A stretch of DNA of 64,000 bases from positions 1 to 64,000 of IMG/VR virus record IMGVR_UViG_3300037475_000079. The stretch is one strand, 5' to 3'. The notes below the pieces were generated by a model. It made no database searches and was not told where the DNA came from. It saw only the letters and a program-made list of their open reading frames with translations. This document shows positions 1-64,000 of this stretch, in pieces (position 1 is the first letter of the stretch; each line of letters begins with the position of its first letter). Position numbers and translations under genes: made by a program. The DNA comes from a virus.

Positions 1-2
1 GG

Positions 3-248
3 GCCAACAATTGCCGCACATTCGAGGGGCCGGGAGTCGGCTGCTACCTGCTTTCGGATTGCGACGGCGCATTTTCGTGCAATGTCTATTCATCGTCGGA
101 CGATGCCATCGAGAAGATAAATCGCTCCCTTGTGTCGTGGGATGATGGCGGCAGGATCTTCGCAGAGTCATCACAAAAGTCGATTCTGGAACACCACTGT
201 TTTGAACACCGTGTGCCACATTTTTTGTCAGTTGTTGAATCACTATGA
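3..248 (+). CDS. hypothetical protein, 3' fragment (gene continues left of the window)
   Basis: Frame 3 is open from the window edge (ANNCRTFEGPGVGCYLLSDCDG...VVESL*). Its TGA overlaps the next ATG (ATGA), the same coupling seen along this operon. Confidence 0.35.
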   Translation, partial: ANNCRTFEGPGVGCYLLSDCDGAFSCNVYSSSDDAIEKINRSLVSWDDGGRIFAESSQKSILEHHCFEHRVPHFLSVVESL

Positions 249-994
249 ACATTGCAGTCCCAAATCCGGTATGCGGTCCGTCGCTCTCAAAGGCCATTTC
301 CAGATTCAACGATAAGTGGATAGAGTCCACAGATCGTGAATTTGGCGGAACTCGATGCTGGGAATGGTCCGCGCAGATAATTCACGGATACGGTTCTTTT
401 TATTTCGATTCAAAGAACAATCGCGCGCATCGCATAAGCTACATGATGTTCGTCGGAAAAATACCGGACGGTCTTCTGGTGTGCCACAAATGCAACAACA
501 AGTGTTGCGTAAATCCATCGCACTTATACATTGGTACGCCAAAGCAAAATTCTCAGGATGCAGTGCGCGACGGACTTTCTCCTGTTGGATCAAGACAGCC
601 AAATTCAAAGCTGACTGAATCGCTGATTGACGAGATTCGGAGCCTTTGGTCGGCCGGAAATATAACTCAAGTTGCATTGGCATCGCAGTTTGGAGTCGAT
701 CAAACTCTGGTCAGCTTGATCGTGATGAATAAGGCGTGGAAACACTGCGCACCGGCTTCTCAGCCACCAATAAGAATTCCGCCGGGTCGTCCAAAGATAA
801 ATTTTGAAATCGCATCGCAAATCAGGAAATTGTATGCCGGCGGTGCTTCCCTCAAAGATATTTCCATGACGCACGGAATAAGCCTTGAGAACGCAGGCCA
901 TGTCGTGAGAAACGAGCAATGGCACGATCCATCATGGGCTTACAAGAGGCGGTACAACAAAAGCAAACGTGTAGTTCTGGAGAGCCTGCGATGA
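245..994 (+). CDS. HNH homing endonuclease with C-terminal HTH-like segments
   Basis: 249-aa ORF. 'HGYGSF..NRAHRISY..VCHKCNNKCCVNPSHLYIGT' matches the HNH_3-type core. Confidence 0.75.
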   Translation: MNIAVPNPVCGPSLSKAISRFNDKWIESTDREFGGTRCWEWSAQIIHGYGSFYFDSKNNRAHRISYMMFVGKIPDGLLVCHKCNNKCCVNPSHLYIGTPKQNSQDAVRDGLSPVGSRQPNSKLTESLIDEIRSLWSAGNITQVALASQFGVDQTLVSLIVMNKAWKHCAPASQPPIRIPPGRPKINFEIASQIRKLYAGGASLKDISMTHGISLENAGHVVRNEQWHDPSWAYKRRYNKSKRVVLESLR

Positions 995-1209
995 TCCCAG
1001 AACGAGAATGCTGCGGACAGCCGATGGAACCTCTAATGTTGATGCTTGAACACAAGCAGCCGTCAGAGGACGGCAGTCTAGGAATCGCATCGGCATGCCT
1101 TCGGTGCAAGGTGAACAGCGAACACAGATTTAACGAATTGTCGCAAGAGGAAATCAATGAGATCGTACAACTGCCAATGGTTCCGGTGGAATTTGCGAGA
1201 GATCCATGA
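991..1209 (+). CDS. hypothetical small Cys-containing protein
   Basis: ATG at 991 overlaps the upstream stop (ATGA) and the ORF end overlaps the next ATG. Sequence is MIPERECCGQP...CLRCK. Confidence 0.4.
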   Translation: MIPERECCGQPMEPLMLMLEHKQPSEDGSLGIASACLRCKVNSEHRFNELSQEEINEIVQLPMVPVEFARDP

Positions 1210-1925
1210 ACGACGTTGCCGTTCTTATTCCGAGTTGTGACCAATTTTCTGATGTGCATCCAGTCGCCTTGGCCTGCCTCAGAAAGTATTGGCCGGACTG
1301 CCCGTGGCCAATCTACACGCAATCGAACAGGCTGCCGTGGGGCAAGAGTCCGATACTCTGCGGAGACGATAAAGGCTGGATTCAGAACACGCTGACGACA
1401 CTCGACTTCATGCCGGAACTCGAATTCGTGTGCCACTTCCTGGACGATATGCTTCTCTGCCGTGACGTCTACACAGACGAACTGCTTGAATATCTGAAGA
1501 TCATGCGTGCCTTCAAGGAGATCGGCGCCTTCCGGGTCGGCCAGACTGGAGGCGACAAGCCGATTGATCCATCTCAGGACTGTGAGCCATTCAAGGCGCT
1601 GCGCATCGACCCGGCATCGCAGTATTACGTCTCGACTGGTCCAACGATCTGGCGCGTAGCGTTTCTGCGGAAGGTGCTGGAGCACGTCAACGGTTCGACG
1701 GCATGGGATTTCGAGATCGGAGGGACGGCGTATGCGCGAACGTGCGAGGAAGAAATCTGGATGCCGACGGGGCCGGAACACGAGCGGCCATTTCGGACAT
1801 TTTATACGGCGATCACGAGAGGACGGTGGAACCGAGGCTGCCTGAATTGGCTGAAGGAAATCGGAATTGAAGAACCAGATTTGTCGCGTAGTGTTATCGA
1901 GGACAATGATCGGAGGCCGATGTGA
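1206..1925 (+). CDS. putative glycosyltransferase-like protein
   Basis: 239-aa ORF with 'VAVLIPSCDQFSDV..YWPDCPWPIY' and an 'FLDDM' acidic motif, resembling polysaccharide-cluster GT-like proteins. Family not identified. Confidence 0.35.
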   Translation: MNDVAVLIPSCDQFSDVHPVALACLRKYWPDCPWPIYTQSNRLPWGKSPILCGDDKGWIQNTLTTLDFMPELEFVCHFLDDMLLCRDVYTDELLEYLKIMRAFKEIGAFRVGQTGGDKPIDPSQDCEPFKALRIDPASQYYVSTGPTIWRVAFLRKVLEHVNGSTAWDFEIGGTAYARTCEEEIWMPTGPEHERPFRTFYTAITRGRWNRGCLNWLKEIGIEEPDLSRSVIEDNDRRPM

Positions 1926-2140
1926 GCGAACCGATTACCGTATGGCCGATCGGTGCCGAAGTGGAAATTGCTACTGACATCGTTGGCAAGATTATCGGCA
2001 TTTGGATCTGCGGAGGACGCAGAATTCCATACAACGTCGCATGGTGGAATGGTCGAGTTCGTGAAGAAAAGTGGCTCGAAGAGTTCGAAGTAAAAAACAC
2101 GAAGCGAACAGCAACAAAAGAAGTAGGATTTCATCAATGA
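1922..2140 (+). CDS. hypothetical small protein (GTG start)
   Basis: 72-aa ORF coupled at both ends by GTGA and ATGA overlaps. Confidence 0.35.
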   Translation: MSEPITVWPIGAEVEIATDIVGKIIGIWICGGRRIPYNVAWWNGRVREEKWLEEFEVKNTKRTATKEVGFHQ

Positions 2141-3327
2141 TCGTCCCTCTCGGCCACGTCGAAGTCACCCCGCGCCAGATCGAACTGGTGACGGAAGCCT
2201 TGCGCAACAACCGCATCTCACGCGGACCGTTTACCGACAAATTCGAGTCCCTGATCGGAGAGATTCATGGCGTCTCGCATTCCGTGTTCATGGCTTCCGG
2301 GACTTGTGCCTTACTTGTCGCTCTCGAAGCCGCAAAAGAACTCCAAGGCTGGCCAGACGGCGCTGAAGTCATCGTCCCCGCCACCACGTTTATCGCCACG
2401 GTCGCGGCGGTCAGGCAGGCAGGATTAACGCCGGTTCTGTGCGACGTGCGGGCGGATGATGCCAATATCGACGTTTCCAAGATCGGCGGCTCAATCACCC
2501 CGAGAACCGTCGCCATCCTGCCAGTTCACCTGCTCGGCCGGGCCTGCGATATGACAAACCTGATGATGTTGGCTGACGATTTCGGGCTGGAAGTCATCGA
2601 GGACTGCTGCGAGGCCATCGGGGTATCGCATTGTGGGCGTCCTGTAGGCTCCTGGGGGCTTGCTGGCGTGATTTCGACATATGTGTGCCATCACGTCTCT
2701 ACGGGCGTCGGAGGCTCGATTCTGACGAATTCTGACGCTTTGGCGACGATCTGCCGCTCATTGATGGTCCACGGTCGAAATCCGGTCTATCTGAGGCTGG
2801 AGGATGACGACGATCTGGACGATTCGAGCATGAAGATCATGATGAACGCCCGGTACAACTTTTGCCGCTGGGGGCATTCGTTTCGGGCGTCGGAGATGGA
2901 AGCGGCGCTGGGGGTTGGCGAGATGGAGGAATGTCCGGTAGACGAGTCCCGCAAGAAGCGGAATGCTATCGCTGGAGCGTTGTCGCTGATCTTCCAGAAA
3001 TGGCCAGATCGAATTGCCTTGCAAGAATGGCCTCATGGATCATCGCCGCTGTTCGCTCCGATCATGTGCGACACTCCCGAAACGTGCCGCGGATTGTCAC
3101 GCCACTTCGAGAAGAATCAAATCGAGACGCGCCCGGTGATGAGCCTTTGTCAGCCGATCATTGTCAAGATGCTGGCGGAACAAGACAAGTCGTTCGATGA
3201 CTTCCCGATAGCCTGTCAGTGGCGTGATAGAGGGTTTTTGGTGGGCTGTCACCCGGCGATTTCGATGGATCAAATCCGCCACATTGAGTCCGTTACTGCA
3301 GCCTATTTCTCTGGAGAATCGTCGTGA
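2137..3327 (+). CDS. DegT/DnrJ/EryC1-family PLP/PMP sugar enzyme, ColD/RfbH-like (putative 3-dehydratase rather than aminotransferase)
   Basis: Fold-type I sugar-aminotransferase layout ('FMASGTCALL', 'VIEDCCEAIG', 'ETRPV', 'GFLVGCHP'). The Schiff-base Lys position reads 'TYVCHHVSTGVGG' (His-His), as in ColD 'FYSHHIATMEGG' recalled from memory. Confidence 0.7.
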   Translation: MIVPLGHVEVTPRQIELVTEALRNNRISRGPFTDKFESLIGEIHGVSHSVFMASGTCALLVALEAAKELQGWPDGAEVIVPATTFIATVAAVRQAGLTPVLCDVRADDANIDVSKIGGSITPRTVAILPVHLLGRACDMTNLMMLADDFGLEVIEDCCEAIGVSHCGRPVGSWGLAGVISTYVCHHVSTGVGGSILTNSDALATICRSLMVHGRNPVYLRLEDDDDLDDSSMKIMMNARYNFCRWGHSFRASEMEAALGVGEMEECPVDESRKKRNAIAGALSLIFQKWPDRIALQEWPHGSSPLFAPIMCDTPETCRGLSRHFEKNQIETRPVMSLCQPIIVKMLAEQDKSFDDFPIACQWRDRGFLVGCHPAISMDQIRHIESVTAAYFSGESS

Positions 3328-3560
3328 GTCAGTATGGCGAGCCGTGGCGTTCCGTCATTGGGCCGCGCTCAAGCAACGTGATGATCTTCTCGAATCAGGA
3401 ATTGCCTGGAATGTTCGTCGCCATGACAGGCACCGGGCCTAATGACACACAGAGAAAGAAGATTGATCGACTCGTCGCATGCGTCAATGCGTGTTCCGGG
3501 TTGTCGGATGAAACGCTTGCCGCAGCGAATAAAGGCAACGTTGTGTTGAAGCCAGTTTAA
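3324..3560 (+). CDS. hypothetical protein
   Basis: 78-aa ORF coupled to the upstream gene. Contains a 'RLVACVNACSGL' motif common in small phage proteins. Confidence 0.4.
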   Translation: MSQYGEPWRSVIGPRSSNVMIFSNQELPGMFVAMTGTGPNDTQRKKIDRLVACVNACSGLSDETLAAANKGNVVLKPV

Positions 3561-3582
3561 CCACCACTTTTCAGGAGCCACC

Positions 3583-4104
3583 ATGCCTCCCCCGAATCAT
3601 CCGCAAAAACAACCTGCTCAGACGCCGCCTGTTGTGCAGTCCCCTCCGGTTCAACCGACAAGCCCGCAGGTTCAACAGCCAACGGAACCAGTCGCGCCGC
3701 GCCCGCATGCATTCAAGCAGACACTAGAAGCCGGGATGCTGACAATCAGTGCCGATTCGATTCTCAAGTTCAAGCTCTGTTGGGCACAGGCAGGAGCGTC
3801 CATCGAGGCTCTCGTGCGTCACATCCGGGACAAGTGCGTCGTCGAAGGAAAGGCTCTCTATCAAGCGGCGATCGACCACGGATTCAAGGATGTCATTCTG
3901 TTGGACAAGTCAGCCAGGATCGCCTCTGACGGCCACGTCGAGCCCGAGAAGCCGGATCTGCCGCGAGAACTGTTTCACGACACATCGGCGAATCCGCTGG
4001 GCATCTACGGCCGCAACGTCCTGCACTTGTCGATGACGGATGAATTCGCGGCGGCAGAGCGCAGGAAGGCGGCGGCGAAAGACGTGCGATACGGACGTGT
4101 TTAG
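3583..4104 (+). CDS. hypothetical protein with Pro/Gln-rich N-terminus
   Basis: 173-aa ORF preceded by AGGAG. Confidence 0.45.
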   Translation: MPPPNHPQKQPAQTPPVVQSPPVQPTSPQVQQPTEPVAPRPHAFKQTLEAGMLTISADSILKFKLCWAQAGASIEALVRHIRDKCVVEGKALYQAAIDHGFKDVILLDKSARIASDGHVEPEKPDLPRELFHDTSANPLGIYGRNVLHLSMTDEFAAAERRKAAAKDVRYGRV

Positions 4105-4139
4105 GAATGGATTGTGGTTTTACTTCAGGAGACTTTGAA

Positions 4140-4346
4140 ATGACGGGGACGATCAAGAAACTCATGCCCGAAGAAAAGGGCTTCGGATTCATTCGCAAGC
4201 AGGATGGAACCGATACTTTCTTCCACTGCCGATCTCTAATCGGCTGCGAATTCGGCCAGCTCCGCGAGGGACTGTCTGTTGAATTCGATGAGGAGCCCGG
4301 CAAGGAAGGGAAGCTACGAGCAAAGAACGTGAAGGTGGTTGCGTGA
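4140..4346 (+). CDS. cold-shock domain protein (CspA family)
   Basis: 'GTIKKLMPEKGFGFI..DTFFH' and 'EGLSVEFD' match the CSD RNP1/RNP2 pattern. GGAG lies 8 nt upstream of the ATG at 4140. Confidence 0.8.
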   Translation: MTGTIKKLMPEEKGFGFIRKQDGTDTFFHCRSLIGCEFGQLREGLSVEFDEEPGKEGKLRAKNVKVVA

Positions 4347-5257
4347 GCGTGCATTTCCTGTGTCACTTCCACGCTCCGTCCATGCCGCATGCGCAGGCGA
4401 TGATCCAATCCCTGCGCCAGTTCGACGATTCACCGATTACGTGCGTCTGCGATCCAGACTGCTACCACGCCTTCGCCGAATCGCCGTTCGTCGAGCGGAT
4501 GGGGAACATCTTCCCGGTTCCGATCCATGTCGTCGAAGCGGAGTGCCGGAGCGAACTGCCGTTCTACCTGGAGAGGCCAAGGAAGTCGCCACGAGATTTC
4601 GCCTGGGCCATGCAGGCTTGCCTTCCGTGGTGGATCATGGAACGCTGCAATGAGGACTGGCTGATCTACATCGACTCGGATTGCTATGCCTTCCAGTCGT
4701 TCCAGCCGATCATCGACCCTCTACCAGATACTGCGCATGTCGGGATTTGTCCACACCATTTCCCTCCCGGTAAAGAGAACGAATCGGCAGGTCGCTATAA
4801 CAACGGAATCGTTATATGGCGTAAGTCTCCGCTCTCGATCGAGCATGCTCTGCGCTGGGGCCGCGAGACGCTAGAACGCTGGCAGCCGGGGCATCCGCGC
4901 TCGATTCCACATGAGCAGAAATTGCTCGATGAATGGTCGGAACAATTGGGACAGGCGTGCGTCGAACTTCCACGCGGTTGCGATGTTGGCCCTTGGCAGT
5001 TCTGGTCAAAGGAAGGCGCTGGCCAAGTGATAGCGTGTGACGGAATGGTTCGTGAGTCACTGAAGACCGATTATGGCGGGAAAGGTCAGGATTGGAATAT
5101 TCAGTCGTATCACTTTCACGAGTTCCGTCGCGGCCCCGGCAAGAATCCCGTTACAATCAAAGGCCAGCAGTGGAATCGTTCGGGCTACCCGCTGCATCCC
5201 GAGACTATTGAGTCGGTTTATCTGCCATACGAACGACAGCTTGCGGAGTTTCTGTAA
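4343..5257 (+). CDS. putative nucleotide-sugar glycosyltransferase (DxD)
   Basis: 304-aa ORF with a GTGA overlap to csp. 'LIYIDSDCYAF' is a DxD-type motif. Confidence 0.45.
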   Translation: MSVHFLCHFHAPSMPHAQAMIQSLRQFDDSPITCVCDPDCYHAFAESPFVERMGNIFPVPIHVVEAECRSELPFYLERPRKSPRDFAWAMQACLPWWIMERCNEDWLIYIDSDCYAFQSFQPIIDPLPDTAHVGICPHHFPPGKENESAGRYNNGIVIWRKSPLSIEHALRWGRETLERWQPGHPRSIPHEQKLLDEWSEQLGQACVELPRGCDVGPWQFWSKEGAGQVIACDGMVRESLKTDYGGKGQDWNIQSYHFHEFRRGPGKNPVTIKGQQWNRSGYPLHPETIESVYLPYERQLAEFL

Positions 5258-5916
5258 TGCCTGACATTCCAGCCGAAGACTGGTCCGCCCCCTGGATAGC
5301 ATCTGATACGTGCTGCAAGCATCAGGCAGAGCAAGCCGAGATCGACCTGCGCGACTGGCTGGCCGGGAAACCGCATGAGGCGTTCGATGCGTTGAAGGCG
5401 GTGCTATCGCCAATCTCGCCGACTGACGACATGACGTTCCTGGAAATCGGTTCAGGCTGCGGATACAACGCCGCTGTATTCCTGATGACTGGACAGAGGC
5501 AGATTTACCACGGACTCGACATCAGTCTGGCGATGGTCGAATATGCCAATAAGCAATTCGGACATATCGGCAAGTTCTCTGTCGGTTCTGCGGAGTCTCT
5601 GCCATTTTCTGATGGCTCGATGGACTGCACATGCCTCGCGGCTGTCATTCAGCACATGCCAGACTACCGGCCAGCGATCCGGGAAGCGATTCGCGTGTCA
5701 AACAGATCAGTTATTCTGCATCGCGTGCAGGCCACGCGCGGAGAGACGAACGAGTTCGTGAATGAGGCATATTCCACTAAATTGCCGACACGCGAACTAA
5801 ACGAGGACGAATTGCTTTCGTTCTGCGAATCGGCAGGGCTGAAGCTGGTTCACGCGCATCGGTGGGGAGATGTGTCGAAGGCATTCAACGCTTCGTTCTT
5901 GTTCGAGAAATCGTGA
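5257..5916 (+). CDS. class I SAM-dependent methyltransferase
   Basis: 'FLEIGSGCGYN' (motif I) and 'GLDIS..MVEYA', a typical Methyltransf_11-like order. Confidence 0.75.
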   Translation: MPDIPAEDWSAPWIASDTCCKHQAEQAEIDLRDWLAGKPHEAFDALKAVLSPISPTDDMTFLEIGSGCGYNAAVFLMTGQRQIYHGLDISLAMVEYANKQFGHIGKFSVGSAESLPFSDGSMDCTCLAAVIQHMPDYRPAIREAIRVSNRSVILHRVQATRGETNEFVNEAYSTKLPTRELNEDELLSFCESAGLKLVHAHRWGDVSKAFNASFLFEKS

Positions 5917-6113
5917 TGGCTGCCGGTGTCCGCGGTACTTCTGGAGGAGTAATAATGGGAATGAATGGACCGCCTCCGAGCGACAGACCGCGATATCCGA
6001 TCGCCACTCCGCCCATGCCACCAATCATCCGGCAGCCTATCAACTGCCGTGGCTGCGGCGCGAATCATGCAGCCAGCCAATGCCCCTATTGCGGAAGAGG
6101 ACGCGGAGGATGA
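5916..6113 (+). CDS. small Pro-rich protein with C-terminal CxxC..CxxC zinc-ribbon-like motif
   Basis: The internal ATG at 5916 overlaps the upstream TGA. Ends 'INCRGCGANHAASQCPYCGRGRGG', and its TGA overlaps the next ATG. Confidence 0.4.
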   Translation: MAAGVRGTSGGVIMGMNGPPPSDRPRYPIATPPMPPIIRQPINCRGCGANHAASQCPYCGRGRGG

Positions 6114-6742
6114 GTATTCGGATTTCAAGTGCCGTCACAACCTCCCCGCGAGCCAATGGCGTTGATTATCTTCCCGCTACTATGGAATCGTTAAGTAACT
6201 CCGGATTCGATCCCCTGATCGTGCAGGACGACGACTACCGCGGATCTTGGCCGATGCTGCGAGAGGCGTTGAGATTGCTGCTGGAACGTGGGGCTCACGA
6301 CGCTCTGATCGTGTTTCAGGACGACATCGTTGTCGCCAAGGGACTGTTCGCATGGCTCGAAGAAACACTATGGCCGGCGGATCCAGAGACGATCGGTTGC
6401 GTGTCGCTTTACACCGCAGGCGCGAACAGCCGTGAAGAAAACGGCTGGTACACGTCGGATGATTTGCCGAATTTCAAGCCGTGGGGCGCGTGTGGTTTGT
6501 GCTTCCCGAGACGATCGGCCGAACTGCTGCTGGCGAACCCGCCGAACAAGGCACTGATGAGTTGCTCTGACGCTTCCGTGGCGACTTTTTGTAGAATGAA
6601 CGAACTGAATTTCTGGATGCACAGTCCTTCGCTGGTCCAGCATATCGGCGAGACGAGTTCGCTGGGAATCGGGAACACGCGAGGCATCACCGAAGATCGC
6701 TGTGCCAGTCGGTTTTGCGTTGACGCGAGGGAACTGCAATGA
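6110..6742 (+). CDS. putative GT-A-type glycosyltransferase
   Basis: Starts at MSIRISSAVTTSPR. Has an 'IVFQDDIVV' DxD-like motif and a C-terminal 'HSPSLVQHIGETSSLG' typical of GT-A enzymes. The 5870 start in the ORF track is an out-of-context extension. Confidence 0.5.
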   Translation: MSIRISSAVTTSPRANGVDYLPATMESLSNSGFDPLIVQDDDYRGSWPMLREALRLLLERGAHDALIVFQDDIVVAKGLFAWLEETLWPADPETIGCVSLYTAGANSREENGWYTSDDLPNFKPWGACGLCFPRRSAELLLANPPNKALMSCSDASVATFCRMNELNFWMHSPSLVQHIGETSSLGIGNTRGITEDRCASRFCVDARELQ

Positions 6743-7425
6743 CATTCAAAGGCGCGGATGGAAAACTGTCGTTCGGTGGCCAGTCGTTCAATGTGACAGA
6801 ATGGTCCGCCGACATCATCGCCCCGCCAGTGTTCTACTTCGAAGGCAAGCCGTTCGAGATGAACGCGGCAGGGATTTATGTGCCGGCGTGTTCGTGCGAA
6901 CCATTTTCTCAGCCGATCGACTGGAGCAACGCGACAACCACGGTATCTTCATCTGATGCACCGAAAATCACGATGGCTTCTGTATTGTCTTCAGTAGAGA
7001 AAATGAAAGCAGCAGCCGAGAAGCACATCACCACAAGCCTGTTCGACAACTCTGGACTATGGAAGCCTCTGGTCGATTCGTCGATTGGAAATAATCACCA
7101 GAAGATGCTTGATACCGGAAAGCTGTTCGATTCATACAAAACTGTTCCAATTCCAGACGGCAATCCGATCAGTATCCATACGATGTTCGAGCATGTATTT
7201 ATTCCACCGCCAATCCATGTAACATTCGCTGGACTGATCGCCAGCATGTTATCGGCGAGAATCCGTCGCTTCATCATCGAGCACGACGACTCGCACCTGT
7301 TCACGCGAGAGCCGACAATGCGCCCGTGGCAGCAATCCGATGAACAGCACATTCTGAGAGCCATCCACGGCGGAGGCGATTGGGTATGGTCTGAGACGCT
7401 GAAGGCGCACGTCAGGGTTGTTTAG
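6739..7425 (+). CDS. hypothetical protein
   Basis: 228-aa ORF and last gene of the + operon. Its stop overlaps the stop of the convergent gene. Confidence 0.5.
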   Translation: MTFKGADGKLSFGGQSFNVTEWSADIIAPPVFYFEGKPFEMNAAGIYVPACSCEPFSQPIDWSNATTTVSSSDAPKITMASVLSSVEKMKAAAEKHITTSLFDNSGLWKPLVDSSIGNNHQKMLDTGKLFDSYKTVPIPDGNPISIHTMFEHVFIPPPIHVTFAGLIASMLSARIRRFIIEHDDSHLFTREPTMRPWQQSDEQHILRAIHGGGDWVWSETLKAHVRVV

Positions 7426-8492
7426 CGGCCTGCTGATTGGCCTGCCTTAGCAAGTCGAAATAGATCATCAGCCAGACCGTCAGATCCCGCTGCCCCCGTC
7501 GAATTGACAAATGCATCGGTCAAATCGGCTTCGTAGGTCTGCACTAATCCCGTAGCCGGCGTGACTGACAGAATCAGCGTGTCGCCACTCGCATTTGGTG
7601 CGGCTGGGTCAACTCCCGACGTCGCGTCCTGGATTGTGCGAACAGCGAACATTAGCACTCCGAGCGCACTTGGAACGCCAGTAATGTTTCCGCGTGGCGA
7701 GAACATCAGATCGACGTTGACCGGCGAGACCGGAGGCGGCACCGAGTAGCTGGCGAGTGTCTTAACCGCCTGATTTGAGTAGGCGATGTCGATGACGCAG
7801 CCAGATGGCATCGGTATCGGCTGGTGAAAAGCGAGTACTTCGTTGCCTACCAGAATGCCGATTGACGAATCGGTGTCCGTCGCCAGCTTGTTGACGAACG
7901 ATTTGGCCGGCGAGATTTGATTTCCGCCGTTGTCGAAGGCTGCGGCAAGCGTAAGAATTACATTCCCCGCATTGTCTTTCTGGCAATAGTACGGAGGCAC
8001 GTTAGAGACCTGCTGCAAAGGATACCACTGTCCAGTCAGTGCGGGAATCTGTGCCTTGACGAGTCCCGGTTGCCAGAGCGAAATAGATGATGAATCCTGC
8101 GCGAGCCATGCCGCCGATTCGGGACTGCCTACGACGATCTGAATTGAAGGATTCGGAAGCGGATTGATAACAGTCATGACGTTGCTCTCCTGTCCATTGG
8201 CGGAGTTTCCCGCAACCTGCATCGGCATCGGCTGCAAGTACACGAAACCGTTAATCAAGTTCGGATTCGTCGCGTCCCGTGTCAGCCGGACACCGCGATA
8301 GTCCTTAGCGTGCAGTGCTCGATCTTTGGCCCCCAGGAATGCGGACTGCCCGATTCGTACCGACGAACGGACACGCTCGCTCGACTTGCCACTATTGAAC
8401 ACGGCCATCGCCGCTCCTATTAGCAGCAGCATGATCGTGATGACCACGAGCAATTCGACAATGGTAAATCCAGATCGGCGGTTAGCTTTCAT
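7422..8492 (-). CDS. prepilin-type N-terminal cleavage/methylation domain protein (pseudopilin-like)
   Basis: N-terminus 'MKANRRSGFTIVELLVVITIMLLLIGAAMAVF' is the class III signal / pilin hydrophobic helix. Confidence 0.7.
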   Translation of the reverse strand: MKANRRSGFTIVELLVVITIMLLLIGAAMAVFNSGKSSERVRSSVRIGQSAFLGAKDRALHAKDYRGVRLTRDATNPNLINGFVYLQPMPMQVAGNSANGQESNVMTVINPLPNPSIQIVVGSPESAAWLAQDSSSISLWQPGLVKAQIPALTGQWYPLQQVSNVPPYYCQKDNAGNVILTLAAAFDNGGNQISPAKSFVNKLATDTDSSIGILVGNEVLAFHQPIPMPSGCVIDIAYSNQAVKTLASYSVPPPVSPVNVDLMFSPRGNITGVPSALGVLMFAVRTIQDATSGVDPAAPNASGDTLILSVTPATGLVQTYEADLTDAFVNSTGAAGSDGLADDLFRLAKAGQSAGR

Positions 8493-8682
8493 TCTTGCAT
8501 CCCCCTACATTGAGTCGGTACGTTTCCCAAGCCTGCATCGTGAACGCGATGCCGGCCATTCCCCAGAACATCAGATCGAGCTGTATCAACTGCCAGAGAC
8601 GCCCGTCAATCATCCTCTCGAATAGCGGCGTGCTGTCGAATGGCAAGTAGATCGAAAAAAGGTGATCCTGAATAGGAGGCAT
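8482..8682 (-). CDS. hypothetical small hydrophobic protein
   Basis: Start taken at MPPIQDH (AGGTG upstream). Overlaps the pilin-like start by 11 nt. Confidence 0.3.
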   Translation of the reverse strand: MPPIQDHLFSIYLPFDSTPLFERMIDGRLWQLIQLDLMFWGMAGIAFTMQAWETYRLNVGGCKNES

Positions 8683-8701
8683 TTGGCACCTGAAATGATT
8701 T

Positions 8702-8740
8702 GACCTCGCCAGCACCGGGTTCAGCGGTGCGGGCGAGGTC
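8702..8740 (-). other. nested stem-loop in an intergenic region
   Basis: GACCTCGCC..GGCGAGGTC (9 bp) encloses GCACCG-ggttcag-CGGTGC. No T-run follows. Confidence 0.3.
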
Positions 8741-8829
8741 GTGACAGCGGAAAAGCTGCTTCGTGATACCCGGCTGAACCACGGGCCTCTGTGTCTGTAA
8801 CGTATTGTGGACGTGAATGGATCACGCCG

Positions 8830-9114
8830 TCAAGTAAATTTACCCCACCGCTTCGTTCCGTGCGGGCATTCCATGACGGCCATTTCGGCTTTCGCCTGCA
8901 AGTTACAGCCGCAAATCAGGCACTTTCCGCCACGACAGAGGGGGCATTCGGAGCAAATCCGCAGTCTCTCGCGGTAGACTTCCTCTGGCACGTTTCGGCA
9001 GCCCGAAGCGACATATCGCGCGACTGCCTCGATATAGTTCAGGCCAGAACGCCACCACGGCGGCAGTTCGGTGGGGTCGCTATTCGTAGACTCGTCCGGT
9101 TTCTCGATCGACAT
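8830..9114 (-). CDS. Cys-rich zinc-binding-like protein
   Basis: Cysteine cluster 'CSECPLCRGGKCLICGCNLQAKAEMAVMECPH'. Start taken at MSIEKPDE. Confidence 0.45.
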   Translation of the reverse strand: MSIEKPDESTNSDPTELPPWWRSGLNYIEAVARYVASGCRNVPEEVYRERLRICSECPLCRGGKCLICGCNLQAKAEMAVMECPHGTKRWGKFT

Positions 9115-10282
9115 GCTTGATCCTGGCGGACGTGCCAACAAACAATTTCCATCCGGCCTCGCGGGCCTGCTGGCTGAAGAATGAGTCTTGCGTCAGGCTG
9201 CCTGTTGTCACGAACCAAGGCTGCGGGATCTCGCGGAATGCCTGGACGGGAATGAGCGTGAAGCCTTGAGGGATGCTGTAGACTTCATGCACGTCGCCAT
9301 CGTCTTTGAGGTAGCCGCGTGTAGTTTTTGACATGATTGCGCCGCAGGCGGATTTGTCAGTCAATGAAAATAGTCGATCATCGCTGAGAACAATCGGCGC
9401 ACCAGTGCGCGGCTCCTTGCGCTGTGGATACCACGCCCCAACAATCGAGCGTGGTCCCTCTTTCTGATGAACTGCCCAGACCTTTTCAAACGTCCCCTGC
9501 GGAATTATGTGATCATCTTCGACGCAAAGCAGGTAATCGGCCTCATCCTCAATCGCCTTTCGCGCGGCCTCATTGTACGCATCGGCGACCGGCTTGCCGT
9601 CGATAACCAAAAACTTCTGCTCGAATACACCTGGCACACCCCAGCCATCAAGGCAACGGAGCCCATCGCGTTTGATTGTCTCTTTGTCGATGAGTGTTGG
9701 TGTGACAATCAGAATTCGTAGTCTGCCGCCTTCGAGGAATCGCTGTTCGGCTGCTTTGATGTGTCCCTGTCCGGTGGGTTGACCGATCATTCGCAAAGCG
9801 TCCTGATTGCCGACACCGACGCGACCGTTCGCGTTCATGTCGTGTTGAGCCTGCATGGCTAGTCGGAGTTGCCAGTATTCCGATTCGGCCGCTTCCAATT
9901 CTTCGCGTGTAAAAGTCCTGTCGAATGATTTGTAAATTCCCCAGAGGCACTGAGCCTCGCGGACGGCCCCGAGCATGGCGAGCGAATGGTCCTCAAGGTC
10001 GATGCGTTCGAGTTCGGCCTTATCGAGTGCTGCGGGAGTTCCGATCTTTTCGAGGCGCTCGATCTTTCGTCGGCTCTGTCGCTGGTGAATCTCTGCCCGC
10101 CTGATGTTCTGCAATTTGATTTGCAGTTCGAGAACGCATTGCCACCATCTTCGCGGCTCCGAAACGTGCTGACCGACAACGAAATGTTTGATCTGGAAAT
10201 CGGTTCGTGGTTGCTGAATCGCTTTGATCGACTCGTCAAGTTCCGCGCGCCAGTTGTCGAATGGAATAAGATCGTCGCTCAT
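9080..10282 (-). CDS. two-domain protein: helical N-terminal region plus GT2-like glycosyltransferase
   Basis: Start at MSDDLIPF. C-terminal half has 'LRILIVTPT', 'YLLCVEDDH' (DxD) and 'PWFVTTGSLTQDSFFSQQAREAGWKLFV..IKHVD', typical of GT-A/GT2. Confidence 0.6.
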   Translation of the reverse strand: MSDDLIPFDNWRAELDESIKAIQQPRTDFQIKHFVVGQHVSEPRRWWQCVLELQIKLQNIRRAEIHQRQSRRKIERLEKIGTPAALDKAELERIDLEDHSLAMLGAVREAQCLWGIYKSFDRTFTREELEAAESEYWQLRLAMQAQHDMNANGRVGVGNQDALRMIGQPTGQGHIKAAEQRFLEGGRLRILIVTPTLIDKETIKRDGLRCLDGWGVPGVFEQKFLVIDGKPVADAYNEAARKAIEDEADYLLCVEDDHIIPQGTFEKVWAVHQKEGPRSIVGAWYPQRKEPRTGAPIVLSDDRLFSLTDKSACGAIMSKTTRGYLKDDGDVHEVYSIPQGFTLIPVQAFREIPQPWFVTTGSLTQDSFFSQQAREAGWKLFVGTSARIKHVDRETGRVYE

Positions 10283-11214
10283 AGTCCCGCCGTTGTGGCT
10301 CCTGTAACGCGAGTTCGCGCCTGCGAAAGCGTGCCGGATGAAGAAAAGGTTTCCGTAGAAAAGTTGAATCCGCCGATGACGTTTCCCCAGTTCCCGCCTG
10401 CCGCCAGCAGAGTGACGCCATCGGAACCAGACGCGCCATCGGAACCTTTCACCGCCGCCTCTTGCCATGCCGTTGCCGTCGCGGACGTGGTGTCGGTCGA
10501 GAAAACAATCTTGTCTGTTGTGCTGACCGGTGCGCCTGTCTGCCCACCGCCCCAGAATCCCTTGGTCGATCCATCACCACCAGCAAACACGCCAAACCGA
10601 GCCGTCGAAATATCGGCCGATGCGACGTGTGATGTGCTGTCGCTGGCGAATGTAATCTTGTCGGTTTGTTTCGTTCCGGTGATTGCCCCAGCCGATACGC
10701 CACCTCCCCAATAGCCTTTTGTCGATCCTTCAGACATCCCCGCCACATTCGCGCGAGCGAGCGAGAGATTCGCGCCACCTGCGGCCGACGTTGTGTCTGT
10801 GGAAAATACAATCATGTCTGCCGTAACTTGTTTGACGCCCGCGCCGCCAGTTAGACCGCCCGCGAAATATCCCTTCGTGGTTCGCTCGCTGATTCCGGCT
10901 AACTGTGCCCGTGCTTGCGACAGTGCGGACGATCCCGATACCGAAGTCGTGTCGGTTGCAAAGACTAGCTTGTTTCCTGTTGATTGATCACTTGCGGTCG
11001 TGTCGGTTCTTCCGCCGCAGTAATAGGCGGCAACAGATGGATTGGCACACGCACCCATCATCTCTGTGGTAGTCGGGACGTTGGCGGATGTAACTGCCGA
11101 CGAGACAAGAGACGTGCAATCGGTCTTGTCAGCCGTGGCGACGACGGTGGTGCCGCCCGTTAGTCCACCAAGCGAATACATCTGCGCGGCAGAGGATTGG
11201 CAACAGCAAATCAT
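10279..11214 (-). CDS. repeat protein with about six ~50-aa degenerate repeats (propeller-like), probable tail-tip component
   Basis: Recurring unit 'KGY(F/W)(A/G)GG....T(D/A)KI(V/T)F(S/A)TDTTS......LS.AR'. Confidence 0.55.
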   Translation of the reverse strand: MICCCQSSAAQMYSLGGLTGGTTVVATADKTDCTSLVSSAVTSANVPTTTEMMGACANPSVAAYYCGGRTDTTASDQSTGNKLVFATDTTSVSGSSALSQARAQLAGISERTTKGYFAGGLTGGAGVKQVTADMIVFSTDTTSAAGGANLSLARANVAGMSEGSTKGYWGGGVSAGAITGTKQTDKITFASDSTSHVASADISTARFGVFAGGDGSTKGFWGGGQTGAPVSTTDKIVFSTDTTSATATAWQEAAVKGSDGASGSDGVTLLAAGGNWGNVIGGFNFSTETFSSSGTLSQARTRVTGATTAGL

Positions 11215-11993
11215 GCAGTCCGCCCGTCAGTAATCTGCCAAGGATTGATGTCCTCCGCGTCCGGGTTATAAAGCACTCGGCAGTTTTTTGACCCCTTCAC
11301 CGTGCAGTCTGAGTCGTTCAGGACGTTTGTCATTGTGACTCCAGTCGTGCTGCCGTTGTAGAAAATGGTTACGGTTCCAGTCGCGCCGGCTGCAATATCG
11401 GCTGTCGGCTGACCACGGAACCACCACATTCCTTCCGGGATAACTAGCGCCAGGCCATCGCTCGCACTGTACACGCCCTGAATCAAAAATCCATAGGTGT
11501 TCTTCCTGAGCAGATAGCTTCCACTACGAAGGCCCCAACGCTGTTTTGCCGCTGGCGTTCCATCACCTGTGTTGTACGCTGCAATAAACCCCATGCTCCC
11601 GCACGGCCCCATCCCGGAAATCGCCCGCGCCCACCCGTAGGAACTCTTCGGTATGACTGATCCGCCGTTCAAAAGCCAGTTGTTCTGACAGCCGTACGTA
11701 TCCGGCTGCTTCGTCTTGTACATCGGCGTGCCGGAATCGGTGTTAATCCCATTCAGGAGCGCCACGCCGTACGCCGGTATCGAGTTCACCGAATCCGCGT
11801 TGTAGAACAGGATCGCTGGGTCGAACTGGTCCGGCATGATGTTCACGCCGTTGCCGTTCGCCGTGATGTTCGCACCGGCGACGTTCGGGAACAGCGACAG
11901 GCGCTCAATGGCGCGGGCCATGCCGTTCAGGTTACGGCCGACAATCTCGTCATCCGCTCCGAAATCGCAGAACTTTTCGTTGACGCCTGCCAT
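11211..11993 (-). CDS. hypothetical tail-associated protein
   Basis: ATG at 11993 overlaps the upstream TGA (TGATG). Sits in the tail module downstream of the tape measure. Confidence 0.5.
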   Translation of the reverse strand: MAGVNEKFCDFGADDEIVGRNLNGMARAIERLSLFPNVAGANITANGNGVNIMPDQFDPAILFYNADSVNSIPAYGVALLNGINTDSGTPMYKTKQPDTYGCQNNWLLNGGSVIPKSSYGWARAISGMGPCGSMGFIAAYNTGDGTPAAKQRWGLRSGSYLLRKNTYGFLIQGVYSASDGLALVIPEGMWWFRGQPTADIAAGATGTVTIFYNGSTTGVTMTNVLNDSDCTVKGSKNCRVLYNPDAEDINPWQITDGRTA

Positions 11994-12856
11994 CAGAATG
12001 TGTTCGGAAAGAGGCTTGCGAAATTGGCTGATTGATACGTGAAGGCGCCGGAATTGACGTTGACCAATCTGTCCCATCCCTGGACAGCGCCGGCACCGCC
12101 ATCGTCTCGATAGAAGTAGTTCCAGTCGAGATTCGTTCCGTTAGAAGATTGCAGCGGACGCTCCGAGAACTTGTACGTCAGAGTGCGCACGAGCGTTCCA
12201 TCCGACATGAGCGTGCTGCGGCACTTCGCTCCCAGAAACAAGGCTTGCCCGGTGGCAATAGTGCCCGTGGCAAATGTCATCGAGCTATTGTTGATTAGAC
12301 CTGCACACAGGCGAATCGCGGCGAATGGCGGGTTCTGAAGTTTCGGCCAGGTGATGCTGTGCTCGATTGTGGGGATGTTGATTGCGCCAGTCACCTGCTG
12401 CAAGACAGGCTTGTTGTCGCTGTTCCACTTCAAGCTCTGCCGCGGCAACGTGAACTTCTGGACTCCATCGTCCCATTCATGTTCCAGCCACGGCACGGGA
12501 TCGGTGTTGTACGGCTGCGTGAGGTCAAGGTTCTGCCCCATCGGGACGTGGCATTTGATCGTCCACTTGGCTAACTGGAAGGCGTTGAGACCTTCCGCCT
12601 GTCCAGTCAAACCCCCGAAGCCTTCGACGTTGTAATCGAACACACGGAACAGCGGATTGGCGATGAGTTTAGCGCCGAACTGGCCTCCGATGCTCGTGCC
12701 AACCGGCATCAGGAAGTTGATGAACCCGTCCACGTTAGTCCATGACGTCATCCCCATAACAGTGATGACCGGCTGGCCTCCGTTGTGCGATCGGCTGGGC
12801 GACTGGTCAATCTCGTCGAAGTCGATCGACTGTCCGTAGAATGCGGTTGTGCTCAT
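11993..12856 (-). CDS. putative distal tail protein (call by position only)
   Basis: 287-aa ORF immediately after the tape measure, with a 4-nt overlap. Confidence 0.4.
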   Translation of the reverse strand: MSTTAFYGQSIDFDEIDQSPSRSHNGGQPVITVMGMTSWTNVDGFINFLMPVGTSIGGQFGAKLIANPLFRVFDYNVEGFGGLTGQAEGLNAFQLAKWTIKCHVPMGQNLDLTQPYNTDPVPWLEHEWDDGVQKFTLPRQSLKWNSDNKPVLQQVTGAINIPTIEHSITWPKLQNPPFAAIRLCAGLINNSSMTFATGTIATGQALFLGAKCRSTLMSDGTLVRTLTYKFSERPLQSSNGTNLDWNYFYRDDGGAGAVQGWDRLVNVNSGAFTYQSANFASLFPNTF

Positions 12857-15045
12857 TTCGCCCAGATCCCCATTCCCTTGCCGACTTTCTTCAGTAGCTC
12901 ATCAAGGGTGGTCGCTGCCTTGAACGTGTTGTCTCGAATCGCCTTTTCGTCTGGATCTCCTCCGGCAATTTGCGACATCAGGTGCTGAGAATACTGCTCA
13001 AGCCCGAAGAACTGTCCGCCTTTGGGGCGGTTGGCGTTCATGATGCGCTGGTTCTCGGCCTTGGCAGTTTCCATTGCCTGCGCCTTGGCGTTGGCCTCGC
13101 CCGGTGTTCCTGCGCCGAATAGACGAGTGGCACGCTCCAGGTTTTCCGACAATTTATCTTGAACGGCATAGACAGATCCGACGCCTTTTTGCGCGGATTC
13201 CATGCCGCGCATAAAACGATTCTGTGCATGAATCTCATCTCTGGAAACATCTTTCCATGCCGCGTCAGTATGAGCCTGATTGGCCGCAGACAGGTCTCGC
13301 TTCCATCCGGGAATGCCAACCGTCTCGCGGTTGATTCTTTCCTGTGCTTCCTGATGGCCAAATAGAATTCTATTTCGACGATTGGTGAACTCGTTTCCGG
13401 TCTCATCCTTTCCGCTCAATTCCCGCTCGTATTTACTGAGCCTCTCCTGAACGGCGGCATCTTCTTCTTTCATGACATCGGGAGTAATTCTGTTGCGCTC
13501 TGCTTCGAGGATTCCGCGATTCCTTTTGTTCTGTTTAAGGGACGCTTCATCATCCTCAATCTGATCGTGAAGTGACTGGAACCGCTTCTGCTGTAAATCA
13601 TGCTCCTGCTTCGACATCTCCGTAGTGACACCCGCTCTCCCTGTAAAGAAGAATGGGTTGGCTGTTTCCATAGCAGCAGCAGCGCCGGGCAAGCCAGTAG
13701 CTTGACCGAATTTCTCTTTTCTGATTAGGACGTCGCGGTGCTTCTGCATTTCCTGTGCAGCCTTAGCCCTCAGATCCTTATTTTTTGCGATTCGATCTTG
13801 CAGTTCGGCGTCGGAAGTCTTGGATTGCTCGATTTGATTTCGCAGTTCCTTATCTTCGTTGCGGTTGGCAAACTTGCCTTCTCCGAACTCCATGCCAAGG
13901 CGTGCCGCATCACCTTTCGCAAATCCAACCTGAGCCTGCCGAGCACGCATGTCCGCGACTAGCTTGGCCTCGCCTGCGCCAAGACCTACCTTGAAGTCGA
14001 TACGCGCGAATTCACGCTGCAATTCAATTGCCCGCTGCTTCAGTCGTTCCGCCGCATCTTCTGTTTTGGTGAACCACTTATAGAGCGGTTCTATAGATAA
14101 TGCGCCAAGAGTGATTCCAAGTCCGGCAACCGCTCCCGTGATATCGCCTGTCATTGTGAGCATGGCACCAAGGTTATTCGACATGGCAATCATGCCCTGT
14201 TGAAACGAACCACCGCCGGCCATGACGGTCACGAGGTCTTGAAGCCCATAGCTGGCCTGAATCGACATCATGCGAAAGTTCTGGCCAGTCCTTTGTGCTG
14301 CCAGACCGGCACGCTCTGTATTCGCAGCCAGCACTCCTGCCATTTGTGCTGGATCGCCACCTGTAAGCATTGCAGCACCCACCATAGTTGTTCGCTGGGC
14401 AGCAATTTCATGAAGACGGTCGGTATGATCTTTCATGTCTGCGGCTTGACGGAAACTCTTCCTCCTGGCCTCTGCGGCTATTTCCGCTTTACTTCTAGCG
14501 CGTTCTTCTGCTTCGACAATTGCGGCTGCTCGCAAGTCGGCCTCTGCTCGAAATCTGGCTGTGACAGCGCCGCCCGCAGCACCTGCCGCAGTCTTTTTTG
14601 CAGCCGCTCTCTCTTCCGCTTCTGCCATTGCAGCCGCGCGCAGTTCTGCTTCCTGCCTGAAGCGGCCAGTAATCATGCCGCCCGCAATGCCTGCCGCAGT
14701 CTTTTTTTCTGATGCTTTAGCTTCCGCTTCGGCAAATGCCCTGCTCTGAAGCTGCATTGCATCTCGGAACTTCATCGCAGATGACGCCGCCTTCTCATTG
14801 CTTTGTGCAATACGATCAACGGCCTTCGCTAAATCGTTTGCTGACTGCTCTGCTTGCGCTAGATGCTTCAGTTCGTTTTCCAGACGGAACTTAATTGCAA
14901 ACTTGGCGCCTTCGCTACCGCCCGACATCTTGTCCATTCGGCTTTTGAATTCGGACTCAATGCGACCCAAGTCCTGCCAAAGATTGCCGGAATTGAGCTT
15001 CAGATCGACCGATGCCTCCATGAATCGCGTCACGTCAGACTCCAA
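12853..15045 (-). CDS. tail tape measure protein
   Basis: 730 aa, coiled-coil and Ala-rich, with a central Gly/Met-rich hydrophobic block ('VTVMAGGGSFQQGMIAMSNNLGAMLTMTGDITGAVAGLGITLGAL'). Follows the G/GT chaperones. Confidence 0.8.
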   Translation of the reverse strand: MESDVTRFMEASVDLKLNSGNLWQDLGRIESEFKSRMDKMSGGSEGAKFAIKFRLENELKHLAQAEQSANDLAKAVDRIAQSNEKAASSAMKFRDAMQLQSRAFAEAEAKASEKKTAAGIAGGMITGRFRQEAELRAAAMAEAEERAAAKKTAAGAAGGAVTARFRAEADLRAAAIVEAEERARSKAEIAAEARRKSFRQAADMKDHTDRLHEIAAQRTTMVGAAMLTGGDPAQMAGVLAANTERAGLAAQRTGQNFRMMSIQASYGLQDLVTVMAGGGSFQQGMIAMSNNLGAMLTMTGDITGAVAGLGITLGALSIEPLYKWFTKTEDAAERLKQRAIELQREFARIDFKVGLGAGEAKLVADMRARQAQVGFAKGDAARLGMEFGEGKFANRNEDKELRNQIEQSKTSDAELQDRIAKNKDLRAKAAQEMQKHRDVLIRKEKFGQATGLPGAAAAMETANPFFFTGRAGVTTEMSKQEHDLQQKRFQSLHDQIEDDEASLKQNKRNRGILEAERNRITPDVMKEEDAAVQERLSKYERELSGKDETGNEFTNRRNRILFGHQEAQERINRETVGIPGWKRDLSAANQAHTDAAWKDVSRDEIHAQNRFMRGMESAQKGVGSVYAVQDKLSENLERATRLFGAGTPGEANAKAQAMETAKAENQRIMNANRPKGGQFFGLEQYSQHLMSQIAGGDPDEKAIRDNTFKAATTLDELLKKVGKGMGIWAK
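14515..14730 (-). repeat. tandem 36-aa (108-nt) duplication inside the tape measure
   Basis: EAEAKASEKKTAAGIAGGMITGRFRQEAELRAAAMA followed directly by EAEERAAAKKTAAGAAGGAVTARFRAEADLRAAAIV. Confidence 0.7.
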
Positions 15046-15861
15046 TTGCCCGCAGGATCATGGCTTTCAACTGCTCAATCTTCGACGACATCTGCGAGAG
15101 ATACGACCGCCATTGCAGGGGGAAGGCATCTCGCGGAACCGTGGGTTCAACCAGCGTTTTCACGTCGTCGTCTCCGCTCAAATACATGCGCATCTGATAA
15201 CTGGTGAGTTGGTTGACTTGATCTGGTGTCCAACCATATTCCTTAGCCATGTGACGGTAAATCTGACGCCAGTTTGCAGGCTGCCCGTCGGGCGTCTTTA
15301 CGACGGGCCAGTCGAGTTTCCCAGTGGATCCTCACCCGTGGCCAAGTCGATTGCATGGATGATTTCTGCGATCTTCTTCCATCCAGTGTTGACGTACGTT
15401 TCTTCTGTTTTCGGCTTGCCTGTTTTCTTGTCAATGACAGGTTCGCCGGTATGTTCATCGAGAACAGGCAAATCCTGTACTTCACCTTCGCCGGCGATTT
15501 CTCCCAGTTCAAATTGAATCTGATCGACGTCTGGGCAATTCGGGTTGTGCTTAATCGCCAGCCAGACCGACAATGCCTGCCCGCGTGGAGTCCGATTGAA
15601 CTCCGCGAAGTCAGAATGATCGGCCATGCCCCAGTTTCGGAACCTGTCGGCAATGATGCCAGCTACGCGGTCCAACAGAGCCAGATCGCCTTTCAGCGAC
15701 TTAGCCGCATTGACGACCAGTGAAATCGGATCTCCGCGCAGACGGACGATCTCCGCTTCCAGAATGCCTTGATACTCCTTTGTCCTCCCTTTGACCGTGT
15801 AGGTTTTTCCGGCGAGCGTGATTGTCCCGCCGGTTCCCGCCGCACGCGCAACGCTATCCAT
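15035..15861 (-). CDS. tail assembly chaperone -1 frameshift fusion (gpGT-like)
   Basis: The -1 frame is open from the slippery site (..GKLDWPVVKTPDGQPANWRQIYRH-MAKEYGWTPDQV..) into the 15035..15250 ORF, which ends overlapping the tape measure start. Confidence 0.6.
15298..15861 (-). CDS. tail assembly chaperone (gpG-like)
   Basis: 187-aa ORF between the major tail and tape measure genes. Contains a slippery site near its 3' end. Confidence 0.7.
   Translation of the reverse strand: MDSVARAAGTGGTITLAGKTYTVKGRTKEYQGILEAEIVRLRGDPISLVVNAAKSLKGDLALLDRVAGIIADRFRNWGMADHSDFAEFNRTPRGQALSVWLAIKHNPNCPDVDQIQFELGEIAGEGEVQDLPVLDEHTGEPVIDKKTGKPKTEETYVNTGWKKIAEIIHAIDLATGEDPLGNSTGPS
15316..15322 (-). promoter_or_regulatory. 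programmed -1 ribosomal frameshift slippery heptamer G GGA AAC
   Basis: The zero frame reads CTG GGA AAC, a canonical X XXY YYZ pattern. It lies 18 nt before the G stop. Confidence 0.6.
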
Positions 15862-15906
15862 GAATCATCCTTTCAAAAGTGTTCCCCAAAACTTCCCCAA
15901 CACGCA

Positions 15907-16314
15907 CTAGATCAAGGTCTCTGTGATCGCTCCGTCGCTTTCGAACGTGCCACTCCACGGAATCGGATCGGCCGTATTGAAATTCGCCCCCAATGTGCGA
16001 GTGGAAATACGTCCCTGAAACGAAACGAAACTGGTTGGAAAATTCAGGAAGAGCTGGAACTGAATCAGCGCCCCCTTGTTGAACACGCTTCCAGGGCTGT
16101 AGTTCGGATCGAACAACCCTGAAATCGTGCCGCTGCATTTCTGATTGCCGAGAACGGTGGCCTGGCTTCCAACTCCCGCCACTACTTTCGACTGAGCGAC
16201 GTAAGTCTTGACGCCGTAGTCGATCGTGCCGGTGAACTCTGTGACCTCGGAAATGGCCGAGCCGCCAACTTTCAAATAACCCTGGTTTCCGCTGATTGCG
16301 CGGGGCGCAGCCAT
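15907..16314 (-). CDS. major tail (tube) protein
   Basis: 135-aa ORF directly upstream of G/GT, with AGGGAG in front of the ATG. Call is by position and size. Confidence 0.6.
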   Translation of the reverse strand: MAAPRAISGNQGYLKVGGSAISEVTEFTGTIDYGVKTYVAQSKVVAGVGSQATVLGNQKCSGTISGLFDPNYSPGSVFNKGALIQFQLFLNFPTSFVSFQGRISTRTLGANFNTADPIPWSGTFESDGAITETLI

Positions 16315-16340
16315 GATGAACTCCCTTCAGGAAATAGACA

Positions 16341-16472
16341 GGACCGACGCGGACCATCCGCGCCAGCCCCATCCCCAGCAGGGCTGCGATGTGGGGAGCA
16401 TCTCGCCGGATAATTAGGCCGGCATCTCGCCACGCTTCAGATGTAGCCGACACAGATAGTCCGCGTCGGTCC
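16341..16472 (-). other. structured intergenic element (14-bp perfect long-range inverted repeat plus internal repeats)
   Basis: GGACCGACGCGGAC (16341-16354) pairs with GTCCGCGTCGGTCC (16459-16472). Inside lie CAGCCC/GGGCTG and a duplicated CATCTCGCC around CCGG-ataattagg-CCGG. Confidence 0.45.
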
Positions 16473-16485
16473 CAAGTAAACTGAA

Positions 16486-17022
16486 CTAACCTCCAAACAG
16501 ATGTAGACTGAAACTGGCACTCCCAGACGGAGACGCCGCGTCGTTTTGAATACGCAAGACCTTTGTTCCACCGTTGACCGTGATGCCTGCGTACGGACTT
16601 GAGATAACGAAATCGCCACCGGCCGGCACAAGGTTCACTCCGCTTCCCGATCCGTTCCACGGGCCTACCCAGCCATTCGACGGGCCCGGCTTGACGATCA
16701 ACCCGGAGCCTCCCGTGGTGTCGTTGTTGTGCAGAATCATCCGATAGATTTTGCTGAAATTGGTCAAGTTTCCGAAGGCGTCCACGAGCAGCGTCAAGTC
16801 GATATCGTAAATGCTTGATGCGATCGTGATCGAGTGTTTGCCTTCGTAGTATTTCGTCGGAATCGTCAGGGTGTTATTGGCATCGCTCTGCTGCGCTGCG
16901 TACGACATCTGATACGTGGATTGCAGGCCGGCGGACTGGATCGTGTTGAATCCAATCGCGTCGGCGTTCTGGTAGGAGAACTGATCCCCGATGCGGCTGA
17001 CGAGTGCGAGTGTGACGCTCAT
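16486..17022 (-). CDS. hypothetical structural protein
   Basis: 178-aa ORF between the tail terminator-like and major tail genes, with a 4-nt overlap upstream. Confidence 0.45.
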   Translation of the reverse strand: MSVTLALVSRIGDQFSYQNADAIGFNTIQSAGLQSTYQMSYAAQQSDANNTLTIPTKYYEGKHSITIASSIYDIDLTLLVDAFGNLTNFSKIYRMILHNNDTTGGSGLIVKPGPSNGWVGPWNGSGSGVNLVPAGGDFVISSPYAGITVNGGTKVLRIQNDAASPSGSASFSLHLFGG

Positions 17023-17477
17023 GCTGGCCTCAATCCGGCCAATCGGCCATATTCAATGCTGAACGTCATGGTCCCCTGGTTCACCGTGTCTCCAACGTCC
17101 TCAATGACGTACGGCGACATCAGTTGGCACGAGAGGACTGAATCCTGCCCCGGACCAACTCCTGCCATCGTCAACGGATTGGATGCCGCCTGATTGGCAT
17201 TCAGAAACGCCTGTTCGACCAGCTCGCACAACTGACCGCACTGCACATCCTGCAAGGCGATGACTTGAAATTGCACAAGCGACGTCTGATAGCGGCTGTT
17301 CGAGCTTCTCATCGAAGTCGAGTCAGACACGTCCGTCCAGATGCAGTAAGGAACGTCATTGGCCAGATTCAGAATGACGGCCTCGGGAACGCTCCCGTGC
17401 CACACACCTCCGGGAATACTGGTCGTGAGATTCTTCGCGTTCCAGCGGTTCAGGATGGCTTCATCGAGATACAGCAT
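17019..17477 (-). CDS. putative tail terminator / tail completion protein
   Basis: Start at MLYLDEAILNRW overlaps the upstream stop. Size and position fit gpU/DUF3168-like proteins. Confidence 0.45.
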   Translation of the reverse strand: MLYLDEAILNRWNAKNLTTSIPGGVWHGSVPEAVILNLANDVPYCIWTDVSDSTSMRSSNSRYQTSLVQFQVIALQDVQCGQLCELVEQAFLNANQAASNPLTMAGVGPGQDSVLSCQLMSPYVIEDVGDTVNQGTMTFSIEYGRLAGLRPA

Positions 17478-18091
17478 TACGGCGTACTCCCAGCGGACGC
17501 ATCGGGAGCCGAGAAGATAGCCTGAATCTCCGCTTGCGATTCCATCAATGCCGGACGCAACCACGGATGCGGCGGAATATGCGAATGCGTTACCAGAATG
17601 AAGTGAATCGCCGTGTACCGCTTGACTCGCGCCTTTGTTCCGCCGATGTCCTCGACAAGCAGAATTGCACCTGTCTTAGCCGACACGATCGGAGACAGTT
17701 TCCTCGGGAAGTTGCGAACTGAAGCGCCTGGAGCCATCATGAACCGTTGAGCTTCAGCGCTCACCGGGATCGTCAGCCGTGACCCGCTCTTTGGCGTAAT
17801 GCTGGGAACGCCCTGTTCCTGCCATCGACCGACCTTTAGAGGAGTCCCAATTTCCGCTGTGTTCTCATCCTTGAATTGCCAGAAAACAGACTGGGAAAGC
17901 TGTCCGCTGATGCCGACATGGGGAGGTTCTCCAATACCGCTGATATTTCGCACGTCTCCAATCGAACCGCGGCGCCCACGCTTCAGTTTGCGAGTCGCGT
18001 TATTGCGCACCACGTTCGCAGCCTTGCCAAGTTTGATCCTGGCATTGCGCATCACCTGCGACTCAAATGCTGTATTGACTTTGACGCCCAT
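17477..18091 (-). CDS. HK97 gp10-family head-tail joining protein
   Basis: The C-terminal 'IPPHPWLRPAL' resembles the gp10-family 'RPFLRPA' signature. Position is in the neck module. Confidence 0.55.
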   Translation of the reverse strand: MGVKVNTAFESQVMRNARIKLGKAANVVRNNATRKLKRGRRGSIGDVRNISGIGEPPHVGISGQLSQSVFWQFKDENTAEIGTPLKVGRWQEQGVPSITPKSGSRLTIPVSAEAQRFMMAPGASVRNFPRKLSPIVSAKTGAILLVEDIGGTKARVKRYTAIHFILVTHSHIPPHPWLRPALMESQAEIQAIFSAPDASAGSTP

Positions 18092-18423
18092 TACGACACG
18101 TACATCCCTCTGCGAACCTTTAGTCCATGTAATTCAAGCTGTTCTGTCAGTGCGGCCATATCTTCGTTCGCTACTTCATCTCCCGGCTGCATTCCGCTGT
18201 TTACCTTTACTGGAGAGAGTCCGCAGCAAATCAGTAACTGATGTAAGTCGCCTTCCGACGTCATGTATCCCGCACGCAGCCAGTATTTTGTGATGGCGCA
18301 GTTGATTTCTTCCTCTTCGATTTGCACACGCACAAGGTTTTCGGCCATGCCGTCGGTGCCGAGTTCCTTGAGTTCGTCGATGAAATCGGCGATCGACTGA
18401 AACATGACGCTTTGGTCTGGCAT
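18091..18423 (-). CDS. hypothetical neck-module protein
   Basis: ATG at 18423 overlaps the upstream TAA (TAATG). 110 aa. Confidence 0.4.
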   Translation of the reverse strand: MPDQSVMFQSIADFIDELKELGTDGMAENLVRVQIEEEEINCAITKYWLRAGYMTSEGDLHQLLICCGLSPVKVNSGMQPGDEVANEDMAALTEQLELHGLKVRRGMYVS

Positions 18424-18779
18424 TACTGCTGCAATTTTCTGGAAGTGAGGAATAGGCCCAGCATGTAAAACAAGCCCACATGATCCGGGTTCTTCTGAAC
18501 ATGCACGAAGTAGATTTCCGATCCGATGACAAGTTGATCCCGGTTGTCGCACTGTGGGTCTGTGACCGTGTACCAAACCGCATCGAACTCCATGTCTGCG
18601 CCGCCCCACCGAATTGATCGCTGTCCACCGCTCTGATTCATGCGTCCTGTTGTGGTTGTCGGCAGTGCTCCACGATTTCCCGTTGTATAACTCCGCACCT
18701 CGCCGCCGGCTGCCGATTGAGTCGAGACGACACGCTTGATAGTCGCTGTCGATGTCGAGCAGAGTGATGCAAGTGACAC
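18423..18779 (-). CDS. head-tail adaptor / head closure protein
   Basis: 118 aa. 'IKRVVSTQSAAGGEV..W..VWYTVTD..RDQLVIGSEIYFV' fits the phage head-tail joining pattern. Confidence 0.55.
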   Translation of the reverse strand: MSLASLCSTSTATIKRVVSTQSAAGGEVRSYTTGNRGALPTTTTGRMNQSGGQRSIRWGGADMEFDAVWYTVTDPQCDNRDQLVIGSEIYFVHVQKNPDHVGLFYMLGLFLTSRKLQQ

Positions 18780-19606
18780 TACCGTTTGCTCCTTTGGTGT
18801 TCACGGAGCAACTGTTCTGCCTTGAATGGCAACGGCCTCATCATGCCTGTCATTTGTGCGACACTTTCCTTGTCGTAGGTGAAGGCCGCATCCCCAATCT
18901 TTTCGCTGACGATCGGTCCCTGCGCCCCGAGTCCATTCGCGCCTGTCGCCTTGGCTTCGTTGAAAGCCGCAGCCGCCGTCAAAATCGCCGCATATTTGAT
19001 TGCCAGCGGAGCACCGGGCCGATATGCAAGTTTCGTCTTACCGTCAAGCTCGTCCGGCGTCAGTCCAGCCGTATACTGCAACTGCATCGTTCTCTGGCGT
19101 CCCGCAAACGTCCCGATCCACGCGCGCATGTGTCCGGTCCACGAAACGCCCGATCTGTAAGGGATGGTTTGTCCGGGATCTGGCGCGTCATAGTCTGCGT
19201 ACCATTGTGACCCCTGAAGAATGTCCGTGGCCGCTGCGAAGTCAGTTGCTCCCTGCCCGCCGAGTGCCGCATAATCCATCGCAAAGACGCTCACCGAACG
19301 CACCGGGATTTCTGGCAATTGGAGAATCACAGGAGGTCCGGGGAATGCGTATGCAATCCGGTTGTTGATAACGTCCATCGGGAGCCCGACGTCGTTCTGA
19401 TTGACGACGAACATATCCAAGTCGGGAAGCATGTGCGTGTACGTGTCTTGCACGACGCTATAGCCGAGGAACGACTTGATCGCCCCATCAGTCAACGGCA
19501 TGAGCATCGTAATGAGGCCCAGGTCGGCCTCTGCCGTAGCTGCACCAGCCTTTCCCAGATAGGCCAGCACTTCGGCCGGATTGCAAATTGTGGTGCGTAC
19601 GCTCAC
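18779..19606 (-). CDS. putative head-tail connector (gp6-like N-terminus) with extension
   Basis: GTG start overlaps the upstream TGA (GTGA). The N-terminus 'CNPAEVLAYLGK..AEADLGLITMLMPLTDGAIKSFLGY' resembles gp6-like connectors. Confidence 0.4.
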   Translation of the reverse strand: MSVRTTICNPAEVLAYLGKAGAATAEADLGLITMLMPLTDGAIKSFLGYSVVQDTYTHMLPDLDMFVVNQNDVGLPMDVINNRIAYAFPGPPVILQLPEIPVRSVSVFAMDYAALGGQGATDFAAATDILQGSQWYADYDAPDPGQTIPYRSGVSWTGHMRAWIGTFAGRQRTMQLQYTAGLTPDELDGKTKLAYRPGAPLAIKYAAILTAAAAFNEAKATGANGLGAQGPIVSEKIGDAAFTYDKESVAQMTGMMRPLPFKAEQLLREHQRSKR

Positions 19607-19974
19607 GTCGTTTTCCCTGCTACCGGGCCATTGACGAAGCACACACCGAAATCCACATCTTTCTCCAGGTTTCCATCACCGGCGTCCACGAGCGCAATCT
19701 TCACCTGATAGACGCCGGGATTCAGTGATGCCGTATCTGACCCGCAGATTTTGACTGCGTAGGCACCGCTGGAGCCTGGCGTGAATGACGTAACGGAACC
19801 GCCCGCTAACTGTGTCCCGCTCAAATCCAGGTCAGGCGTTGCACCATCACCGCGGTAGAGCTTGAACAGCACATCCGAATTGGCCGTAATCGGAATGGCG
19901 TTTCCGCTCGCATCCTCCAGCGTTCCCGTGAAGCTGCGCGTCAGTCCGGCGGTGATTGAAAGCTCGACAGACAT
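19603..19974 (-). CDS. hypothetical beta-rich protein
   Basis: 123-aa ORF. The upstream stop overlaps its ATG (TAATG). Confidence 0.4.
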   Translation of the reverse strand: MSVELSITAGLTRSFTGTLEDASGNAIPITANSDVLFKLYRGDGATPDLDLSGTQLAGGSVTSFTPGSSGAYAVKICGSDTASLNPGVYQVKIALVDAGDGNLEKDVDFGVCFVNGPVAGKTT

Positions 19975-20123
19975 TACTTGGTTGCGAATCCCTTCCCATC
20001 AGTACAACCCGGACACGGTTCCTTGAACTTCTTTCCGCCCCGGTTCACGAGGATATACTTACGCCCCTTGCAGTGCCGGCACGTTCGATTCTTCATGTCT
20101 TTGGTCGATGATGGCTTGTGCAT
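19974..20123 (-). CDS. small DnaJ-type zinc-finger protein (below the ORF-track size cut-off)
   Basis: MHKPSSTKDMKNRTCRHCKGRKYILVNRGGKKFKEPCPGCTDGKGFATK* carries two CxxCxGxG-like motifs. It overlaps the glycosyltransferase 3' end in another frame. An alternative start is at 20096. Confidence 0.45.
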   Translation of the reverse strand: MHKPSSTKDMKNRTCRHCKGRKYILVNRGGKKFKEPCPGCTDGKGFATK

Positions 20124-21045
20124 GATTCAGCAGTTCCCGGCAGCGGCGTTCATAGGAGTTGTAGGGAATCGCCAGGTTCCGCGCTAACTTCCCCTGAGCA
20201 ACCCTTTCCCCGAAGTCGCTGCAATATGATTTGACGGTTTCAATGAGTTCGGCATCTGAACGGTAATGGTCAGCCGGCAAGACGTACTGGCCATCGCTGA
20301 CCCGGCGGACAATGCAGCCACCCGCCCCGGCAGCCAGCCAGACACGATCCGACCAGTAGCCGTCAATATGCTGTGCTGCATCGACGCAGAGCACGACTTT
20401 GCCCTGTTCGATGACTGACGGAAGCTCCAAGGGCTGACATCCAGGCCGGCGGATGCAGCCTGACGGGAGCGGTTCCCCGTGATCTGTAAACCAGCCGACT
20501 TTGAACCCCATGCGGCAAAGCAGGTCTGCGTCGTTCCACCGTTGCTTCCAGAGCGGCCGAGACGCCGACCCCCACAAAACAACGTCGAACTCAGGCGACT
20601 CGCGTAGGACGGCCTGACGCATCGTGGAAGGGCACCCCTGATCGAACCAGATGGCATTTATCCCGGCCAGCCGGTATTCGTCGAGCCTGTCCCGTTCTTT
20701 AACGAGAACGAGGTCCATTCCCTGCATCACTTCGAGAAACGGAGCGATCGGCGCCTGATCCTTGATCGGTAGCGTGTCGTCGAACACATTGAGGTCAAAG
20801 AACCACTGAATACAAAACGACTTGCGCGGTCCCGACAGGAAGTCGCGCAAATCTGGTAAGCAGAGTTCTGCCGGTCCACGCTGTTCGAACAACAGCAATT
20901 CACAGGTTTCGTCCGCCGCCCGCAATTCAGCCATCGTCTGCACATGGATGACGTCATGTCCCAGCGCACGAAAAGCGTCTGCGATGAAGTGGAACTTCCC
21001 GCATCCGGCGTGCAATCGAGGATGGTAAACGCAGGCGATGCGCAT
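20059..21045 (-). CDS. putative glycosyltransferase (CgeB-like / GT1-type C-terminal domain)
   Basis: Start at MRIACVYHP. 'KVVLCVDAAQHIDGYWSDRVWLAAGAGGCIVRR' resembles the Glyco_trans_1_2/CgeB-type motif. Confidence 0.5.
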   Translation of the reverse strand: MRIACVYHPRLHAGCGKFHFIADAFRALGHDVIHVQTMAELRAADETCELLLFEQRGPAELCLPDLRDFLSGPRKSFCIQWFFDLNVFDDTLPIKDQAPIAPFLEVMQGMDLVLVKERDRLDEYRLAGINAIWFDQGCPSTMRQAVLRESPEFDVVLWGSASRPLWKQRWNDADLLCRMGFKVGWFTDHGEPLPSGCIRRPGCQPLELPSVIEQGKVVLCVDAAQHIDGYWSDRVWLAAGAGGCIVRRVSDGQYVLPADHYRSDAELIETVKSYCSDFGERVAQGKLARNLAIPYNSYERRCRELLNHAQAIIDQRHEESNVPALQGA

Positions 21046-21046
21046 G

Positions 21047-21865
21047 TTAAACAGCGACTTCCTCTTCTCGTTTAATTCCTGCAAGATAGGGCGTCAGCGT
21101 GATCTCTCCGGTTCTGGTATTTAGCCTACCCGAAAAGTCAGGATCGTTCTTTTTGAACTCTTCGTTAAATTCTCGAACGTCTTCGGCGTTTCCGACGAAC
21201 CCGAGAGGCAGCACGACTTTTAGCGATCGGCAGCACTCCTCGAATGACGGCAGCAAATCGACGTTTTGCACAGGTCGGCAAAGTCGCGGGCCACTCAAAG
21301 CGCATCCGCGATTCCGTTCCGGTCCAGAGTTGTGCTCCGGGTCTCCATTGCAAATCATGCGCATGTGATAAATCCAGTTCCACAACTCCCTGTCGGTTTT
21401 CAGCTCAACCTCGATATGATCGCTCGGCAAAAGAGTGAACGGCATTGACCTTTCCATTTTGCTGGAGGCGCGCGACAGCTTGTGAAGCAATTCCTCGTTT
21501 TCAGGATCGAAGCAGCCGTCCGTAATGCGACCAATTCGCTTTTCGATATCGACGTGGATTCGCTCGCCCGGAATGAAATCAATTCCGTTCAGTGATGGAT
21601 CCATGCTGAATCGGATTCTCTCTCCATACCGTTGAAGGACTTGCCGCGAGCGAATCGTGTTTGTCTTGTTCTTGCGCGAATCATATGGAGGAAAGTGTTG
21701 ATTGCGATTTCCGGCGATTGTCTCTTCCCGGACCTTCTTGTATTTAGACGCATCGAATGGGTCGCGTGGATCGGCAACTGTGTTTTCAACAACGTGGATG
21801 TGTTCGTTATCAATCTCGATAACAATCTCGCCAGAACGAACAGTATGGTGAATCGCTAAATCCAT
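21047..21865 (-). CDS. hypothetical protein
   Basis: Start at MDLAIHHTV, downstream of the capsid terminator. 272 aa. Confidence 0.45.
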   Translation of the reverse strand: MDLAIHHTVRSGEIVIEIDNEHIHVVENTVADPRDPFDASKYKKVREETIAGNRNQHFPPYDSRKNKTNTIRSRQVLQRYGERIRFSMDPSLNGIDFIPGERIHVDIEKRIGRITDGCFDPENEELLHKLSRASSKMERSMPFTLLPSDHIEVELKTDRELWNWIYHMRMICNGDPEHNSGPERNRGCALSGPRLCRPVQNVDLLPSFEECCRSLKVVLPLGFVGNAEDVREFNEEFKKNDPDFSGRLNTRTGEITLTPYLAGIKREEEVAV

Positions 21866-21891
21866 GACGTCTCCCCAAAAAACAGCAGTGA

Positions 21892-21936
21892 CAAAAAAAG
21901 ACGCCGCAGGGGATCTTTCGATTTCCCTGCGGCGTC
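21892..21936 (-). terminator. rho-independent terminator after the major capsid gene
   Basis: 12-bp perfect stem GACGCCGCAGGG/CCCTGCGGCGTC followed by a T8 run on the minus strand. Confidence 0.65.
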
Positions 21937-21975
21937 GTGAACATCCCCATGCCCACAACACCCGTCCGATCGGAA

Positions 21976-23589
21976 TTACCCGATCTGCAACGAGGTCATG
22001 ACTGAGCAGTAACCGCCCAAAGTCAGCTTGCCGCCGAACCGGGCGCGAGCGAACAAGAGCTTTTCGTTCGCCAGTGTCAGCGTCTGGCCGGTCGTCAGGA
22101 GTTCGAAGTAGAGACCCAGGCGACGATAGAGACGGTATCCGCGAAGGTTGCAGGCGAAGACCGTACCGTCGGCGATGTCGTTCTGAACGGCGACGTGGTA
22201 GTCCCCGAGCTGGTAATCCTTCAAGTGCATGCCGTAGATCGGCCGCGTGTCGCCGGTGACACCCGTCGCCAACTGCATGAACTTTTTGTATTCCTTGTCC
22301 GACGTGATGAACATGGTGTTTTCACCACCGAACGCCTTACGGTAAGGCTTCGTGATGCCATACATCAGGTTCAGTCCGTCGTTGTAAACCATCGTGGCGT
22401 GTGACGCTCCAGTTGCCGTCACGGTGATCGTGGACGACGCATTCTTCAGACCCTGCGGCTGAGTCGTTCCGTCTCCGACGGCGATCCAGTTGTCCATCTG
22501 GTACTTGAACTGGTCGCCGAGCTGGGCCACGATCATTTGGCCGATATTGGGAGCGGCGTCCATTTCGAAGTCACGGCCCCACAGGAACCCGCAACTCGCC
22601 GGGAAAAACGTCACATCGTACGTCGTAACGAATGACGTGGCGTCGAATGCAGTGATGGCCGTACCAGAGGCGGTCGTCACGTACGTCGGGGTTCCGATCG
22701 AATAGCTGTGCGCCGAAGCACCGCGATCGGTCGGAGTGATTTCGACGAACGGAACCAGCTCCCCATAAAGCAGGGGAATACGGATGGCTTCGAAGTCGAA
22801 GTACTGAGGAACGGCCTGAGTACCGCCAGACGTGTTGTCGCCGAGCAGCGGAGCCTTAGACTGACTGGGCGCAAAAGCAGCACCGCCGCGAAGTCCGCCT
22901 TGCTTGGTGAACACATCGCGTTCGGCATCTTTCAGCCTACGAGGCATTCCAATCATGTCGCCTTTATTGGCTCCTGGGCCAACCCATTCGTCGTCGTGCA
23001 TTGCCGATTTGACGAGCATTTCGTCCTCTTCGGTGACGCGAATGTTCATCTTCTGGAGAATTGGATGCTCTGGACCGTTATCACGGACAAGCATCTTCTT
23101 GAAGATTGCCCCCATCTTGGCGTATTCAAACTGCGACGGATCCTGAATGTACTTCTTCTCCGCAGTCTGAATTTTCGGGTCAGTAATATGCTCCATGCCG
23201 GGTCTCGTTTCCCAGTAGAAAGCATCATTTCCGGGTGCGTACAGACCCTTGCGTGCGAATTCGCGCTCATTCGGCCACTTGGCAGTTGATTTTGTGCAAT
23301 CGAAGCGTTCCTTGACGTGCTTGACGCGGGGATCGCCGCCAAAGTCTCCAGCAGCCTTTTCGCCGGGATTCGTGGCACCAGCGAACACCTCTCGCGGATC
23401 GGGATTGCCCTTTCCGTTCGTGTCAGCCGGGGCGTTGGGCTGCGCCATCAGTTCGGTCAGGCGAGCCTTCGTGATCTTGCCGGCCTTGACTGAATTGATT
23501 GCCGTTGCCGCAACATCCTTGTCGGAAGCGCCGGCCGGCAAGCCGTGGTTCTGGACGAGTTCGTCCCTGAGACTCTTCGTAATCGTCAT
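21976..23589 (-). CDS. major capsid protein, HK97 fold, with ~240-aa N-terminal extension
   Basis: The C-terminal ~290 aa match the HK97-family pattern ('VGDGTTQPQGL', 'LFARARFGG'). Follows the prohead protease. Confidence 0.85.
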   Translation of the reverse strand: MTITKSLRDELVQNHGLPAGASDKDVAATAINSVKAGKITKARLTELMAQPNAPADTNGKGNPDPREVFAGATNPGEKAAGDFGGDPRVKHVKERFDCTKSTAKWPNEREFARKGLYAPGNDAFYWETRPGMEHITDPKIQTAEKKYIQDPSQFEYAKMGAIFKKMLVRDNGPEHPILQKMNIRVTEEDEMLVKSAMHDDEWVGPGANKGDMIGMPRRLKDAERDVFTKQGGLRGGAAFAPSQSKAPLLGDNTSGGTQAVPQYFDFEAIRIPLLYGELVPFVEITPTDRGASAHSYSIGTPTYVTTASGTAITAFDATSFVTTYDVTFFPASCGFLWGRDFEMDAAPNIGQMIVAQLGDQFKYQMDNWIAVGDGTTQPQGLKNASSTITVTATGASHATMVYNDGLNLMYGITKPYRKAFGGENTMFITSDKEYKKFMQLATGVTGDTRPIYGMHLKDYQLGDYHVAVQNDIADGTVFACNLRGYRLYRRLGLYFELLTTGQTLTLANEKLLFARARFGGKLTLGGYCSVMTSLQIG

Positions 23590-23633
23590 GACTTAGCCCC
23601 TTTCAGAGCAATGGAAAAAGGATTGCCGGGCGT

Positions 23634-25895
23634 TTAGACTCCGACTTCATCAAATAAGGATTCAGCCAGCATGGCCTCGAATTCGAGTTCTTCTGGCGAC
23701 TTCACCGAAGTTTCTTCCAGCCATTTCATCAACTCTTCCGGGTCGATCGGCTGCTCCGACAGGCTTTCAGACGTGTTGATCCCATCGACTCCGCTGGCAA
23801 TGTCTGGATCCGTTCGCGGACGATCCGCCAATGTTCCTGGGACGTTCGTCACTCCGGCAGCAGGTGTCGATTTTCCGAGAGAAGCCGCGGTGACGTTGCT
23901 CCCGGCGATAGCGTTTGCATCGTCCGCCGCCCTGACATTCTCGGTGGGCAATCCAGGAAAGTGATTCATCGACGGCATATTGAGCACGTTCTGCGAAGGA
24001 ACACCTGTGAAGTGTGCCGATGCAGTAGCGTTTGTCGCGTTGTCCGTCGGTACGCCTTGGACTGGTGGGTTTCCTGTCGGATCGAGGCTGCTGTCTTTCA
24101 GGATTGACACCAGGCGATTGCCGGCAGCCATGACGTGCTGCTTAGCGATCTTCGAGACGTGCTGTTCACCGGCTCCGGCCAGAAACTCCAGGTGATCCTT
24201 GACTTCCTTCAGGGCTGTGGCGACTGCGGAATTCAATCCCGACATTCCGTCGTCATTCGCCATCGAAGTCTTATGGACCAGCGAATACCCCTGTCCTTTG
24301 GTGGGATGGGCGCCGACGACACATTTCGTACCCATGACGCCGTGGCAGCAGCCGTACATCTTCTGGATCTGCTCGGGGCTGTGGTACATATGGGCATTGT
24401 CGGGATGCACGTCGTCGGGATGCATGACGTGATGCACATACCCCTTCGCCGAGTTCAGGTAGACGCTCCCCTCTTTGCCGCTGTGCTGAACGACTCGCGC
24501 CATGGCCTTCAGGTGAGGCACATCGACATCGACGTGAGTGTTCACATTGCCGGCCGTGTCGTGATGCGAGGCGCTGTCCGAATCGAGAGGCTGAACGTAA
24601 CTCGCGTCGTTGACGTCTTTGACGGTAGGAGTTGCAGATCGCTGGACTCCGGGGTTCGTGCTCGGATTCGTCGGCGCAGGATTCACAACGCCAGTGCTGG
24701 GCGTCGGAATTCCTGGTTCTCCAGCCGGACCCTCATTGTTGGCGAGTGCCGTGTTCGGAGATGGGTTCTGCTGCGGGCCAGTGTTGGAACCGGATGCGAT
24801 TGCAAACACCGGATCGCCAACCTGCGTGGCGTCGAGTTGGAATGTCGGCCTGTCGAGTCCAGCGACCTCCTCATCAACGACCTCGTTCGCCATATGTCGC
24901 TCATGCCAATCATGGTCCCCCTGTTGTGGGCCCTGACCGCGATTCCCTTCGTTGTCTTCGAAGCGAGCACTGGTATTGGTCCATCCACCCGATGGCGACA
25001 AGCTGTCTCGCGGGGCGGTGCTGTCGGAAGATTCCCGAGATTGGCTGTTGTCCGACGCTTTGACTTCTGGAGCGGCCACGGAAGCCTCCTTCTTATGACA
25101 GGTGCAGGAATGATCTGCGGGTGATTTGACTTCTAGCGTCACGCCTTGCACTTGCGCCGTACGGGCGTCGAACATTCGCTTGGCGAACGATTTCACAAAC
25201 GGGTGATGCAGTTTTCCGCGCGAGAAGGCGGTGATGACTGCCGCTGGGTTGCTCGGAATCGGAACGACGCTGATCTCGTAGATTTCAAACCGTGAAATTA
25301 AGTACCTTCCGTTCTTCAACGGCTCATATTCAACGGGATCAAAACCGTGACTGATCCGCAAAGCGCCGCCTTCAATCAGAACCGCTGCATCGCGCCCCAA
25401 TGCAGTGTTGAACACGCAGCAGCGAGCTGACAAAATGCGATCGTTCTGTGCGATCTTGTTGACCAGTCGGCCGACCGGCATTTCGGGATTATGAAACATC
25501 AACAGCGGCGCGGCGGGATCGAGTATCGCCCCGGAACTCTTGAGGATGTCCCGATCGCGGTCCATCGACGATGCGGTCACGATGCAATCGAAATCCAGAA
25601 TCGAACCGGGAGTCAGAGACTGCCCTTTCGTTCCCAGATCGCCGATGATCGTGTCGCTGTCGCTATAGGTCAGTCGCCGATCCGCATCCTTCAGGATTGT
25701 GGACCAGTGCTCCAGCGACTTCGCGCCGAACATAGACGGATCGCACGGACCAGTCCCATTCAGGCAGGCTTGCAACGACCGCAGGTACTGACCTGCGTTG
25801 GCGATGTCGAAGTCTGCCGGCACATTGCGGCTGGAAATTGCAGTCAGTAAATCCGCAGTGCCTGCCTTCGTGGCCATCGACCAGTTGCTTTTCAA
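23634..25895 (-). CDS. prohead protease (HK97/S78 family) fused to a ~500-aa low-complexity, His-rich C-terminal region
   Basis: 'VTASSMDRDRDIL..PLLMFHNPEMPVGR..LIEGGALRISHGF..EISVVPIPSNPAAVI'. The start may instead be MATKAG at 25877. Confidence 0.75.
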   Translation of the reverse strand: MKSNWSMATKAGTADLLTAISSRNVPADFDIANAGQYLRSLQACLNGTGPCDPSMFGAKSLEHWSTILKDADRRLTYSDSDTIIGDLGTKGQSLTPGSILDFDCIVTASSMDRDRDILKSSGAILDPAAPLLMFHNPEMPVGRLVNKIAQNDRILSARCCVFNTALGRDAAVLIEGGALRISHGFDPVEYEPLKNGRYLISRFEIYEISVVPIPSNPAAVITAFSRGKLHHPFVKSFAKRMFDARTAQVQGVTLEVKSPADHSCTCHKKEASVAAPEVKASDNSQSRESSDSTAPRDSLSPSGGWTNTSARFEDNEGNRGQGPQQGDHDWHERHMANEVVDEEVAGLDRPTFQLDATQVGDPVFAIASGSNTGPQQNPSPNTALANNEGPAGEPGIPTPSTGVVNPAPTNPSTNPGVQRSATPTVKDVNDASYVQPLDSDSASHHDTAGNVNTHVDVDVPHLKAMARVVQHSGKEGSVYLNSAKGYVHHVMHPDDVHPDNAHMYHSPEQIQKMYGCCHGVMGTKCVVGAHPTKGQGYSLVHKTSMANDDGMSGLNSAVATALKEVKDHLEFLAGAGEQHVSKIAKQHVMAAGNRLVSILKDSSLDPTGNPPVQGVPTDNATNATASAHFTGVPSQNVLNMPSMNHFPGLPTENVRAADDANAIAGSNVTAASLGKSTPAAGVTNVPGTLADRPRTDPDIASGVDGINTSESLSEQPIDPEELMKWLEETSVKSPEELEFEAMLAESLFDEVGV

Positions 25896-26013
25896 TCAGA
25901 GAAGCGAATTATTCTGCGATTCCGGCGCAGACTTAGAATGCTTCTAACGATGATTGAGAAGTTGTCGCAGAATGAATAGATGTGCGTACTACGCGAACGG
26001 AAATACGCGCGTG

Positions 26014-26046
26014 AAAAAACCCACGACGGTTAGTCGTGGGTTTTTC
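26014..26046. terminator. bidirectional rho-independent terminator
   Basis: AAAAA-ACCCACGAC-ggtta-GTCGTGGGT-TTTTT. Confidence 0.55.
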
Positions 26047-26049
26047 ACA

Positions 26050-26240
26050 ATCATCCATTCCCGTCCTCACGAATTCTCTCCAGACCTCGCCTCGCCTGCC
26101 ACGCCAATCCCTACCGTTCCATGCCGGCCCTCTCCGATACGTTCCCGTCCTATCCATTCCTGCCATTCCTCGCCAACCCGATCCGCGCCGCTCCCAGCCG
26201 TTCCGGCCACGCCATGCCGGCCCAATCCGGCCACGTCGCT
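26050..26240 (-). repeat. strand-asymmetric heptamer array A (CCNWTCC on +, GGAWNGG on -)
   Basis: About 16 TCC triplets in ~190 nt by hand count. Shares the 15-mer TTCCCGTCCTATCCA (26142-26156) with array B. Confidence 0.6.
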
Positions 26241-26248
26241 AACATCAT

Positions 26249-26666
26249 CTACTTCGCACTCATCTTTCTGGCAACCGACTTCGCCGTCATTTTAGAACGA
26301 TTCGATTTCTTATTTCGTTCCCGAATCCGAATGACTCTTGCCGCTTCAAACACCTGCGCGAGTTCCGACAGCACGGCGTATTTCTGTTGGAAGAATTCCA
26401 ATTCACGCAGGGCCATCGCTAACATCGCCGCACGATGACCGGAATTACGAACAACGTCTGTCGTTCTCCGATACCCTCCAGTTTCTGTACCGCGGTCCTG
26501 AGGAAGTGAAACATAGGCACGGATGTTCTGTTCAACTGCCGGCTCAAAGTAGACACAGACACGGATGATTTGCCGAGCCTGCCACAGACGGTATTCGACG
26601 GCCGCCTTCGAGTCATCCCAGACGAATTCTGCGTGAAGCGCCGTCTTTCGATTTCTAGCAAACTCT
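26249..26666 (-). pseudogene. 3' part of a phage gene split by the transposon
   Basis: Protein-like open frame with no start codon (..EFARNRKTALHAEFVWDDSKAAVEYRLWQARQIIRV...KMSAK*). Joins in frame to 31441-31534 once the element is removed. Confidence 0.7.
26659..26666. repeat. target-site duplication, left copy (CAAACTCT)
   Basis: An identical 8-mer abuts the outer end of both terminal inverted repeats. Confidence 0.75.
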
Positions 26667-26691
26667 GGTACTGGCTAGATAGTGCGGTGCT
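26667..26691 (+). repeat. left terminal inverted repeat
   Basis: GGTACTGGCTAGATAGTGCGGTGCT. Confidence 0.75.
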
Positions 26692-26726
26692 CGACAGAAT
26701 GTCTGGATTGGCGACGTAAGTGCGGA

Positions 26727-26981
26727 TCAGGATTTTGTCATGCCAAGTCCCCAGACCCATTCGAGATAATTATGTAGCCACGCTGGACCGCTCTCGTATG
26801 CCCAACGAGCCGGGGCGCAATAAGACCATGTAATCTTTCCGGCAACGCTATTATCGTTCAGGAGTATTCCGCGAACGTCCAGCCACGCAATTGGAAACAG
26901 GCTCAGCGGATACCCCACGAGCACCGCGACCAGCACCACGGTCACCCAAAACGCCACACCGGGTTTCTTGCGGTCAGTCAT
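26727..26981 (-). CDS. small membrane protein (transposon cargo)
   Basis: Starts MTDRKKPGVAFWVTVVLVAVLVGYPLSLF. Its ATG overlaps the upstream TGA. Confidence 0.45.
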   Translation of the reverse strand: MTDRKKPGVAFWVTVVLVAVLVGYPLSLFPIAWLDVRGILLNDNSVAGKITWSYCAPARWAYESGPAWLHNYLEWVWGLGMTKS

Positions 26982-27094
26982 GGTTTGCGCCGCATGAATA
27001 TGATGGTGGACACCAGAGCGATCAGGCACGCGACTACGACTGGAATCCAGACCGCCGGAACAATCTCGTAATACCGCGCAATGATCGGGCTCAT
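26978..27094 (-). CDS. 38-aa membrane peptide (below the ORF-track cut-off)
   Basis: MSPIIARYYEIVPAVWIPVVVACLIALVSTIIFMRRKP*, coupled to the next gene by an ATGA overlap. Confidence 0.35.
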   Translation of the reverse strand: MSPIIARYYEIVPAVWIPVVVACLIALVSTIIFMRRKP

Positions 27095-27131
27095 GCCCGC
27101 ATTCTACCCACGGTGGCGTGGGAGCGGGAAG

Positions 27132-27650
27132 CTAATTATTTCGTTTTGTAGCTTTTTGGAATTCCGGAAACAGGCCATCGCCCAATATTGGAATAGGGAC
27201 TGGTGGGAAGCCCATGCGCACGCTCATTGATTGAACGAATTCTCGCCAATAAGGCCAAACCATGCGAAGACCCGACACCTGTCCAAAAGCTAAGGCGTCA
27301 TCTTCTGGCGGTGCCGACGATTCTGGTTTTAGTTGGAATACAATACGAAACGTTGCCTCGATCAAAATTGGCTGTTCCAGTGTTTTGAAAAACGCAGTCA
27401 TATTGAGTTTAACGATGTAATTGAGCGCCTTTGATCCATCTACGCCCTCCCCAAAGGCTGATTTAATCTCGACGTCAAATTTTGCCTCTGCTGGACCTGA
27501 AAGAGGCGATACCGGATGTTTGTCTCGCGATGAACCGCAATTTTCCAAGCGGATAAAACTAACCGTGGTAACGTCCTTCGCGACTCTCACAGCTCTGGTC
27601 AATTCATCTTCACTCCGATCGGTCGGCGTTTTTTTAAGCTTTTTGGACAT
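27132..27650 (-). CDS. SecB-like chaperone (third component of a TAC module)
   Basis: 'GLRMVWPYWREFVQSMSVRMGFPPVPIPILG' parallels SecB '[32 protein letters not shown]', and the upstream beta-strand pattern is also SecB-like. Confidence 0.65.
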   Translation of the reverse strand: MSKKLKKTPTDRSEDELTRAVRVAKDVTTVSFIRLENCGSSRDKHPVSPLSGPAEAKFDVEIKSAFGEGVDGSKALNYIVKLNMTAFFKTLEQPILIEATFRIVFQLKPESSAPPEDDALAFGQVSGLRMVWPYWREFVQSMSVRMGFPPVPIPILGDGLFPEFQKATKRNN

Positions 27651-28047
27651 GGTGAAGCGGCCGTTCAGTTTTGGTTTCCGGGAATTTCAGAATCCATCCG
27701 TCCGAGTCATCTTCAAATTGATTCGCAGAGAATGGAAAGCTCATCTGAAGCTTAATTCCAGTGCCAGAACTTGCCGGCCTAATCGTCGGGACAAATTCAT
27801 GTCCGAGCACCAAAAACACATCGGCTATTGTCCGAATCGTCATGTTTGCGCTGCCGTCCAAAAGCTGAGTGATATAGCCCTTGGTTTTCCCCAGTCTTGC
27901 CGCAAGCTCAGAACGAGTCACGCCGGCCTCATCCATGACGTCACAGACGAGATCCGTTGTATCCAATATTGACCGCTCCTGGTTCCATAGTAGCGCTCCC
28001 TCTTTGGAAGACGTTAAACGATCCTTCAGACTGGTCCATTTCGTCAC
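27634..28047 (-). CDS. XRE-family HTH antitoxin (HigA-like) with ~45-aa C-terminal extension
   Basis: HTH 'GVTRSELAARLGKTKGYITQLLDG'. Overlaps both the toxin and the chaperone genes. Confidence 0.7.
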   Translation of the reverse strand: MTKWTSLKDRLTSSKEGALLWNQERSILDTTDLVCDVMDEAGVTRSELAARLGKTKGYITQLLDGSANMTIRTIADVFLVLGHEFVPTIRPASSGTGIKLQMSFPFSANQFEDDSDGWILKFPETKTERPLHHVQKA

Positions 28048-28451
28048 TTATTCTGTCCCCCCTTTTCGTTAACCCTCTCCCATTGAAAATGTTCGGCTGC
28101 AATATTCTGGGCGTGCGTGATTGCCCCTTGTGGGCATTTCCCACGACCGCCAGCTTTCTTGATTCGATGCGTCAGAAGGACTCTCGGGCCGATGCGATAA
28201 CACAGCAATCTGTGGTCGCCTCGCTTGAACTCCCAAATATCTCCGTCAAGTTGCCGAAATTGCTCTTTGTTTGGAATTCGTCCAGAATCAACAAGGCGAC
28301 GAAACAAAACGTCAAAACTGGCTAGAACATTGACAGGACTTTTGTCGAACCACGACTTCGCTTCCATCGTTCCATCGGCGCGAATGGCAAATTCAACAGT
28401 GCCATAGCGACCCTTTTCCAGCGTTCTATCGTCGCGAGATGGGGCAGCCAT
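28044..28451 (-). CDS. HigB/RelE-superfamily toxin (Gp49-like)
   Basis: 'LDGDIWEFKRGDHRLLCYRIGPRVLLTHRIKKAG..P..AITHAQNIAAEH' fits the Gp49/HigB pattern. The toxin-first gene order is typical of HigBA. Confidence 0.7.
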   Translation of the reverse strand: MAAPSRDDRTLEKGRYGTVEFAIRADGTMEAKSWFDKSPVNVLASFDVLFRRLVDSGRIPNKEQFRQLDGDIWEFKRGDHRLLCYRIGPRVLLTHRIKKAGGRGKCPQGAITHAQNIAAEHFQWERVNEKGGQNK

Positions 28452-28610
28452 GAAGTTTATCTTAAACTAAACCACTGGTCAACGAAAAATCGAGATATAT
28501 TTGCGATCTCAATTCAATCATCTCAGCGAACCCGATGCGCATTGTGGTGTCAAGCGGATATGCACATTTCTTTATTCATCAATGACCGTCCGTTCACCCC
28601 GATGTAGTTC

Positions 28611-28705
28611 GGAGAACGGCCCGCGCCCTGGCGGCGCAGCAGACTTATACCCTGAAGGAGGGGACCGGCAGGCTGCCGGCTTGGGTTCGATTCCCCCGCT
28701 CTCCG
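28611..28705 (+). other. tRNA-like remnant (not a functional tRNA)
   Basis: GGGTTCGATTCCC T-loop-like box, a 6-bp CCGGCA/TGCCGG variable-arm-like hairpin, and a 6/7 acceptor pairing (GGAGAAC/GCTCTCC). The D and anticodon arms do not fold. Confidence 0.25.
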
Positions 28706-28711
28706 CTCGCT

Positions 28712-28894
28712 CTATCGAGTGTCACGCTTGGCGGCTCTGTTAAGCCGGTCACGAATCCAAGCGGCAAGAGACATTCCAGATTCGTCGGCGGCTGACCGCC
28801 ATGCGGTCTTGTCGGCGCTCGTCAGCCGCAACTGGAACACTTCTTCCGCGCGTTCGTCGGCTGGCTTCGGTGGTCGTCCACGCTTGGCTTTCAT
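28712..28894 (-). CDS. ribbon-helix-helix DNA-binding protein (paralogue 1 of 3)
   Basis: Basic N-terminus, then 'FQLRLTSADKTAWRSAADESGMSLAAWIRDRLNRAA' (strand-helix-helix pattern). Confidence 0.55.
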   Translation of the reverse strand: MKAKRGRPPKPADERAEEVFQLRLTSADKTAWRSAADESGMSLAAWIRDRLNRAAKRDTR

Positions 28895-28900
28895 GGCTGG

Positions 28901-28971
28901 ATTGTAATTACAAGAAATCTTTTGTCAACCGCTGATTTTCTGTTGACACCTGACTAAATGTAATTACAATA
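28901..28971. promoter_or_regulatory. mirror-image divergent promoters with TGTAATTACA palindromic operators
   Basis: Minus: TTGACA (28923-28928), 16 nt, TACAAT (28901-28906). Plus: TTGACA (28943-28948), 16 nt, TACAAT (28965-28970). Each -10 is embedded in TGTAATTACA. Confidence 0.5.
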
Positions 28972-29107
28972 AAGCCAGTGAAAGAGAAAACCCCGATCAG
29001 TGTTATCAGCACCGACCGGGGCGAGAACACAACCCGGCGAATCGCCGAATCGCGTCCCTGACAAGAACGATTCTAAACGATTCGCCCCCACAAAGGGAGA
29101 GCGAATC

Positions 29108-30061
29108 ATGGCATGTCCGAAATGCGGATCAGAGAACGTAAAGGCCAACGGAAAGCATCGGAACGGGAGTCAGCGGTTCAAGTGTCGTGACTGCAAGAAA
29201 ACATTCACGGAAAATCGCCTCAAGCCGCTTGGCGACATGCGGCTGCCGGTCGAAAAGGCATTGAACATTCTCCGGCTGCTGCTCGACGGCATGTCGATTC
29301 GCGCGTGTGAACGGTTCACGGGCGTCTGCCACAAGACGATTTGTGACATGATTCTTGAGGTCGGTGATCGATGCGGACAGTTCCTTTCAGACCGCCTGCA
29401 AGGCGTGCCGGTTTCCGACGTGCAGTGTGATGAAATTTGGTCGTTCGTCGGCATGAAGGAGCGGACGAAAACGAACACGCACAATAGCGACCCGCTCATG
29501 GGCGACAGCTATTGCTACGTCGGACTGGAACGCGATACGAAACTGATCGTCTCGTACCTGCTCGGAAAGCGCGACGAATTCGACACGCATGAATTCGCGT
29601 CCGGTTTGCGGCGCGCGACGGCGGGACGGTTCCAGCTTTCGACAGATGGGTGGCAGCCGTACTACACCTACATGCCGCTCGAATTCGGGCAGCGGATTGA
29701 CTTCAGCACGATAATCAAGACGTTCGCCAATGCACCGCGCGGGAGCGGGAGGTACTCGCCGGGTGAGATAGTGACGATCAACAAGCGCCCGGTTGTCGGT
29801 GATCCCGACTTGTCTCGCGTTTGCACTTCGCACGTCGAGCGATCGAACTTGACAATTCGCATGTCTATTCGCCGCTGGACCCGGCTCACGAATGCATTCT
29901 CGAAATCGTGGAAGCACCACAACGCCATGATGGCAATTTTCGTCGCGTTCTATGATTTCTGCCGGACCCACATGACGCTCAAGACGACTCCCGCTGTCGC
30001 GGCTCGCTTGACGGATCATCCGTGGACACTTGAGGAATTGCTGACGGCAGCCGCGATATAG
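29108..30061 (+). CDS. IS1-family transposase (single ORF with N-terminal zinc finger)
   Basis: 'MACPKCGSENVKANGKHRNGSQRFKCRDCKKTF', DDE candidates 'VQCDEIWSF', 'LSTDGWQPY', 'SHVERSNLTIRMSIRRWTRLTNAFSK', and 'FYDFCRTHMTL'. Confidence 0.8.
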   Translation: MACPKCGSENVKANGKHRNGSQRFKCRDCKKTFTENRLKPLGDMRLPVEKALNILRLLLDGMSIRACERFTGVCHKTICDMILEVGDRCGQFLSDRLQGVPVSDVQCDEIWSFVGMKERTKTNTHNSDPLMGDSYCYVGLERDTKLIVSYLLGKRDEFDTHEFASGLRRATAGRFQLSTDGWQPYYTYMPLEFGQRIDFSTIIKTFANAPRGSGRYSPGEIVTINKRPVVGDPDLSRVCTSHVERSNLTIRMSIRRWTRLTNAFSKSWKHHNAMMAIFVAFYDFCRTHMTLKTTPAVAARLTDHPWTLEELLTAAAI

Positions 30062-30075
30062 GACCGGAAACGACC

Positions 30076-30114
30076 AACCCCGCCGGAGTGATTCGGCGGG
30101 GTTCTTGTATTTTC
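30076..30114 (+). terminator. rho-independent terminator after the transposase gene
   Basis: AACCCCGCCG-gagtgatt-CGGCGGGGTT followed by a T-rich tail. Confidence 0.6.
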
Positions 30115-30127
30115 GAGACTTTGTATA

Positions 30128-30172
30128 TTATGCAAGATCCCCCTTGACAATCGTTGCATATCTTGCATAATT
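30128..30172 (+). promoter_or_regulatory. promoter with TTGCATA operator repeats for the second TA pair
   Basis: TTGACA (30144-30149), 17 nt, ATAATT (30167-30172). Inverted repeat TTATGCAAGAT/ATCTTGCATAA. Three copies of the heptamer TTGCATA/TATGCAA. Confidence 0.5.
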
Positions 30173-30225
30173 GAATGCGGCTGGGGCGGCACGAGTGCCG
30201 AAACATTTTCAGGGGAGTCTTGACC

Positions 30226-30681
30226 ATGCCGGACGATGCTAAATCGCAAATCGAGAAACCGCAGCAATCTCTTACTGTAGTTGCGCTCGACTGGGCCAAG
30301 GACGAAGGAAGGCGGATTCTGACGAATGAGCAATACTGGCACGTCGTCAGATACATCAAGCGGCTAGTCGAATTTGGCGACAAATCGGCAATGTCAGACC
30401 TCTCGATAAGCCAACTGGGGAGTGGATTTTGGGCACTTAAACTGAAGGGGCGGATCTTGAAAAAGATCAACCTCCGAATTTATTTCGCCCATGTTCCTGA
30501 AAGGAATGAAATTGTTGTGTTGATGGCCTACAAAAAAGAAGAAGATCGTCGCGTATGTCCAGCAGTTAAGTACCTTTTGGAGGACAGGCTTGAAGATTAC
30601 TTGGCGGGCCGCACAGAGCGGGCGAGCTATTTTTCTGGGGAAACGGGCGAACCACGGGGCTCTGAATCGGAGGGCGAATAA
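30226..30681 (+). CDS. RelE/HigB-like toxin (Gp49-like), second TA pair
   Basis: 'FWALKLKGRILKKINLRIYFAHVPERNEIVVLMAYKKEED'. GGGGAG lies 8 nt upstream of the ATG. Confidence 0.55.
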   Translation: MPDDAKSQIEKPQQSLTVVALDWAKDEGRRILTNEQYWHVVRYIKRLVEFGDKSAMSDLSISQLGSGFWALKLKGRILKKINLRIYFAHVPERNEIVVLMAYKKEEDRRVCPAVKYLLEDRLEDYLAGRTERASYFSGETGEPRGSESEGE

Positions 30682-31166
30682 TGAGTGTCACAATCGAAAA
30701 AAATAATGCGGCGGTTGAGAAAGAGCGCGTCCAGGATCTGTTGCTTGCATATACAAAACTGCCGAAGAAAAAAAAGGATCGCGTCGAAAAGCTGGTGGAA
30801 TTGCTCAGAACGGCCGACCCTGGCAGTGAAGAGCAGCGGGAGATCGCCGGTGCGATCGCCGAAATCCTCATTCCGCATATAATCGGAAGGAGTCAATCGC
30901 GACCAGTGGATTTGGAGGAAGGGATTTCATCTGCTGGACGCCAAAGCGTTGATGCGTATCACAAAAGCGTTGGCGAAGCGATCCGCAATGCGAGGGACGA
31001 AGCAGGCATGACGCAAGAGATGTTGGCGAAAAATAGTGGCTTGCCGCAGAGCCACATCAGTAGGCTGGAAGCTGGAATCCACGCCCCGACGAACAAGACG
31101 ATTGAGAAAATTGCGGAAGCTCTAAATATTGATCCATCAAAACTCGACCTGCTTTATGATTCATGA
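30681..31166 (+). CDS. XRE-family HTH antitoxin, second TA pair
   Basis: C-terminal HTH 'GMTQEMLAKNSGLPQSHISRLEAG..PTNKTIEKIAEAL'. The ATG overlaps the toxin stop. Confidence 0.65.
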   Translation: MSVTIEKNNAAVEKERVQDLLLAYTKLPKKKKDRVEKLVELLRTADPGSEEQREIAGAIAEILIPHIIGRSQSRPVDLEEGISSAGRQSVDAYHKSVGEAIRNARDEAGMTQEMLAKNSGLPQSHISRLEAGIHAPTNKTIEKIAEALNIDPSKLDLLYDS

Positions 31167-31193
31167 TTGTCAGGGCGTGATGTTTCTTACAAA

Positions 31194-31225
31194 AGCCAGC
31201 CGTCCGATGACGGTTGGCTTTTTCG
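31194..31225 (+). terminator. rho-independent terminator after the second TA pair
   Basis: 11-bp stem AGCCAGCCGTC/GACGGTTGGCT (one G-U pair), loop CGAT, then a T-run. Confidence 0.55.
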
Positions 31226-31269
31226 CTTTCCACTCGCCCTCCCGTCGCCATCCAGGGTATGATTGCGGC

Positions 31270-31404
31270 ATGAACATTTGGCCTGAACTTCTGGTGTGGG
31301 GCGTCCTGCTGGCGGTGGCCGGCTATCAGCTATTCGATCTCGCGCGAGACTTGGACGCACGCGATAAAAAGTCGCGGTCGCAATCGCCCGATTCCGCTCC
31401 CTGA
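31270..31404 (+). CDS. possible 44-aa membrane peptide
   Basis: MNIWPELLVWGVLLAVAGYQLFDLARDL.. ends 11 nt before the right terminal repeat. No clear RBS. Confidence 0.25.
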   Translation: MNIWPELLVWGVLLAVAGYQLFDLARDLDARDKKSRSQSPDSAP

Positions 31405-31415
31405 CCGGACGAGCC

Positions 31416-31440
31416 AGCACCGCATTGTCTAGCCAGTACC
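31416..31440 (-). repeat. right terminal inverted repeat
   Basis: The reverse complement is GGTACTGGCTAGACAATGCGGTGCT, 23/25 identical to the left repeat. Confidence 0.75.
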
Positions 31441-31448
31441 CAAACTCT
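31441..31448. repeat. target-site duplication, right copy (CAAACTCT)
   Basis: Identical to 26659-26666. Confidence 0.75.
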
Positions 31449-31534
31449 ACAACATCAGCCGGGTTGACCGCGCCGTCTTCGGAGCGGCTGCGAATCAGTT
31501 CGATTTCTTCACGAATCTTGTCGCTTGACTTCAT
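31441..31534 (-). pseudogene. 5' part of the phage gene split by the transposon
   Basis: GGAGG RBS, then MKSSDKIREEIELIRSRSEDGAVNPADVVEF. After 31441 the frame runs into the terminal repeat and turns Arg/Pro-rich. Confidence 0.7.
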
Positions 31535-31555
31535 TTTTAACCTCCATGCTTAGAG

Positions 31556-31830
31556 TTGGTTTTCCTGCCGTTCCGGTCCATTCGCGACCTCTGCGGTCCA
31601 ATCCTCTCCGATCCGTTCCGGCCATTACTATCCTGTCGTTTCCACTCCGATCCGGTACGGGCCTATCCGGCCTCTCCGTTCCTCTCCGCTGCCCTCCGAT
31701 CCATTCCCGTCCTATCCACTCCACCCCTGCCACTCCCTTCCATTCCCCACCATTCCGCATCTTTCCGGTCCTATCCAGCCATTCCGCTGCCTACCTATCC
31801 GCACCGATCCGTACCATACCGTTCCGGCCT
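31556..31830 (-). repeat. strand-asymmetric heptamer array B (GGAWNGG on the transcribed strand)
   Basis: About 33 TCC triplets in ~275 nt by hand count. Recurring CCGTTCC, CCATTCC, CCGATCC and CCTATCC words. Open in most frames because stop codons are depleted. Confidence 0.6.
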
Positions 31831-32519
31831 TACTGAATCACATCAAACGTGCCCCAGCCCATGCCCGGAGAATCCTTCGATGACGGACGGCCTTCGAGAA
31901 CGCCGCAGCTTGCGCCAGCATGCGCCAGCAGATTGGCAATGTCCTGAAGCGTGAACGCATCAGCGTCGAAGCGAATCGTGACGACAGCTTCCCAGCCAGA
32001 GTTGAACTTGGCACGCGCTCGAAGATCGCACGATCCGTTGTCGTTGCGTACCGGGGAAACCATCATCTCTGGTTTCCCCTTCGTCAACTTTACGAGCGGC
32101 GTGAAATCCTCCGACTCTCCATCAGGCAGCACGTTGAACGCCTGCTTTGCCGCAGCCATCGAGAAGTCAATGGCCGGTGAGCGGCAGGCGTCAATCAGCG
32201 CATGACGGAACGACGCGCACGGAATTCCGAGCCATCCATCATTCGAGATGTGCTTCGACGCTTCATAGCAGGCGTCGAAATCCTTGGCGTCTCGCTTGCG
32301 GTTTTTCTTCGCCGTGCATCCGGCCTTCTGGTCGCTCTCCATTTTGTCCTTGGCCTTTTGGCTGAACTTGTTCATCACGAGCCATGCGTTCCCGCGCACC
32401 TTGAATTGCGCGACCTGCCGATTCGGTGCCTTGATTGTGACGTGCCGCGTCTCGACGGTCGCCGCAATTCGATTGACGCCGTTCGTTCCGTTCTTCGTTG
32501 CCGTTGCCATCTCAAACAC
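31830..32519 (-). CDS. hypothetical head-region protein
   Basis: 229-aa ORF with protein-like composition. Family not recognised. Confidence 0.5.
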   Translation of the reverse strand: MFEMATATKNGTNGVNRIAATVETRHVTIKAPNRQVAQFKVRGNAWLVMNKFSQKAKDKMESDQKAGCTAKKNRKRDAKDFDACYEASKHISNDGWLGIPCASFRHALIDACRSPAIDFSMAAAKQAFNVLPDGESEDFTPLVKLTKGKPEMMVSPVRNDNGSCDLRARAKFNSGWEAVVTIRFDADAFTLQDIANLLAHAGASCGVLEGRPSSKDSPGMGWGTFDVIQ

Positions 32520-32651
32520 TCCTGATTAAAAGCGAAAACCCGATATCCTGGCCGGTCAGACCTGCGGAAATCGGGCTTCGCGTAAACTTCTGATTTGGCT
32601 GACCGGCCATTGGCCACATTGTACCCACGATGCGGCAACGGTCAACCCACA

Positions 32652-32680
32652 TTGCAAAGAATCCCGATTTATGCGATATT
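32652..32680 (+). promoter_or_regulatory. promoter for a leaderless ribbon-helix-helix gene
   Basis: TTGCAA, 17 nt, GATATT, then 7 nt to the ATG at 32688. Confidence 0.4.
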
Positions 32681-32687
32681 CCCGCGA

Positions 32688-32861
32688 ATGAAGAAGCCCA
32701 AGCCGAAGAAGGCGACCGATACGACGTTCAAGTTTCGCTGCCATACTGCGGACCTTGAAGCATTCCGCATTGCGACCGAGGCGGCTGGCCTTAACGGGAA
32801 CCTGACGGCATGGATTCTTCAGACGCTACGCAAGGCTGCGAGAGAACAGACGAAATCCTAA
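32688..32861 (+). CDS. ribbon-helix-helix DNA-binding protein (paralogue 2 of 3)
   Basis: MKKPKPKKATDTTFKFRCHTADLEAFRIATEAAGLNGNLTAWILQTLRKAA. A lone + strand gene inside the minus-strand head module. Confidence 0.5.
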   Translation: MKKPKPKKATDTTFKFRCHTADLEAFRIATEAAGLNGNLTAWILQTLRKAAREQTKS

Positions 32862-33025
32862 TGCCGCTCCCGTTTTGCCGTACACTTACACACCGGCCAC
32901 TGCCAGCAGCGCAGGTATCTGCATCCGGCGCGTGTCGTATAGACCAGCATTGCGCCTCCGCACTCGGGACATGCCGGGCGAATCAGCGGCTCGCGTTTGG
33001 GTTTCTTCTGTGCCGTCGTGGCCAT
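32858..33025 (-). CDS. small zinc-ribbon protein
   Basis: Start at MATTAQKK overlaps the upstream stop. Contains 'CPECGGAMLVYTTRAGCRYLRCWQWPVCKC'. Confidence 0.45.
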   Translation of the reverse strand: MATTAQKKPKREPLIRPACPECGGAMLVYTTRAGCRYLRCWQWPVCKCTAKRERH

Positions 33026-33306
33026 CAGAGAATGAGTCCTTTCAATAGCGTCGCACAAATAGCAATAGCGATAGAAATCAGTCCCCATGTAATACTTAGT
33101 GACATCCTAAGCCGAAGAACACGCCTCTCGGATGACATCCACTTGTCATGAAATTCATTTGCCTTGGCGGCGTACCGTTCGCACCGATCGAGTGCTGAAT
33201 TGCAATTCCTGTCACTGATTTCGAATGCCTGCTCCAGCATCGCAAACGAAGTTTTCCCCATTTCTTCATTGCGGAGACAGGCATCGCTCATTTTCAGTTC
33301 TGTCAT
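33025..33306 (-). CDS. hypothetical protein with C-terminal transmembrane helix
   Basis: 93 aa ending in 'ITWGLISIAIAICATLLKGLIL'. Confidence 0.45.
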   Translation of the reverse strand: MTELKMSDACLRNEEMGKTSFAMLEQAFEISDRNCNSALDRCERYAAKANEFHDKWMSSERRVLRLRMSLSITWGLISIAIAICATLLKGLIL

Positions 33307-33782
33307 ACCTGCGGACCCTTCGGCATCTCGGCCCAGTGGGTGGGATTCAGTTTGGTTTTGTCATCGAGACAGAACCCGTATCCATTCACGAACAGCGATT
33401 CCATTACTCTCGCACCTATTTTTGCAAGTATTCTCCTCGCAGGCACAGCGCAGACAATATCATGAACTGGAAGATAAGCCGGCATGTCAAGATACGCCAA
33501 TGTGGAATTATTCGGCTCCGGCAACCGCTCCTCAACAGAAATCCATCGAATCGTCTCTTCCAGCGAACTTCGAATATGAATTTTAATCGGTGGACCGGGG
33601 GCAATGTATGTCTCGATACTCTCGCTAGGCATTAGCGCATCTTCGAACCGGTAGCAGGCATTCTCATTGAATACGAACAGCGAACGACTGCGTTTGCAGT
33701 CTGTAGAAAAAACCTTCCCCACAAACGGCAACCCAGCCAGCATAGAAGTCAGACCGGAAAAGAAACTGCGTCGGTTTAACAT
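33303..33782 (-). CDS. hypothetical protein with Tat-like signal and DUF551-like C-terminus
   Basis: N-terminal 'NRRSFFSGLTSMLAGLPFVG', then 'WISVEERLPE' and 'THWAEMPKGP'. Confidence 0.45.
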   Translation of the reverse strand: MLNRRSFFSGLTSMLAGLPFVGKVFSTDCKRSRSLFVFNENACYRFEDALMPSESIETYIAPGPPIKIHIRSSLEETIRWISVEERLPEPNNSTLAYLDMPAYLPVHDIVCAVPARRILAKIGARVMESLFVNGYGFCLDDKTKLNPTHWAEMPKGPQV

Positions 33783-33802
33783 GATTTCCCCATATCAAAG
33801 TG

Positions 33803-34207
33803 TTACGGCAGCACAATCCCCGATGGCTGGTCCCCGCTCTCCTGCGACTCATCCTGAATCCGTGCAGCAGCCATTTCAGCCTGCATGCGCACGGCCTCGC
33901 GCCCGACGGCTGCATAAAACTCGCGGGCCTTATTCAGACACTCTTCGCCGGTCATCTGGCATTTCGTCTCGACGAATAGATCGTGCGCCAGTTGAGTAAC
34001 CGGATCGAGTCCGCCGACCGCGATGAGCTTCAGCTTGTTTCCAATGACGACGCTTGCCGAAACAGGCACCGCCATCGGGGCGTGAACGTGCTCATAATCA
34101 AATTCAAGCTCGATGTTCTGCCGCTGCGCGAGTGCCTTGGCGATGTCGGCCGGCGTCATGTTACCGAGCCCGTTACTCCGATGATCCCTGTGATTCCGAG
34201 TCCCCAT
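33803..34207 (-). CDS. hypothetical protein
   Basis: 134-aa ORF. Confidence 0.45.
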   Translation of the reverse strand: MGTRNHRDHRSNGLGNMTPADIAKALAQRQNIELEFDYEHVHAPMAVPVSASVVIGNKLKLIAVGGLDPVTQLAHDLFVETKCQMTGEECLNKAREFYAAVGREAVRMQAEMAAARIQDESQESGDQPSGIVLP

Positions 34208-34225
34208 TGTGTCTCCCCAAAAGAG

Positions 34226-34402
34226 TTACTTCCCCTGAACGGCTTCCTTCCCCTTCTCGACTGCGGCGTCTACTTCAGCGAGAGCGTCGTTTTGCTCTGT
34301 GCCGAACGTAGCACATTCGACCTGCACATCAGCCAACAGTCTTGCAGGAACTCCATCCTGAATGTTGATGACGGTTCCTGCCTTGAGCGTAAGTGTTTTC
34401 AT
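34226..34402 (-). CDS. hypothetical small protein
   Basis: Start taken at MKTLTLKAG, just after the portal stop. Confidence 0.4.
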   Translation of the reverse strand: MKTLTLKAGTVINIQDGVPARLLADVQVECATFGTEQNDALAEVDAAVEKGKEAVQGK

Positions 34403-34407
34403 AATTA

Positions 34408-36759
34408 TTACTCCGATAATAGACTGCAACGGCAGTTGATCCTCTGGGAAGCCGACAAATCGGGATCTCCCGGATATTTTGCCTTTTCCCCGCCGACAGT
34501 GAAGTTCCCTTCCGCGTCCGACTTCTGGCCGTTCGCATTCCAGTGCGATTGTCTGGCGTGCTCATCCATCGTGGTCAGCCATTCAGAACCAGTGGCAATC
34601 CCCTCTTCGATCATGTCCTGAATCTCGGAGAACTGGCCGGCGTTCAATGCCATCGTGCTCTCTGATCTGGCAATCATCAGCGATCTCGCGCCAGCAGAAC
34701 GGCCACCCAACGCCTGATCGACTCGGAACACACGTTCCCGCAGTGTGTCGCCTTCCTCGAAGGAAATACGCAGGCAGTTGCTCAGGTCATCGAGCATCGT
34801 ATCGTTGATGCCGGACCAGTACGGTTTCTTCAGTGCCTCATCGAGCGTGCGCTTCATGGCAGCCACGACGCCGGCCGGAAGTCGCATCGTCGGATCGGCG
34901 TCATCCTTCCTGAATGACTTCAGTTTGTGCCGAGCTAATTCGGCACCGGCAACCCCACATCGCAGCAAGTGTGGATAGGCCATCTTGCGTAACGGCGCAT
35001 CCCAGTCTCGTGGATTGAACACCGCGGCAGCATCGAAGGCGTCGGCCTGCTGGTCCATCTTGGCGACGATTGACGCCACCTGTGCCTTGATGAACTTATG
35101 CACGTCTCTGGCGAACGGCTTCTCGTTGTTCGAATGCAGTTTAAGCCATGACGTCTCGAAGTCCTTCGTCGTGTCTGACGTAATCAGCAGTTGCTTCGCG
35201 GTATCAGATTCGGAATTCGATTGTTGCTGCGTGGTTGGATCTGGCGGCAGGTATTCTTCCCGAACTTCCAAGGCAGTGGCAGCTTCGTCGTCGATCGGTT
35301 CGAGGATCTGCATGGCCGTCGTGATTCGGACTTTCCCCATCCCATTCGGCATCGGAGGAAATCCGAGAGACGAGCGCAGTTCATCGACAACCAGGCCGGC
35401 ATTACCGCACAGCAGTTCCAGGTCTTTGCGGAGACCGTCCTTGTCGGAAGAAACGGCTTCCTCGATCCACATGACCGTATGGCCGGTCTTTTTCTTATCG
35501 AACAATGGCAGGAGCCGGTCGTTCATGATCGTCGAGAGGAAATTGATCTCGGGATTGGCGATGTTCGAAGTGAACACCTCATCTGCCACGAGTGCCGTGG
35601 CGCGATTGGCGTCCGTGATGTCCCCGCCGACGACCGCAGGCGTGCCGTAGTTCCGCCAGATGGCCTGGCGGTTGTAGGTTCCCGATTCGGTGAAGTCCAT
35701 TTCGTTGGCGGTGTTCGAAATCTTCTTGATGTCCGAAATTGCTCGATCGAGGATGATTGCCCGACCGTGCTTCGAAGCCCCTTGGAACAGGTGCTGAAGC
35801 CGTGTCATCATTTGCGTGATCTGGAATCTGTCGAGCTGGGCCTTGCCAAGATTCTTGCCGTTCGGGTCGATGATGTCCCCGGTGATGACCGCTAACCAAG
35901 GCAGAATCGAGTTCTCGAAGAACTGTCGCTGACTCAAACGGATTGACTCATCAACCTGCACGGCCAGTACGCCGGCTCGCGTCGGCGAATGCGGCACGAA
36001 GATATTCGCCGGGTCGGGATGGCAGAAGAAGATCACCCGATCGGCCGGAAGATCGACGCCTTCCATCTGGTTGAACGGAGGCGCGAGCACATACCCCGCG
36101 TCCAGCATGGCATTTCTCGGCTTCTCGCGGATCCAGTGCGAGGGGAGATACCACAAGTCGTACGGGCGATCTCCGGTGTGAGAGTCGGTCAGCCACCAGA
36201 AGCAGCGGCCGGTCATATCCAGGCTGGCGACGGTGCTTTCCAGGAGCGTGTGCTGCGTCAACCGGGGAATCGGCTGCGACAGCAAGTCCAAGACCGGATG
36301 GTTCTCCAGGATCTCGACTCGGGCCGCTTCTGAATGAAAGCTCTTGTGCAGCTTGATCCGGGTTCCGAGGTTCTCATGAAACGGCAGTCCGATTCGAGAG
36401 CAAATCCACTTCGGGAGAACGGCAGTCTCTTCCGGTTGAAGCTCCCGGCGCCCCGGAGTCTTGAACGGGTTCGAGAATCCCTTACGCTTGCCTGATTCTT
36501 CCCGAGCGGACACAACTTCCGCCACATGAATCGGCTGGCCGGCGATGCGCTGCCTTTTGGGGCGCATGGCGGCGTAGGCTTCTCCCGTGTTGTGGGAGTA
36601 GGAGTTTTGCGACTGAAACTGTTCGGGATCGGCCTGTTGAGGATACTGGCTTTCGTTCAGCGAATTGAAGATGCGTCCGGCATCGTTCGATCCGCGACGC
36701 CGCTTCAGTTCACGATCCTTGTCCGCCCACGAGCGGATTTCGGCAAGAGCAGACGACAT
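34408..36759 (-). CDS. portal protein fused to a MuF/SPP1 gp7-like head morphogenesis domain
   Basis: 783 aa, downstream of terL. The C-terminus 'TTMDEHARQSHWNANGQ....YPGDPDLSASQRINCRCSLL' matches the MuF signature. GAGGA RBS. Confidence 0.7.
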   Translation of the reverse strand: MSSALAEIRSWADKDRELKRRRGSNDAGRIFNSLNESQYPQQADPEQFQSQNSYSHNTGEAYAAMRPKRQRIAGQPIHVAEVVSAREESGKRKGFSNPFKTPGRRELQPEETAVLPKWICSRIGLPFHENLGTRIKLHKSFHSEAARVEILENHPVLDLLSQPIPRLTQHTLLESTVASLDMTGRCFWWLTDSHTGDRPYDLWYLPSHWIREKPRNAMLDAGYVLAPPFNQMEGVDLPADRVIFFCHPDPANIFVPHSPTRAGVLAVQVDESIRLSQRQFFENSILPWLAVITGDIIDPNGKNLGKAQLDRFQITQMMTRLQHLFQGASKHGRAIILDRAISDIKKISNTANEMDFTESGTYNRQAIWRNYGTPAVVGGDITDANRATALVADEVFTSNIANPEINFLSTIMNDRLLPLFDKKKTGHTVMWIEEAVSSDKDGLRKDLELLCGNAGLVVDELRSSLGFPPMPNGMGKVRITTAMQILEPIDDEAATALEVREEYLPPDPTTQQQSNSESDTAKQLLITSDTTKDFETSWLKLHSNNEKPFARDVHKFIKAQVASIVAKMDQQADAFDAAAVFNPRDWDAPLRKMAYPHLLRCGVAGAELARHKLKSFRKDDADPTMRLPAGVVAAMKRTLDEALKKPYWSGINDTMLDDLSNCLRISFEEGDTLRERVFRVDQALGGRSAGARSLMIARSESTMALNAGQFSEIQDMIEEGIATGSEWLTTMDEHARQSHWNANGQKSDAEGNFTVGGEKAKYPGDPDLSASQRINCRCSLLSE

Positions 36760-36905
36760 GGAATGCGTCCTCGCAATTCCGGGTCATAGTTGATGGTCCC
36801 CATGTCGTTCGTTCTTTCGTTAATTGAAAGTTCCGTATCATCAGGCCAGACGTATGACTCAACCGTATCGCCGTTGCTGAAAGTAACATGCGATTCGATT
36901 GACAT
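36705..36905 (-). CDS. hypothetical small protein (overlaps the portal start)
   Basis: GGGGGA RBS. The last ~20 aa look compositionally poor. Confidence 0.3.
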   Translation of the reverse strand: MSIESHVTFSNGDTVESYVWPDDTELSINERTNDMGTINYDPELRGRIPCRLLLPKSARGRTRIVN

Positions 36906-36906
36906 A

Positions 36907-37425
36907 CTATTCCCCCATCATCCTCTGCTGCCAGTTCACCGCTGGATCTTTTGCACCGACGATGCGCTCGTTGTAAACCGCGATCTCCGCCTTCTCGCGC
37001 GTCAGGTTCTTCTCGTGCAGGGCCGCGAGCAGCTTGTTCTCATCTTCCAGGACGTCGATGCGATTCTTCAGACGTGGAATGTCTGTATCTTCGAGCCGAC
37101 TTACCTCCCGAGCCTTGGTAGCCAGACGTCCTTCGAGTTCCTTGATCTGATTATCCTTGGCGGTCAGTTTCAACGCAATGTCAGCAACCTGCTTGGCGGC
37201 GTCACGCTTAGACTTGACGGCCTCTAACCGGGCGTCACGGATGGCTTGTGATTCCTGGCGACGGCGGATGAGCTTGCGGAGAGCGGTCCAGGTGCGAAGG
37301 AAGATGCCGGGTGTAACATCGACGACGCGGACATTGACGGCACACTCACCAATTAGTGGACGGCGAGTCTCGTGGCCGTTTGTTGAGGGCGGTTCAAGTT
37401 CAGGCCATTCGTGCCTTTTCACCAT
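36907..37425 (-). CDS. coiled-coil protein
   Basis: Start taken at MVKRHEW. Long heptad-like region 'AKQVADIALKLTAKDNQIKELEGRLATKAREVSRLED'. Confidence 0.45.
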   Translation of the reverse strand: MVKRHEWPELEPPSTNGHETRRPLIGECAVNVRVVDVTPGIFLRTWTALRKLIRRRQESQAIRDARLEAVKSKRDAAKQVADIALKLTAKDNQIKELEGRLATKAREVSRLEDTDIPRLKNRIDVLEDENKLLAALHEKNLTREKAEIAVYNERIVGAKDPAVNWQQRMMGE

Positions 37426-39182
37426 TCCATTTTCCCATTCTCTTCCAACGCCATCGACATGACAGCGGTATCCAGATTGACGGCTTTCTCGACGGGGATC
37501 CTCTTGCGGCCAGAGCACTTCGGACACATCCGATTCTTCCCGTCGCATTCGTCACACGGGATTGTACGCATCTTCGGATCGTCCTGAAAAGGCTGATCTG
37601 GTTCGGAGAAGCCTTCGTCGTCCTCATTTCGCGGCTTTTCAGGCACGCCGTGTTCGATGTCGTACAGTCGCTTTTCCATGCTGTCCAGGGTATACATCAA
37701 CTCACGATCGGTGAACGGATTGACGGGAACGATCGAGGCTAATTCGACGGCAGCCGGGAGCGCAATAGCGAACGCAAACGCCCTGTCAGCATGGCCCGAC
37801 TGATCCTCCGACGCCTCGATCTTGAACCCGAAGGCACGCTCCACGATGTTCAACTTCGTCAGGTCGCTGATGAGTTCTTCGTCCCGGTAAAGCTCGATGT
37901 ACCGCCCCTTAAAGGCTTCGATGATGGTCGTGGCCATCACAGACAGCCCCTTGCCGCTGAACGACATTTCCTCGCAGTAGATTCCCACGCTCTGAAGCTG
38001 CTGCGCCATGAGCACGGCCTGTGCCTGGTCATACATCAGCTTTGTCAGCCGAAAAGCCCTGTGTTGCCGCTCGATGTCCACCTGGATCGCCTGAAGGTCC
38101 ACCTTCCCGGTGTATTCATCCGGCTTCCAACTGCGGGCATAAGCCAGCTTGACGCGATGCTCGTCAGGCTGTACTGCCAGCATCACAAACGCCGACCGAT
38201 GCCGCTTCGTAGACAAGTCCAGCCCGCCGATGTAAACCCACCCCGGCTCCGGTGCGAAGATCGGCCGGACATTCCGCTCGATACCCATCACAACGCAGGC
38301 TTCGATATCGGACAACTCCAGAGCATCGCCTGTTTCAACCTGCCAGATATTGAGCCAGAGACGGGCAAAGGCCTTCTTCGTGAGCCCTTTACCCTGCCGC
38401 TTCAGGAAGTCAGTTCCCATCCACGAGGCACACGGACCATTCAGATTTCGGTAGATCCAGTCATGACTATCCGCGATCGCCATATCCCTGACCTGCGCCT
38501 GCCACGTCCTCTCGTAGCCGGCGTTTGTCATGATGACGAGAATGCAATGCGGCACCTTGTCAGCCGACGAAAATAACGAGTCCCAAAGCTCGCATTTTCC
38601 GTCTTCCGAACGCCAATGCGTCAACTCGTCGCACAGAATGAAATCGGGAGTGGCGCCGAACGACGAGGGAGCATCCGACGAAATGATGTCTACTTCTGAC
38701 TTCGTTTTCGGATTGAACACCCGATAATTCTGGACGTTGATGATGTTAAGGCCAGTCTTGCCCAGCCACGGATTGAGCAGAATGATCCTCAACACGGCGT
38801 CCCGGATGAACTTCGCCTGATCTTTCGCCCCGGCAGCGGCAATTCCATTCAAAGGCTTCGTGGAAAAAGCAATCACCCACACCAACTGCATCGCCTCATC
38901 CATCGTCTTCGAATGTCCACGCGCACGACCCAGCCACGCAAACTTTCGCAACTCCGGGTTCTCCATCGGCACGCCAGCCACACGCATCCACATCGGATCC
39001 AATGCCGCTAAATTCTCTTCCTGCCAGGGATCTGGACTGAATAGCCCCACCCCATTCCCCTTGCGGATGAACAGCGAAGCCCGAAATGCAGCCGGAGACC
39101 TCTTAAACCGACGAATGTCATCCGGCGTAATCGCCGCCAAAACCTTGCGTGACGGAACAGTCGGTCGTCCAGCCTTTGCCAC
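37419..39182 (-). CDS. terL: terminase large subunit
   Basis: Walker A-like 'GRARGHSKT', Walker B 'FILCDELTHW', nuclease 'GGLDLSTKRH' and 'GHADRAFAFAIA'. C-terminal CxxC..CxxC tail. Confidence 0.85.
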   Translation of the reverse strand: MAKAGRPTVPSRKVLAAITPDDIRRFKRSPAAFRASLFIRKGNGVGLFSPDPWQEENLAALDPMWMRVAGVPMENPELRKFAWLGRARGHSKTMDEAMQLVWVIAFSTKPLNGIAAAGAKDQAKFIRDAVLRIILLNPWLGKTGLNIINVQNYRVFNPKTKSEVDIISSDAPSSFGATPDFILCDELTHWRSEDGKCELWDSLFSSADKVPHCILVIMTNAGYERTWQAQVRDMAIADSHDWIYRNLNGPCASWMGTDFLKRQGKGLTKKAFARLWLNIWQVETGDALELSDIEACVVMGIERNVRPIFAPEPGWVYIGGLDLSTKRHRSAFVMLAVQPDEHRVKLAYARSWKPDEYTGKVDLQAIQVDIERQHRAFRLTKLMYDQAQAVLMAQQLQSVGIYCEEMSFSGKGLSVMATTIIEAFKGRYIELYRDEELISDLTKLNIVERAFGFKIEASEDQSGHADRAFAFAIALPAAVELASIVPVNPFTDRELMYTLDSMEKRLYDIEHGVPEKPRNEDDEGFSEPDQPFQDDPKMRTIPCDECDGKNRMCPKCSGRKRIPVEKAVNLDTAVMSMALEENGKMEW

Positions 39183-39775
39183 TACACCGACTCCTCTTCC
39201 CGCGGTGGCGTAATAATGATCCCGGCGTTTCTGTAATCCTCCGTAGGATCCTCGCTGAATGCCGCAGAAAACACATCCATCTCGTTCTTGTCGATACCCA
39301 GCATCAGAATCAGCTTGTCCCGCTTTTCAACGGCTTTCAGCAACCCTCTCAACGCCAAGTCCATCGCCGCCAACGAAAGCGGCGCCTTCTCCCCATCCTC
39401 CATCCCGTACTGGCTAATCACCCGCTCATAAAGCAAAGCCGCCCGCTCCGACCTCACAATCGACTGCAACATCGCCGCATGAGACAGCGACACGCTACCA
39501 CGAGACTCTAAAATCGCATCGAACAACTGATTCTTCAGCTTCACCAGCTTCCGAGCAATGTACTTGCAGCCCACCGGAAGGCCGCTATGCGTACAAGAAT
39601 CAACCCCGCTCTTTCTCCGAACACCAGACTCCGATAACCCGTTCCGCAGCCTCTTCTTGATCGAATACTCTCGTGGTGACGAATCTGGAACAGGAACGTC
39701 CCGACGCTCCCACTTCCCTCGCTCCAACCCCACAGGAGCCGCGCCAGCAACGGATTCGACAGGTATCACAGACAT
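39182..39775 (-). CDS. putative terminase small subunit (call by position only)
   Basis: The stop overlaps the terL ATG. No motif recognised. Confidence 0.35.
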   Translation of the reverse strand: MSVIPVESVAGAAPVGLERGKWERRDVPVPDSSPREYSIKKRLRNGLSESGVRRKSGVDSCTHSGLPVGCKYIARKLVKLKNQLFDAILESRGSVSLSHAAMLQSIVRSERAALLYERVISQYGMEDGEKAPLSLAAMDLALRGLLKAVEKRDKLILMLGIDKNEMDVFSAAFSEDPTEDYRNAGIIITPPREEESV

Positions 39776-40223
39776 CAAACCCGTTTCACAAAACTGGGGA
39801 AAAATTTGAGGCGGAATCACACACCGAAACCCGATTCAGTTTTACGGGAAATTCCGTGCGATGGGTGAGCATGATTCTGGGTAAGCGGCGTAAAATGGAC
39901 TTTGTTTGCAAGCTAACGAATAGCGCTCATTATCGTGCGCTTTGCCCTATTGTCAAGCGCAGTCGAATTGAGCCAGTCATCAGTTTTCGGATTAAACGCC
40001 TCGTCATTTGCCGTAACTCCATACGCTGTAACGGTTCATTATAGCATTGACTATGCTATCTAGTCGTTAGGCCTGGAAATCGACCAGGAATGAGTTAATA
40101 ACTTATTCGTATAGTTGTTATTACACCACACTATTCGCTCCTCTTATACTGCTCCATATTCCTCACTACGCATCGCAAGACAGTCGTATCATAACACCAA
40201 TGCGCATAGCACGTTGCGTCAAT

Positions 40224-40979
40224 CTAACCTGACGTATCGTATGCCAATACAGGCTTGGCGCGTACAACAGTGTAGACTGCTCGGCCATTGTCAGGCGAAT
40301 TATCCTTATGTACGCCATTGGTGACGTTAGGATAACTCCCTGCCGCACTGGCCTTGACCTGCGCCCATTGAATCGACCTTGCCAGGACAAGCAAGCCTAG
40401 AACCGTGGGAGCATCGCAGCGAAGCGTCAAGCGTGAGCCTTGATGATTGTGTGGTATTCCCTGCCGATCGGCTGCCAGGGCGAGAGAATCGGCCGATACC
40501 TTTGACTTAGCCAGGATTATGCAGCCGTGATTCGTACGACGTTTCCCGATTGACCACGGGCGACAAGCTGACCACGGAGACTTACCGTAGGTGATTTCCC
40601 CGATGATCCGCTGAAGTAGCTTAGCCAGGGCGAGGCCAGCGAATGACTTCGATTCTTTCCCGAGCGGCTTGGCGCTGAAGATGTGATATTGGCCGTTTGC
40701 GGTCAGTCGAAAGTATCGGGCGCCTTTGAGCTGGCGATAGGCTCGGCGCCAAGCCAGGTCAGTCGCTTCGATTGCCAGGTAGTGCAGTTTCCGATTGTCG
40801 GCTGCGATTCTCTGGCAGTGGCGCAGTAGTTCGGGTCGCAGGCCTGTTTCAGTGCAATGCGGACATGACCAGCAATTGCAGTCTACTCGTGAATGGGCGA
40901 TTCTGCCTGATTCACGATGCTGAAACGTGAGATAATGACCGCAAAAACCGCGTCTTTTCGGTGTTGAATTCATTAGCAA
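40224..40979 (-). CDS. hypothetical protein with CxCWxCxxC motif (possible replication initiator)
   Basis: 'VDCNCWSCPHC' near the N-terminus. Last gene of the leftward early operon. Confidence 0.3.
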   Translation of the reverse strand: MLMNSTPKRRGFCGHYLTFQHRESGRIAHSRVDCNCWSCPHCTETGLRPELLRHCQRIAADNRKLHYLAIEATDLAWRRAYRQLKGARYFRLTANGQYHIFSAKPLGKESKSFAGLALAKLLQRIIGEITYGKSPWSACRPWSIGKRRTNHGCIILAKSKVSADSLALAADRQGIPHNHQGSRLTLRCDAPTVLGLLVLARSIQWAQVKASAAGSYPNVTNGVHKDNSPDNGRAVYTVVRAKPVLAYDTSG

Positions 40980-41042
40980 GCCTTTCGACCGTCGTGGTCA
41001 AATGGCCGGCGTTCCCCGAACGATTCCCCATACTACGCTGGC

Positions 41043-41075
41043 AAAAAAGAAAACCCGCAAGAATCGGTTGCGGTC
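41043..41075 (-). terminator. rho-independent terminator
   Basis: The minus strand reads CCGCAA-ccgattc-TTGCGG followed by GTTTTCTTTTTT. Confidence 0.5.
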
Positions 41076-41159
41076 GATTCAAACGGGTTTCCAGAATCCG
41101 TATTGGGTATGACGCCGCAACACGCCAGCTTGAATCCTACGATTGCGGCACATATTCCG

Positions 41160-41495
41160 TCAAGCCTGATTTCCCCCCGTTGCCTTGGCGATTGCGTCCC
41201 GGATCCGCGAGGGAACGGCTATTGGTCCGGCTGGGCAACCGTCGCGCTGGCAATGTGCAATCAATTCGGCCGCCAGGTGGAGCGCTTCCAACATATCCGG
41301 TGCCGCGGCAATCAGGCGTGCGTTGGCCTCGCGCTGGTGTCGAAATTTGCCTTCCGCAGATTGCATGTAATCGCAAATTGCAATTTGATCGCTTTGCGAG
41401 AATCCGCCGCGAGGGTCTTCTATCCCGCTATAGACATTAGTTCCAACAAAATGCCACGGTCCAGGCGTGTGCTTAACTTCGCTTGTCGTATCCAT
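41160..41495 (-). CDS. hypothetical protein, 'GPW...ANARLIAAAPDM' family (paralogue 1 of 3)
   Basis: 'HTPGPWHF' and 'EANARLIAAAPDMLEAL'. GAGGGG RBS. Confidence 0.5.
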   Translation of the reverse strand: MDTTSEVKHTPGPWHFVGTNVYSGIEDPRGGFSQSDQIAICDYMQSAEGKFRHQREANARLIAAAPDMLEALHLAAELIAHCQRDGCPAGPIAVPSRIRDAIAKATGGNQA

Positions 41496-41572
41496 GTTCA
41501 TCCCCTCAAATCGTTGTGAATTCGGCAATGGTAATGTACGTCCAGCATCGTTTGCGTCGTTCCTGATCAATC

Positions 41573-41776
41573 CTAGGCGGTCGAAATCGTCTCTGGCTGG
41601 CCATTCTCTGGTGTTTTCTCCTTCCATCGTGCATTCGCGGCCAGTCTTGCCAGCTCCCGCCGTTGCCGAGCCGTCATTCCTCGCATTCGCGCTTTCCCGG
41701 CTTTTCGGCTTTGCTTGCGGCGCTTTTCTGCCGGGATCTTCGACCAGCGGAGTTTAGCCATTTCGCTCGCGGTCAT
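41573..41776 (-). CDS. small basic protein
   Basis: 67 aa, Arg/Lys-rich, with two 'ARW/LRW' repeats. Confidence 0.4.
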   Translation of the reverse strand: MTASEMAKLRWSKIPAEKRRKQSRKAGKARMRGMTARQRRELARLAANARWKEKTPENGQPETISTA

Positions 41777-41979
41777 GAGAATTCCCTTTCCAGTCGCGCG
41801 ACTTCTCTGGCGACAATCGGCCGAACGAATTCAGACCGTCGATTTTCCAACAGTCGCCAAGCGTCAGTTTCCGTCAGCCTATGACCTGCGATGCGTTCGG
41901 CAAGCTGGATAGCCTTGCGCACTTCACGCTTTGGCTGGCCTTCGCGCTTCAGAATGTTCAATGCTTCTGATTCGGTCAT
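41773..41979 (-). CDS. hypothetical small protein
   Basis: Start at MTESEAL overlaps the upstream stop (ATGA). Confidence 0.4.
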   Translation of the reverse strand: MTESEALNILKREGQPKREVRKAIQLAERIAGHRLTETDAWRLLENRRSEFVRPIVAREVARLEREFS

Positions 41980-42161
41980 TTGACGGCGCTCGATTCGTCG
42001 GCTGGCCGGCGGAACCATTCGGCAGCAGTATGCAGATCAGTCGTCGTAGTGACTTTGCGCACTATCCCGCGACACTTGCAGCCGGAGAACGTGCATTTTT
42101 CTCGGTCATAATCTTGCGTAGTGGATGACCAGCGGGCGCCGCCAGGACACTGGAACAGCAT
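41976..42161 (-). CDS. hypothetical small Cys-containing protein
   Basis: 61-aa ORF. Confidence 0.35.
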   Translation of the reverse strand: MLFQCPGGARWSSTTQDYDREKCTFSGCKCRGIVRKVTTTTDLHTAAEWFRRPADESSAVK

Positions 42162-42171
42162 CCATTTCGTT

Positions 42172-42282
42172 TCACGGTTCGCGCTTCGATTGCTCTCTGT
42201 TGGCGACTTCCTGCCAATATGCCGGCAAGTAAAGCGCCGGCTCGATTTGATCCCAGTTTGGGCACACGGTTTGATTTAACAT
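42172..42282 (-). CDS. possible 36-aa protein, first gene of the leftward early operon
   Basis: MLNQTVCPNWDQIEPALYLPAYWQEVANREQSKREP*. GGGAA lies upstream. Confidence 0.25.
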   Translation of the reverse strand: MLNQTVCPNWDQIEPALYLPAYWQEVANREQSKREP

Positions 42283-42306
42283 GATCTATTCCCTTGCGTT
42301 GAATTG

Positions 42307-42383
42307 CTAGTGGTCCTAGCACTCGATAACCTTACCAGTGTATGAGAATTCGCATTGACTTATAGGACCACTAGGAGTAATAT
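42307..42383 (+). promoter_or_regulatory. early promoter flanked by 12-bp inverted operator repeats
   Basis: CTAGTGGTCCTA (42307-42318) and TAGGACCACTAG (42363-42374). TTGACT (42355-42360), 17 nt, TAATAT (42378-42383), then 6 nt to the ATG. Confidence 0.55.
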
Positions 42384-42389
42384 ATCCTC

Positions 42390-42569
42390 ATGCCACGCAA
42401 AAATCAATCCACGTCCGGTGCCAGCAACCTGAAGCAAGCAGGTCGCGTTGGTGTTCTGGTCAGTATGACCGCAGAACAACGGCAGTCGATTCGTGTCGCT
42501 GCCGCCAAAGCCGGAAAATCCATGTCTGCGTGGATGCTGGAAATCGCACTCCGGGAATCCTTATGCTAA
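42390..42569 (+). CDS. ribbon-helix-helix DNA-binding protein (paralogue 3 of 3; 59 aa, below the ORF-track cut-off)
   Basis: MPRKNQSTSGASNLKQAGRVGVLVSMTAEQRQSIRVAAAKAGKSMSAWMLEIALRESLC*. Confidence 0.5.
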   Translation: MPRKNQSTSGASNLKQAGRVGVLVSMTAEQRQSIRVAAAKAGKSMSAWMLEIALRESLC

Positions 42570-43168
42570 AGATTTGCAACCGCTGCTTGCGCCTGTTGCC
42601 TATGTCGAAATACCACTCCGACCCAAATAATGCGGACGGCAGATATCCAACATGCAAAGACTGCAAGAACAAAGGCGTCCTCACGCGAATTGATCCGCCC
42701 CCGACTCGTGTTTGCTATAAATGCGGTATAGAGAAATCAATTCTCAAGTTCGCGCCCACCAAAAAACGTCGTGACGGACGGGATACGATTTGCAATAGCT
42801 GCAAGTCGCCCAGCAAGAGAAAGTGGTCCAAGACATACATCAACGCGAAGGCCCGTACATCAGAAAGAAATATTAGAGTTCGGGTCGAAATCAAAACAAT
42901 GTTGATCGAGCGGCTTGGCGGCAAGTGCCATCATTGCGGAATCGCACCCGGAGCCGAGTGGCCAGTCGCATGTTTTGACTTCCACCACAAAGATCGTGAT
43001 TCCAAGACGATGCTATTTGCCAAAAAGTTGGCGAACAACACGCAGATTGAAGAACTCATTAAAGAAGCAGATGGGTGCATGGTTCTTTGTGCAACCTGCC
43101 ATCGTCGAGAACATGCAATTGCAAGCGCCGAACGAATCGCAAAAAGAGTCAAGGACCATGTCTATTAG
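42563..43168 (+). CDS. HNH endonuclease-like zinc-finger protein
   Basis: Start at MLKICNRC. Multiple CxxC pairs, 'CHHCG', 'FDFHHKD' and 'VLCATCHRREH'. Confidence 0.6.
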   Translation: MLKICNRCLRLLPMSKYHSDPNNADGRYPTCKDCKNKGVLTRIDPPPTRVCYKCGIEKSILKFAPTKKRRDGRDTICNSCKSPSKRKWSKTYINAKARTSERNIRVRVEIKTMLIERLGGKCHHCGIAPGAEWPVACFDFHHKDRDSKTMLFAKKLANNTQIEELIKEADGCMVLCATCHRREHAIASAERIAKRVKDHVY

Positions 43169-43430
43169 AAAAACCTACGGCAACGGCACACGACACGAGG
43201 TCATCAATCGCGCCATCCGCGCCGAGCTAACTGGCGGCAATGAGTGCCTCGAAACGATTCGGGCGCTGAATGAACGCATCGCCAATCTGCGTAACGCTGG
43301 CGAATCAACCGCTTATGCCGAGCAGAGATTGCGGAGTTGGGAGCAAGAGCGAGATAAGATGGCAACACACATCGAGGCCAAGCATCAGGTCGGGGCGAAT
43401 ATGAATCGCAGGGGGAGCGTCGCATCGTGA
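43158..43430 (+). CDS. hypothetical protein (position suggests an excisionase or regulator)
   Basis: Start at MSIRKTYG. 90 aa. Its stop overlaps the integrase GTG. Confidence 0.35.
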   Translation: MSIRKTYGNGTRHEVINRAIRAELTGGNECLETIRALNERIANLRNAGESTAYAEQRLRSWEQERDKMATHIEAKHQVGANMNRRGSVAS

Positions 43431-44341
43431 CCGCTGCCGCCACATGGCCAGAATTCAAAGCAGCCTACCGCGCCGACGTCATGCCCGGCATGGCTCCGTC
43501 AACGGTAGCTAAAGTCGCCAGCCTGTTCCGCAAGTTTGAGAAGTCGGCACGCCCGATTCGACTTGCTGACATATCCAGCCACACGATCTCGACATTCATT
43601 GCCTACCGGCGCCGCAAGGGGATCCGCGACACCACTATCCGCGGAGACCTCGGGCACCTGCAATCGGCATTCTCCTGGATGAAACGACATGGCCTGATTG
43701 CTGAAATACCCCAGATTGACAAACCTAAGCGCGCTAAGGGTCAGAAAGCCATGAAGGGCCGTCCCATCACACAGGAAGAGTTCGATTCAATCCTGGCACA
43801 AACGACCGATCCGGCTTGGGCGTGGCTCCTGCGTGGCCTGTGGGCTTCAGGATTGAGGCTTAGCGAGGCTCTGGCCCTGACGTGGGAACCTGGCTTGTCG
43901 ATGTCGCTCGATTTCACCCGCAAGAGGCCCATGCTGCGGGTTCCCGCCTCATCCGAGAAGGGGAATCAGGAACGCCTCTTACCTATATCTCCAGAGTTCT
44001 CGGAATTGCTGTCGGAAGTGCCGGAAGATAAGCGATCGGGGCGCGTATTTCGAGTACGGTTTCGCAGCCAAGAAACGATTTCGACTGTCATCAGTGGATT
44101 CGGCAAAGCCGCCGGTGTCGAGGTCAACAGGGAACCTGGACGAATCAAATATGCCAGTGCTCACGACTTCCGCCGCTCATTCGGAGAACGCTGGTCTGCC
44201 AAGTTAATGCCGGCAATCCTGATGCAACTCATGCGGCACGAGAAGATCGAGACGACACTTCGATACTATGTGGGACGCAATGCCGATACGGCGGCCGAAG
44301 CGATCTGGAGCGCCCATGAATCTTCGATCTGGAGCGACTAA
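43427..44341 (+). CDS. int: tyrosine recombinase / phage integrase
   Basis: 'GLRLSEALAL' (Arg I), 'AHDFRRSF' (His-x-x-Arg) and 'LMRHEKIETTLRYY' (His..Tyr). Confidence 0.85.
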   Translation: MTAAATWPEFKAAYRADVMPGMAPSTVAKVASLFRKFEKSARPIRLADISSHTISTFIAYRRRKGIRDTTIRGDLGHLQSAFSWMKRHGLIAEIPQIDKPKRAKGQKAMKGRPITQEEFDSILAQTTDPAWAWLLRGLWASGLRLSEALALTWEPGLSMSLDFTRKRPMLRVPASSEKGNQERLLPISPEFSELLSEVPEDKRSGRVFRVRFRSQETISTVISGFGKAAGVEVNREPGRIKYASAHDFRRSFGERWSAKLMPAILMQLMRHEKIETTLRYYVGRNADTAAEAIWSAHESSIWSD

Positions 44342-44356
44342 GACGTGCGCGGCCCC

Positions 44357-44395
44357 AATGTGGCCTGCGCCACACCTGTCCGAGATAATGTGGCC
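44357..44395. other. candidate attP core/arm region
   Basis: AATGTGGCC occurs twice 30 nt apart, with the palindrome TGTGGC-ctgc-GCCACA, directly downstream of int. Confidence 0.3.
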
Positions 44396-44531
44396 GATGC
44401 AGCTCCTGTTTGAGAAATCGTCGCCCGATTCGGATAGACTGGATTTCCGGTGGAACTTGTTCGGCCAGCAAAGGAGCCGTACCGCCTTCCGCTGATTGCT
44501 GGCGCGCACGTCCCGATTTGTGTTTTTGCGC

Positions 44532-46181
44532 TCATTGGACAGTGAAGGTATCCCCGCTGACGGGTGCCGTGGTAAGTGCCGATCCGGTGAGGTCGAACAC
44601 TCCCCCCGATGTGGAATCATTGATAACGGCAGCTTGGCCGCGCAGTGCCGCAGTGGTTGTAGTCTTGTCGAACTTGACAACGAGTCCCTTAAACTGACTA
44701 TTTACGGTTGCCGACGGCGATAGAACACTTGTCACAAGACTCGTCGTCGTGCTCCCGGTGCCGACTGTCCCCGTGGTGATTGACCGCGCCGCCCTGTCGA
44801 GCCCGGCCGCACCTCCCGTGTTGCCAGCGAGTTCTTCAATGTCGGCCTTCATGTTGCCGTTTGGCGATAAGGATGACGGCAGACGACCGGGAATCGTGGT
44901 TCCGGTGTCTGTCTTGACACTGGAGATGTCGGCCGAGACAGAAGCTCCAGCCGGCGCCCCGAGTCGAGCATAGGCGTCCCCCGTTTGCGGCGTGTTTCCA
45001 GTATAACTGCCGATTGATCCCGACAGATTTCCTGTCACGTTGCCCGCGATATTACCGCGGATGTCCACCCCGCCAGTTCCGGCGACGGCTTTGATGCCGT
45101 CACTCGTGCCGCCATTGCCGCCGGTCGAAAAGATGCCGTGCTTGCTTGATCCGACAGGGGCGATGTTAATGCCGTGTCCGCTGACGGTGATAATCCCGAT
45201 TCCGTCGCCGGATGCCGCGCCACCATTTATAAGCATCCCCTGCCCTGTCGAGCCGCCATCAGACTGTATCCCTGGTCCGCTTCCAAATCCAACCGCATGA
45301 ATTCCAAGTGAATTTCCGGCGGCGGCTTCTCCGCGAATACCGGCACCCGATATATTTCCGCCAGTTGCATGGATACCGCGTCCGGTTGCTCCGCCTGTCG
45401 CAGAGATTCCGTCTGATGTCCCTGAACCAAACGCTTCAATCGCGTTTGAATTTCCACCGCCACCTTCAACTCTAAGTCCGGCGCCTGAAGAGCTTCCGCC
45501 GATCGCATATATAGCGCGGCCTGTCGCGCCGGCGGATCCTTTAATAGCACTCCCGCTCCCGTTCCCTGACGCATTGATACCATTTCCATTCGAACCAGAA
45601 GACGAGCAAACGAAACCGTCTCCTCCTGAATTGGTGAATGTCACTCCGCCACTGACAGAGAGTGGACCAGTATTTGATCCATTGATGACGAGTCCGTTTG
45701 CCGCACCGGCCGCGACTGCTGGAACCGCTCCGCCAATGTCTTTAGCAGTCTGGGCCGTTCCCGATCCTGTGGGACCGACCTTAACCATATTTGCATCAGC
45801 CAATCCGGCGGCATCGACAACCAAGGTTCTTCCGGCCGTGGCAGGCTTCAGAGGGGCGCGATTTCGGATTGCGAAATGCCCGACAACTTCACCCACCACT
45901 GAAACGCCACCGACCGTTCCGGCAGTAATCACTACCTGGAAGTCTGTAGCCGTAGCGTAGAATGTTCCATCGGTCGAAGTGTCAATGTTGACGTGGTTAC
46001 AGCCTGTTCGCGCGTCAAAGTCCACAGTCAAAGTTACGCCCGTCGTGCTTTCGGTCGTACTGTTGGACTTGTAGACACTGACCGCCGGAGTTCCAGATAA
46101 TGTCGTTGGCAACCCGGTCGATCCGCGAGACGTGAACTTAAAATTCACGACTGCTGAGAGGTCGAACTCTCCTAACCACAT
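44532..46181 (-). CDS. tail fibre/spike protein with Gly-rich beta-helix-like repeats
   Basis: 549 aa. The central ~250 aa carry 'G.G..G.GI.A.GG' periodic repeats. Confidence 0.6.
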   Translation of the reverse strand: MWLGEFDLSAVVNFKFTSRGSTGLPTTLSGTPAVSVYKSNSTTESTTGVTLTVDFDARTGCNHVNIDTSTDGTFYATATDFQVVITAGTVGGVSVVGEVVGHFAIRNRAPLKPATAGRTLVVDAAGLADANMVKVGPTGSGTAQTAKDIGGAVPAVAAGAANGLVINGSNTGPLSVSGGVTFTNSGGDGFVCSSSGSNGNGINASGNGSGSAIKGSAGATGRAIYAIGGSSSGAGLRVEGGGGNSNAIEAFGSGTSDGISATGGATGRGIHATGGNISGAGIRGEAAAGNSLGIHAVGFGSGPGIQSDGGSTGQGMLINGGAASGDGIGIITVSGHGINIAPVGSSKHGIFSTGGNGGTSDGIKAVAGTGGVDIRGNIAGNVTGNLSGSIGSYTGNTPQTGDAYARLGAPAGASVSADISSVKTDTGTTIPGRLPSSLSPNGNMKADIEELAGNTGGAAGLDRAARSITTGTVGTGSTTTSLVTSVLSPSATVNSQFKGLVVKFDKTTTTAALRGQAAVINDSTSGGVFDLTGSALTTAPVSGDTFTVQ

Positions 46182-46192
46182 AACTTATTCCT

Positions 46193-46552
46193 TCAGTCTT
46201 GAACAGCCAGCGAATCGCCGATGGCCTTGTAGAGCGTAGAAATCGCGGCAAAGCATGCAGACAGGTTGTCCCGATGCTGCTTATTGACAGACTCAAGCTG
46301 GGTAATACGTACCGCGCTTCGCTGTGCGTCTGCGTGAGAGTCCGCCAAATCAGACCGACATTGCTCAAGCTGCTGACGTTCTACATCAGCAGTGGCAATT
46401 CTCGAATTGGCTATCACCAATCCCTGCTCCGCGAGGGCCAGTTTAGCTTTCAGTGCGTCCACCTGAGGATTGAGGACGTCATTCTCCTGCTTCAGTTGAG
46501 CTGTCTGATCAGCCCACCATTGAGCATCTTTACCGAGTGTGTCTGCTGCCAT
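46193..46552 (-). CDS. coiled-coil protein between the fibre genes
   Basis: Start at MAADTLGK with an AGGGAG RBS. Confidence 0.45.
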   Translation of the reverse strand: MAADTLGKDAQWWADQTAQLKQENDVLNPQVDALKAKLALAEQGLVIANSRIATADVERQQLEQCRSDLADSHADAQRSAVRITQLESVNKQHRDNLSACFAAISTLYKAIGDSLAVQD

Positions 46553-46571
46553 AGTCTCCCTTTCTTGATGT

Positions 46572-48341
46572 TTAACCAATCAATCCGCCGCCAATACCCA
46601 CAAGTCCAGCTACTCCAGAACTGCCACCGGCATCCTGATGTTGAGCGGCCCCCACATCAGTGTAATCAGCCGTGGTTGCTAACCCTGGAAATGAGTTGGG
46701 AATTCCTAACGCTCGTAACAGCGCTCCGCCCCCAGAATTGTTATTCAAGCTGAAGTCACTGCCACTCTTGTTGGTGAATGGATCGGCAGTCAATGTGATG
46801 TTGCTGTGCTGGTTGAGCTGATTGTATTGGGTATCCCAATTGACGCCACTATTTCCACCGGCGGCACAATTCCAAAATACAGGATTGTCCACGTTTGAGC
46901 CGGCCGTCCCATAACCCTTCCCGGTCGCAGAAACCCCATTCCCGTAAGAGATGCAATTTACCGCCGTCCCGATGGCACCCGTCGTAACGTAGAACCGGAA
47001 CCCGTCGCGGCCGTTACCGTAGGCCGTGCAGCCGATCATGTTGTGGGTTCCGCTGTCAGCATCCGAGAATCCGTCGCTCGTGGCCCCCGTATTGTTGACA
47101 GATATGCACTGGTGAAAGAAGTGCTCGGCATTGACGGCAGAGCCACTGAAGCCCGTTACGGTGTTAGACCATGCTACACAGAATGACGCAGCGCAGGCCG
47201 CGAATGCCGCTGTCGTGGTGCATCCCGTCGCGTCACAGAAGTAACACTGGATTGTTGAGAACCCGCCGCCACGGCAATTCTTGACGCTACAGTAATATGC
47301 GATCGATTGGGCATTGCTCGACCCACCGATACCGATTGATGACGTATTATTATTACCGTCAACAATAATACATTCCGCGTCCGCGGCCTGTCCCACCGAG
47401 ATCGTTGTCATGCCGGCCGTAGCGGCCTGCTGTTGAATTGTGGGTCGCCCTGAACCCGTCGGGTTGTCGCCCATCAGAGCGTTGTAGCCAATGATCTGCG
47501 TGTGTCCTGTCGCTACTCCGGCAGCCAATGTGCATTTGCCCGCAGCCGTGTTGCTCGTGTTGGACGTTTGACTATAGGCACTCGCATTGAATTTAACGTA
47601 GATGTGATTGCCACCGACGTGGTTCTTACCAGCCTGCCCAGTTGTCAACAGACATCCGCCGAGATTAGCTGTGCCTGACGCTCCAGCTCCAGTCGTACAC
47701 GCTCGGTCTGTCGTAGCCGTCGTGCCCGACGTGCTGATCACCTCGAACAGTCCGGTCGTGAAGTTTGTACCTCCCGTGATGTTGATTAGGTTGCCGACCA
47801 TGTTGGGGCCGACCGGCTTCGCGGCACTCGTGAACGTCGAGCCAGCGCCGGCGCTTGCCAGGTCTGTGAAAGCATAGGGGCAGGTTCCACACTGAGAATA
47901 ATCGACTGACCATTTACCAGACGTCGGGGTGCCCACCGTTGCAATCCCGGCGACAGTATTTGCCCCAATTGGTCCGCCCGTCGTGAACACTACCATCGCC
48001 CCAACAGCCGCATTGAGGGTGGCCTTGCCCGCAGCGACACTGGTAATTTTCGCCCACAGCCCAGTTACCGTGATCGTCTGACCATTGTAGGTCATGCTCG
48101 GCAACGTCCAGCCCGAACCGCCGGTCAGAAATACCCAGTGATTGACGTCTCCCGCCACGAACGTGTAATTGGCCGTACTTATTTCCGGCGTGGTCGTGTT
48201 GCCGGTGTTGGTCGTGGTCGTCAGCGTCGCATCGAAGCTGGCGTTCGCTGGGTTGAACCCGCCACCGTTCGTGTCAACTCCTGCGTTCCCATCGGAACCT
48301 GCTAAGTTGACTTGATGAATCGTCGCTAAGTTTAGGGCCAT
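46572..48341 (-). CDS. tailspike-like right-handed beta-helix protein (possible depolymerase)
   Basis: 589 aa, rich in Gly/Thr/Asn/Cys with repetitive turns. The C-terminal 'DPFTNKSGSDFSLNNNSGGGALLRALGIP' is typical of pectate-lyase-fold proteins. Confidence 0.55.
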   Translation of the reverse strand: MALNLATIHQVNLAGSDGNAGVDTNGGGFNPANASFDATLTTTTNTGNTTTPEISTANYTFVAGDVNHWVFLTGGSGWTLPSMTYNGQTITVTGLWAKITSVAAGKATLNAAVGAMVVFTTGGPIGANTVAGIATVGTPTSGKWSVDYSQCGTCPYAFTDLASAGAGSTFTSAAKPVGPNMVGNLINITGGTNFTTGLFEVISTSGTTATTDRACTTGAGASGTANLGGCLLTTGQAGKNHVGGNHIYVKFNASAYSQTSNTSNTAAGKCTLAAGVATGHTQIIGYNALMGDNPTGSGRPTIQQQAATAGMTTISVGQAADAECIIVDGNNNTSSIGIGGSSNAQSIAYYCSVKNCRGGGFSTIQCYFCDATGCTTTAAFAACAASFCVAWSNTVTGFSGSAVNAEHFFHQCISVNNTGATSDGFSDADSGTHNMIGCTAYGNGRDGFRFYVTTGAIGTAVNCISYGNGVSATGKGYGTAGSNVDNPVFWNCAAGGNSGVNWDTQYNQLNQHSNITLTADPFTNKSGSDFSLNNNSGGGALLRALGIPNSFPGLATTADYTDVGAAQHQDAGGSSGVAGLVGIGGGLIG

Positions 48342-48344
48342 TGA

Positions 48345-50495
48345 TTAATTCATCTTGAGGGTATAGTGGTCAATCCGCTCGTCACCGCTGTTGAGATAGA
48401 AACCCCGCAGAACATACAGATGCACAATCCCGTTCGCATCCGGCGGGGTAGCGCGCACGTCCTGAATATATCCGATCGTGGGGAAGAAATCAGTAGCGTA
48501 AATCAGTGACCAAATTTTTCCAGTTGGCAATCGGTAGGTGCCGTTTTCAACCGCCAGCTCGGCCATGATAACGCCCTTCCCGCCGGGGAAGTTGCCGCGC
48601 CCAATTCCATAAACCTTGCCATTCCACTGGAACACGTTATTCCACCACTGCACCGAATCATATCCGGCCGGGAACGGTGAGGCTGAATCAAGCTCCTCGA
48701 CATCCGCCGCTGCGTTCCACATTTTTCCGTCGGACGAAACATTGCAGCGGTACAGTAATGTCGCATCGTAGGTGTAATGGTACGACACCCATGCGGACGG
48801 GTTATTCGGAAGTTCGCCGGGGGCAAGGACGCAGGCGTACCCGGTATGGCCTACGGCGGATAAATTCCCACTGGCGGGGAATGCCGGATTGACAACCCCG
48901 CGACTTGTCCAGGTAACGAGGTCCGACGAATCGAACATAACCCCCTCTTGCGTAGGGCCGGAAAGTCCCGTTCCATAGGGGCCGCCGCTGGCCGTTTCGA
49001 GATGCACGTAGATCCGCACCTTCTGATTGACCGCATCCCAGCACAGCATGGCCGCTTCAATGTCGATATAATTCCTGTCTGGGAAAGTATCGGCACTACA
49101 ATGGGCCGTACCAATACCGGGGACAGCCATCGTCCACGAAGTCGGTACAATTCCGGGGTCGGACGAGAATCCCAGGTAGACGCCCTTACCATTCGTCGCA
49201 GGATGGTCCGTCGTGTAAATCCAAATGTAGTTGCCGAACGTCGCTGCAAGGCTGGGACTCCAGGCCGCTAGGTTTCGACAACTCATCCAGTACAATCCTG
49301 CCGTCCCGGTCTGCGCCGTCATAACGAGATTCGCCGTCACAAGGGTAAGGGCAGAGAATGGCGCGGGTCCACAGTCGCGCGGCGCGGCGAGTAGCGATGG
49401 GCTGAATGTCAACGGCGTTCCCGCGTTGTGCAAAACTTGGATCTGCGCATCGGTCAGGGCGTCGTGGTAGAACGACGTCTCGTACATCTTCCCCTGCAAC
49501 GGATCAAGGTGTCCGCCGCCCACAAAATATCCCTGCGTCGATGTAACCGACCGGCGCCCGACCGATGACGCCGATTCTACCCGCGTCAACGTGCCGTTAT
49601 CTGCCACAACGACGATGAACAATTTGCCCGTTAGGACATTCCAGCCGGCCGCAACGGAATAGTTGTGACCGGCCTGGGCTACCACGGGACACGTAACGGT
49701 CGATCGAACCCCGGTCCTCGCGGCAACGGAAGAAAGAATAAATTTCTTCGTACCGCCGTCCAGATATAGCTTCCAGCTTAGGTTGACATTACGACCCGCC
49801 AACGTAACGGACGAATTCGGCAACGTATCCCACCCAACCCGCGCGAAGAAAGTCCACGAACCGTTTGCGCCTTGGAATATCGCCCCGTCCACCGTGGCGC
49901 TTAGAGAATGCGCATTCAACATTGGGATAGCCGCGCCATTATTCCCCGGCACGTTCCCGTTATCCTTAAGATTGATCTGCGCCGGGTGAAGTGCGGGTAG
50001 CGGCGACAATGACCCCAATCGTGGGACATTGGCCGTTCCGTCCGAAACCTCGTCCAACGCCCACCATTCCACCAGATCGGTAAGCGGTCCAGTAGGTGGA
50101 GGGGGATTCGGATTTGTCAAAACAACATATCCAGTCTTAACCTTCGCATTACTTCCCCAGGCGTTATTCGCCGTCAACTTCACATCGAACGTACCCGCCG
50201 CCGCATATTCCCTGACGGGGTTCTGTACCGTATCGGTCCCGCCGTCCCCGAAGTCCCAGGCCCACCCCGTAGGGGAGCCAGTCGAAAGATCGTTGAACTG
50301 AACAGAAAATGGAACAATTCCAGAAAGCGGGGCGCCTACGAAATCAGTCACAGGTGGAGGTGGGGAATTGACCGTGATCTGAACCGACGACCCGGCGGGG
50401 ATGTCTACTCCGGGAATCTCATTGATGGACAGAGTTCCCCCCACCGGAATATCCGTAGAGATGGGATCGGTCTTAGTGTAGAGGATAGTCATCAA
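48345..50495 (-). CDS. receptor-binding-type protein: PKD domain + LamG/ConA-like domain + beta-rich C-terminal domain
   Basis: 'PFSVQFNDLSTGSPTGWAWDFGDGGTDTVQNPVREYAAAGTFDVKLTANN' is a PKD signature. 'LVEWWALDEVSDG' resembles a LamG-like start. Confidence 0.6.
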   Translation of the reverse strand: MMTILYTKTDPISTDIPVGGTLSINEIPGVDIPAGSSVQITVNSPPPPVTDFVGAPLSGIVPFSVQFNDLSTGSPTGWAWDFGDGGTDTVQNPVREYAAAGTFDVKLTANNAWGSNAKVKTGYVVLTNPNPPPPTGPLTDLVEWWALDEVSDGTANVPRLGSLSPLPALHPAQINLKDNGNVPGNNGAAIPMLNAHSLSATVDGAIFQGANGSWTFFARVGWDTLPNSSVTLAGRNVNLSWKLYLDGGTKKFILSSVAARTGVRSTVTCPVVAQAGHNYSVAAGWNVLTGKLFIVVVADNGTLTRVESASSVGRRSVTSTQGYFVGGGHLDPLQGKMYETSFYHDALTDAQIQVLHNAGTPLTFSPSLLAAPRDCGPAPFSALTLVTANLVMTAQTGTAGLYWMSCRNLAAWSPSLAATFGNYIWIYTTDHPATNGKGVYLGFSSDPGIVPTSWTMAVPGIGTAHCSADTFPDRNYIDIEAAMLCWDAVNQKVRIYVHLETASGGPYGTGLSGPTQEGVMFDSSDLVTWTSRGVVNPAFPASGNLSAVGHTGYACVLAPGELPNNPSAWVSYHYTYDATLLYRCNVSSDGKMWNAAADVEELDSASPFPAGYDSVQWWNNVFQWNGKVYGIGRGNFPGGKGVIMAELAVENGTYRLPTGKIWSLIYATDFFPTIGYIQDVRATPPDANGIVHLYVLRGFYLNSGDERIDHYTLKMN

Positions 50496-50512
50496 TGTTC
50501 CTTAATGATGTT

Positions 50513-50716
50513 TCACGATTGATGCCGCAGTTCCGGCAGGTGCTGATTAAGCAGTCGCCGATGTTTGTCAGCACATTCTTCTGTGCAGTAATCGAATCTC
50601 TTTCGTTCGGCGTAAAATATCGTCAGTTCGGGATTCGCTCTCTCGACGCATCCGGGAGAACTGCACCATCTGATTCGCGTGTCTTGTCGCAGAAGATCCA
50701 TCGTTCTGCCCTCCAC
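50513..50716 (-). CDS. small zinc-finger protein
   Basis: 'WCSSPGCVE..YCTEECADKH'. Confidence 0.4.
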   Translation of the reverse strand: MEGRTMDLLRQDTRIRWCSSPGCVERANPELTIFYAERKRFDYCTEECADKHRRLLNQHLPELRHQS

Positions 50717-50837
50717 GATTGCTATTCACAAAACTCGCCGCCGTGCAATAAAATGTCCGGGACGCTTCGAATGTCACGTCTCACGGTGTTCGATAAGGAA
50801 CTCATTTCCTAAGCGCCCGGACGCTCCGTCGTGGCTC

Positions 50838-51155
50838 CTACGGTGTCACGTTCGCGTTCAATGCCGCGTCGATCTTTGCCTTATTGGCTTCGGCGCCTGC
50901 AAAGACGGCGTCTACCTTGGCTTGAACTGCCGGCGGCAAAGTGGTGCCCGCCAGTGCGTCGGCGACCTGCTGTTTCAGTCCTGCGATCAAAGTCGAAAGA
51001 CTGTCCAGCTTCGTCGATTCATCCGTAACGTCCTGAAGAACTTCGTCGAGACTCGCCATAATTGTCTTTCCTTGATGCAAAAGTTGATTGAGAAGCCCGA
51101 TGATCTGGGCGTGTTTCCCGTCATCCACAAAACGAACATTCAGGTCGATTGTCAC
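50838..51155 (-). CDS. hypothetical helical protein
   Basis: 105-aa ORF. Confidence 0.45.
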   Translation of the reverse strand: MTIDLNVRFVDDGKHAQIIGLLNQLLHQGKTIMASLDEVLQDVTDESTKLDSLSTLIAGLKQQVADALAGTTLPPAVQAKVDAVFAGAEANKAKIDAALNANVTP

Positions 51156-51195
51156 ATATTCACTCCTTCCGGTCGGTTGTCATGGCCCGGTTGAT

Positions 51196-51618
51196 TTATG
51201 TCGCCCCCATTGCCGCGAGCATCTGTGGGTTTTCTTTTAGATCCAGTTCGAGATAGTGAGAAAACAAAGCAGACGCTATCCCCATCGCCAGCCCAAATGG
51301 CCCCGTGAAAATGAACAGAACCACGGCAGCAATGATCGTCATCCACGACATTTGAAACTGGCTCCCCACATCTCCCATGACCGCCTTCCTGAATTTCTTT
51401 TCCTGTTTCCGCTGCATCCGCGGCTTGCCGCCAATTCCGACTGCGAACTGCGGCCTGAGTCGCCTGTAACTGTCATCAACCATCGCCGCAATGTCGTCAT
51501 GCGTGTACGTCTTGCCTTGGTAGTAAACGGTGTCCGAAGTGTCGAATCCGGCATCCTTCAGTGCTGACTGATATGTCGGGCTACCGATCGCCGTTGCGAG
51601 CATAGCGCTTGGCATCAT
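51196..51618 (-). CDS. membrane protein
   Basis: Start taken at MMPSAM. C-terminal transmembrane segment 'WMTIIAAVVLFIFTGPFGLAMGIASALF'. Confidence 0.45.
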   Translation of the reverse strand: MMPSAMLATAIGSPTYQSALKDAGFDTSDTVYYQGKTYTHDDIAAMVDDSYRRLRPQFAVGIGGKPRMQRKQEKKFRKAVMGDVGSQFQMSWMTIIAAVVLFIFTGPFGLAMGIASALFSHYLELDLKENPQMLAAMGAT

Positions 51619-51710
51619 CAATCCCTCCCATCCTCTTTCCATATCTCCCACGCCGCAAACATAACAACTATCGTCGCCAAGATTGAGACTGCCCATCCGG
51701 CCTCGCTCAT
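51618..51710 (-). CDS. possible 30-aa membrane peptide
   Basis: MSEAGWAVSILATIVVMFAAWEIWKEDGRD*, overlap-coupled at both ends. Confidence 0.3.
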   Translation of the reverse strand: MSEAGWAVSILATIVVMFAAWEIWKEDGRD

Positions 51711-52027
51711 CACGCATCCCCGAACGACAGGTTGACTTTCTCGTGAAACGCAATCAGTCCAAACGGCCCGACAGTACCGGACGCAAATGTCGCTTCCGGG
51801 GTTATGTCAAAACCGCTCACCTTGGCATGCACGCCCGGCTTGAACTCAACAGTCACGACTGAATCGAGCGTTACTGAATACCCCGCATCCGTCTTGGCCA
51901 GCGTCCCCGAAAGCGCCGGTCCATACTGCAACTGCTTGCCGTCGATGAGCACTTTCTTGCGCGTGCTGACCGGCAGCGTGAATGGCACTGGATCGCAGTA
52001 GGACTCAATGAATTCGAAGGCGGTCAC
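51710..52027 (-). CDS. hypothetical protein
   Basis: 105-aa ORF. Confidence 0.45.
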   Translation of the reverse strand: MTAFEFIESYCDPVPFTLPVSTRKKVLIDGKQLQYGPALSGTLAKTDAGYSVTLDSVVTVEFKPGVHAKVSGFDITPEATFASGTVGPFGLIAFHEKVNLSFGDA

Positions 52028-52215
52028 AGTTTGTACCCCTTGAACAACACTTCCGGCCTCTGCTCCGCTGCGATTTGCTCTTGCTTATCTTGCAGCAGGA
52101 ACCACGCTGTATTGATCGTGGCGCGAAGCCCCTTGCCGGAGCTTCCGTTGCGGTTGATCTCGTTCATGTCGAGCCACTTCTGGGCGAAGAATTTGTAGCG
52201 TTCCAGGTTGCTCAC
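52024..52215 (-). CDS. hypothetical small protein
   Basis: 63-aa ORF. Confidence 0.4.
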   Translation of the reverse strand: MSNLERYKFFAQKWLDMNEINRNGSSGKGLRATINTAWFLLQDKQEQIAAEQRPEVLFKGYKL

Positions 52216-52227
52216 GGTTGATTGGAC

Positions 52228-53280
52228 TCACCTTCTCTGTCCGAGTTGCCGGCGTATCGCATTGCACATAGCACAATGTGGCGAGTTACATACAGGCTGG
52301 TTGTAAACCATGCCCTGCCAGACGGCTCCCTGCTGCTGCGCCATAGCCGTCTGAACTTGACGCCGATAGAACCATGTGTCTCCGTTCTTCGTGCAATTCA
52401 GTCCGGGAGGCTGATGGAGGTAACTGGCGAATGCCTTGAAACTTTCCAATCTCGGTTTCAGCCTGGCGAGGACGCTGGGATACAGGTATGCCACCGCCAC
52501 GTCCCCAGAAACCGGAACAGTCCCGGCGTCTCCTTCCAGGATCGTAATCAGGTTGTCGAGACCCAGATTCCTTACTCGCTCGCGTGCGGCACTGGCCCTT
52601 TGGGGATCAATCTCGATACCGACACATTTGCATCCCCAGCGTTCAGCCGCCGCAACGCACCAACGGGCATCGTATCCACAGCCAAAGTCAACGAAGGCAA
52701 TTTCTGGTTTTGGAAGCAGTCCGATTACCCGGACTACCTCGGACATCGGCGTGTGCGCAGCCTCTCCGGTTGCGAGTGGGACGCTGGATTGAGCTATGCT
52801 TCCGGCAGAGTTTTTGTAGATATCGGAAAATGCACTCAACCCAGGCCATCCAATGGAAAAGTGTCCATCATTCTCTCCGACGAATCGCCACCAAAAGATG
52901 GGATAACCGCCAGCATTTTTCACCCAATCTGGAAACTTCGATTCATCAGAATTCCAGCGAAAATCGAAATTCTTACTAGATACTGTTTCATTCTTGGCAC
53001 CGGGGCATGCGCTGCACCACGGAGGGCCAAATGCCAAAACAACCGGCGGCACGGATGGACCGTCGGAGCCACCCTGACGTTCCGCTCGCGTGTCGCCGGG
53101 TTTCGGCGGATCGGGAACGACTACCTCGGGTGGCTCAGGTGGTTCGACTACTTCAATAGGTGTCGGAATCGGAGGATTCTCGAATGTAAACCCATCAGGG
53201 CTGGCCGTGAGCATGGGCGAAGGCTCGACGCAGCCAGAGCACAGGATGACGAAAGCGGCGATGGGGAGTAGGATTTTCAT
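52228..53280 (-). CDS. predicted lipoprotein: thioredoxin-like CxxC region fused to a SAM-methyltransferase domain
   Basis: 'MKILLPIAAFVILCSGC' (lipobox), Pro-rich linker, 'FGPPWCSACPG', then 'FVDFGCGYDARW..GIEID'. The ATG overlaps the upstream stop. Confidence 0.6.
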   Translation of the reverse strand: MKILLPIAAFVILCSGCVEPSPMLTASPDGFTFENPPIPTPIEVVEPPEPPEVVVPDPPKPGDTRAERQGGSDGPSVPPVVLAFGPPWCSACPGAKNETVSSKNFDFRWNSDESKFPDWVKNAGGYPIFWWRFVGENDGHFSIGWPGLSAFSDIYKNSAGSIAQSSVPLATGEAAHTPMSEVVRVIGLLPKPEIAFVDFGCGYDARWCVAAAERWGCKCVGIEIDPQRASAARERVRNLGLDNLITILEGDAGTVPVSGDVAVAYLYPSVLARLKPRLESFKAFASYLHQPPGLNCTKNGDTWFYRRQVQTAMAQQQGAVWQGMVYNQPVCNSPHCAMCNAIRRQLGQRR

Positions 53281-54077
53281 CCGAACATCTCTCCCCACGA
53301 AGTTATTTTTCGGTATCCGTAGCTCTGCAAATCGCTGATGCCGATGAGCGTTGCGCCGTGAGCGCCCCAATAGTCAACGACCTCGGGAGCAACCATGCAC
53401 CATCCGCCGTCTCCCCAGGCAGAACTGTGCGAGTTTTCAAGGTCCAGGTCGCCGGCATCGTTGTACCCTTCGAGCACCATTGCATGACCGCCGAGAAGCT
53501 GACCGCCGAGAGTCTGCTTCGTCATTCGCTTTCCAGCGTTTCGCATTCCCATTGTCCAATCGACGCCAATCAGAACTACTCCGACGCCCGAAGAAATCCA
53601 TTTCAGGCAGTCGGCATAGCCCTTCATTATCGAGTGCGAATTGATGAGATGTGCCTTGCCCTCGATTTCCGCGGCTGGCGGTATCTGTGTGACGTATCTT
53701 CCAGGATAAGGGAAACTGGCTTCGCGGCAGATGCCGGTCGTCTGGCTGGCCTTCAATGAGCCGTCAATCGTCGCCCCTTGGTCTCTGCCGAGCAGCCCGC
53801 ACGCTTTCTGGTTTTCGAGGTAACAGTACATCTCCGAGAAGCGTTCGACCATTCCGCCCGTAGCAATCCAGTTCAGAATTTCTTCGCCGGATGCACGCGA
53901 GAAACCGGAACACGACCCAACCTGTCCCTGATTCTTGGCTGGGGCTCGCCATGCCCGATGGCTAATCGAGGCTGGCGCGGAGAACGTCTGTTCCGGCAAT
54001 ACGAAAGGCTTCGACGTCGCAATGAGGCTTGCAAAATCCTCAAGATCGCGGCGGTATCCAAGTCCAAATTCGCTCAC
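53277..54077 (-). CDS. papain-like (C1 family) cysteine peptidase
   Basis: 'NQGQVGSCSGFS' (Cys), 'GGHAMVLEGY' (His) and 'NSHSSAWGDGGW' (Asn/Trp). Confidence 0.75.
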   Translation of the reverse strand: MSEFGLGYRRDLEDFASLIATSKPFVLPEQTFSAPASISHRAWRAPAKNQGQVGSCSGFSRASGEEILNWIATGGMVERFSEMYCYLENQKACGLLGRDQGATIDGSLKASQTTGICREASFPYPGRYVTQIPPAAEIEGKAHLINSHSIMKGYADCLKWISSGVGVVLIGVDWTMGMRNAGKRMTKQTLGGQLLGGHAMVLEGYNDAGDLDLENSHSSAWGDGGWCMVAPEVVDYWGAHGATLIGISDLQSYGYRKITSWGEMFG

Positions 54078-54466
54078 TTGCCGCTCGCTTTCTTCAGTCC
54101 GGCAGCCATTGCCCGGTACGCCTTCGAAGTGTCTGCTGCACTCAAATCTTTGCCCGGTGGCACATCCTGGTCCATGCGTTGCCCGAGCCTGACGTTGAAT
54201 AGAGAATTTCTAAGCGCAGCCGATGACGCCTTGAATGATTCAGTGACTTGCGACTGCGCCTTATATTTCCCGGAGTCCAAGTCTTTCGCAGTCGATTCGC
54301 ACAGATCAGCCATGCCTGCTAGGTAGTCGCGCCCGGTCTGTTCGGCGACAGCTTCAAGTGTCGTGCCGACAACAGGCTGCGGCTTCGCTGCGTCTGGCTG
54401 CACAATCAAATCGCAGCCGGTGATCAGCAGGACGCACGCGATTATCGGAATGCGGAAATTATTCAC
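54074..54466 (-). CDS. predicted lipoprotein
   Basis: GTG start 7 nt after AAGGAG. 'VNNFRIPIIACVLLITGC' contains a lipobox. Confidence 0.5.
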   Translation of the reverse strand: MNNFRIPIIACVLLITGCDLIVQPDAAKPQPVVGTTLEAVAEQTGRDYLAGMADLCESTAKDLDSGKYKAQSQVTESFKASSAALRNSLFNVRLGQRMDQDVPPGKDLSAADTSKAYRAMAAGLKKASGK

Positions 54467-54631
54467 CGTACATCTCCTTCCGCACCCAATCGGGAATGTC
54501 GTTTGGATTCCTTCGCAGAGCACATACAAAATTCATGCCGCCGAGAAAAGCGCACCACAAACAAAATACTGGACTCGTGTCACGAAACATCAACACGGCA
54601 GCCACGCATAGTCCTGTGAAAAATCCGTGGA

Positions 54632-55066
54632 TCATCGAGAGGTCTCCTTGTGAGAAGCCTTATGTTTGCCGTGCTTATGCTTCTCGTGGTGGCGCACCTT
54701 AGTAACCGGGGCATCATCGACGACCGAATACGTCGAGTAATCCGAGTAAGTCGGCATGCTTCTATACACAACCGGCGGCGCATCCTGAACCGGCGCAGGA
54801 TCGGCGGGCGCGGCGACAGGCGCTTGCGCTGCCGGCGGCGGCACATAGTAACCGACCTGCGGAGCGACGGAATACGTCACGACAGGCGAGCGGTAAACGC
54901 GATATGTGCGATAAGTCGGTCCATACGAATACGACCGGCCATAGGTCATGTTGTATCCGCTGCCGCCGTAGTTGTGGATGACCGTCCGGTTGGACTCACC
55001 GAACAGCAGCCCGGCGAACGCGGGGCATGGGAGCAGAAAAAGGCAGAGTGCGAGAATGTATCTCAT
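54632..55066 (-). CDS. secreted Tyr/Pro-rich protein with His/Lys-rich tail
   Basis: Signal peptide 'MRYILALCLFLLPCPAFA'. Confidence 0.55.
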   Translation of the reverse strand: MRYILALCLFLLPCPAFAGLLFGESNRTVIHNYGGSGYNMTYGRSYSYGPTYRTYRVYRSPVVTYSVAPQVGYYVPPPAAQAPVAAPADPAPVQDAPPVVYRSMPTYSDYSTYSVVDDAPVTKVRHHEKHKHGKHKASHKETSR

Positions 55067-55482
55067 GCTGTGTTCCTTGTGTCTGGAGCAATGTCCGGTC
55101 GAGTCCGGTTCTTACGTGCTTTGATGAGGACGTTCAAGCCGTCAAATTCCGCGTCCGATGCACCGGCCGTAACGAGTGCCGAATGAGTCACGTCGTATTG
55201 GTGCAAGACGGGATCAACGCCAGTGGGCGCCACAGACGGTGCCGACGCCGCCGCTCGATGATTCGAGACGACACCGGCTGCGCCAGCGATCAACGCCACG
55301 CCCGATAGGGCACCGACACCAAGCACGTTCGTTGCCTGTTGCGACACAGAGTCCGTTCCTGGCTTGTGGGCGAGAGCGTCGGCATGTGCTCCCGCTGCAT
55401 GAACTCCCGCGAGCAGAGAGACGATGAAACTGATGATCGGCCATGCAACGCGGAGAAAGCCGACGATGGATGCAAAGCTCAT
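55063..55482 (-). CDS. membrane protein
   Basis: Hydrophobic segments 'WPIISFIVSLLAGV' and 'VLGVGALSGVALIAGAAGVV'. Confidence 0.5.
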   Translation of the reverse strand: MSFASIVGFLRVAWPIISFIVSLLAGVHAAGAHADALAHKPGTDSVSQQATNVLGVGALSGVALIAGAAGVVSNHRAAASAPSVAPTGVDPVLHQYDVTHSALVTAGASDAEFDGLNVLIKARKNRTRPDIAPDTRNTA

Positions 55483-55763
55483 TACGGGCCTGCGCTTTCC
55501 ATCGCGTGCAGCGTTGCGACCAGCTCCCCCGCTTCTGCCGCCGGTACGCCCGCCCCCTCAAGAGCAAGAATGAACTTGATGGCCCGGTGCGCCTCGGCCT
55601 CGAACTTGGCGACGTTCGGCAGGTATTGACCAAGGAACGTCATGAAGCCGGCATTGGCCTCGCCCTTGGTGAAAACCGTGTCGAGAAACGTGAGTAAGGC
55701 GTTCGATTTTCCGATCAGAATCGTAACGTACTGTTTCAGCTTGTCGATATCGAGTGGTGGCAT
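55482..55763 (-). CDS. hypothetical protein
   Basis: 93-aa ORF. Confidence 0.45.
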   Translation of the reverse strand: MPPLDIDKLKQYVTILIGKSNALLTFLDTVFTKGEANAGFMTFLGQYLPNVAKFEAEAHRAIKFILALEGAGVPAAEAGELVATLHAMESAGP

Positions 55764-55777
55764 GTGTGGCTCCTGTG

Positions 55778-56170
55778 TTAGTGATACGCTTCCTCGTGAC
55801 TGTGAATCGACTCTGACGCGGCCTTCGCCTTGAATTCAGAAAGCGCGTCCCGTGCGTGCTTCGCTAATGCCTTGTGTCCCGCTTCGTTCGTGATGACCGC
55901 CAGCGTTTCAGTGACGGTCGCATTGATTTCGAGATGCGTCTTTTCGGAACTGCCTACTCGGCTATCAATAGACTTCAAGTCGCTGTCGCCTGATGCTCCA
56001 AGTTCGTTTATCCGTCTGTGCAGGTTTGCCAGATTCTTCGCGCTCTCTTCAGACGCGACGTCGATCTTCCCGCTGCACCGCTCGAAGAACGCCGCGTTCA
56101 TAAGAGCTGATCCCAGCAGCACCGCAATCGCGGCCAGCCAGAGTTCGTAATTGATCGTTGCGAGGATCAT
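55778..56170 (-). CDS. N-terminal transmembrane helix plus helical domain protein
   Basis: 'ELWLAAIAVLLGSALMNAAFF'. Confidence 0.5.
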   Translation of the reverse strand: MILATINYELWLAAIAVLLGSALMNAAFFERCSGKIDVASEESAKNLANLHRRINELGASGDSDLKSIDSRVGSSEKTHLEINATVTETLAVITNEAGHKALAKHARDALSEFKAKAASESIHSHEEAYH

Positions 56171-56622
56171 GATGGAAGTTGATTCTGATTCTTCATGTGG
56201 TTTTCATACATATCTTTTGATGCATCAGCCCTGGCCCTGTCTCCTTCGTCGCCTGTCGCCTTAGCCTTGAATTCTGAATCCTCTGCTGCCGACTTGAGAA
56301 GCGGTGCCAGACCCCCATTGACAAGATTGTGCGTTGCCTGTCCCAGTTCGTGATTCGCAGCACCAATCTCTGCAAGTCCTTCGAGCTTTTCATCAGTTTC
56401 TTCGCGCTGCTCTTTATTGGTTTTCTCTTGTATTTTCAGTGTTTCCTTAACCTCTTTGACGGCAGTTGCAGCATTATCTGAAGCCGTTGCGGCAGTCTTT
56501 GCCTGAGCGTTCAGTCTGGCCATCAGGTAAGTCAGCACGCCGCTAATGAGGGTCGCAATGCACCCGGTTATCAGCGTGGCGATTTGCACGGCATCGGATG
56601 TTTCGGCCAGTATTTCCATCAC
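56167..56622 (-). CDS. N-terminal transmembrane helix plus helical domain protein
   Basis: 'VQIATLITGCIATLISGVLTYLMA'. Confidence 0.5.
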   Translation of the reverse strand: MMEILAETSDAVQIATLITGCIATLISGVLTYLMARLNAQAKTAATASDNAATAVKEVKETLKIQEKTNKEQREETDEKLEGLAEIGAANHELGQATHNLVNGGLAPLLKSAAEDSEFKAKATGDEGDRARADASKDMYENHMKNQNQLPS

Positions 56623-56969
56623 AGCCCTGGAGGTTCCGGTTTCGCGTCCGCTGCTTTTTGCTCGACGACAACCTTAGCGGCTTCGACGGCTGCCACGGGA
56701 ATCGCCTGCGTGGCCTCAACATTCTTCTCGGCGGCGACCTTGACCTGCGCCGTCTCGGCAGTGTTCAGATCAACCTTGGCGGCGACGTTCGAAAGTCCGT
56801 CGGCAACCTCCGTCTTCAGTTCCTTCGCGTGCTTGACCTGCTGCTCCCCGTTCTCAACGATTGCCGAAGTGTTCGTGTGTGTCAGCCACCCGAGAACGGC
56901 TACTGCGAATGCCAGAAACAGTTTGTCCCAGATGTAGGACGGGATGCCCAACCACTTCTTGTCGTCCAT
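56619..56969 (-). CDS. N-terminal transmembrane helix plus helical domain protein
   Basis: Start at MDDKKW with a TAGGAG RBS. 'LFLAFAVAVLGWL'. Confidence 0.5.
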   Translation of the reverse strand: MDDKKWLGIPSYIWDKLFLAFAVAVLGWLTHTNTSAIVENGEQQVKHAKELKTEVADGLSNVAAKVDLNTAETAQVKVAAEKNVEATQAIPVAAVEAAKVVVEQKAADAKPEPPGL

Positions 56970-56992
56970 TGTGGCTCCTATAAATTGGTTCG

Positions 56993-57208
56993 TCACCAAG
57001 CGATTGAAAGCAAGAATTTGATGGCCACGATCCCTACGAAACACGCGACAATAATCCAGAAAATCGTCACAATAAATGTCGGTATCTCAACCCCCATCTG
57101 ACGCAGCACAACGAACATGATTCCGGCGACGGCGCCGATCAGGATAATGATGATTGCCCAGTGAGCGATTGATCCGGCCATTCCGGCTTGAGCGAGAAGC
57201 GACAACAT
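56993..57208 (-). CDS. small multi-pass membrane protein (holin-like by size and topology)
   Basis: 71 aa with hydrophobic stretches 'WAIIIILIGAVAGIMFVVL' and 'IVTIFWIIVACFVGIVAIKFLL'. Confidence 0.4.
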   Translation of the reverse strand: MLSLLAQAGMAGSIAHWAIIIILIGAVAGIMFVVLRQMGVEIPTFIVTIFWIIVACFVGIVAIKFLLSIAW

Positions 57209-57223
57209 GACGCACGCGGCTTT

Positions 57224-57586
57224 CTAGAGTGAGGGCTGGCATCCCTGCGCGGTGTATTGTGACTTCATGCTGCCGAGTGCTGCATTCGTCGTTGTCAACG
57301 CAGCCTGCACACCGGCAAGAGTTTCGAGTTCATTCAGTATGTTCGTCCATTCGGAAATCAGTGCAGACGGGACTGGCGCGAGCGTGTTCAGATAGGTGAT
57401 CCGTGCCTGAACTCCGCTGATCGTTGGCGGCGGTCCTGGTGGCAGTGTGCCGCCCTTGTTGTCATCAATGATCGCATTCGTAAAGTCAGAACCGATCTCC
57501 GCCTGGTCGTCAATGACGTCCTGATTCAGCGTATCGGACTGTGCCGTCAAATCGGCAATCTGCTCTCTAAGCTGGTCGCAAGTCAT
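57224..57586 (-). CDS. hypothetical protein
   Basis: 120-aa ORF. Confidence 0.45.
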   Translation of the reverse strand: MTCDQLREQIADLTAQSDTLNQDVIDDQAEIGSDFTNAIIDDNKGGTLPPGPPPTISGVQARITYLNTLAPVPSALISEWTNILNELETLAGVQAALTTTNAALGSMKSQYTAQGCQPSL

Positions 57587-58071
57587 TTACCATCCTCTGG
57601 AATTCCCATGCGATTCGTGATTTGATCCAGCTTGATTTCGATTCTCTTGTTCTGCGCCAAAGTCAGCGCCGAGACCTTGACAGACTCCTGAGAGATAACG
57701 ACCAACGACTTGCTGATTTCCGACTGATTTTCAATGTACTTCGTGAGTGAGTTGACAACTGGTATGACGACGTTCGTTCCGACCCACGGCAGCATGACGA
57801 GCACGGCCGGCGCCACGATAACGCAAAACGCCGTGATTCTTCCGCACTTGTTCACCAGATACGCAACATCAATCGCCTTCTGGCTCGGAAGACTTGGAAA
57901 TTTATCAGTGGTCTCATGTGGTGTCTTCCTGCGTGGTGGGGACACCTCGACCTCCTTCGTGGATAAGCGCGATTCCCTCTGATGTGGAGGTGTAGGGTCA
58001 TTCGCGGTCACGAGAGTTTCATCCCCGTTTAGCGAAATGCCGTCCATTTGTTTCGATTCTCGTAAAGTCAT
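57583..58071 (-). CDS. membrane protein
   Basis: Start taken at MTLRESK. 'ITAFCVIVAPAVLVMLPWVGTNVVIPVV'. Confidence 0.4.
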   Translation of the reverse strand: MTLRESKQMDGISLNGDETLVTANDPTPPHQRESRLSTKEVEVSPPRRKTPHETTDKFPSLPSQKAIDVAYLVNKCGRITAFCVIVAPAVLVMLPWVGTNVVIPVVNSLTKYIENQSEISKSLVVISQESVKVSALTLAQNKRIEIKLDQITNRMGIPEDGK

Positions 58072-58175
58072 GGCGGCATTCCGGTCGAGGTATTCGATTA
58101 GCGGCAATGCCCGGTTTGTTCGGGTGTCGTCGTAGGTCCGGCCGTCAGTTAGCCCTGGCGGTCGGGCCGGTGTTT

Positions 58176-58439
58176 TCAGGTGATTCGATTCCTTTTGGCG
58201 TAATGTGTTCTGACTGATAATTCGCGCTGTTCGTTTTGTGTCAGAGGTTTTCCGTTCCACAGGTTCTGATTGGCATCGGATCGTCTGCACAATTCGGCCA
58301 TCCGTCGTGGCTTGGAAGTGTGCGTCGAACCGCGCTCGCAGGGGCCATCGTCGTCGTCATCCTCTTCCAAATCCTCATCCGGCCCAAATCGATAAAGACT
58401 GGCTCGGGATGCGGCGAGTTCTGAGGCGGTGACTGGCAT
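58176..58439 (-). CDS. hypothetical acidic protein
   Basis: 87-aa ORF containing 'DEDLEEDDDDD'. Confidence 0.35.
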   Translation of the reverse strand: MPVTASELAASRASLYRFGPDEDLEEDDDDDGPCERGSTHTSKPRRMAELCRRSDANQNLWNGKPLTQNEQRELSVRTHYAKRNRIT

Positions 58440-58568
58440 GGATGCTATCCAACGAAAAACGGTCGAGGGATTAGCGGGGAGTCACTCAAAAGAATGAATC
58501 TCCGCCAACCCCCCGACCGCGATGCTTTACTGTCACACCCGTTGGATGCCGGGGCAGGATTGGTGCCG

Positions 58569-58733
58569 TTACTTTATCGTTGCCTCAGTCAATGTGTCAA
58601 CATCATAAATTGTCAAAACGCATTGCCTGGACGCCTTTACGATCTTGTCCCCAATGCGGATTGGCTCCTGCTTTTTGGCCTTGATCTTCGCCGGACGCTT
58701 CCGTGGCTTCCTGTTCGGCTTCCGTGTAAGCAT
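58569..58733 (-). CDS. possible 54-aa basic protein
   Basis: MLTRKPNRKPRKRPAKIKAKKQEPIRIGDKIVKASRQCVLTIYDVDTLTEATIK*. AAGGGA lies upstream. Confidence 0.3.
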   Translation of the reverse strand: MLTRKPNRKPRKRPAKIKAKKQEPIRIGDKIVKASRQCVLTIYDVDTLTEATIK

Positions 58734-58790
58734 CGTGAGTCCCTTCGTGTCGCGTGCGATGTGATTCCCTGTTATTGCGTTTTCAGCGTT

Positions 58791-59306
58791 TTAGCCCCAA
58801 TATGAAACCAGCCACCAGCCCGGTTTCTGGCCCGGCGGCGGCTCAATGCCCAGTTCCTTGCAGAACTTTTCCAGCTTCCCGTCCCAGTCGTCACCGGCCT
58901 TTGGCCATGCGTCAATGCGTGCTGGGTATCCACGTCTCGCGAACAAACCGGAATCCGCGATCTCGATGTAGGGAATCATGCAGTCTTGGCTGCAATGGTG
59001 ATTGATCTCGCATCCCAATTCTTGCTCAATCGACTTTTTGAGATGGGCCCAGGCGTCAATGGCGGCTCGATTCTCGGCCATCCATTTGTCGCCAATGGCG
59101 TTCCGCTCTTTTCCATAAGGGGCGGCGTCGCACTCCGCTTCGGGGTAAGAATCCCAGGGGGATTTGTGGCCCCGCTTTCTGGCGACAACATCCACCCATT
59201 CCGAGTCGTTGAGTTCGTCGTCGCTTTCGCCATCCGGGTCGAACAGGTCGATCTCGTCGTCCCAGCAGTAGCCGTAGAACAGAATAGCGTTCGTCGAAAC
59301 TCCCAT
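58791..59306 (-). CDS. hypothetical protein
   Basis: 171-aa ORF. Confidence 0.5.
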   Translation of the reverse strand: MGVSTNAILFYGYCWDDEIDLFDPDGESDDELNDSEWVDVVARKRGHKSPWDSYPEAECDAAPYGKERNAIGDKWMAENRAAIDAWAHLKKSIEQELGCEINHHCSQDCMIPYIEIADSGLFARRGYPARIDAWPKAGDDWDGKLEKFCKELGIEPPPGQKPGWWLVSYWG

Positions 59307-59375
59307 TTGGTTATCCCTCCTATCGCGTTTTGCGGCCGTTTTTTGGGTGGAGAATGACGTGGGTTATTCGGTTTT

Positions 59376-59510
59376 CTACCGCCCTCGAATGAGTATAAAG
59401 GCTTCTTCGAGCGACGTTACTTTAGTCGAAAAAAGAAGGCTCCCTTCGATGAACGCACGCACAATCCACCAACCTTTCTGGTGGTCGTCTTGCTCGATTT
59501 CATACTTCAC
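59376..59510 (-). CDS. possible 44-aa protein (GTG start)
   Basis: VKYEIEQDDHQKGWWIVRAFIEGSLLFSTKVTSLEEAFILIRGR*. GAGG lies 7 nt upstream. Confidence 0.3.
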   Translation of the reverse strand: MKYEIEQDDHQKGWWIVRAFIEGSLLFSTKVTSLEEAFILIRGR

Positions 59511-59697
59511 GACTGAACCTCATTTAGTTGTGATTTAAGACGCTAAGGCGCATCCGCAGCCGCCCCATTCTTCCGAACCAAAGCACTCCCCGGCCTCGAT
59601 ACGTTCCCGCAGCATTGTCAACGTGAGCGGTTTCTTTTGGTACTGACACAGTTGAAGCAGAACGGAAATTGATGGAATAAAAAATGCACGATCGACC

Positions 59698-59829
59698 TTA
59701 CTTCTTTCGCCTCTTGCGTTTGCCAGCCTTGATTGCCGCGTCCACGTCGGCTTTCGGCACGCTCACGACCTGTCGCAACAAACTCTTGAACTTTCCCATG
59801 CCTTTCGGCTTTGGCGTTTCCTTGGCCAT
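59698..59829 (-). CDS. possible 43-aa basic protein downstream of the IS1595 transposase
   Basis: MAKETPKPKGMGKFKSLLRQVVSVPKADVDAAIKAGKRKRRKK*. Confidence 0.3.
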   Translation of the reverse strand: MAKETPKPKGMGKFKSLLRQVVSVPKADVDAAIKAGKRKRRKK

Positions 59830-59842
59830 GCTCGCAATCCTT

Positions 59843-60802
59843 TTACTTGAGTCCCATGAATCCGCTGTCGCCAATTGCGGCCAGACGGCGATACGTCAAA
59901 CGCTTCCCGACAACGCCGCGCAGGACCAACAGGAACCGCATGGCGTCGTTGACTTCCCTCTCGTTCCAGCGGAACGCCTGTTCGGTCGTGTAGCGATGCA
60001 AATGGTACGGCTCGACGTGAGTCCAGGTTCCTTTGAGCGACCTGTTCAGGAGCGACCAGAAGCATTCCAGGGTATTCGTGTGGGCGCGGCCCTTGACGTA
60101 TTCCCCGATGCCGTGGTTGACGGTTTCGTGGACGTACTGGCTGAGCAAGCCCAGATAGGCCAACGCCTCGTCCGTATACAGGTGCGATCCTTTCTCGACG
60201 TTCATCAGGACATTGCCTTGCAACACGTCCGCGGATGCGGACGGCACAACGAAAGTCTTGATTCGTCCGTCGCGTTCGACGAGTCCCTGAACCGGAGTTT
60301 TACCGACCGACCCGCGACCCCTGATTTTGGCTTCACGTTTTGCCTTGTGCATGTTCTTCGCGGCCCCACCGATGAACGTCTCGTCCGATTCGACTTCACC
60401 GGCCAGCTTGGCGAACGAACCGACTTCCATCGCTTTGCGGATGCGATGGGTCATGAACCACGCCGTAGCCTGCGTCACGTCGAGCGCTCTGCCGAGTTCG
60501 TGAGACGAGATTCCATTCTTGCAATTGGCCACGCACCACAACGCGACAAACCACTTATCAAGCCCCAAGGGGCTATCCTCAAAGATCGTTCCGACCTTGA
60601 AGCTGAATTGCCGCTTGCACGCTCGCACGTTGCATTGCATCTTGCGACGGCCTTTGACCGGCGACACGGATTCACCGCCGCACTTCGGACAGACGATCTT
60701 GCCGGACGGCCATTTGACTTCCTTCATCAGTTCGTCGCACTTGTCCAAGTCAGAGAAGTAGCGGACGGCTTCGAGCAGAGATTTAGGGAGTTCTTCGATC
60801 AT
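59843..60802 (-). mobile_element. IS1595-family (ISXO2-like) transposase gene; element ends not resolved
   Basis: N-terminal zinc ribbon 'CPKCGGESVSPVKGRRKMQCNVRACKRQFS', DDE region 'VESDETFIGG', 'HLYTDEALAY' and 'HTNTLECFWSLLNRSLKGT'. Confidence 0.8.
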
Positions 60803-60826
60803 GATGAATCCTCAAGTGATTGGCCT

Positions 60827-61075
60827 CTACCAAGTCTCAAATTCGCCGCCGTGAACATCCTCGGGAAATTCCCTCTGCCCATCATCAACTTTGCCGCCCT
60901 TGAGCGGGTGTCGATCATTCTTGGTGACAGTGGCCAGGACTACGCGGAATGGTCCCGGCGATCTTTCGGAGTTCCTGAATCCAGTCACCGTCACGCGCTC
61001 GCGATATGTCACGTCCGTTTCGGGGAGAATGATTTTGCTTCCAACTTTAAGGGATCGTCCATTGATGAGTTTCAT
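60827..61075 (-). CDS. hypothetical protein
   Basis: 82-aa ORF. Confidence 0.45.
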   Translation of the reverse strand: MKLINGRSLKVGSKIILPETDVTYRERVTVTGFRNSERSPGPFRVVLATVTKNDRHPLKGGKVDDGQREFPEDVHGGEFETW

Positions 61076-61160
61076 GTTTTGTTCCTAAAGCCTGCGCCCG
61101 GCTTTTCGGCTTTCGCCGGGAGTGTGACTAGCACGCCACCGGGCGCAGGGGAGTCGGGAA

Positions 61161-61469
61161 TTATTCTTGAACGAACTGGCTCACGTCTTTTGCCTTCCGA
61201 ATCAATTCGCCGATGCGCTGTTGGAGATCGGAAAAACTTCGCGGCCCGGCTGCATACGCCAACTGGGAACCCGCGACCTCTAGCAGTTCAAGCATTTCGG
61301 GAGCGACTGCGATCAATGCCGCATTCGCCTTTGCTTCCTCGGAATCGGCGTCATCCGCTGACACTTCGGCAATCAGAATCGTTTCGTCCTGATTCCAAAT
61401 GTAGATGTTGCCGGAATCGGACAGCGGAAATTCTCCATACTTCCACGGGCCTTGAGTTGGTTCATTCAT
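61161..61469 (-). CDS. hypothetical protein, 'GPW...ANAALIAVAPEM' family (paralogue 2 of 3)
   Basis: 'TQGPWKY' and 'EAKANAALIAVAPEMLELL'. Confidence 0.5.
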   Translation of the reverse strand: MNEPTQGPWKYGEFPLSDSGNIYIWNQDETILIAEVSADDADSEEAKANAALIAVAPEMLELLEVAGSQLAYAAGPRSFSDLQQRIGELIRKAKDVSQFVQE

Positions 61470-61792
61470 CGCCGCGGCGCTCCTTTCGCCAACTGCAACG
61501 CATTCTTGGCAATCGCCAGCAAATCGCCGATGGAATGTTCGGAAGTGTACGTATTGAACTCCCCGTTGTCGGAGAACGAGTCAATGAAGTTCTCCAGTGC
61601 GTCGAACATGTCCGGCGCGGCAGAGATCAACGTGGCGTTCGCCTCCGCTTCGGGGTCGTGCCCTCCGGCATATGGAACTCTGGCAACGACCTTTGCGCCC
61701 GGCTTGCCGTCTTTGAATACATACACGTCAATCGAAGGCTGATCCGCATCCCCTCTCTTCCACTTACCTTCCGTCCATCGCTTGCGTCTCAT
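61466..61792 (-). CDS. hypothetical protein, same family (paralogue 3 of 3)
   Basis: 'EAEANATLISAAPDMFDAL'. 4-nt overlap with paralogue 2. Confidence 0.5.
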   Translation of the reverse strand: MRRKRWTEGKWKRGDADQPSIDVYVFKDGKPGAKVVARVPYAGGHDPEAEANATLISAAPDMFDALENFIDSFSDNGEFNTYTSEHSIGDLLAIAKNALQLAKGAPRR

Positions 61793-61870
61793 AAAAATCT
61801 CCCGAGCCAGTCACGGCTCACTCCGACTTTGCCAGTCGGCGGCTTGCGGGTTTGTCCCACGTATGAACCA

Positions 61871-61899
61871 ATTTTACAGGTGTCCCCGTTCTGCGTCAA
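61871..61899 (-). promoter_or_regulatory. sigma70-like promoter
   Basis: The minus strand reads TTGACG, 17 nt, TAAAAT, about 70 nt upstream of the ATG at 61792. Confidence 0.4.
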
Positions 61900-61926
61900 C
61901 CATATAATCAGAGACGGTATGTCTTT

Positions 61927-62826
61927 TTATGAAAGTTCTGCTTCAACTGTGTCAGTACCTTTCTTTTCTCCGTCCCCACGCCGATCGCTCATCATCGAAT
62001 AATCCCCAACGAGTGACCGTAGCCGGTTTTCCCACCATTCATGCCACGCGAATCGAGCCGGCCAGATTCGGTACAGGTGGGCGAAATGAGCCTGGCCGGC
62101 CTTGCAGCAGAACCCGCCGCAGTTGTTATGTGGAAAGCCCATGCCATAGGCTCTCGGCGGCGCGATCCCCTCGCGTGTCATCCACGCAATAACACCTTCC
62201 TTTGACAAATACGGCTTGTCGCACAACGGGGCCTCGTACAGCCACGGCTTGACCAGCGGCAACATCCGGTCAAGCCTGTGCCGTTCCATCGCGTCGATAC
62301 CGACGTAGCAGACCGTGGCGTCTGGCGTGCAATTTTTGTCGCGCCAAACGTCCATGAATTCGCGCTTCAGTTCGCGGGAGCATGGGTCGGTGAGTGAGTT
62401 GCCGATGAATCGAACTTCCTCGAAAACTTCCCACGGATGCCGGCCGTCCGCGATCCACGTCAGTCCTGGAATTGCGGTCATTGCGTCGGCCCGAATACTG
62501 GACAGCAGCGACTTCCGTTTCAGGCAATGCGGATCGTCGATTGACAATTCGGGCAGCATCAGGCATCGCTCTGGCAGCGACCGCAAATAGTTCGCCCCGA
62601 AGATGTTCGCGGCCCCCTCGATCAAGAATCGGTAGGTATCCTGGTCCTCGATGATCGTGTCCGAAAACAGTAGTGTGATTTGGCGCAACGGTACGCTTTC
62701 GGCCAGCCGTTTTGCAGCCGCCCAGCTTCCCCCGCCGCCCGAAAACCAGACGACATGCCGTATGTCGTCTGGTTGGCACGGAAAGAGCCCGCATGTCGTC
62801 AGGTTTTCGATTGCGTCGCAAATCAC
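61927..62826 (-). CDS. PAPS-reductase-like PP-loop (adenine nucleotide alpha-hydrolase) protein
   Basis: 'VVWFSGGGGSWAAA' (an SGGxxS PP-loop variant) and a C-terminal Cys cluster 'HNNCGGFCCKAG'. Confidence 0.6.
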   Translation of the reverse strand: MICDAIENLTTCGLFPCQPDDIRHVVWFSGGGGSWAAAKRLAESVPLRQITLLFSDTIIEDQDTYRFLIEGAANIFGANYLRSLPERCLMLPELSIDDPHCLKRKSLLSSIRADAMTAIPGLTWIADGRHPWEVFEEVRFIGNSLTDPCSRELKREFMDVWRDKNCTPDATVCYVGIDAMERHRLDRMLPLVKPWLYEAPLCDKPYLSKEGVIAWMTREGIAPPRAYGMGFPHNNCGGFCCKAGQAHFAHLYRIWPARFAWHEWWENRLRSLVGDYSMMSDRRGDGEKKGTDTVEAELS

Positions 62827-62839
62827 AAATAATCCTCAG

Positions 62840-63142
62840 TCAGTAAGTTGTCTCGAATTTCCAGAACCGATAAACGAGCCACGGCCCCAGCGGAAGCAGG
62901 ACGCACGTCAGCAGAAAGTGAACCGGTCCCGGAAGCTGTTTGGCCCAGTCCGCATCGCCCCTCGTGTGCGCCAGCCGGCACTTCTGGCCTACGAATGGGA
63001 GATTCCACGACAGTTCCTCAAACCAACAGACGAGCGGCAGCCAGAAACCGCCAGTAGTTGCGCCGTTGATGAAGCACTCCAGCCCATAGTACAGCCACCA
63101 CGCGACCAGGCCGAAGCACAGGAACGCAATATCAAGCACCAT
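62840..63142 (-). CDS. multi-pass membrane protein
   Basis: 100 aa with several hydrophobic, Trp-rich segments. Confidence 0.45.
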   Translation of the reverse strand: MVLDIAFLCFGLVAWWLYYGLECFINGATTGGFWLPLVCWFEELSWNLPFVGQKCRLAHTRGDADWAKQLPGPVHFLLTCVLLPLGPWLVYRFWKFETTY

Positions 63143-63153
63143 CTAATTTCCCC

Positions 63154-63534
63154 TCATTGCGAATTTGTGGTTTCTGGTACGGAGTTATCCGTCATTTCGG
63201 CCAGACGGACGCGGATCGCGGCCTCAAGTCGCCAGCGAATGCGGGCAACCAACGGCTCGCGGTCTATCGGCCAAACGACGACGAGTCGCCCACGCGGCGG
63301 TTTCGTGCTTTCCCATCCCGCCAGCAGTTCGATAATCGCGTCGGCAATTGCTTCCGCGGTCCCCTTTTTGCATTCGGCGATCCCTTGAAGGTCTCGCTGC
63401 CATTGTGCTTTCCAGGCATCGCGCTCGGCCGTCAGGCTCTTGATCTGGCAATCCCAGCAGTCGTCCTCTCCGTCGCTGAAGTCCCTGCCATCGGGCACGT
63501 AGACGTCGCAGCCGCAGGTTTTGCAGAATGGCAT
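63154..63534 (-). CDS. hypothetical protein with N-terminal zinc-ribbon-like motif
   Basis: 'CKTCGCDVYV...CWDCQ'. Confidence 0.45.
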   Translation of the reverse strand: MPFCKTCGCDVYVPDGRDFSDGEDDCWDCQIKSLTAERDAWKAQWQRDLQGIAECKKGTAEAIADAIIELLAGWESTKPPRGRLVVVWPIDREPLVARIRWRLEAAIRVRLAEMTDNSVPETTNSQ

Positions 63535-63551
63535 TGGCTGTCTCCCCTTAT

Positions 63552-63797
63552 TTAGCGTTTTGTGTCGCGGCCGTTCAGCCAGCCGCAGATATAGGCACTC
63601 GTAACCATTGCGTCGGTGGGCAGCAGCTTGCCCGTATCGACAGGCTCAATCCAACCGTCATAGGCACCGCAGCGGCCGCGAAACACTGTCACTCTGACGA
63701 ACGATGGGTGCCGCTGTTTCTCCCAGGCGTCGAGTTGCCAGTCGTGAAGTCCGTAGGCGGTCGGCGGAATCGTCTCGTTCGGCGTTGAGATCAACAT
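63552..63797 (-). CDS. hypothetical protein
   Basis: 81-aa ORF. Confidence 0.4.
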   Translation of the reverse strand: MLISTPNETIPPTAYGLHDWQLDAWEKQRHPSFVRVTVFRGRCGAYDGWIEPVDTGKLLPTDAMVTSAYICGWLNGRDTKR

Positions 63798-63825
63798 GGC
63801 TTACTGACTCTTTCTTAGTTGGCGT

Positions 63826-64000
63826 TCAGTTCTTTTTGTGCGTCCAGAGAATCGAGCGTCCGAACCTTTTGCCTGTTACGACGCCGCGTCTCTCCATCGC
63901 CCTCAGCCGATTGTTCATGGCAGTTGGCTCGCAACCAGCGATTCCAGCCAGTGCCGCGCCGTTGCGTCCTGGATGGAGAATCACAAGATTGAGCGTCTCG
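63826..64000 (-). CDS. winged-helix (MarR-like) regulator, 3' fragment (gene starts right of the window)
   Basis: The minus frame is open to the edge: ..ETLNLVILHPGRNGAALAGIAGCEPTAMNNRLRAMERRGVVTGKRFGRSILWTHKKN*. Confidence 0.4.
   Translation of the reverse strand, partial: ETLNLVILHPGRNGAALAGIAGCEPTAMNNRLRAMERRGVVTGKRFGRSILWTHKKN

Follow-up and report, generated by a model that had tools for sequence, protein, structure and literature searches.

Two purine-rich repeat tracts in a phage genome are very probably the guide RNA arrays of a VIPR system

VIPR and other repeat-reading systems

VIPR (Viral Interference Programmable Repeat) was first described in two preprints of 2026 (bioRxiv 10.64898/2026.04.26.720920 and 10.64898/2026.04.26.720927), and the original prediction made for the DNA studied here, which knew of no described phage element of this type, is out of date on that point. 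It is a CRISPR-like RNA-guided gene silencer in which each pentamer of the RNA is bound by one Vipr protomer; the protein sequesters GG and the third base, which leaves the NN pairs to read DNA, skipping one base each time (10.64898/2026.04.26.720920; 10.64898/2026.04.26.720927). Vipr itself is a minimal RAMP that has one RRM, a thumb and a glycine-rich loop; next to it stands a vipr-accessory gene, vap, whose product is predicted to act on DNA, and the flanking intergenic regions hold arrays of 9-16 YNNGG repeats whose NN are hypervariable. The system co-purifies with RNA, internal degeneracy is reported to be common among working vrRNAs and, in SUSP1, vipr and the vrRNA are enough for silencing, which vap merely enhances (10.64898/2026.04.26.720920). 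The Y3 pocket of SUSP1 excludes purines, and the GGY-to-GGA change is among the GGY perturbations reported to abolish silencing (10.64898/2026.04.26.720920; 10.64898/2026.04.26.720927). Figs. S17 and S18 and the Methods of the first preprint describe staggered arrays, in which neighbouring guides overlap by 1 nt, the end of one being the start of the next, and a passage of the same preprint allows alternative NNNGG repeats or "a related consensus" (10.64898/2026.04.26.720920). VIPR is a newly reported form of RNA-guided DNA recognition and has been proposed as an ancestor of CRISPR.

The backbones of Class 1 CRISPR systems (Cas7, Csm3 and Cmr4 on crRNA) share with VIPR the RAMP fold, a fixed RNA step for each protomer, a periodically base-flipping thumb and a helical RNP that presents the guide. 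Their step is 6 nt with one base flipped, whereas that of VIPR is 5 nt with three bases sequestered, and its guide is noncontiguous; VIPR also lacks the repeat-spacer array, Cas6, Cas5, Cas10 and the adaptation genes. On the trp leader, TRAP binds 11 (G/U)AG triplets separated by 2-3 nt spacers as a closed 11-mer ring. It too reads a triplet about every 5 nt on single-stranded RNA as a protein oligomer, but its fold is unrelated and it has no guide function. Finally, the sponge RNAs CsrB, RsmY and RsmZ carry many GGA motifs in a non-coding RNA, as our locus does; theirs lie in hairpin loops at irregular spacing and titrate a host protein, whereas ours keep to a strict 5-nt lattice.

The DNA studied here, called the window, is the whole stretch of 64,000 nt that was analysed. 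Two purine-rich tracts on its minus strand very probably are the vrRNA arrays of a phage-encoded VIPR system. The initial observation is real, and it is almost certainly already explained by VIPR; the locus adds another VIPR system, and its kind is already known.

Two arrays of five-base repeats around a split gene

Both tracts had been reported as purine-rich on the minus strand. We found 73% purine in tract B and 69% in tract A, and the two stand out as the strongest TCC(+)/GGA(-) hot spots across the 64 kb. Earlier hand counts of about 33 and 16 GGA were reproduced exactly: the minus strand has 33 copies at 31556-31830 (B) vs 6.1 expected and 16 copies at 26050-26240 (A) vs 4.2 expected, both expectations being taken from the window-wide TCC frequency. 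The 15-mer TTCCCGTCCTATCCA, said to be shared by the two arrays, occurs at 26142 and 31704 only.

The irregularly spaced heptamers that had been proposed, however, turned out to be the heads of adjacent pentamers in a 5-nt phase, and the true repeat unit on the minus strand is the pentamer (GG-A/C-N-N)n. In array B, 32 of the 48 GG-to-GG spacings are multiples of 5 (binomial p = 3e-12), and in array A 21 of 33 (binomial p = 6e-8). After every 9-12 repeats a 4-nt unit, GGCC, GGCT, GGCA or GGGT, interrupts this phase. The third position of the repeat is A (0.61), C (0.25) or T (0.10); ~15-20% of the pentamers lack GG and several are degenerate. We also scanned the whole window with a GG-phase detector whose threshold was at least 7 of 10 pentamer slots with an initial GG per 50 nt. 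It gave 43 hits, solely in the two tracts and on the minus strand only, vs a mean of ~0.5 hits per shuffle (maximum 6) in the mononucleotide-shuffled window; shuffles with the arrays' own composition gave ~0.1 hits vs 26 and 16 observed. Such a simple 5-nt detector locates arrays with almost no false positives. A test for CRISPR-type arrays found no identical 25-40-nt repeats alternating with unique spacers, the unit being 5 nt, and the only Cas-like gene at the locus is a lone RAMP.

All features given below lie on the minus strand, except the inserted element, which has no assigned strand. A candidate promoter of the vipr operon is present at 32618-32645, ~100 nt 5' of the vipr start (TTGACC, a 16-nt spacer and TACAAT, with 10 of 12 consensus matches). 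A promoter consensus scan of that region returned 6 promoter-like sites vs 4.6 expected, so that the evidence for this putative promoter is weak. The vipr gene itself (31830-32519) encodes a 229-aa minimal RAMP of Cas7-like type, the predicted pentamer binder according to its model and its fold and profile matches. Array B (31566-31829), delimited by phase tracking, periodicity and a slot shared with relatives, lies between vipr and vap. As had been noted, it is placed between the upstream stop codon, one base past which it starts, and a GGAGG ribosome binding site, ~20 nt before which it ends. It comprises about five guides, at 31825-31781 (9 pentamers), 31776-31727 (10), 31722-31673 (10), 31668-31624 (9) and 31619-31570 (10), preceded in this order by the 4-nt junctions GGCC, GGCT, GGGT, GGCC and GGCC, with a final GGCA at 31569-31566. 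By direct reading, an A/C-rich end, GGAAAACCAACTCTAAGCAT (31546-31565), is followed by the GGAGG of vap (31541-31545) and its ATG at 31534.

The 5' fragment of vap (31441-31534, including one copy of the target-site duplication; phrog_15946) is separated from its 3' fragment (26249-26666, including the stop at 26249-26251) by an IS1-type composite element of 4,774 bp (26667-31440), whose 25-bp inverted repeats agree at 23 of 25 positions and whose insertion duplicated 8 bp, CAAACTCT. Deletion of 26667-31440 and of one copy of the duplication restores an intact vap of 504 nt and 167 aa; the arrays do bracket one 504-nt gene once the transposon is removed, as first suggested. This element is not part of the VIPR system, yet it disrupts it. 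It carries its own terminators and oppositely oriented genes, and its insertion in vap may cut array A off from the promoter. With a perfect target-site duplication and near-perfect inverted repeats, the insertion is recent.

Array A (26057-26243, delimited by phase tracking and periodicity) lies downstream of vap and comprises about three to four guides, at 26243-26209 (4-7 pentamers, partly degenerate), 26204-26165 (8), 26160-26101 (12) and 26096-26057 (8), with the junctions GGCC, GGCA and GGCA. Its predicted placement was also confirmed, between the restored vap stop and a terminator-like hairpin with a T-run at 26014-26040 (CCCACGAC, loop TAACC, GTCGTGGG, then TTTTTT), which would close the operon; this hairpin was recognised by inspection only and is absent from the list given by a consensus scan for terminators. 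Genes for TerL, portal, prohead protease and major capsid protein flank the locus on the same strand, and the locus is encoded by a phage or prophage. We infer that the tracts are functional, strand-specific elements, co-transcribed with the flanking genes.

The Vipr-like protein and the third base of the repeat

An AlphaFold model of the 229-aa protein was obtained with a pLDDT of 83 and a pTM of 0.77. When it was compared with the PDB by Foldseek, each of the best 50 matches was a Csm3, a Cmr4 or a type VII Cas7 (probability 1.0, E from 3e-5), with modest TM-scores of 0.35-0.48 to the Cas7 proteins; the BFVD matches include a "Cas system-associated RAMP superfamily protein". The best match of a profile search against the PDB was 36pp_D, "SUSP1 Vipr protein" (E 0.13), and an hhalign comparison with gp091 of phage Alf5, a SUSP1-type Vipr, gave a probability of 78% and an E of 1.8e-5 over the C-terminal 53 columns only. 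This alignment spans the thumb arginine and the G-loop: R138 (thumb), D177 and R179 of the characterised Vipr pair with the invariant R169, a Glu and the invariant R211 of the window family, whose G-loop E-G-R aligns with D177-W178-R179. Pfam and NCBIfam gave no match, the PHROG is phrog_4652, of unknown function, and an exact look-up of the protein returned none, the public gene call having a different start. According to the model, the protein is a minimal Cas7/Csm3-like RAMP; its sequence homology to the solved Vipr is remote and limited to the C-terminal part. The present analysis itself shows the pentamer architecture of the arrays with its statistics, the RAMP fold with its homology to Vipr, and arrays that throughout the family accompany vipr and vap on their strand.

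The locus has much in common with VIPR type II, as found in Escherichia phage SUSP1 and in a Pseudomonas fulva prophage: a phage-borne minimal RAMP of 20-25 kDa with an adjacent small, putatively accessory gene, same-strand intergenic arrays of 9-16 pentamers per guide with invariant GG and hypervariable NN, and a conserved thumb arginine and acidic and arginine G-loop residues. It also departs from it. The third base is a pyrimidine in type II, whereas 61% of the repeats in the window have A there. Each type II guide has a spacer and, at its 3' end, a tail or pseudoknot that is structured and conserved, and in Alf5 this tail is present between the repeat tracts, whereas the guides of the window and its clade lack it and abut through a 4-nt junction only. 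In the G-loop, a Gly stands where SUSP1 has the stacking Trp178, and the window protein has an additional C-terminal segment, SK.S.GMGWGTF. Finally, the sequences of the window vap and of the SUSP1-type vap1 are unrelated.

Since the passage of the preprint cited above allows another consensus, the adenine at the third base sets the window apart from type II and not from VIPR overall. NNNGG repeats, like those of the window, have a consensus without a fixed pyrimidine, and a 4-nt unit in a 5-nt lattice is what the 1-nt overlap of the staggered arrays mentioned in the preprint would be expected to look like. From this likeness, the window arrays would be of the staggered, tail-less kind, and a VIPR type could be proposed for the clade on the same ground.

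In the window's clade, the third base of the array co-varies with the phage's own Vipr-like protein. Proteins with the G-loop G-[IV]-G-E-G-R-P are found with GGC arrays, those with GVLEGRP (the window and its relative L121) or GVCEGRP (L131) with GGA-rich arrays, and those with GILEGRP or GLLEGRP with GGT-rich arrays. As a general G-loop rule for GGA this was rejected, because it fails in the distant GGA-type loci L091, L103, L113 and L137, although it holds in the window's clade. We tentatively suggest, as a possibility, that the third-position pocket of the clade tolerates or prefers adenine and that the handle base is tuned by the residue before the conserved G-loop Glu. If this were true, co-infecting VIPR systems would become orthogonal through handle switching, since the Vipr of a rival could neither load nor hijack the guides, and engineering could yield mutually insulated VIPR channels. 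The locus is a natural example of guides with a GGA handle, whereas no Vipr protein of characterised structure accepts a purine there.

A vap homologue (74% identical) was modelled with a pLDDT of 87; it bears a weak likeness to a winged helix, after which comes a long C-terminal helix, and its fold matches are weak ones of the forkhead or MarR winged-helix type (best E 0.17). No similarity was detected between vap and SUSP1-type vap1. By analogy, Vap is probably a small accessory protein that binds DNA and enhances silencing.

The following mechanism is proposed by homology with the SUSP1 and P. fulva systems. The operon would be ordered promoter, vipr, array B, vap (split by the transposon), array A and terminator, and its transcript would be cut into guides of ~50 nt, each made of 9-12 pentamers G-G-(A/C)-N-N. 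The thumb, the G-loop and helix 1 would form protein pockets that take up the flipped GG and third base, with the two variable bases of each repeat left exposed. The joined NN pairs would then base-pair with double-stranded DNA, reading NN-x-NN-x with one base skipped each time, and the outcome would be a protein-held R-loop triplex blocking transcription, typically in rival phages or satellites; Vap, as a small accessory protein, would boost the silencing. Expression, junction processing, filament assembly, DNA targeting and the biological targets are thus those that analogy with the described systems would predict.

Arrays in relatives and alternative readings

Conservation in related phages, which the original prediction had put forward as a check, was clear. 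GG-phased pentamer arrays are present in 71 of 80 viral loci that encode a vipr homologue, on the strand of the vipr gene except for 3 small hits, and in three fixed slots: 5' of vipr, between vipr and the next gene, or past the next gene. A conserved vap homologue of 150-170 aa comes next after vipr in 66 of the 80 loci. In relatives, 81 distinct arrays with a total of 20.6 kb give the logo G 0.90, G 0.92, C 0.75, N, N, and 344 of their 377 phase shifts are -1, via GGCA or YGCA, at a median distance of 49 nt. The staggered array form is very common, with arrays in at least 71 of the 80 sampled relatives and >547 viral relatives of vipr in IMG/VR alone. The locus extends VIPR to a phage or prophage whose closest relatives were recovered from Planctomycetota-type metagenome bins.

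The slot between vipr and vap is filled in the closest relatives, L121 and L204, and in many others; the slot downstream of vap is empty in L121 and L204 and filled in many relatives, e.g. Cy-LDV1, L128 and L130. The window, L121 and L204 have no alignable units in common though their Vipr proteins are 85-89% identical, which indicates a fast turnover of the arrays. The same layout is present in two cultured phages, Cy-LDV1 and mycobacteriophage Donkeykong, whose array ends also resemble those of the window, GGCA-GG(A/C)AA..ACCAA; a conserved ACCAA tail at array ends was nevertheless rejected, being present in only 12 of 86 arrays.

Targets were searched for in two ways. With the 1-nt skip, nothing above shuffled controls was found in the window and 204 loci. 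Exact-pattern scans of six units against viral, metagenome and genome collections gave 0, 0, 0, 0, 2 and 2 matches, and the four matches, from two units, are at chance level and in unrelated taxa. Several points weigh against the VIPR reading: the remote homology to the characterised Vipr, the modest TM-scores, the A at the third position, the dissimilarity of vap to vap1 and a locus that the insertion may have crippled. A further one is that no target obeying the skip rule was found in these searches.

The same result could mean that the locus is a genuine VIPR system that is functionally dead in this prophage, with vap inactivated, array A parted from the promoter and the repeats drifting. 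The 4,774-bp insertion between arrays B and A, with its terminators and opposed genes, and the ~15-20% of pentamers without GG are in line with this. However, vipr and array B are intact and contiguous, the insertion is recent, vap is dispensable in SUSP1 and degeneracy is common in working vrRNAs (10.64898/2026.04.26.720920). We therefore regard a dead locus as rather unlikely, while giving it some weight.

It is much less probable that the tracts have no guide function at all, being decaying or neutral simple-sequence DNA such as expanded microsatellites, or a G-rich structure independent of Vipr (a G2N3 two-tetrad G-quadruplex or an R-loop promoter). G2N3 is formally a two-quartet quadruplex motif, and the fast turnover of the arrays, the degenerate pentamers and the broken vap would agree with neutrality. 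Nevertheless, neutral decay should erode all five positions equally, whereas in the relatives GG is kept at 0.90-0.92 with positions 4 and 5 near random, and in 71 of 80 loci the arrays accompany a single gene pair and keep to a single strand and to three slots. To form a quadruplex, repeats need not hold a strict phase for 300-700 nt or shift by -1 at junctions ~50 nt apart. A G2N3 quadruplex, telomere-like or R-loop element was rejected: it is unneeded given the protein partner and leaves the -1 junctions unexplained.

In the original prediction, the leading idea was that the arrays act as a decoy or sponge, capturing a host regulator of the CsrA/RsmA type that binds GGA in RNA, a reading that the high GGA density on the transcribed strand (33 and 16 copies) would favour. 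We now consider it extremely improbable. The homologous arrays are GGC in most relatives, not GGA, so that GGA is not the selected feature, and the third base varies together with the Vipr-like protein of the phage. A fold check had also been proposed, with GGA motifs expected in loops; the motifs keep a strict 5-nt register instead, and array B folds without excess structure over shuffles (z = -0.63). No CsrB/Rsm family, nor any other Rfam family, matched the arrays at the gathering threshold. The phage's own RAMP, encoded immediately upstream, is the likely binder of the arrays, and multi-site binding of an RNA protein, another of the earlier suggestions, is retained with the arrays as its predicted platforms.

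Hardly any credence is left for the arrays as double-stranded DNA sites (pac, centromere or iteron-like) of a ring- or filament-forming DNA-binding protein, e.g. a small terminase: the direct repeats of fixed orientation lie near head and packaging genes (TerL, portal, protease and capsid in one cluster) and their ~50-bp superperiod first pointed to a ring of ~10 subunits (9-11), but the modules of Cy-LDV1 and mycobacteriophages are in the early/immunity region, far from packaging genes, 5 bp per subunit is arguably too short for wrapped duplex DNA, the neighbour is an RNA-binding-type RAMP and not a terminase, and the published VIPR co-purifies with RNA. The packaging or recombination signal suggested earlier gained no support. 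A TRAP-like ring binder was rejected, there being no TRAP-like gene and the candidate binder being the RAMP, and a Rho-utilisation site on the antisense transcript was set aside with ~15-25% G on that strand.

A coding repeat of pentapeptide type was rejected as well. Phase shifts alone cannot tell against coding, because a 5-nt lattice yields one and the same 5-residue pattern in every frame; stop codons in all three sense frames are nevertheless present in about half of the arrays of at least 150 nt, and the arrays end at the ribosome binding site of the next gene. The open reading frames that gene callers place inside the arrays are artefactual, as the original prediction held for the window. 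Arrays of this sort are routinely annotated as protein-coding genes, curated mycobacteriophage records included. A pattern scan for six consecutive GGANN also matched L090, L069, L054, L027 and L080, which were rejected as VIPR arrays; these matches are coding low-complexity linkers or perfect GGAAT microsatellites, unrelated to VIPR.

Repeat register of the two arrays

The enrichment of GGA triplets reported in the original prediction was recovered by counting on the minus strand, with 33 occurrences in 31556-31830 against a background of 6.1 and 16 in 26050-26240 against 4.2. Nowhere else in the window are TCC(+)/GGA(-) hot spots as strong as in these two tracts, and the 15-mer described as common to both is found nowhere but at 26142 and 31704. 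The GGAWNGG words proposed as the repeat are indeed present, but neither the heptamer unit nor its irregular spacing was correct. On the minus strand the GGA-to-GGA distance is nearly always 5, 10, 15 or 20 nt, and spacings between GG starts are divisible by five in 32 of 48 cases in array B (31566-31829; p = 3e-12) and in 21 of 33 in array A (26057-26243; p = 6e-8). These spacings define a degenerate pentamer, G-G-(A/C)-N-N, as the unit; each "heptamer" is one such pentamer joined to the start of its successor. In a phase-tracking model the register shifts by exactly -1 after each run of 9-12 pentamers, the shift being made by a 4-nt unit (GGCC, GGCT, GGGT or GGCA), which gives minus-strand units of 9, 10, 10, 9 and 10 pentamers in array B and of about 4-7, 8, 12 and 8 in array A.

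A GG-phase detector, set to fire where seven or more of ten pentamer slots over 50 nt begin with GG, was positive in the 64 kb for arrays A and B only, and on the minus strand only. Positives were almost nil in shuffles, including those with the arrays' own composition. The arrays are real, not a product of chance, and functionally meaningful. On the proposed check of whether GGA motifs fall in loops of the transcribed RNA, the minus-strand fold of array B showed no gain over shuffles (z = -0.63).

The common 15-mer (GGATA GGACG GGAA; within 26160-26141 and 31722-31703) spans just over three consecutive repeats and lies in unit 3 of each array. The repeats around it are partly alike (NN = TA, CG, A?, TC), and the predicted guides that hold it may be diverged duplicates with related targets. 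Secondary TCC-rich stretches of the plus strand (45150-45600 and 15650-15950, 10-13 per 200 nt) lie within long minus-strand ORFs; the pentamer-phase detector gave no signal on them and they are probably ordinary coding bias.

Association of the arrays with two gene families

We observed that a copy of the 167-aa gene, 73% identical, on an IMG/VR contig (L001/L121) has a similar array of 400 nt in the position of array B; in the closest relatives (L121 and L204) the slot of array A is empty. Scanning viral contigs with a GGANN x6 pattern also revealed long degenerate arrays beside distant homologues of both genes in the unrelated phages L091, L103 and L113. For a systematic test, homologues of the 229-aa protein (263 in the protein database) were aligned, which led to 80 viral loci of more than 547. 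Arrays at this position, which the original prediction proposed to seek in related phages, were found by the detector in 71 of the 80, practically all on the strand of the gene. They occupy three slots: immediately upstream of the 229-aa gene, in the interval that separates it from the following gene, or past that following gene. In 66 of the 80 loci the following gene codes for a 167-aa protein homologue.

A logo built from 81 distinct arrays (20.6 kb) reads G 0.90, G 0.92, C 0.75, N, N, and the repeat is therefore GGC in most relatives; the window, like L121 and L204 as its closest kin, has mainly GGA. Phase shifts are of -1 in 344 of 377 cases, through GGCA or YGCA, with shift-to-shift distances peaking at 40-60 nt (median 49). 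All three sense frames are stopped in about half of the arrays. Among cultured phages, the cyanophage Cy-LDV1 (g34, g33) carries two arrays laid out as in the window, and the "gene 48" annotated in cluster-F-like mycobacteriophages, for example Donkeykong, is really a GGC array lying upstream of gp49, the homologue. In Donkeykong it comprises about 320 nt of GGCNN immediately 5' of this Vipr-like gene. Such calling of arrays as protein-coding genes, by public annotations and by gene callers, was seen in Donkeykong (L202, 2480-2866), L205 (2775-3026) and L204 (4652-4861).

Some arrays close with GGCA and then GG(A/C)AA…ACCAA directly before the ribosome-binding site of the next gene (31546-31569 in the window, about 4800 and 5545 in Cy-LDV1, about 2840 in Donkeykong), an ending found in 12 of the 86 array ends inspected. 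In L188, a 710-nt array (4126-4835) is punctuated every 40-50 nt, amid GGC pentamers, by a 9-nt GGA(W)(W)(Y)GCA junction, unlike the plain GGCA. The array of L103 (13401-13775) is built differently: a 32-nt spacer that is conserved and pyrimidine-rich, GGCTTTTCATCATCCATATCCATACCGAAACA, lies between runs of 12-16 GGA-type pentamers, and the G-loop of its Vipr resembles that of the Escherichia phage SUSP1 (…GLSDYRPKFGRF); it is probably a tail-type system with GGA repeats.

Identification of the locus as a very probable VIPR system

Neither the 229-aa nor the 167-aa protein matched Pfam or NCBIfam, and their sole PHROG assignments, phrog_4652 and phrog_15946, are function-unknown families; Rfam and ARAGORN found nothing over the window. 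For the AlphaFold model of the 229-aa protein (pLDDT 83, pTM 0.77), every one of the top 50 matches to solved structures was a RAMP backbone subunit, of the Csm3, Cmr4 or type VII Cas7 kind (E from 3e-5, TM 0.35-0.48), and its matches among viral models include a "Cas system-associated RAMP". The best PDB-sequence match of its profile was 36pp_D, "SUSP1 Vipr protein" (E 0.13). When the family was compared by hhalign with the SUSP1-type Vipr of phage Alf5, the two aligned over the last strand, helix and G-loop (E 1.8e-5), with the family-invariant Arg169 facing the SUSP1 thumb residue Arg138, and Glu-Gly-Arg of the G-loop facing Asp177-Trp178-Arg179. The 167-aa protein, represented by an intact homologue (74% identical, pLDDT 87), weakly resembles a winged helix followed by a long C-terminal helix; it has no sequence relationship with the Alf5 accessory gene.

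The name of the PDB entry led to two 2026 preprints on systems named VIPR, for Viral Interference Programmable Repeat (10.64898/2026.04.26.720920; 10.64898/2026.04.26.720927). As described there, these consist of Vipr, which is a minimal RAMP, of an accessory gene called vap and of flanking intergenic arrays, whose vrRNAs hold 9-16 YNNGG repeats with GGY conserved and NN hypervariable. Vipr forms a right-handed helical filament with one protomer per repeat, in which GGY is flipped into pockets made of the beta-sheet, thumb, G-loop and helix 1, and the NN pairs read double-stranded DNA, skipping one base per repeat. The resulting protein-clamped R-loop triplex silences transcription, the natural targets being rival phages and satellites. 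The layout of the window agrees with this description point by point: vipr, five predicted guides, vap, three to four predicted guides and a terminator. We consider it very probable that the locus is a VIPR system, of a kind already reported in these preprints. The assumption that no such phage element had been described consequently falls, and the decoy for a CsrA-type protein, put forward on the basis of the dense GGA motifs, is rejected.

The first preprint also mentions seven VIPR types, ribozyme-interspersed arrays, the alternative repeats NNNGG, YNNNG and NNNNG, and "staggered arrays" in which adjacent vrRNAs overlap by 1 nt (10.64898/2026.04.26.720920). In a pentamer lattice this overlap would appear as the 4-nt junctions of the window. 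Going by the figure legend, we infer that the window arrays are of the staggered form; a numbered type for the locus would likewise be inferred.

The locus differs from characterised systems in several respects. Its arrays are without the structured 3' tail, its vap is interrupted, and position 3 of its repeats is mostly A (A 61%, C 25%, T 10%) instead of a pyrimidine. The third-base pocket of Vipr from SUSP1 and from the Pseudomonas fulva prophage "sterically excludes purines" (10.64898/2026.04.26.720927), and GGY-to-GGA is listed as one of the changes to the motif by which silencing is abolished (10.64898/2026.04.26.720920). The locus is of note for its adenine-type handle and its transposon-split vap, as well as for the abundance of the staggered form and the widespread mis-annotation of arrays as genes.

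Within the window's clade (L121-L200, L131, L123, L140, L146-150 and L154), the third base co-varies with the G-loop residue preceding the conserved Glu. Every locus with Gly there has GGC arrays, and Leu, Cys or Ala occurs with A-rich, T-rich or mixed arrays: GGA-rich with Leu or Cys in the window, L121 and L131, GGT-rich with Leu in another sequence context in L123 and L140. L192 is the single exception, and the distant GGA-type loci L091, L103, L113 and L137 do not follow the rule. We regard this correspondence as a lead, not a finding.

Eight units were searched for targets under the 1-nt skip rule; in the window and in 204 loci there were no matches beyond shuffled controls, the only perfect ones being the arrays themselves, at skip 3. 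A search of viral, metagenome and genome collections with exact NNx patterns of six units gave zero matches, except two each for a 20-base and an 18-base pattern, as expected by chance, in cellular genes or low-GC viral contigs unrelated to the phage.

Genomic setting and the element inserted in vap

The locus sits on the minus strand within the head-gene cluster of the phage. TerL (37419-39182) is followed by the portal gene (34408-36759), an unusually long ORF of 783 aa combining portal and Mu F-like head-morphogenesis matches, by small genes and by vipr (31830-32519). Array B, the split vap, array A, a hairpin followed by a run of T (26014-26040), a prohead-protease fusion (23634-25895) and the major capsid gene (21976-23589) come next. 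A 93-kb Logan contig from SRR12917118 is identical to the window. A Planctomycetota host is hinted at by one homologue, which belongs to a Sedimentisphaeraceae MAG.

An IS1-type composite element of 4,774 bp (26667-31440) splits the vap gene. It has an 8-bp duplication, CAAACTCT, and inverted repeats of 25 bp, which agree at 23 of 25 positions. As predicted, its excision restores an intact gene of 504 nt and 167 aa. The element carries an IS1-family transposase gene (29108-30061, plus strand), a NikA-like RHH gene (28712-28894), a pair formed by an unknown gene (30175-30681) and an HTH_3 gene (30681-31166), and, on the minus strand, Gp49/HigB-like (28044-28451), HTH (27634-28047) and weakly matching SecB-like (27132-27650) genes, which look like a toxin-antitoxin-chaperone module. 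A stretch of the element at about 28640-28720 has the look of a tRNA or tmRNA T-arm with the acceptor end (…GGTTCGATTCCCCCGCTCTCCGCT…); ARAGORN and Rfam made no call on it, and it may be an attachment-site remnant. Because the element contains terminator-like hairpins and oppositely oriented genes, array A may have lost its transcription from the vipr promoter.
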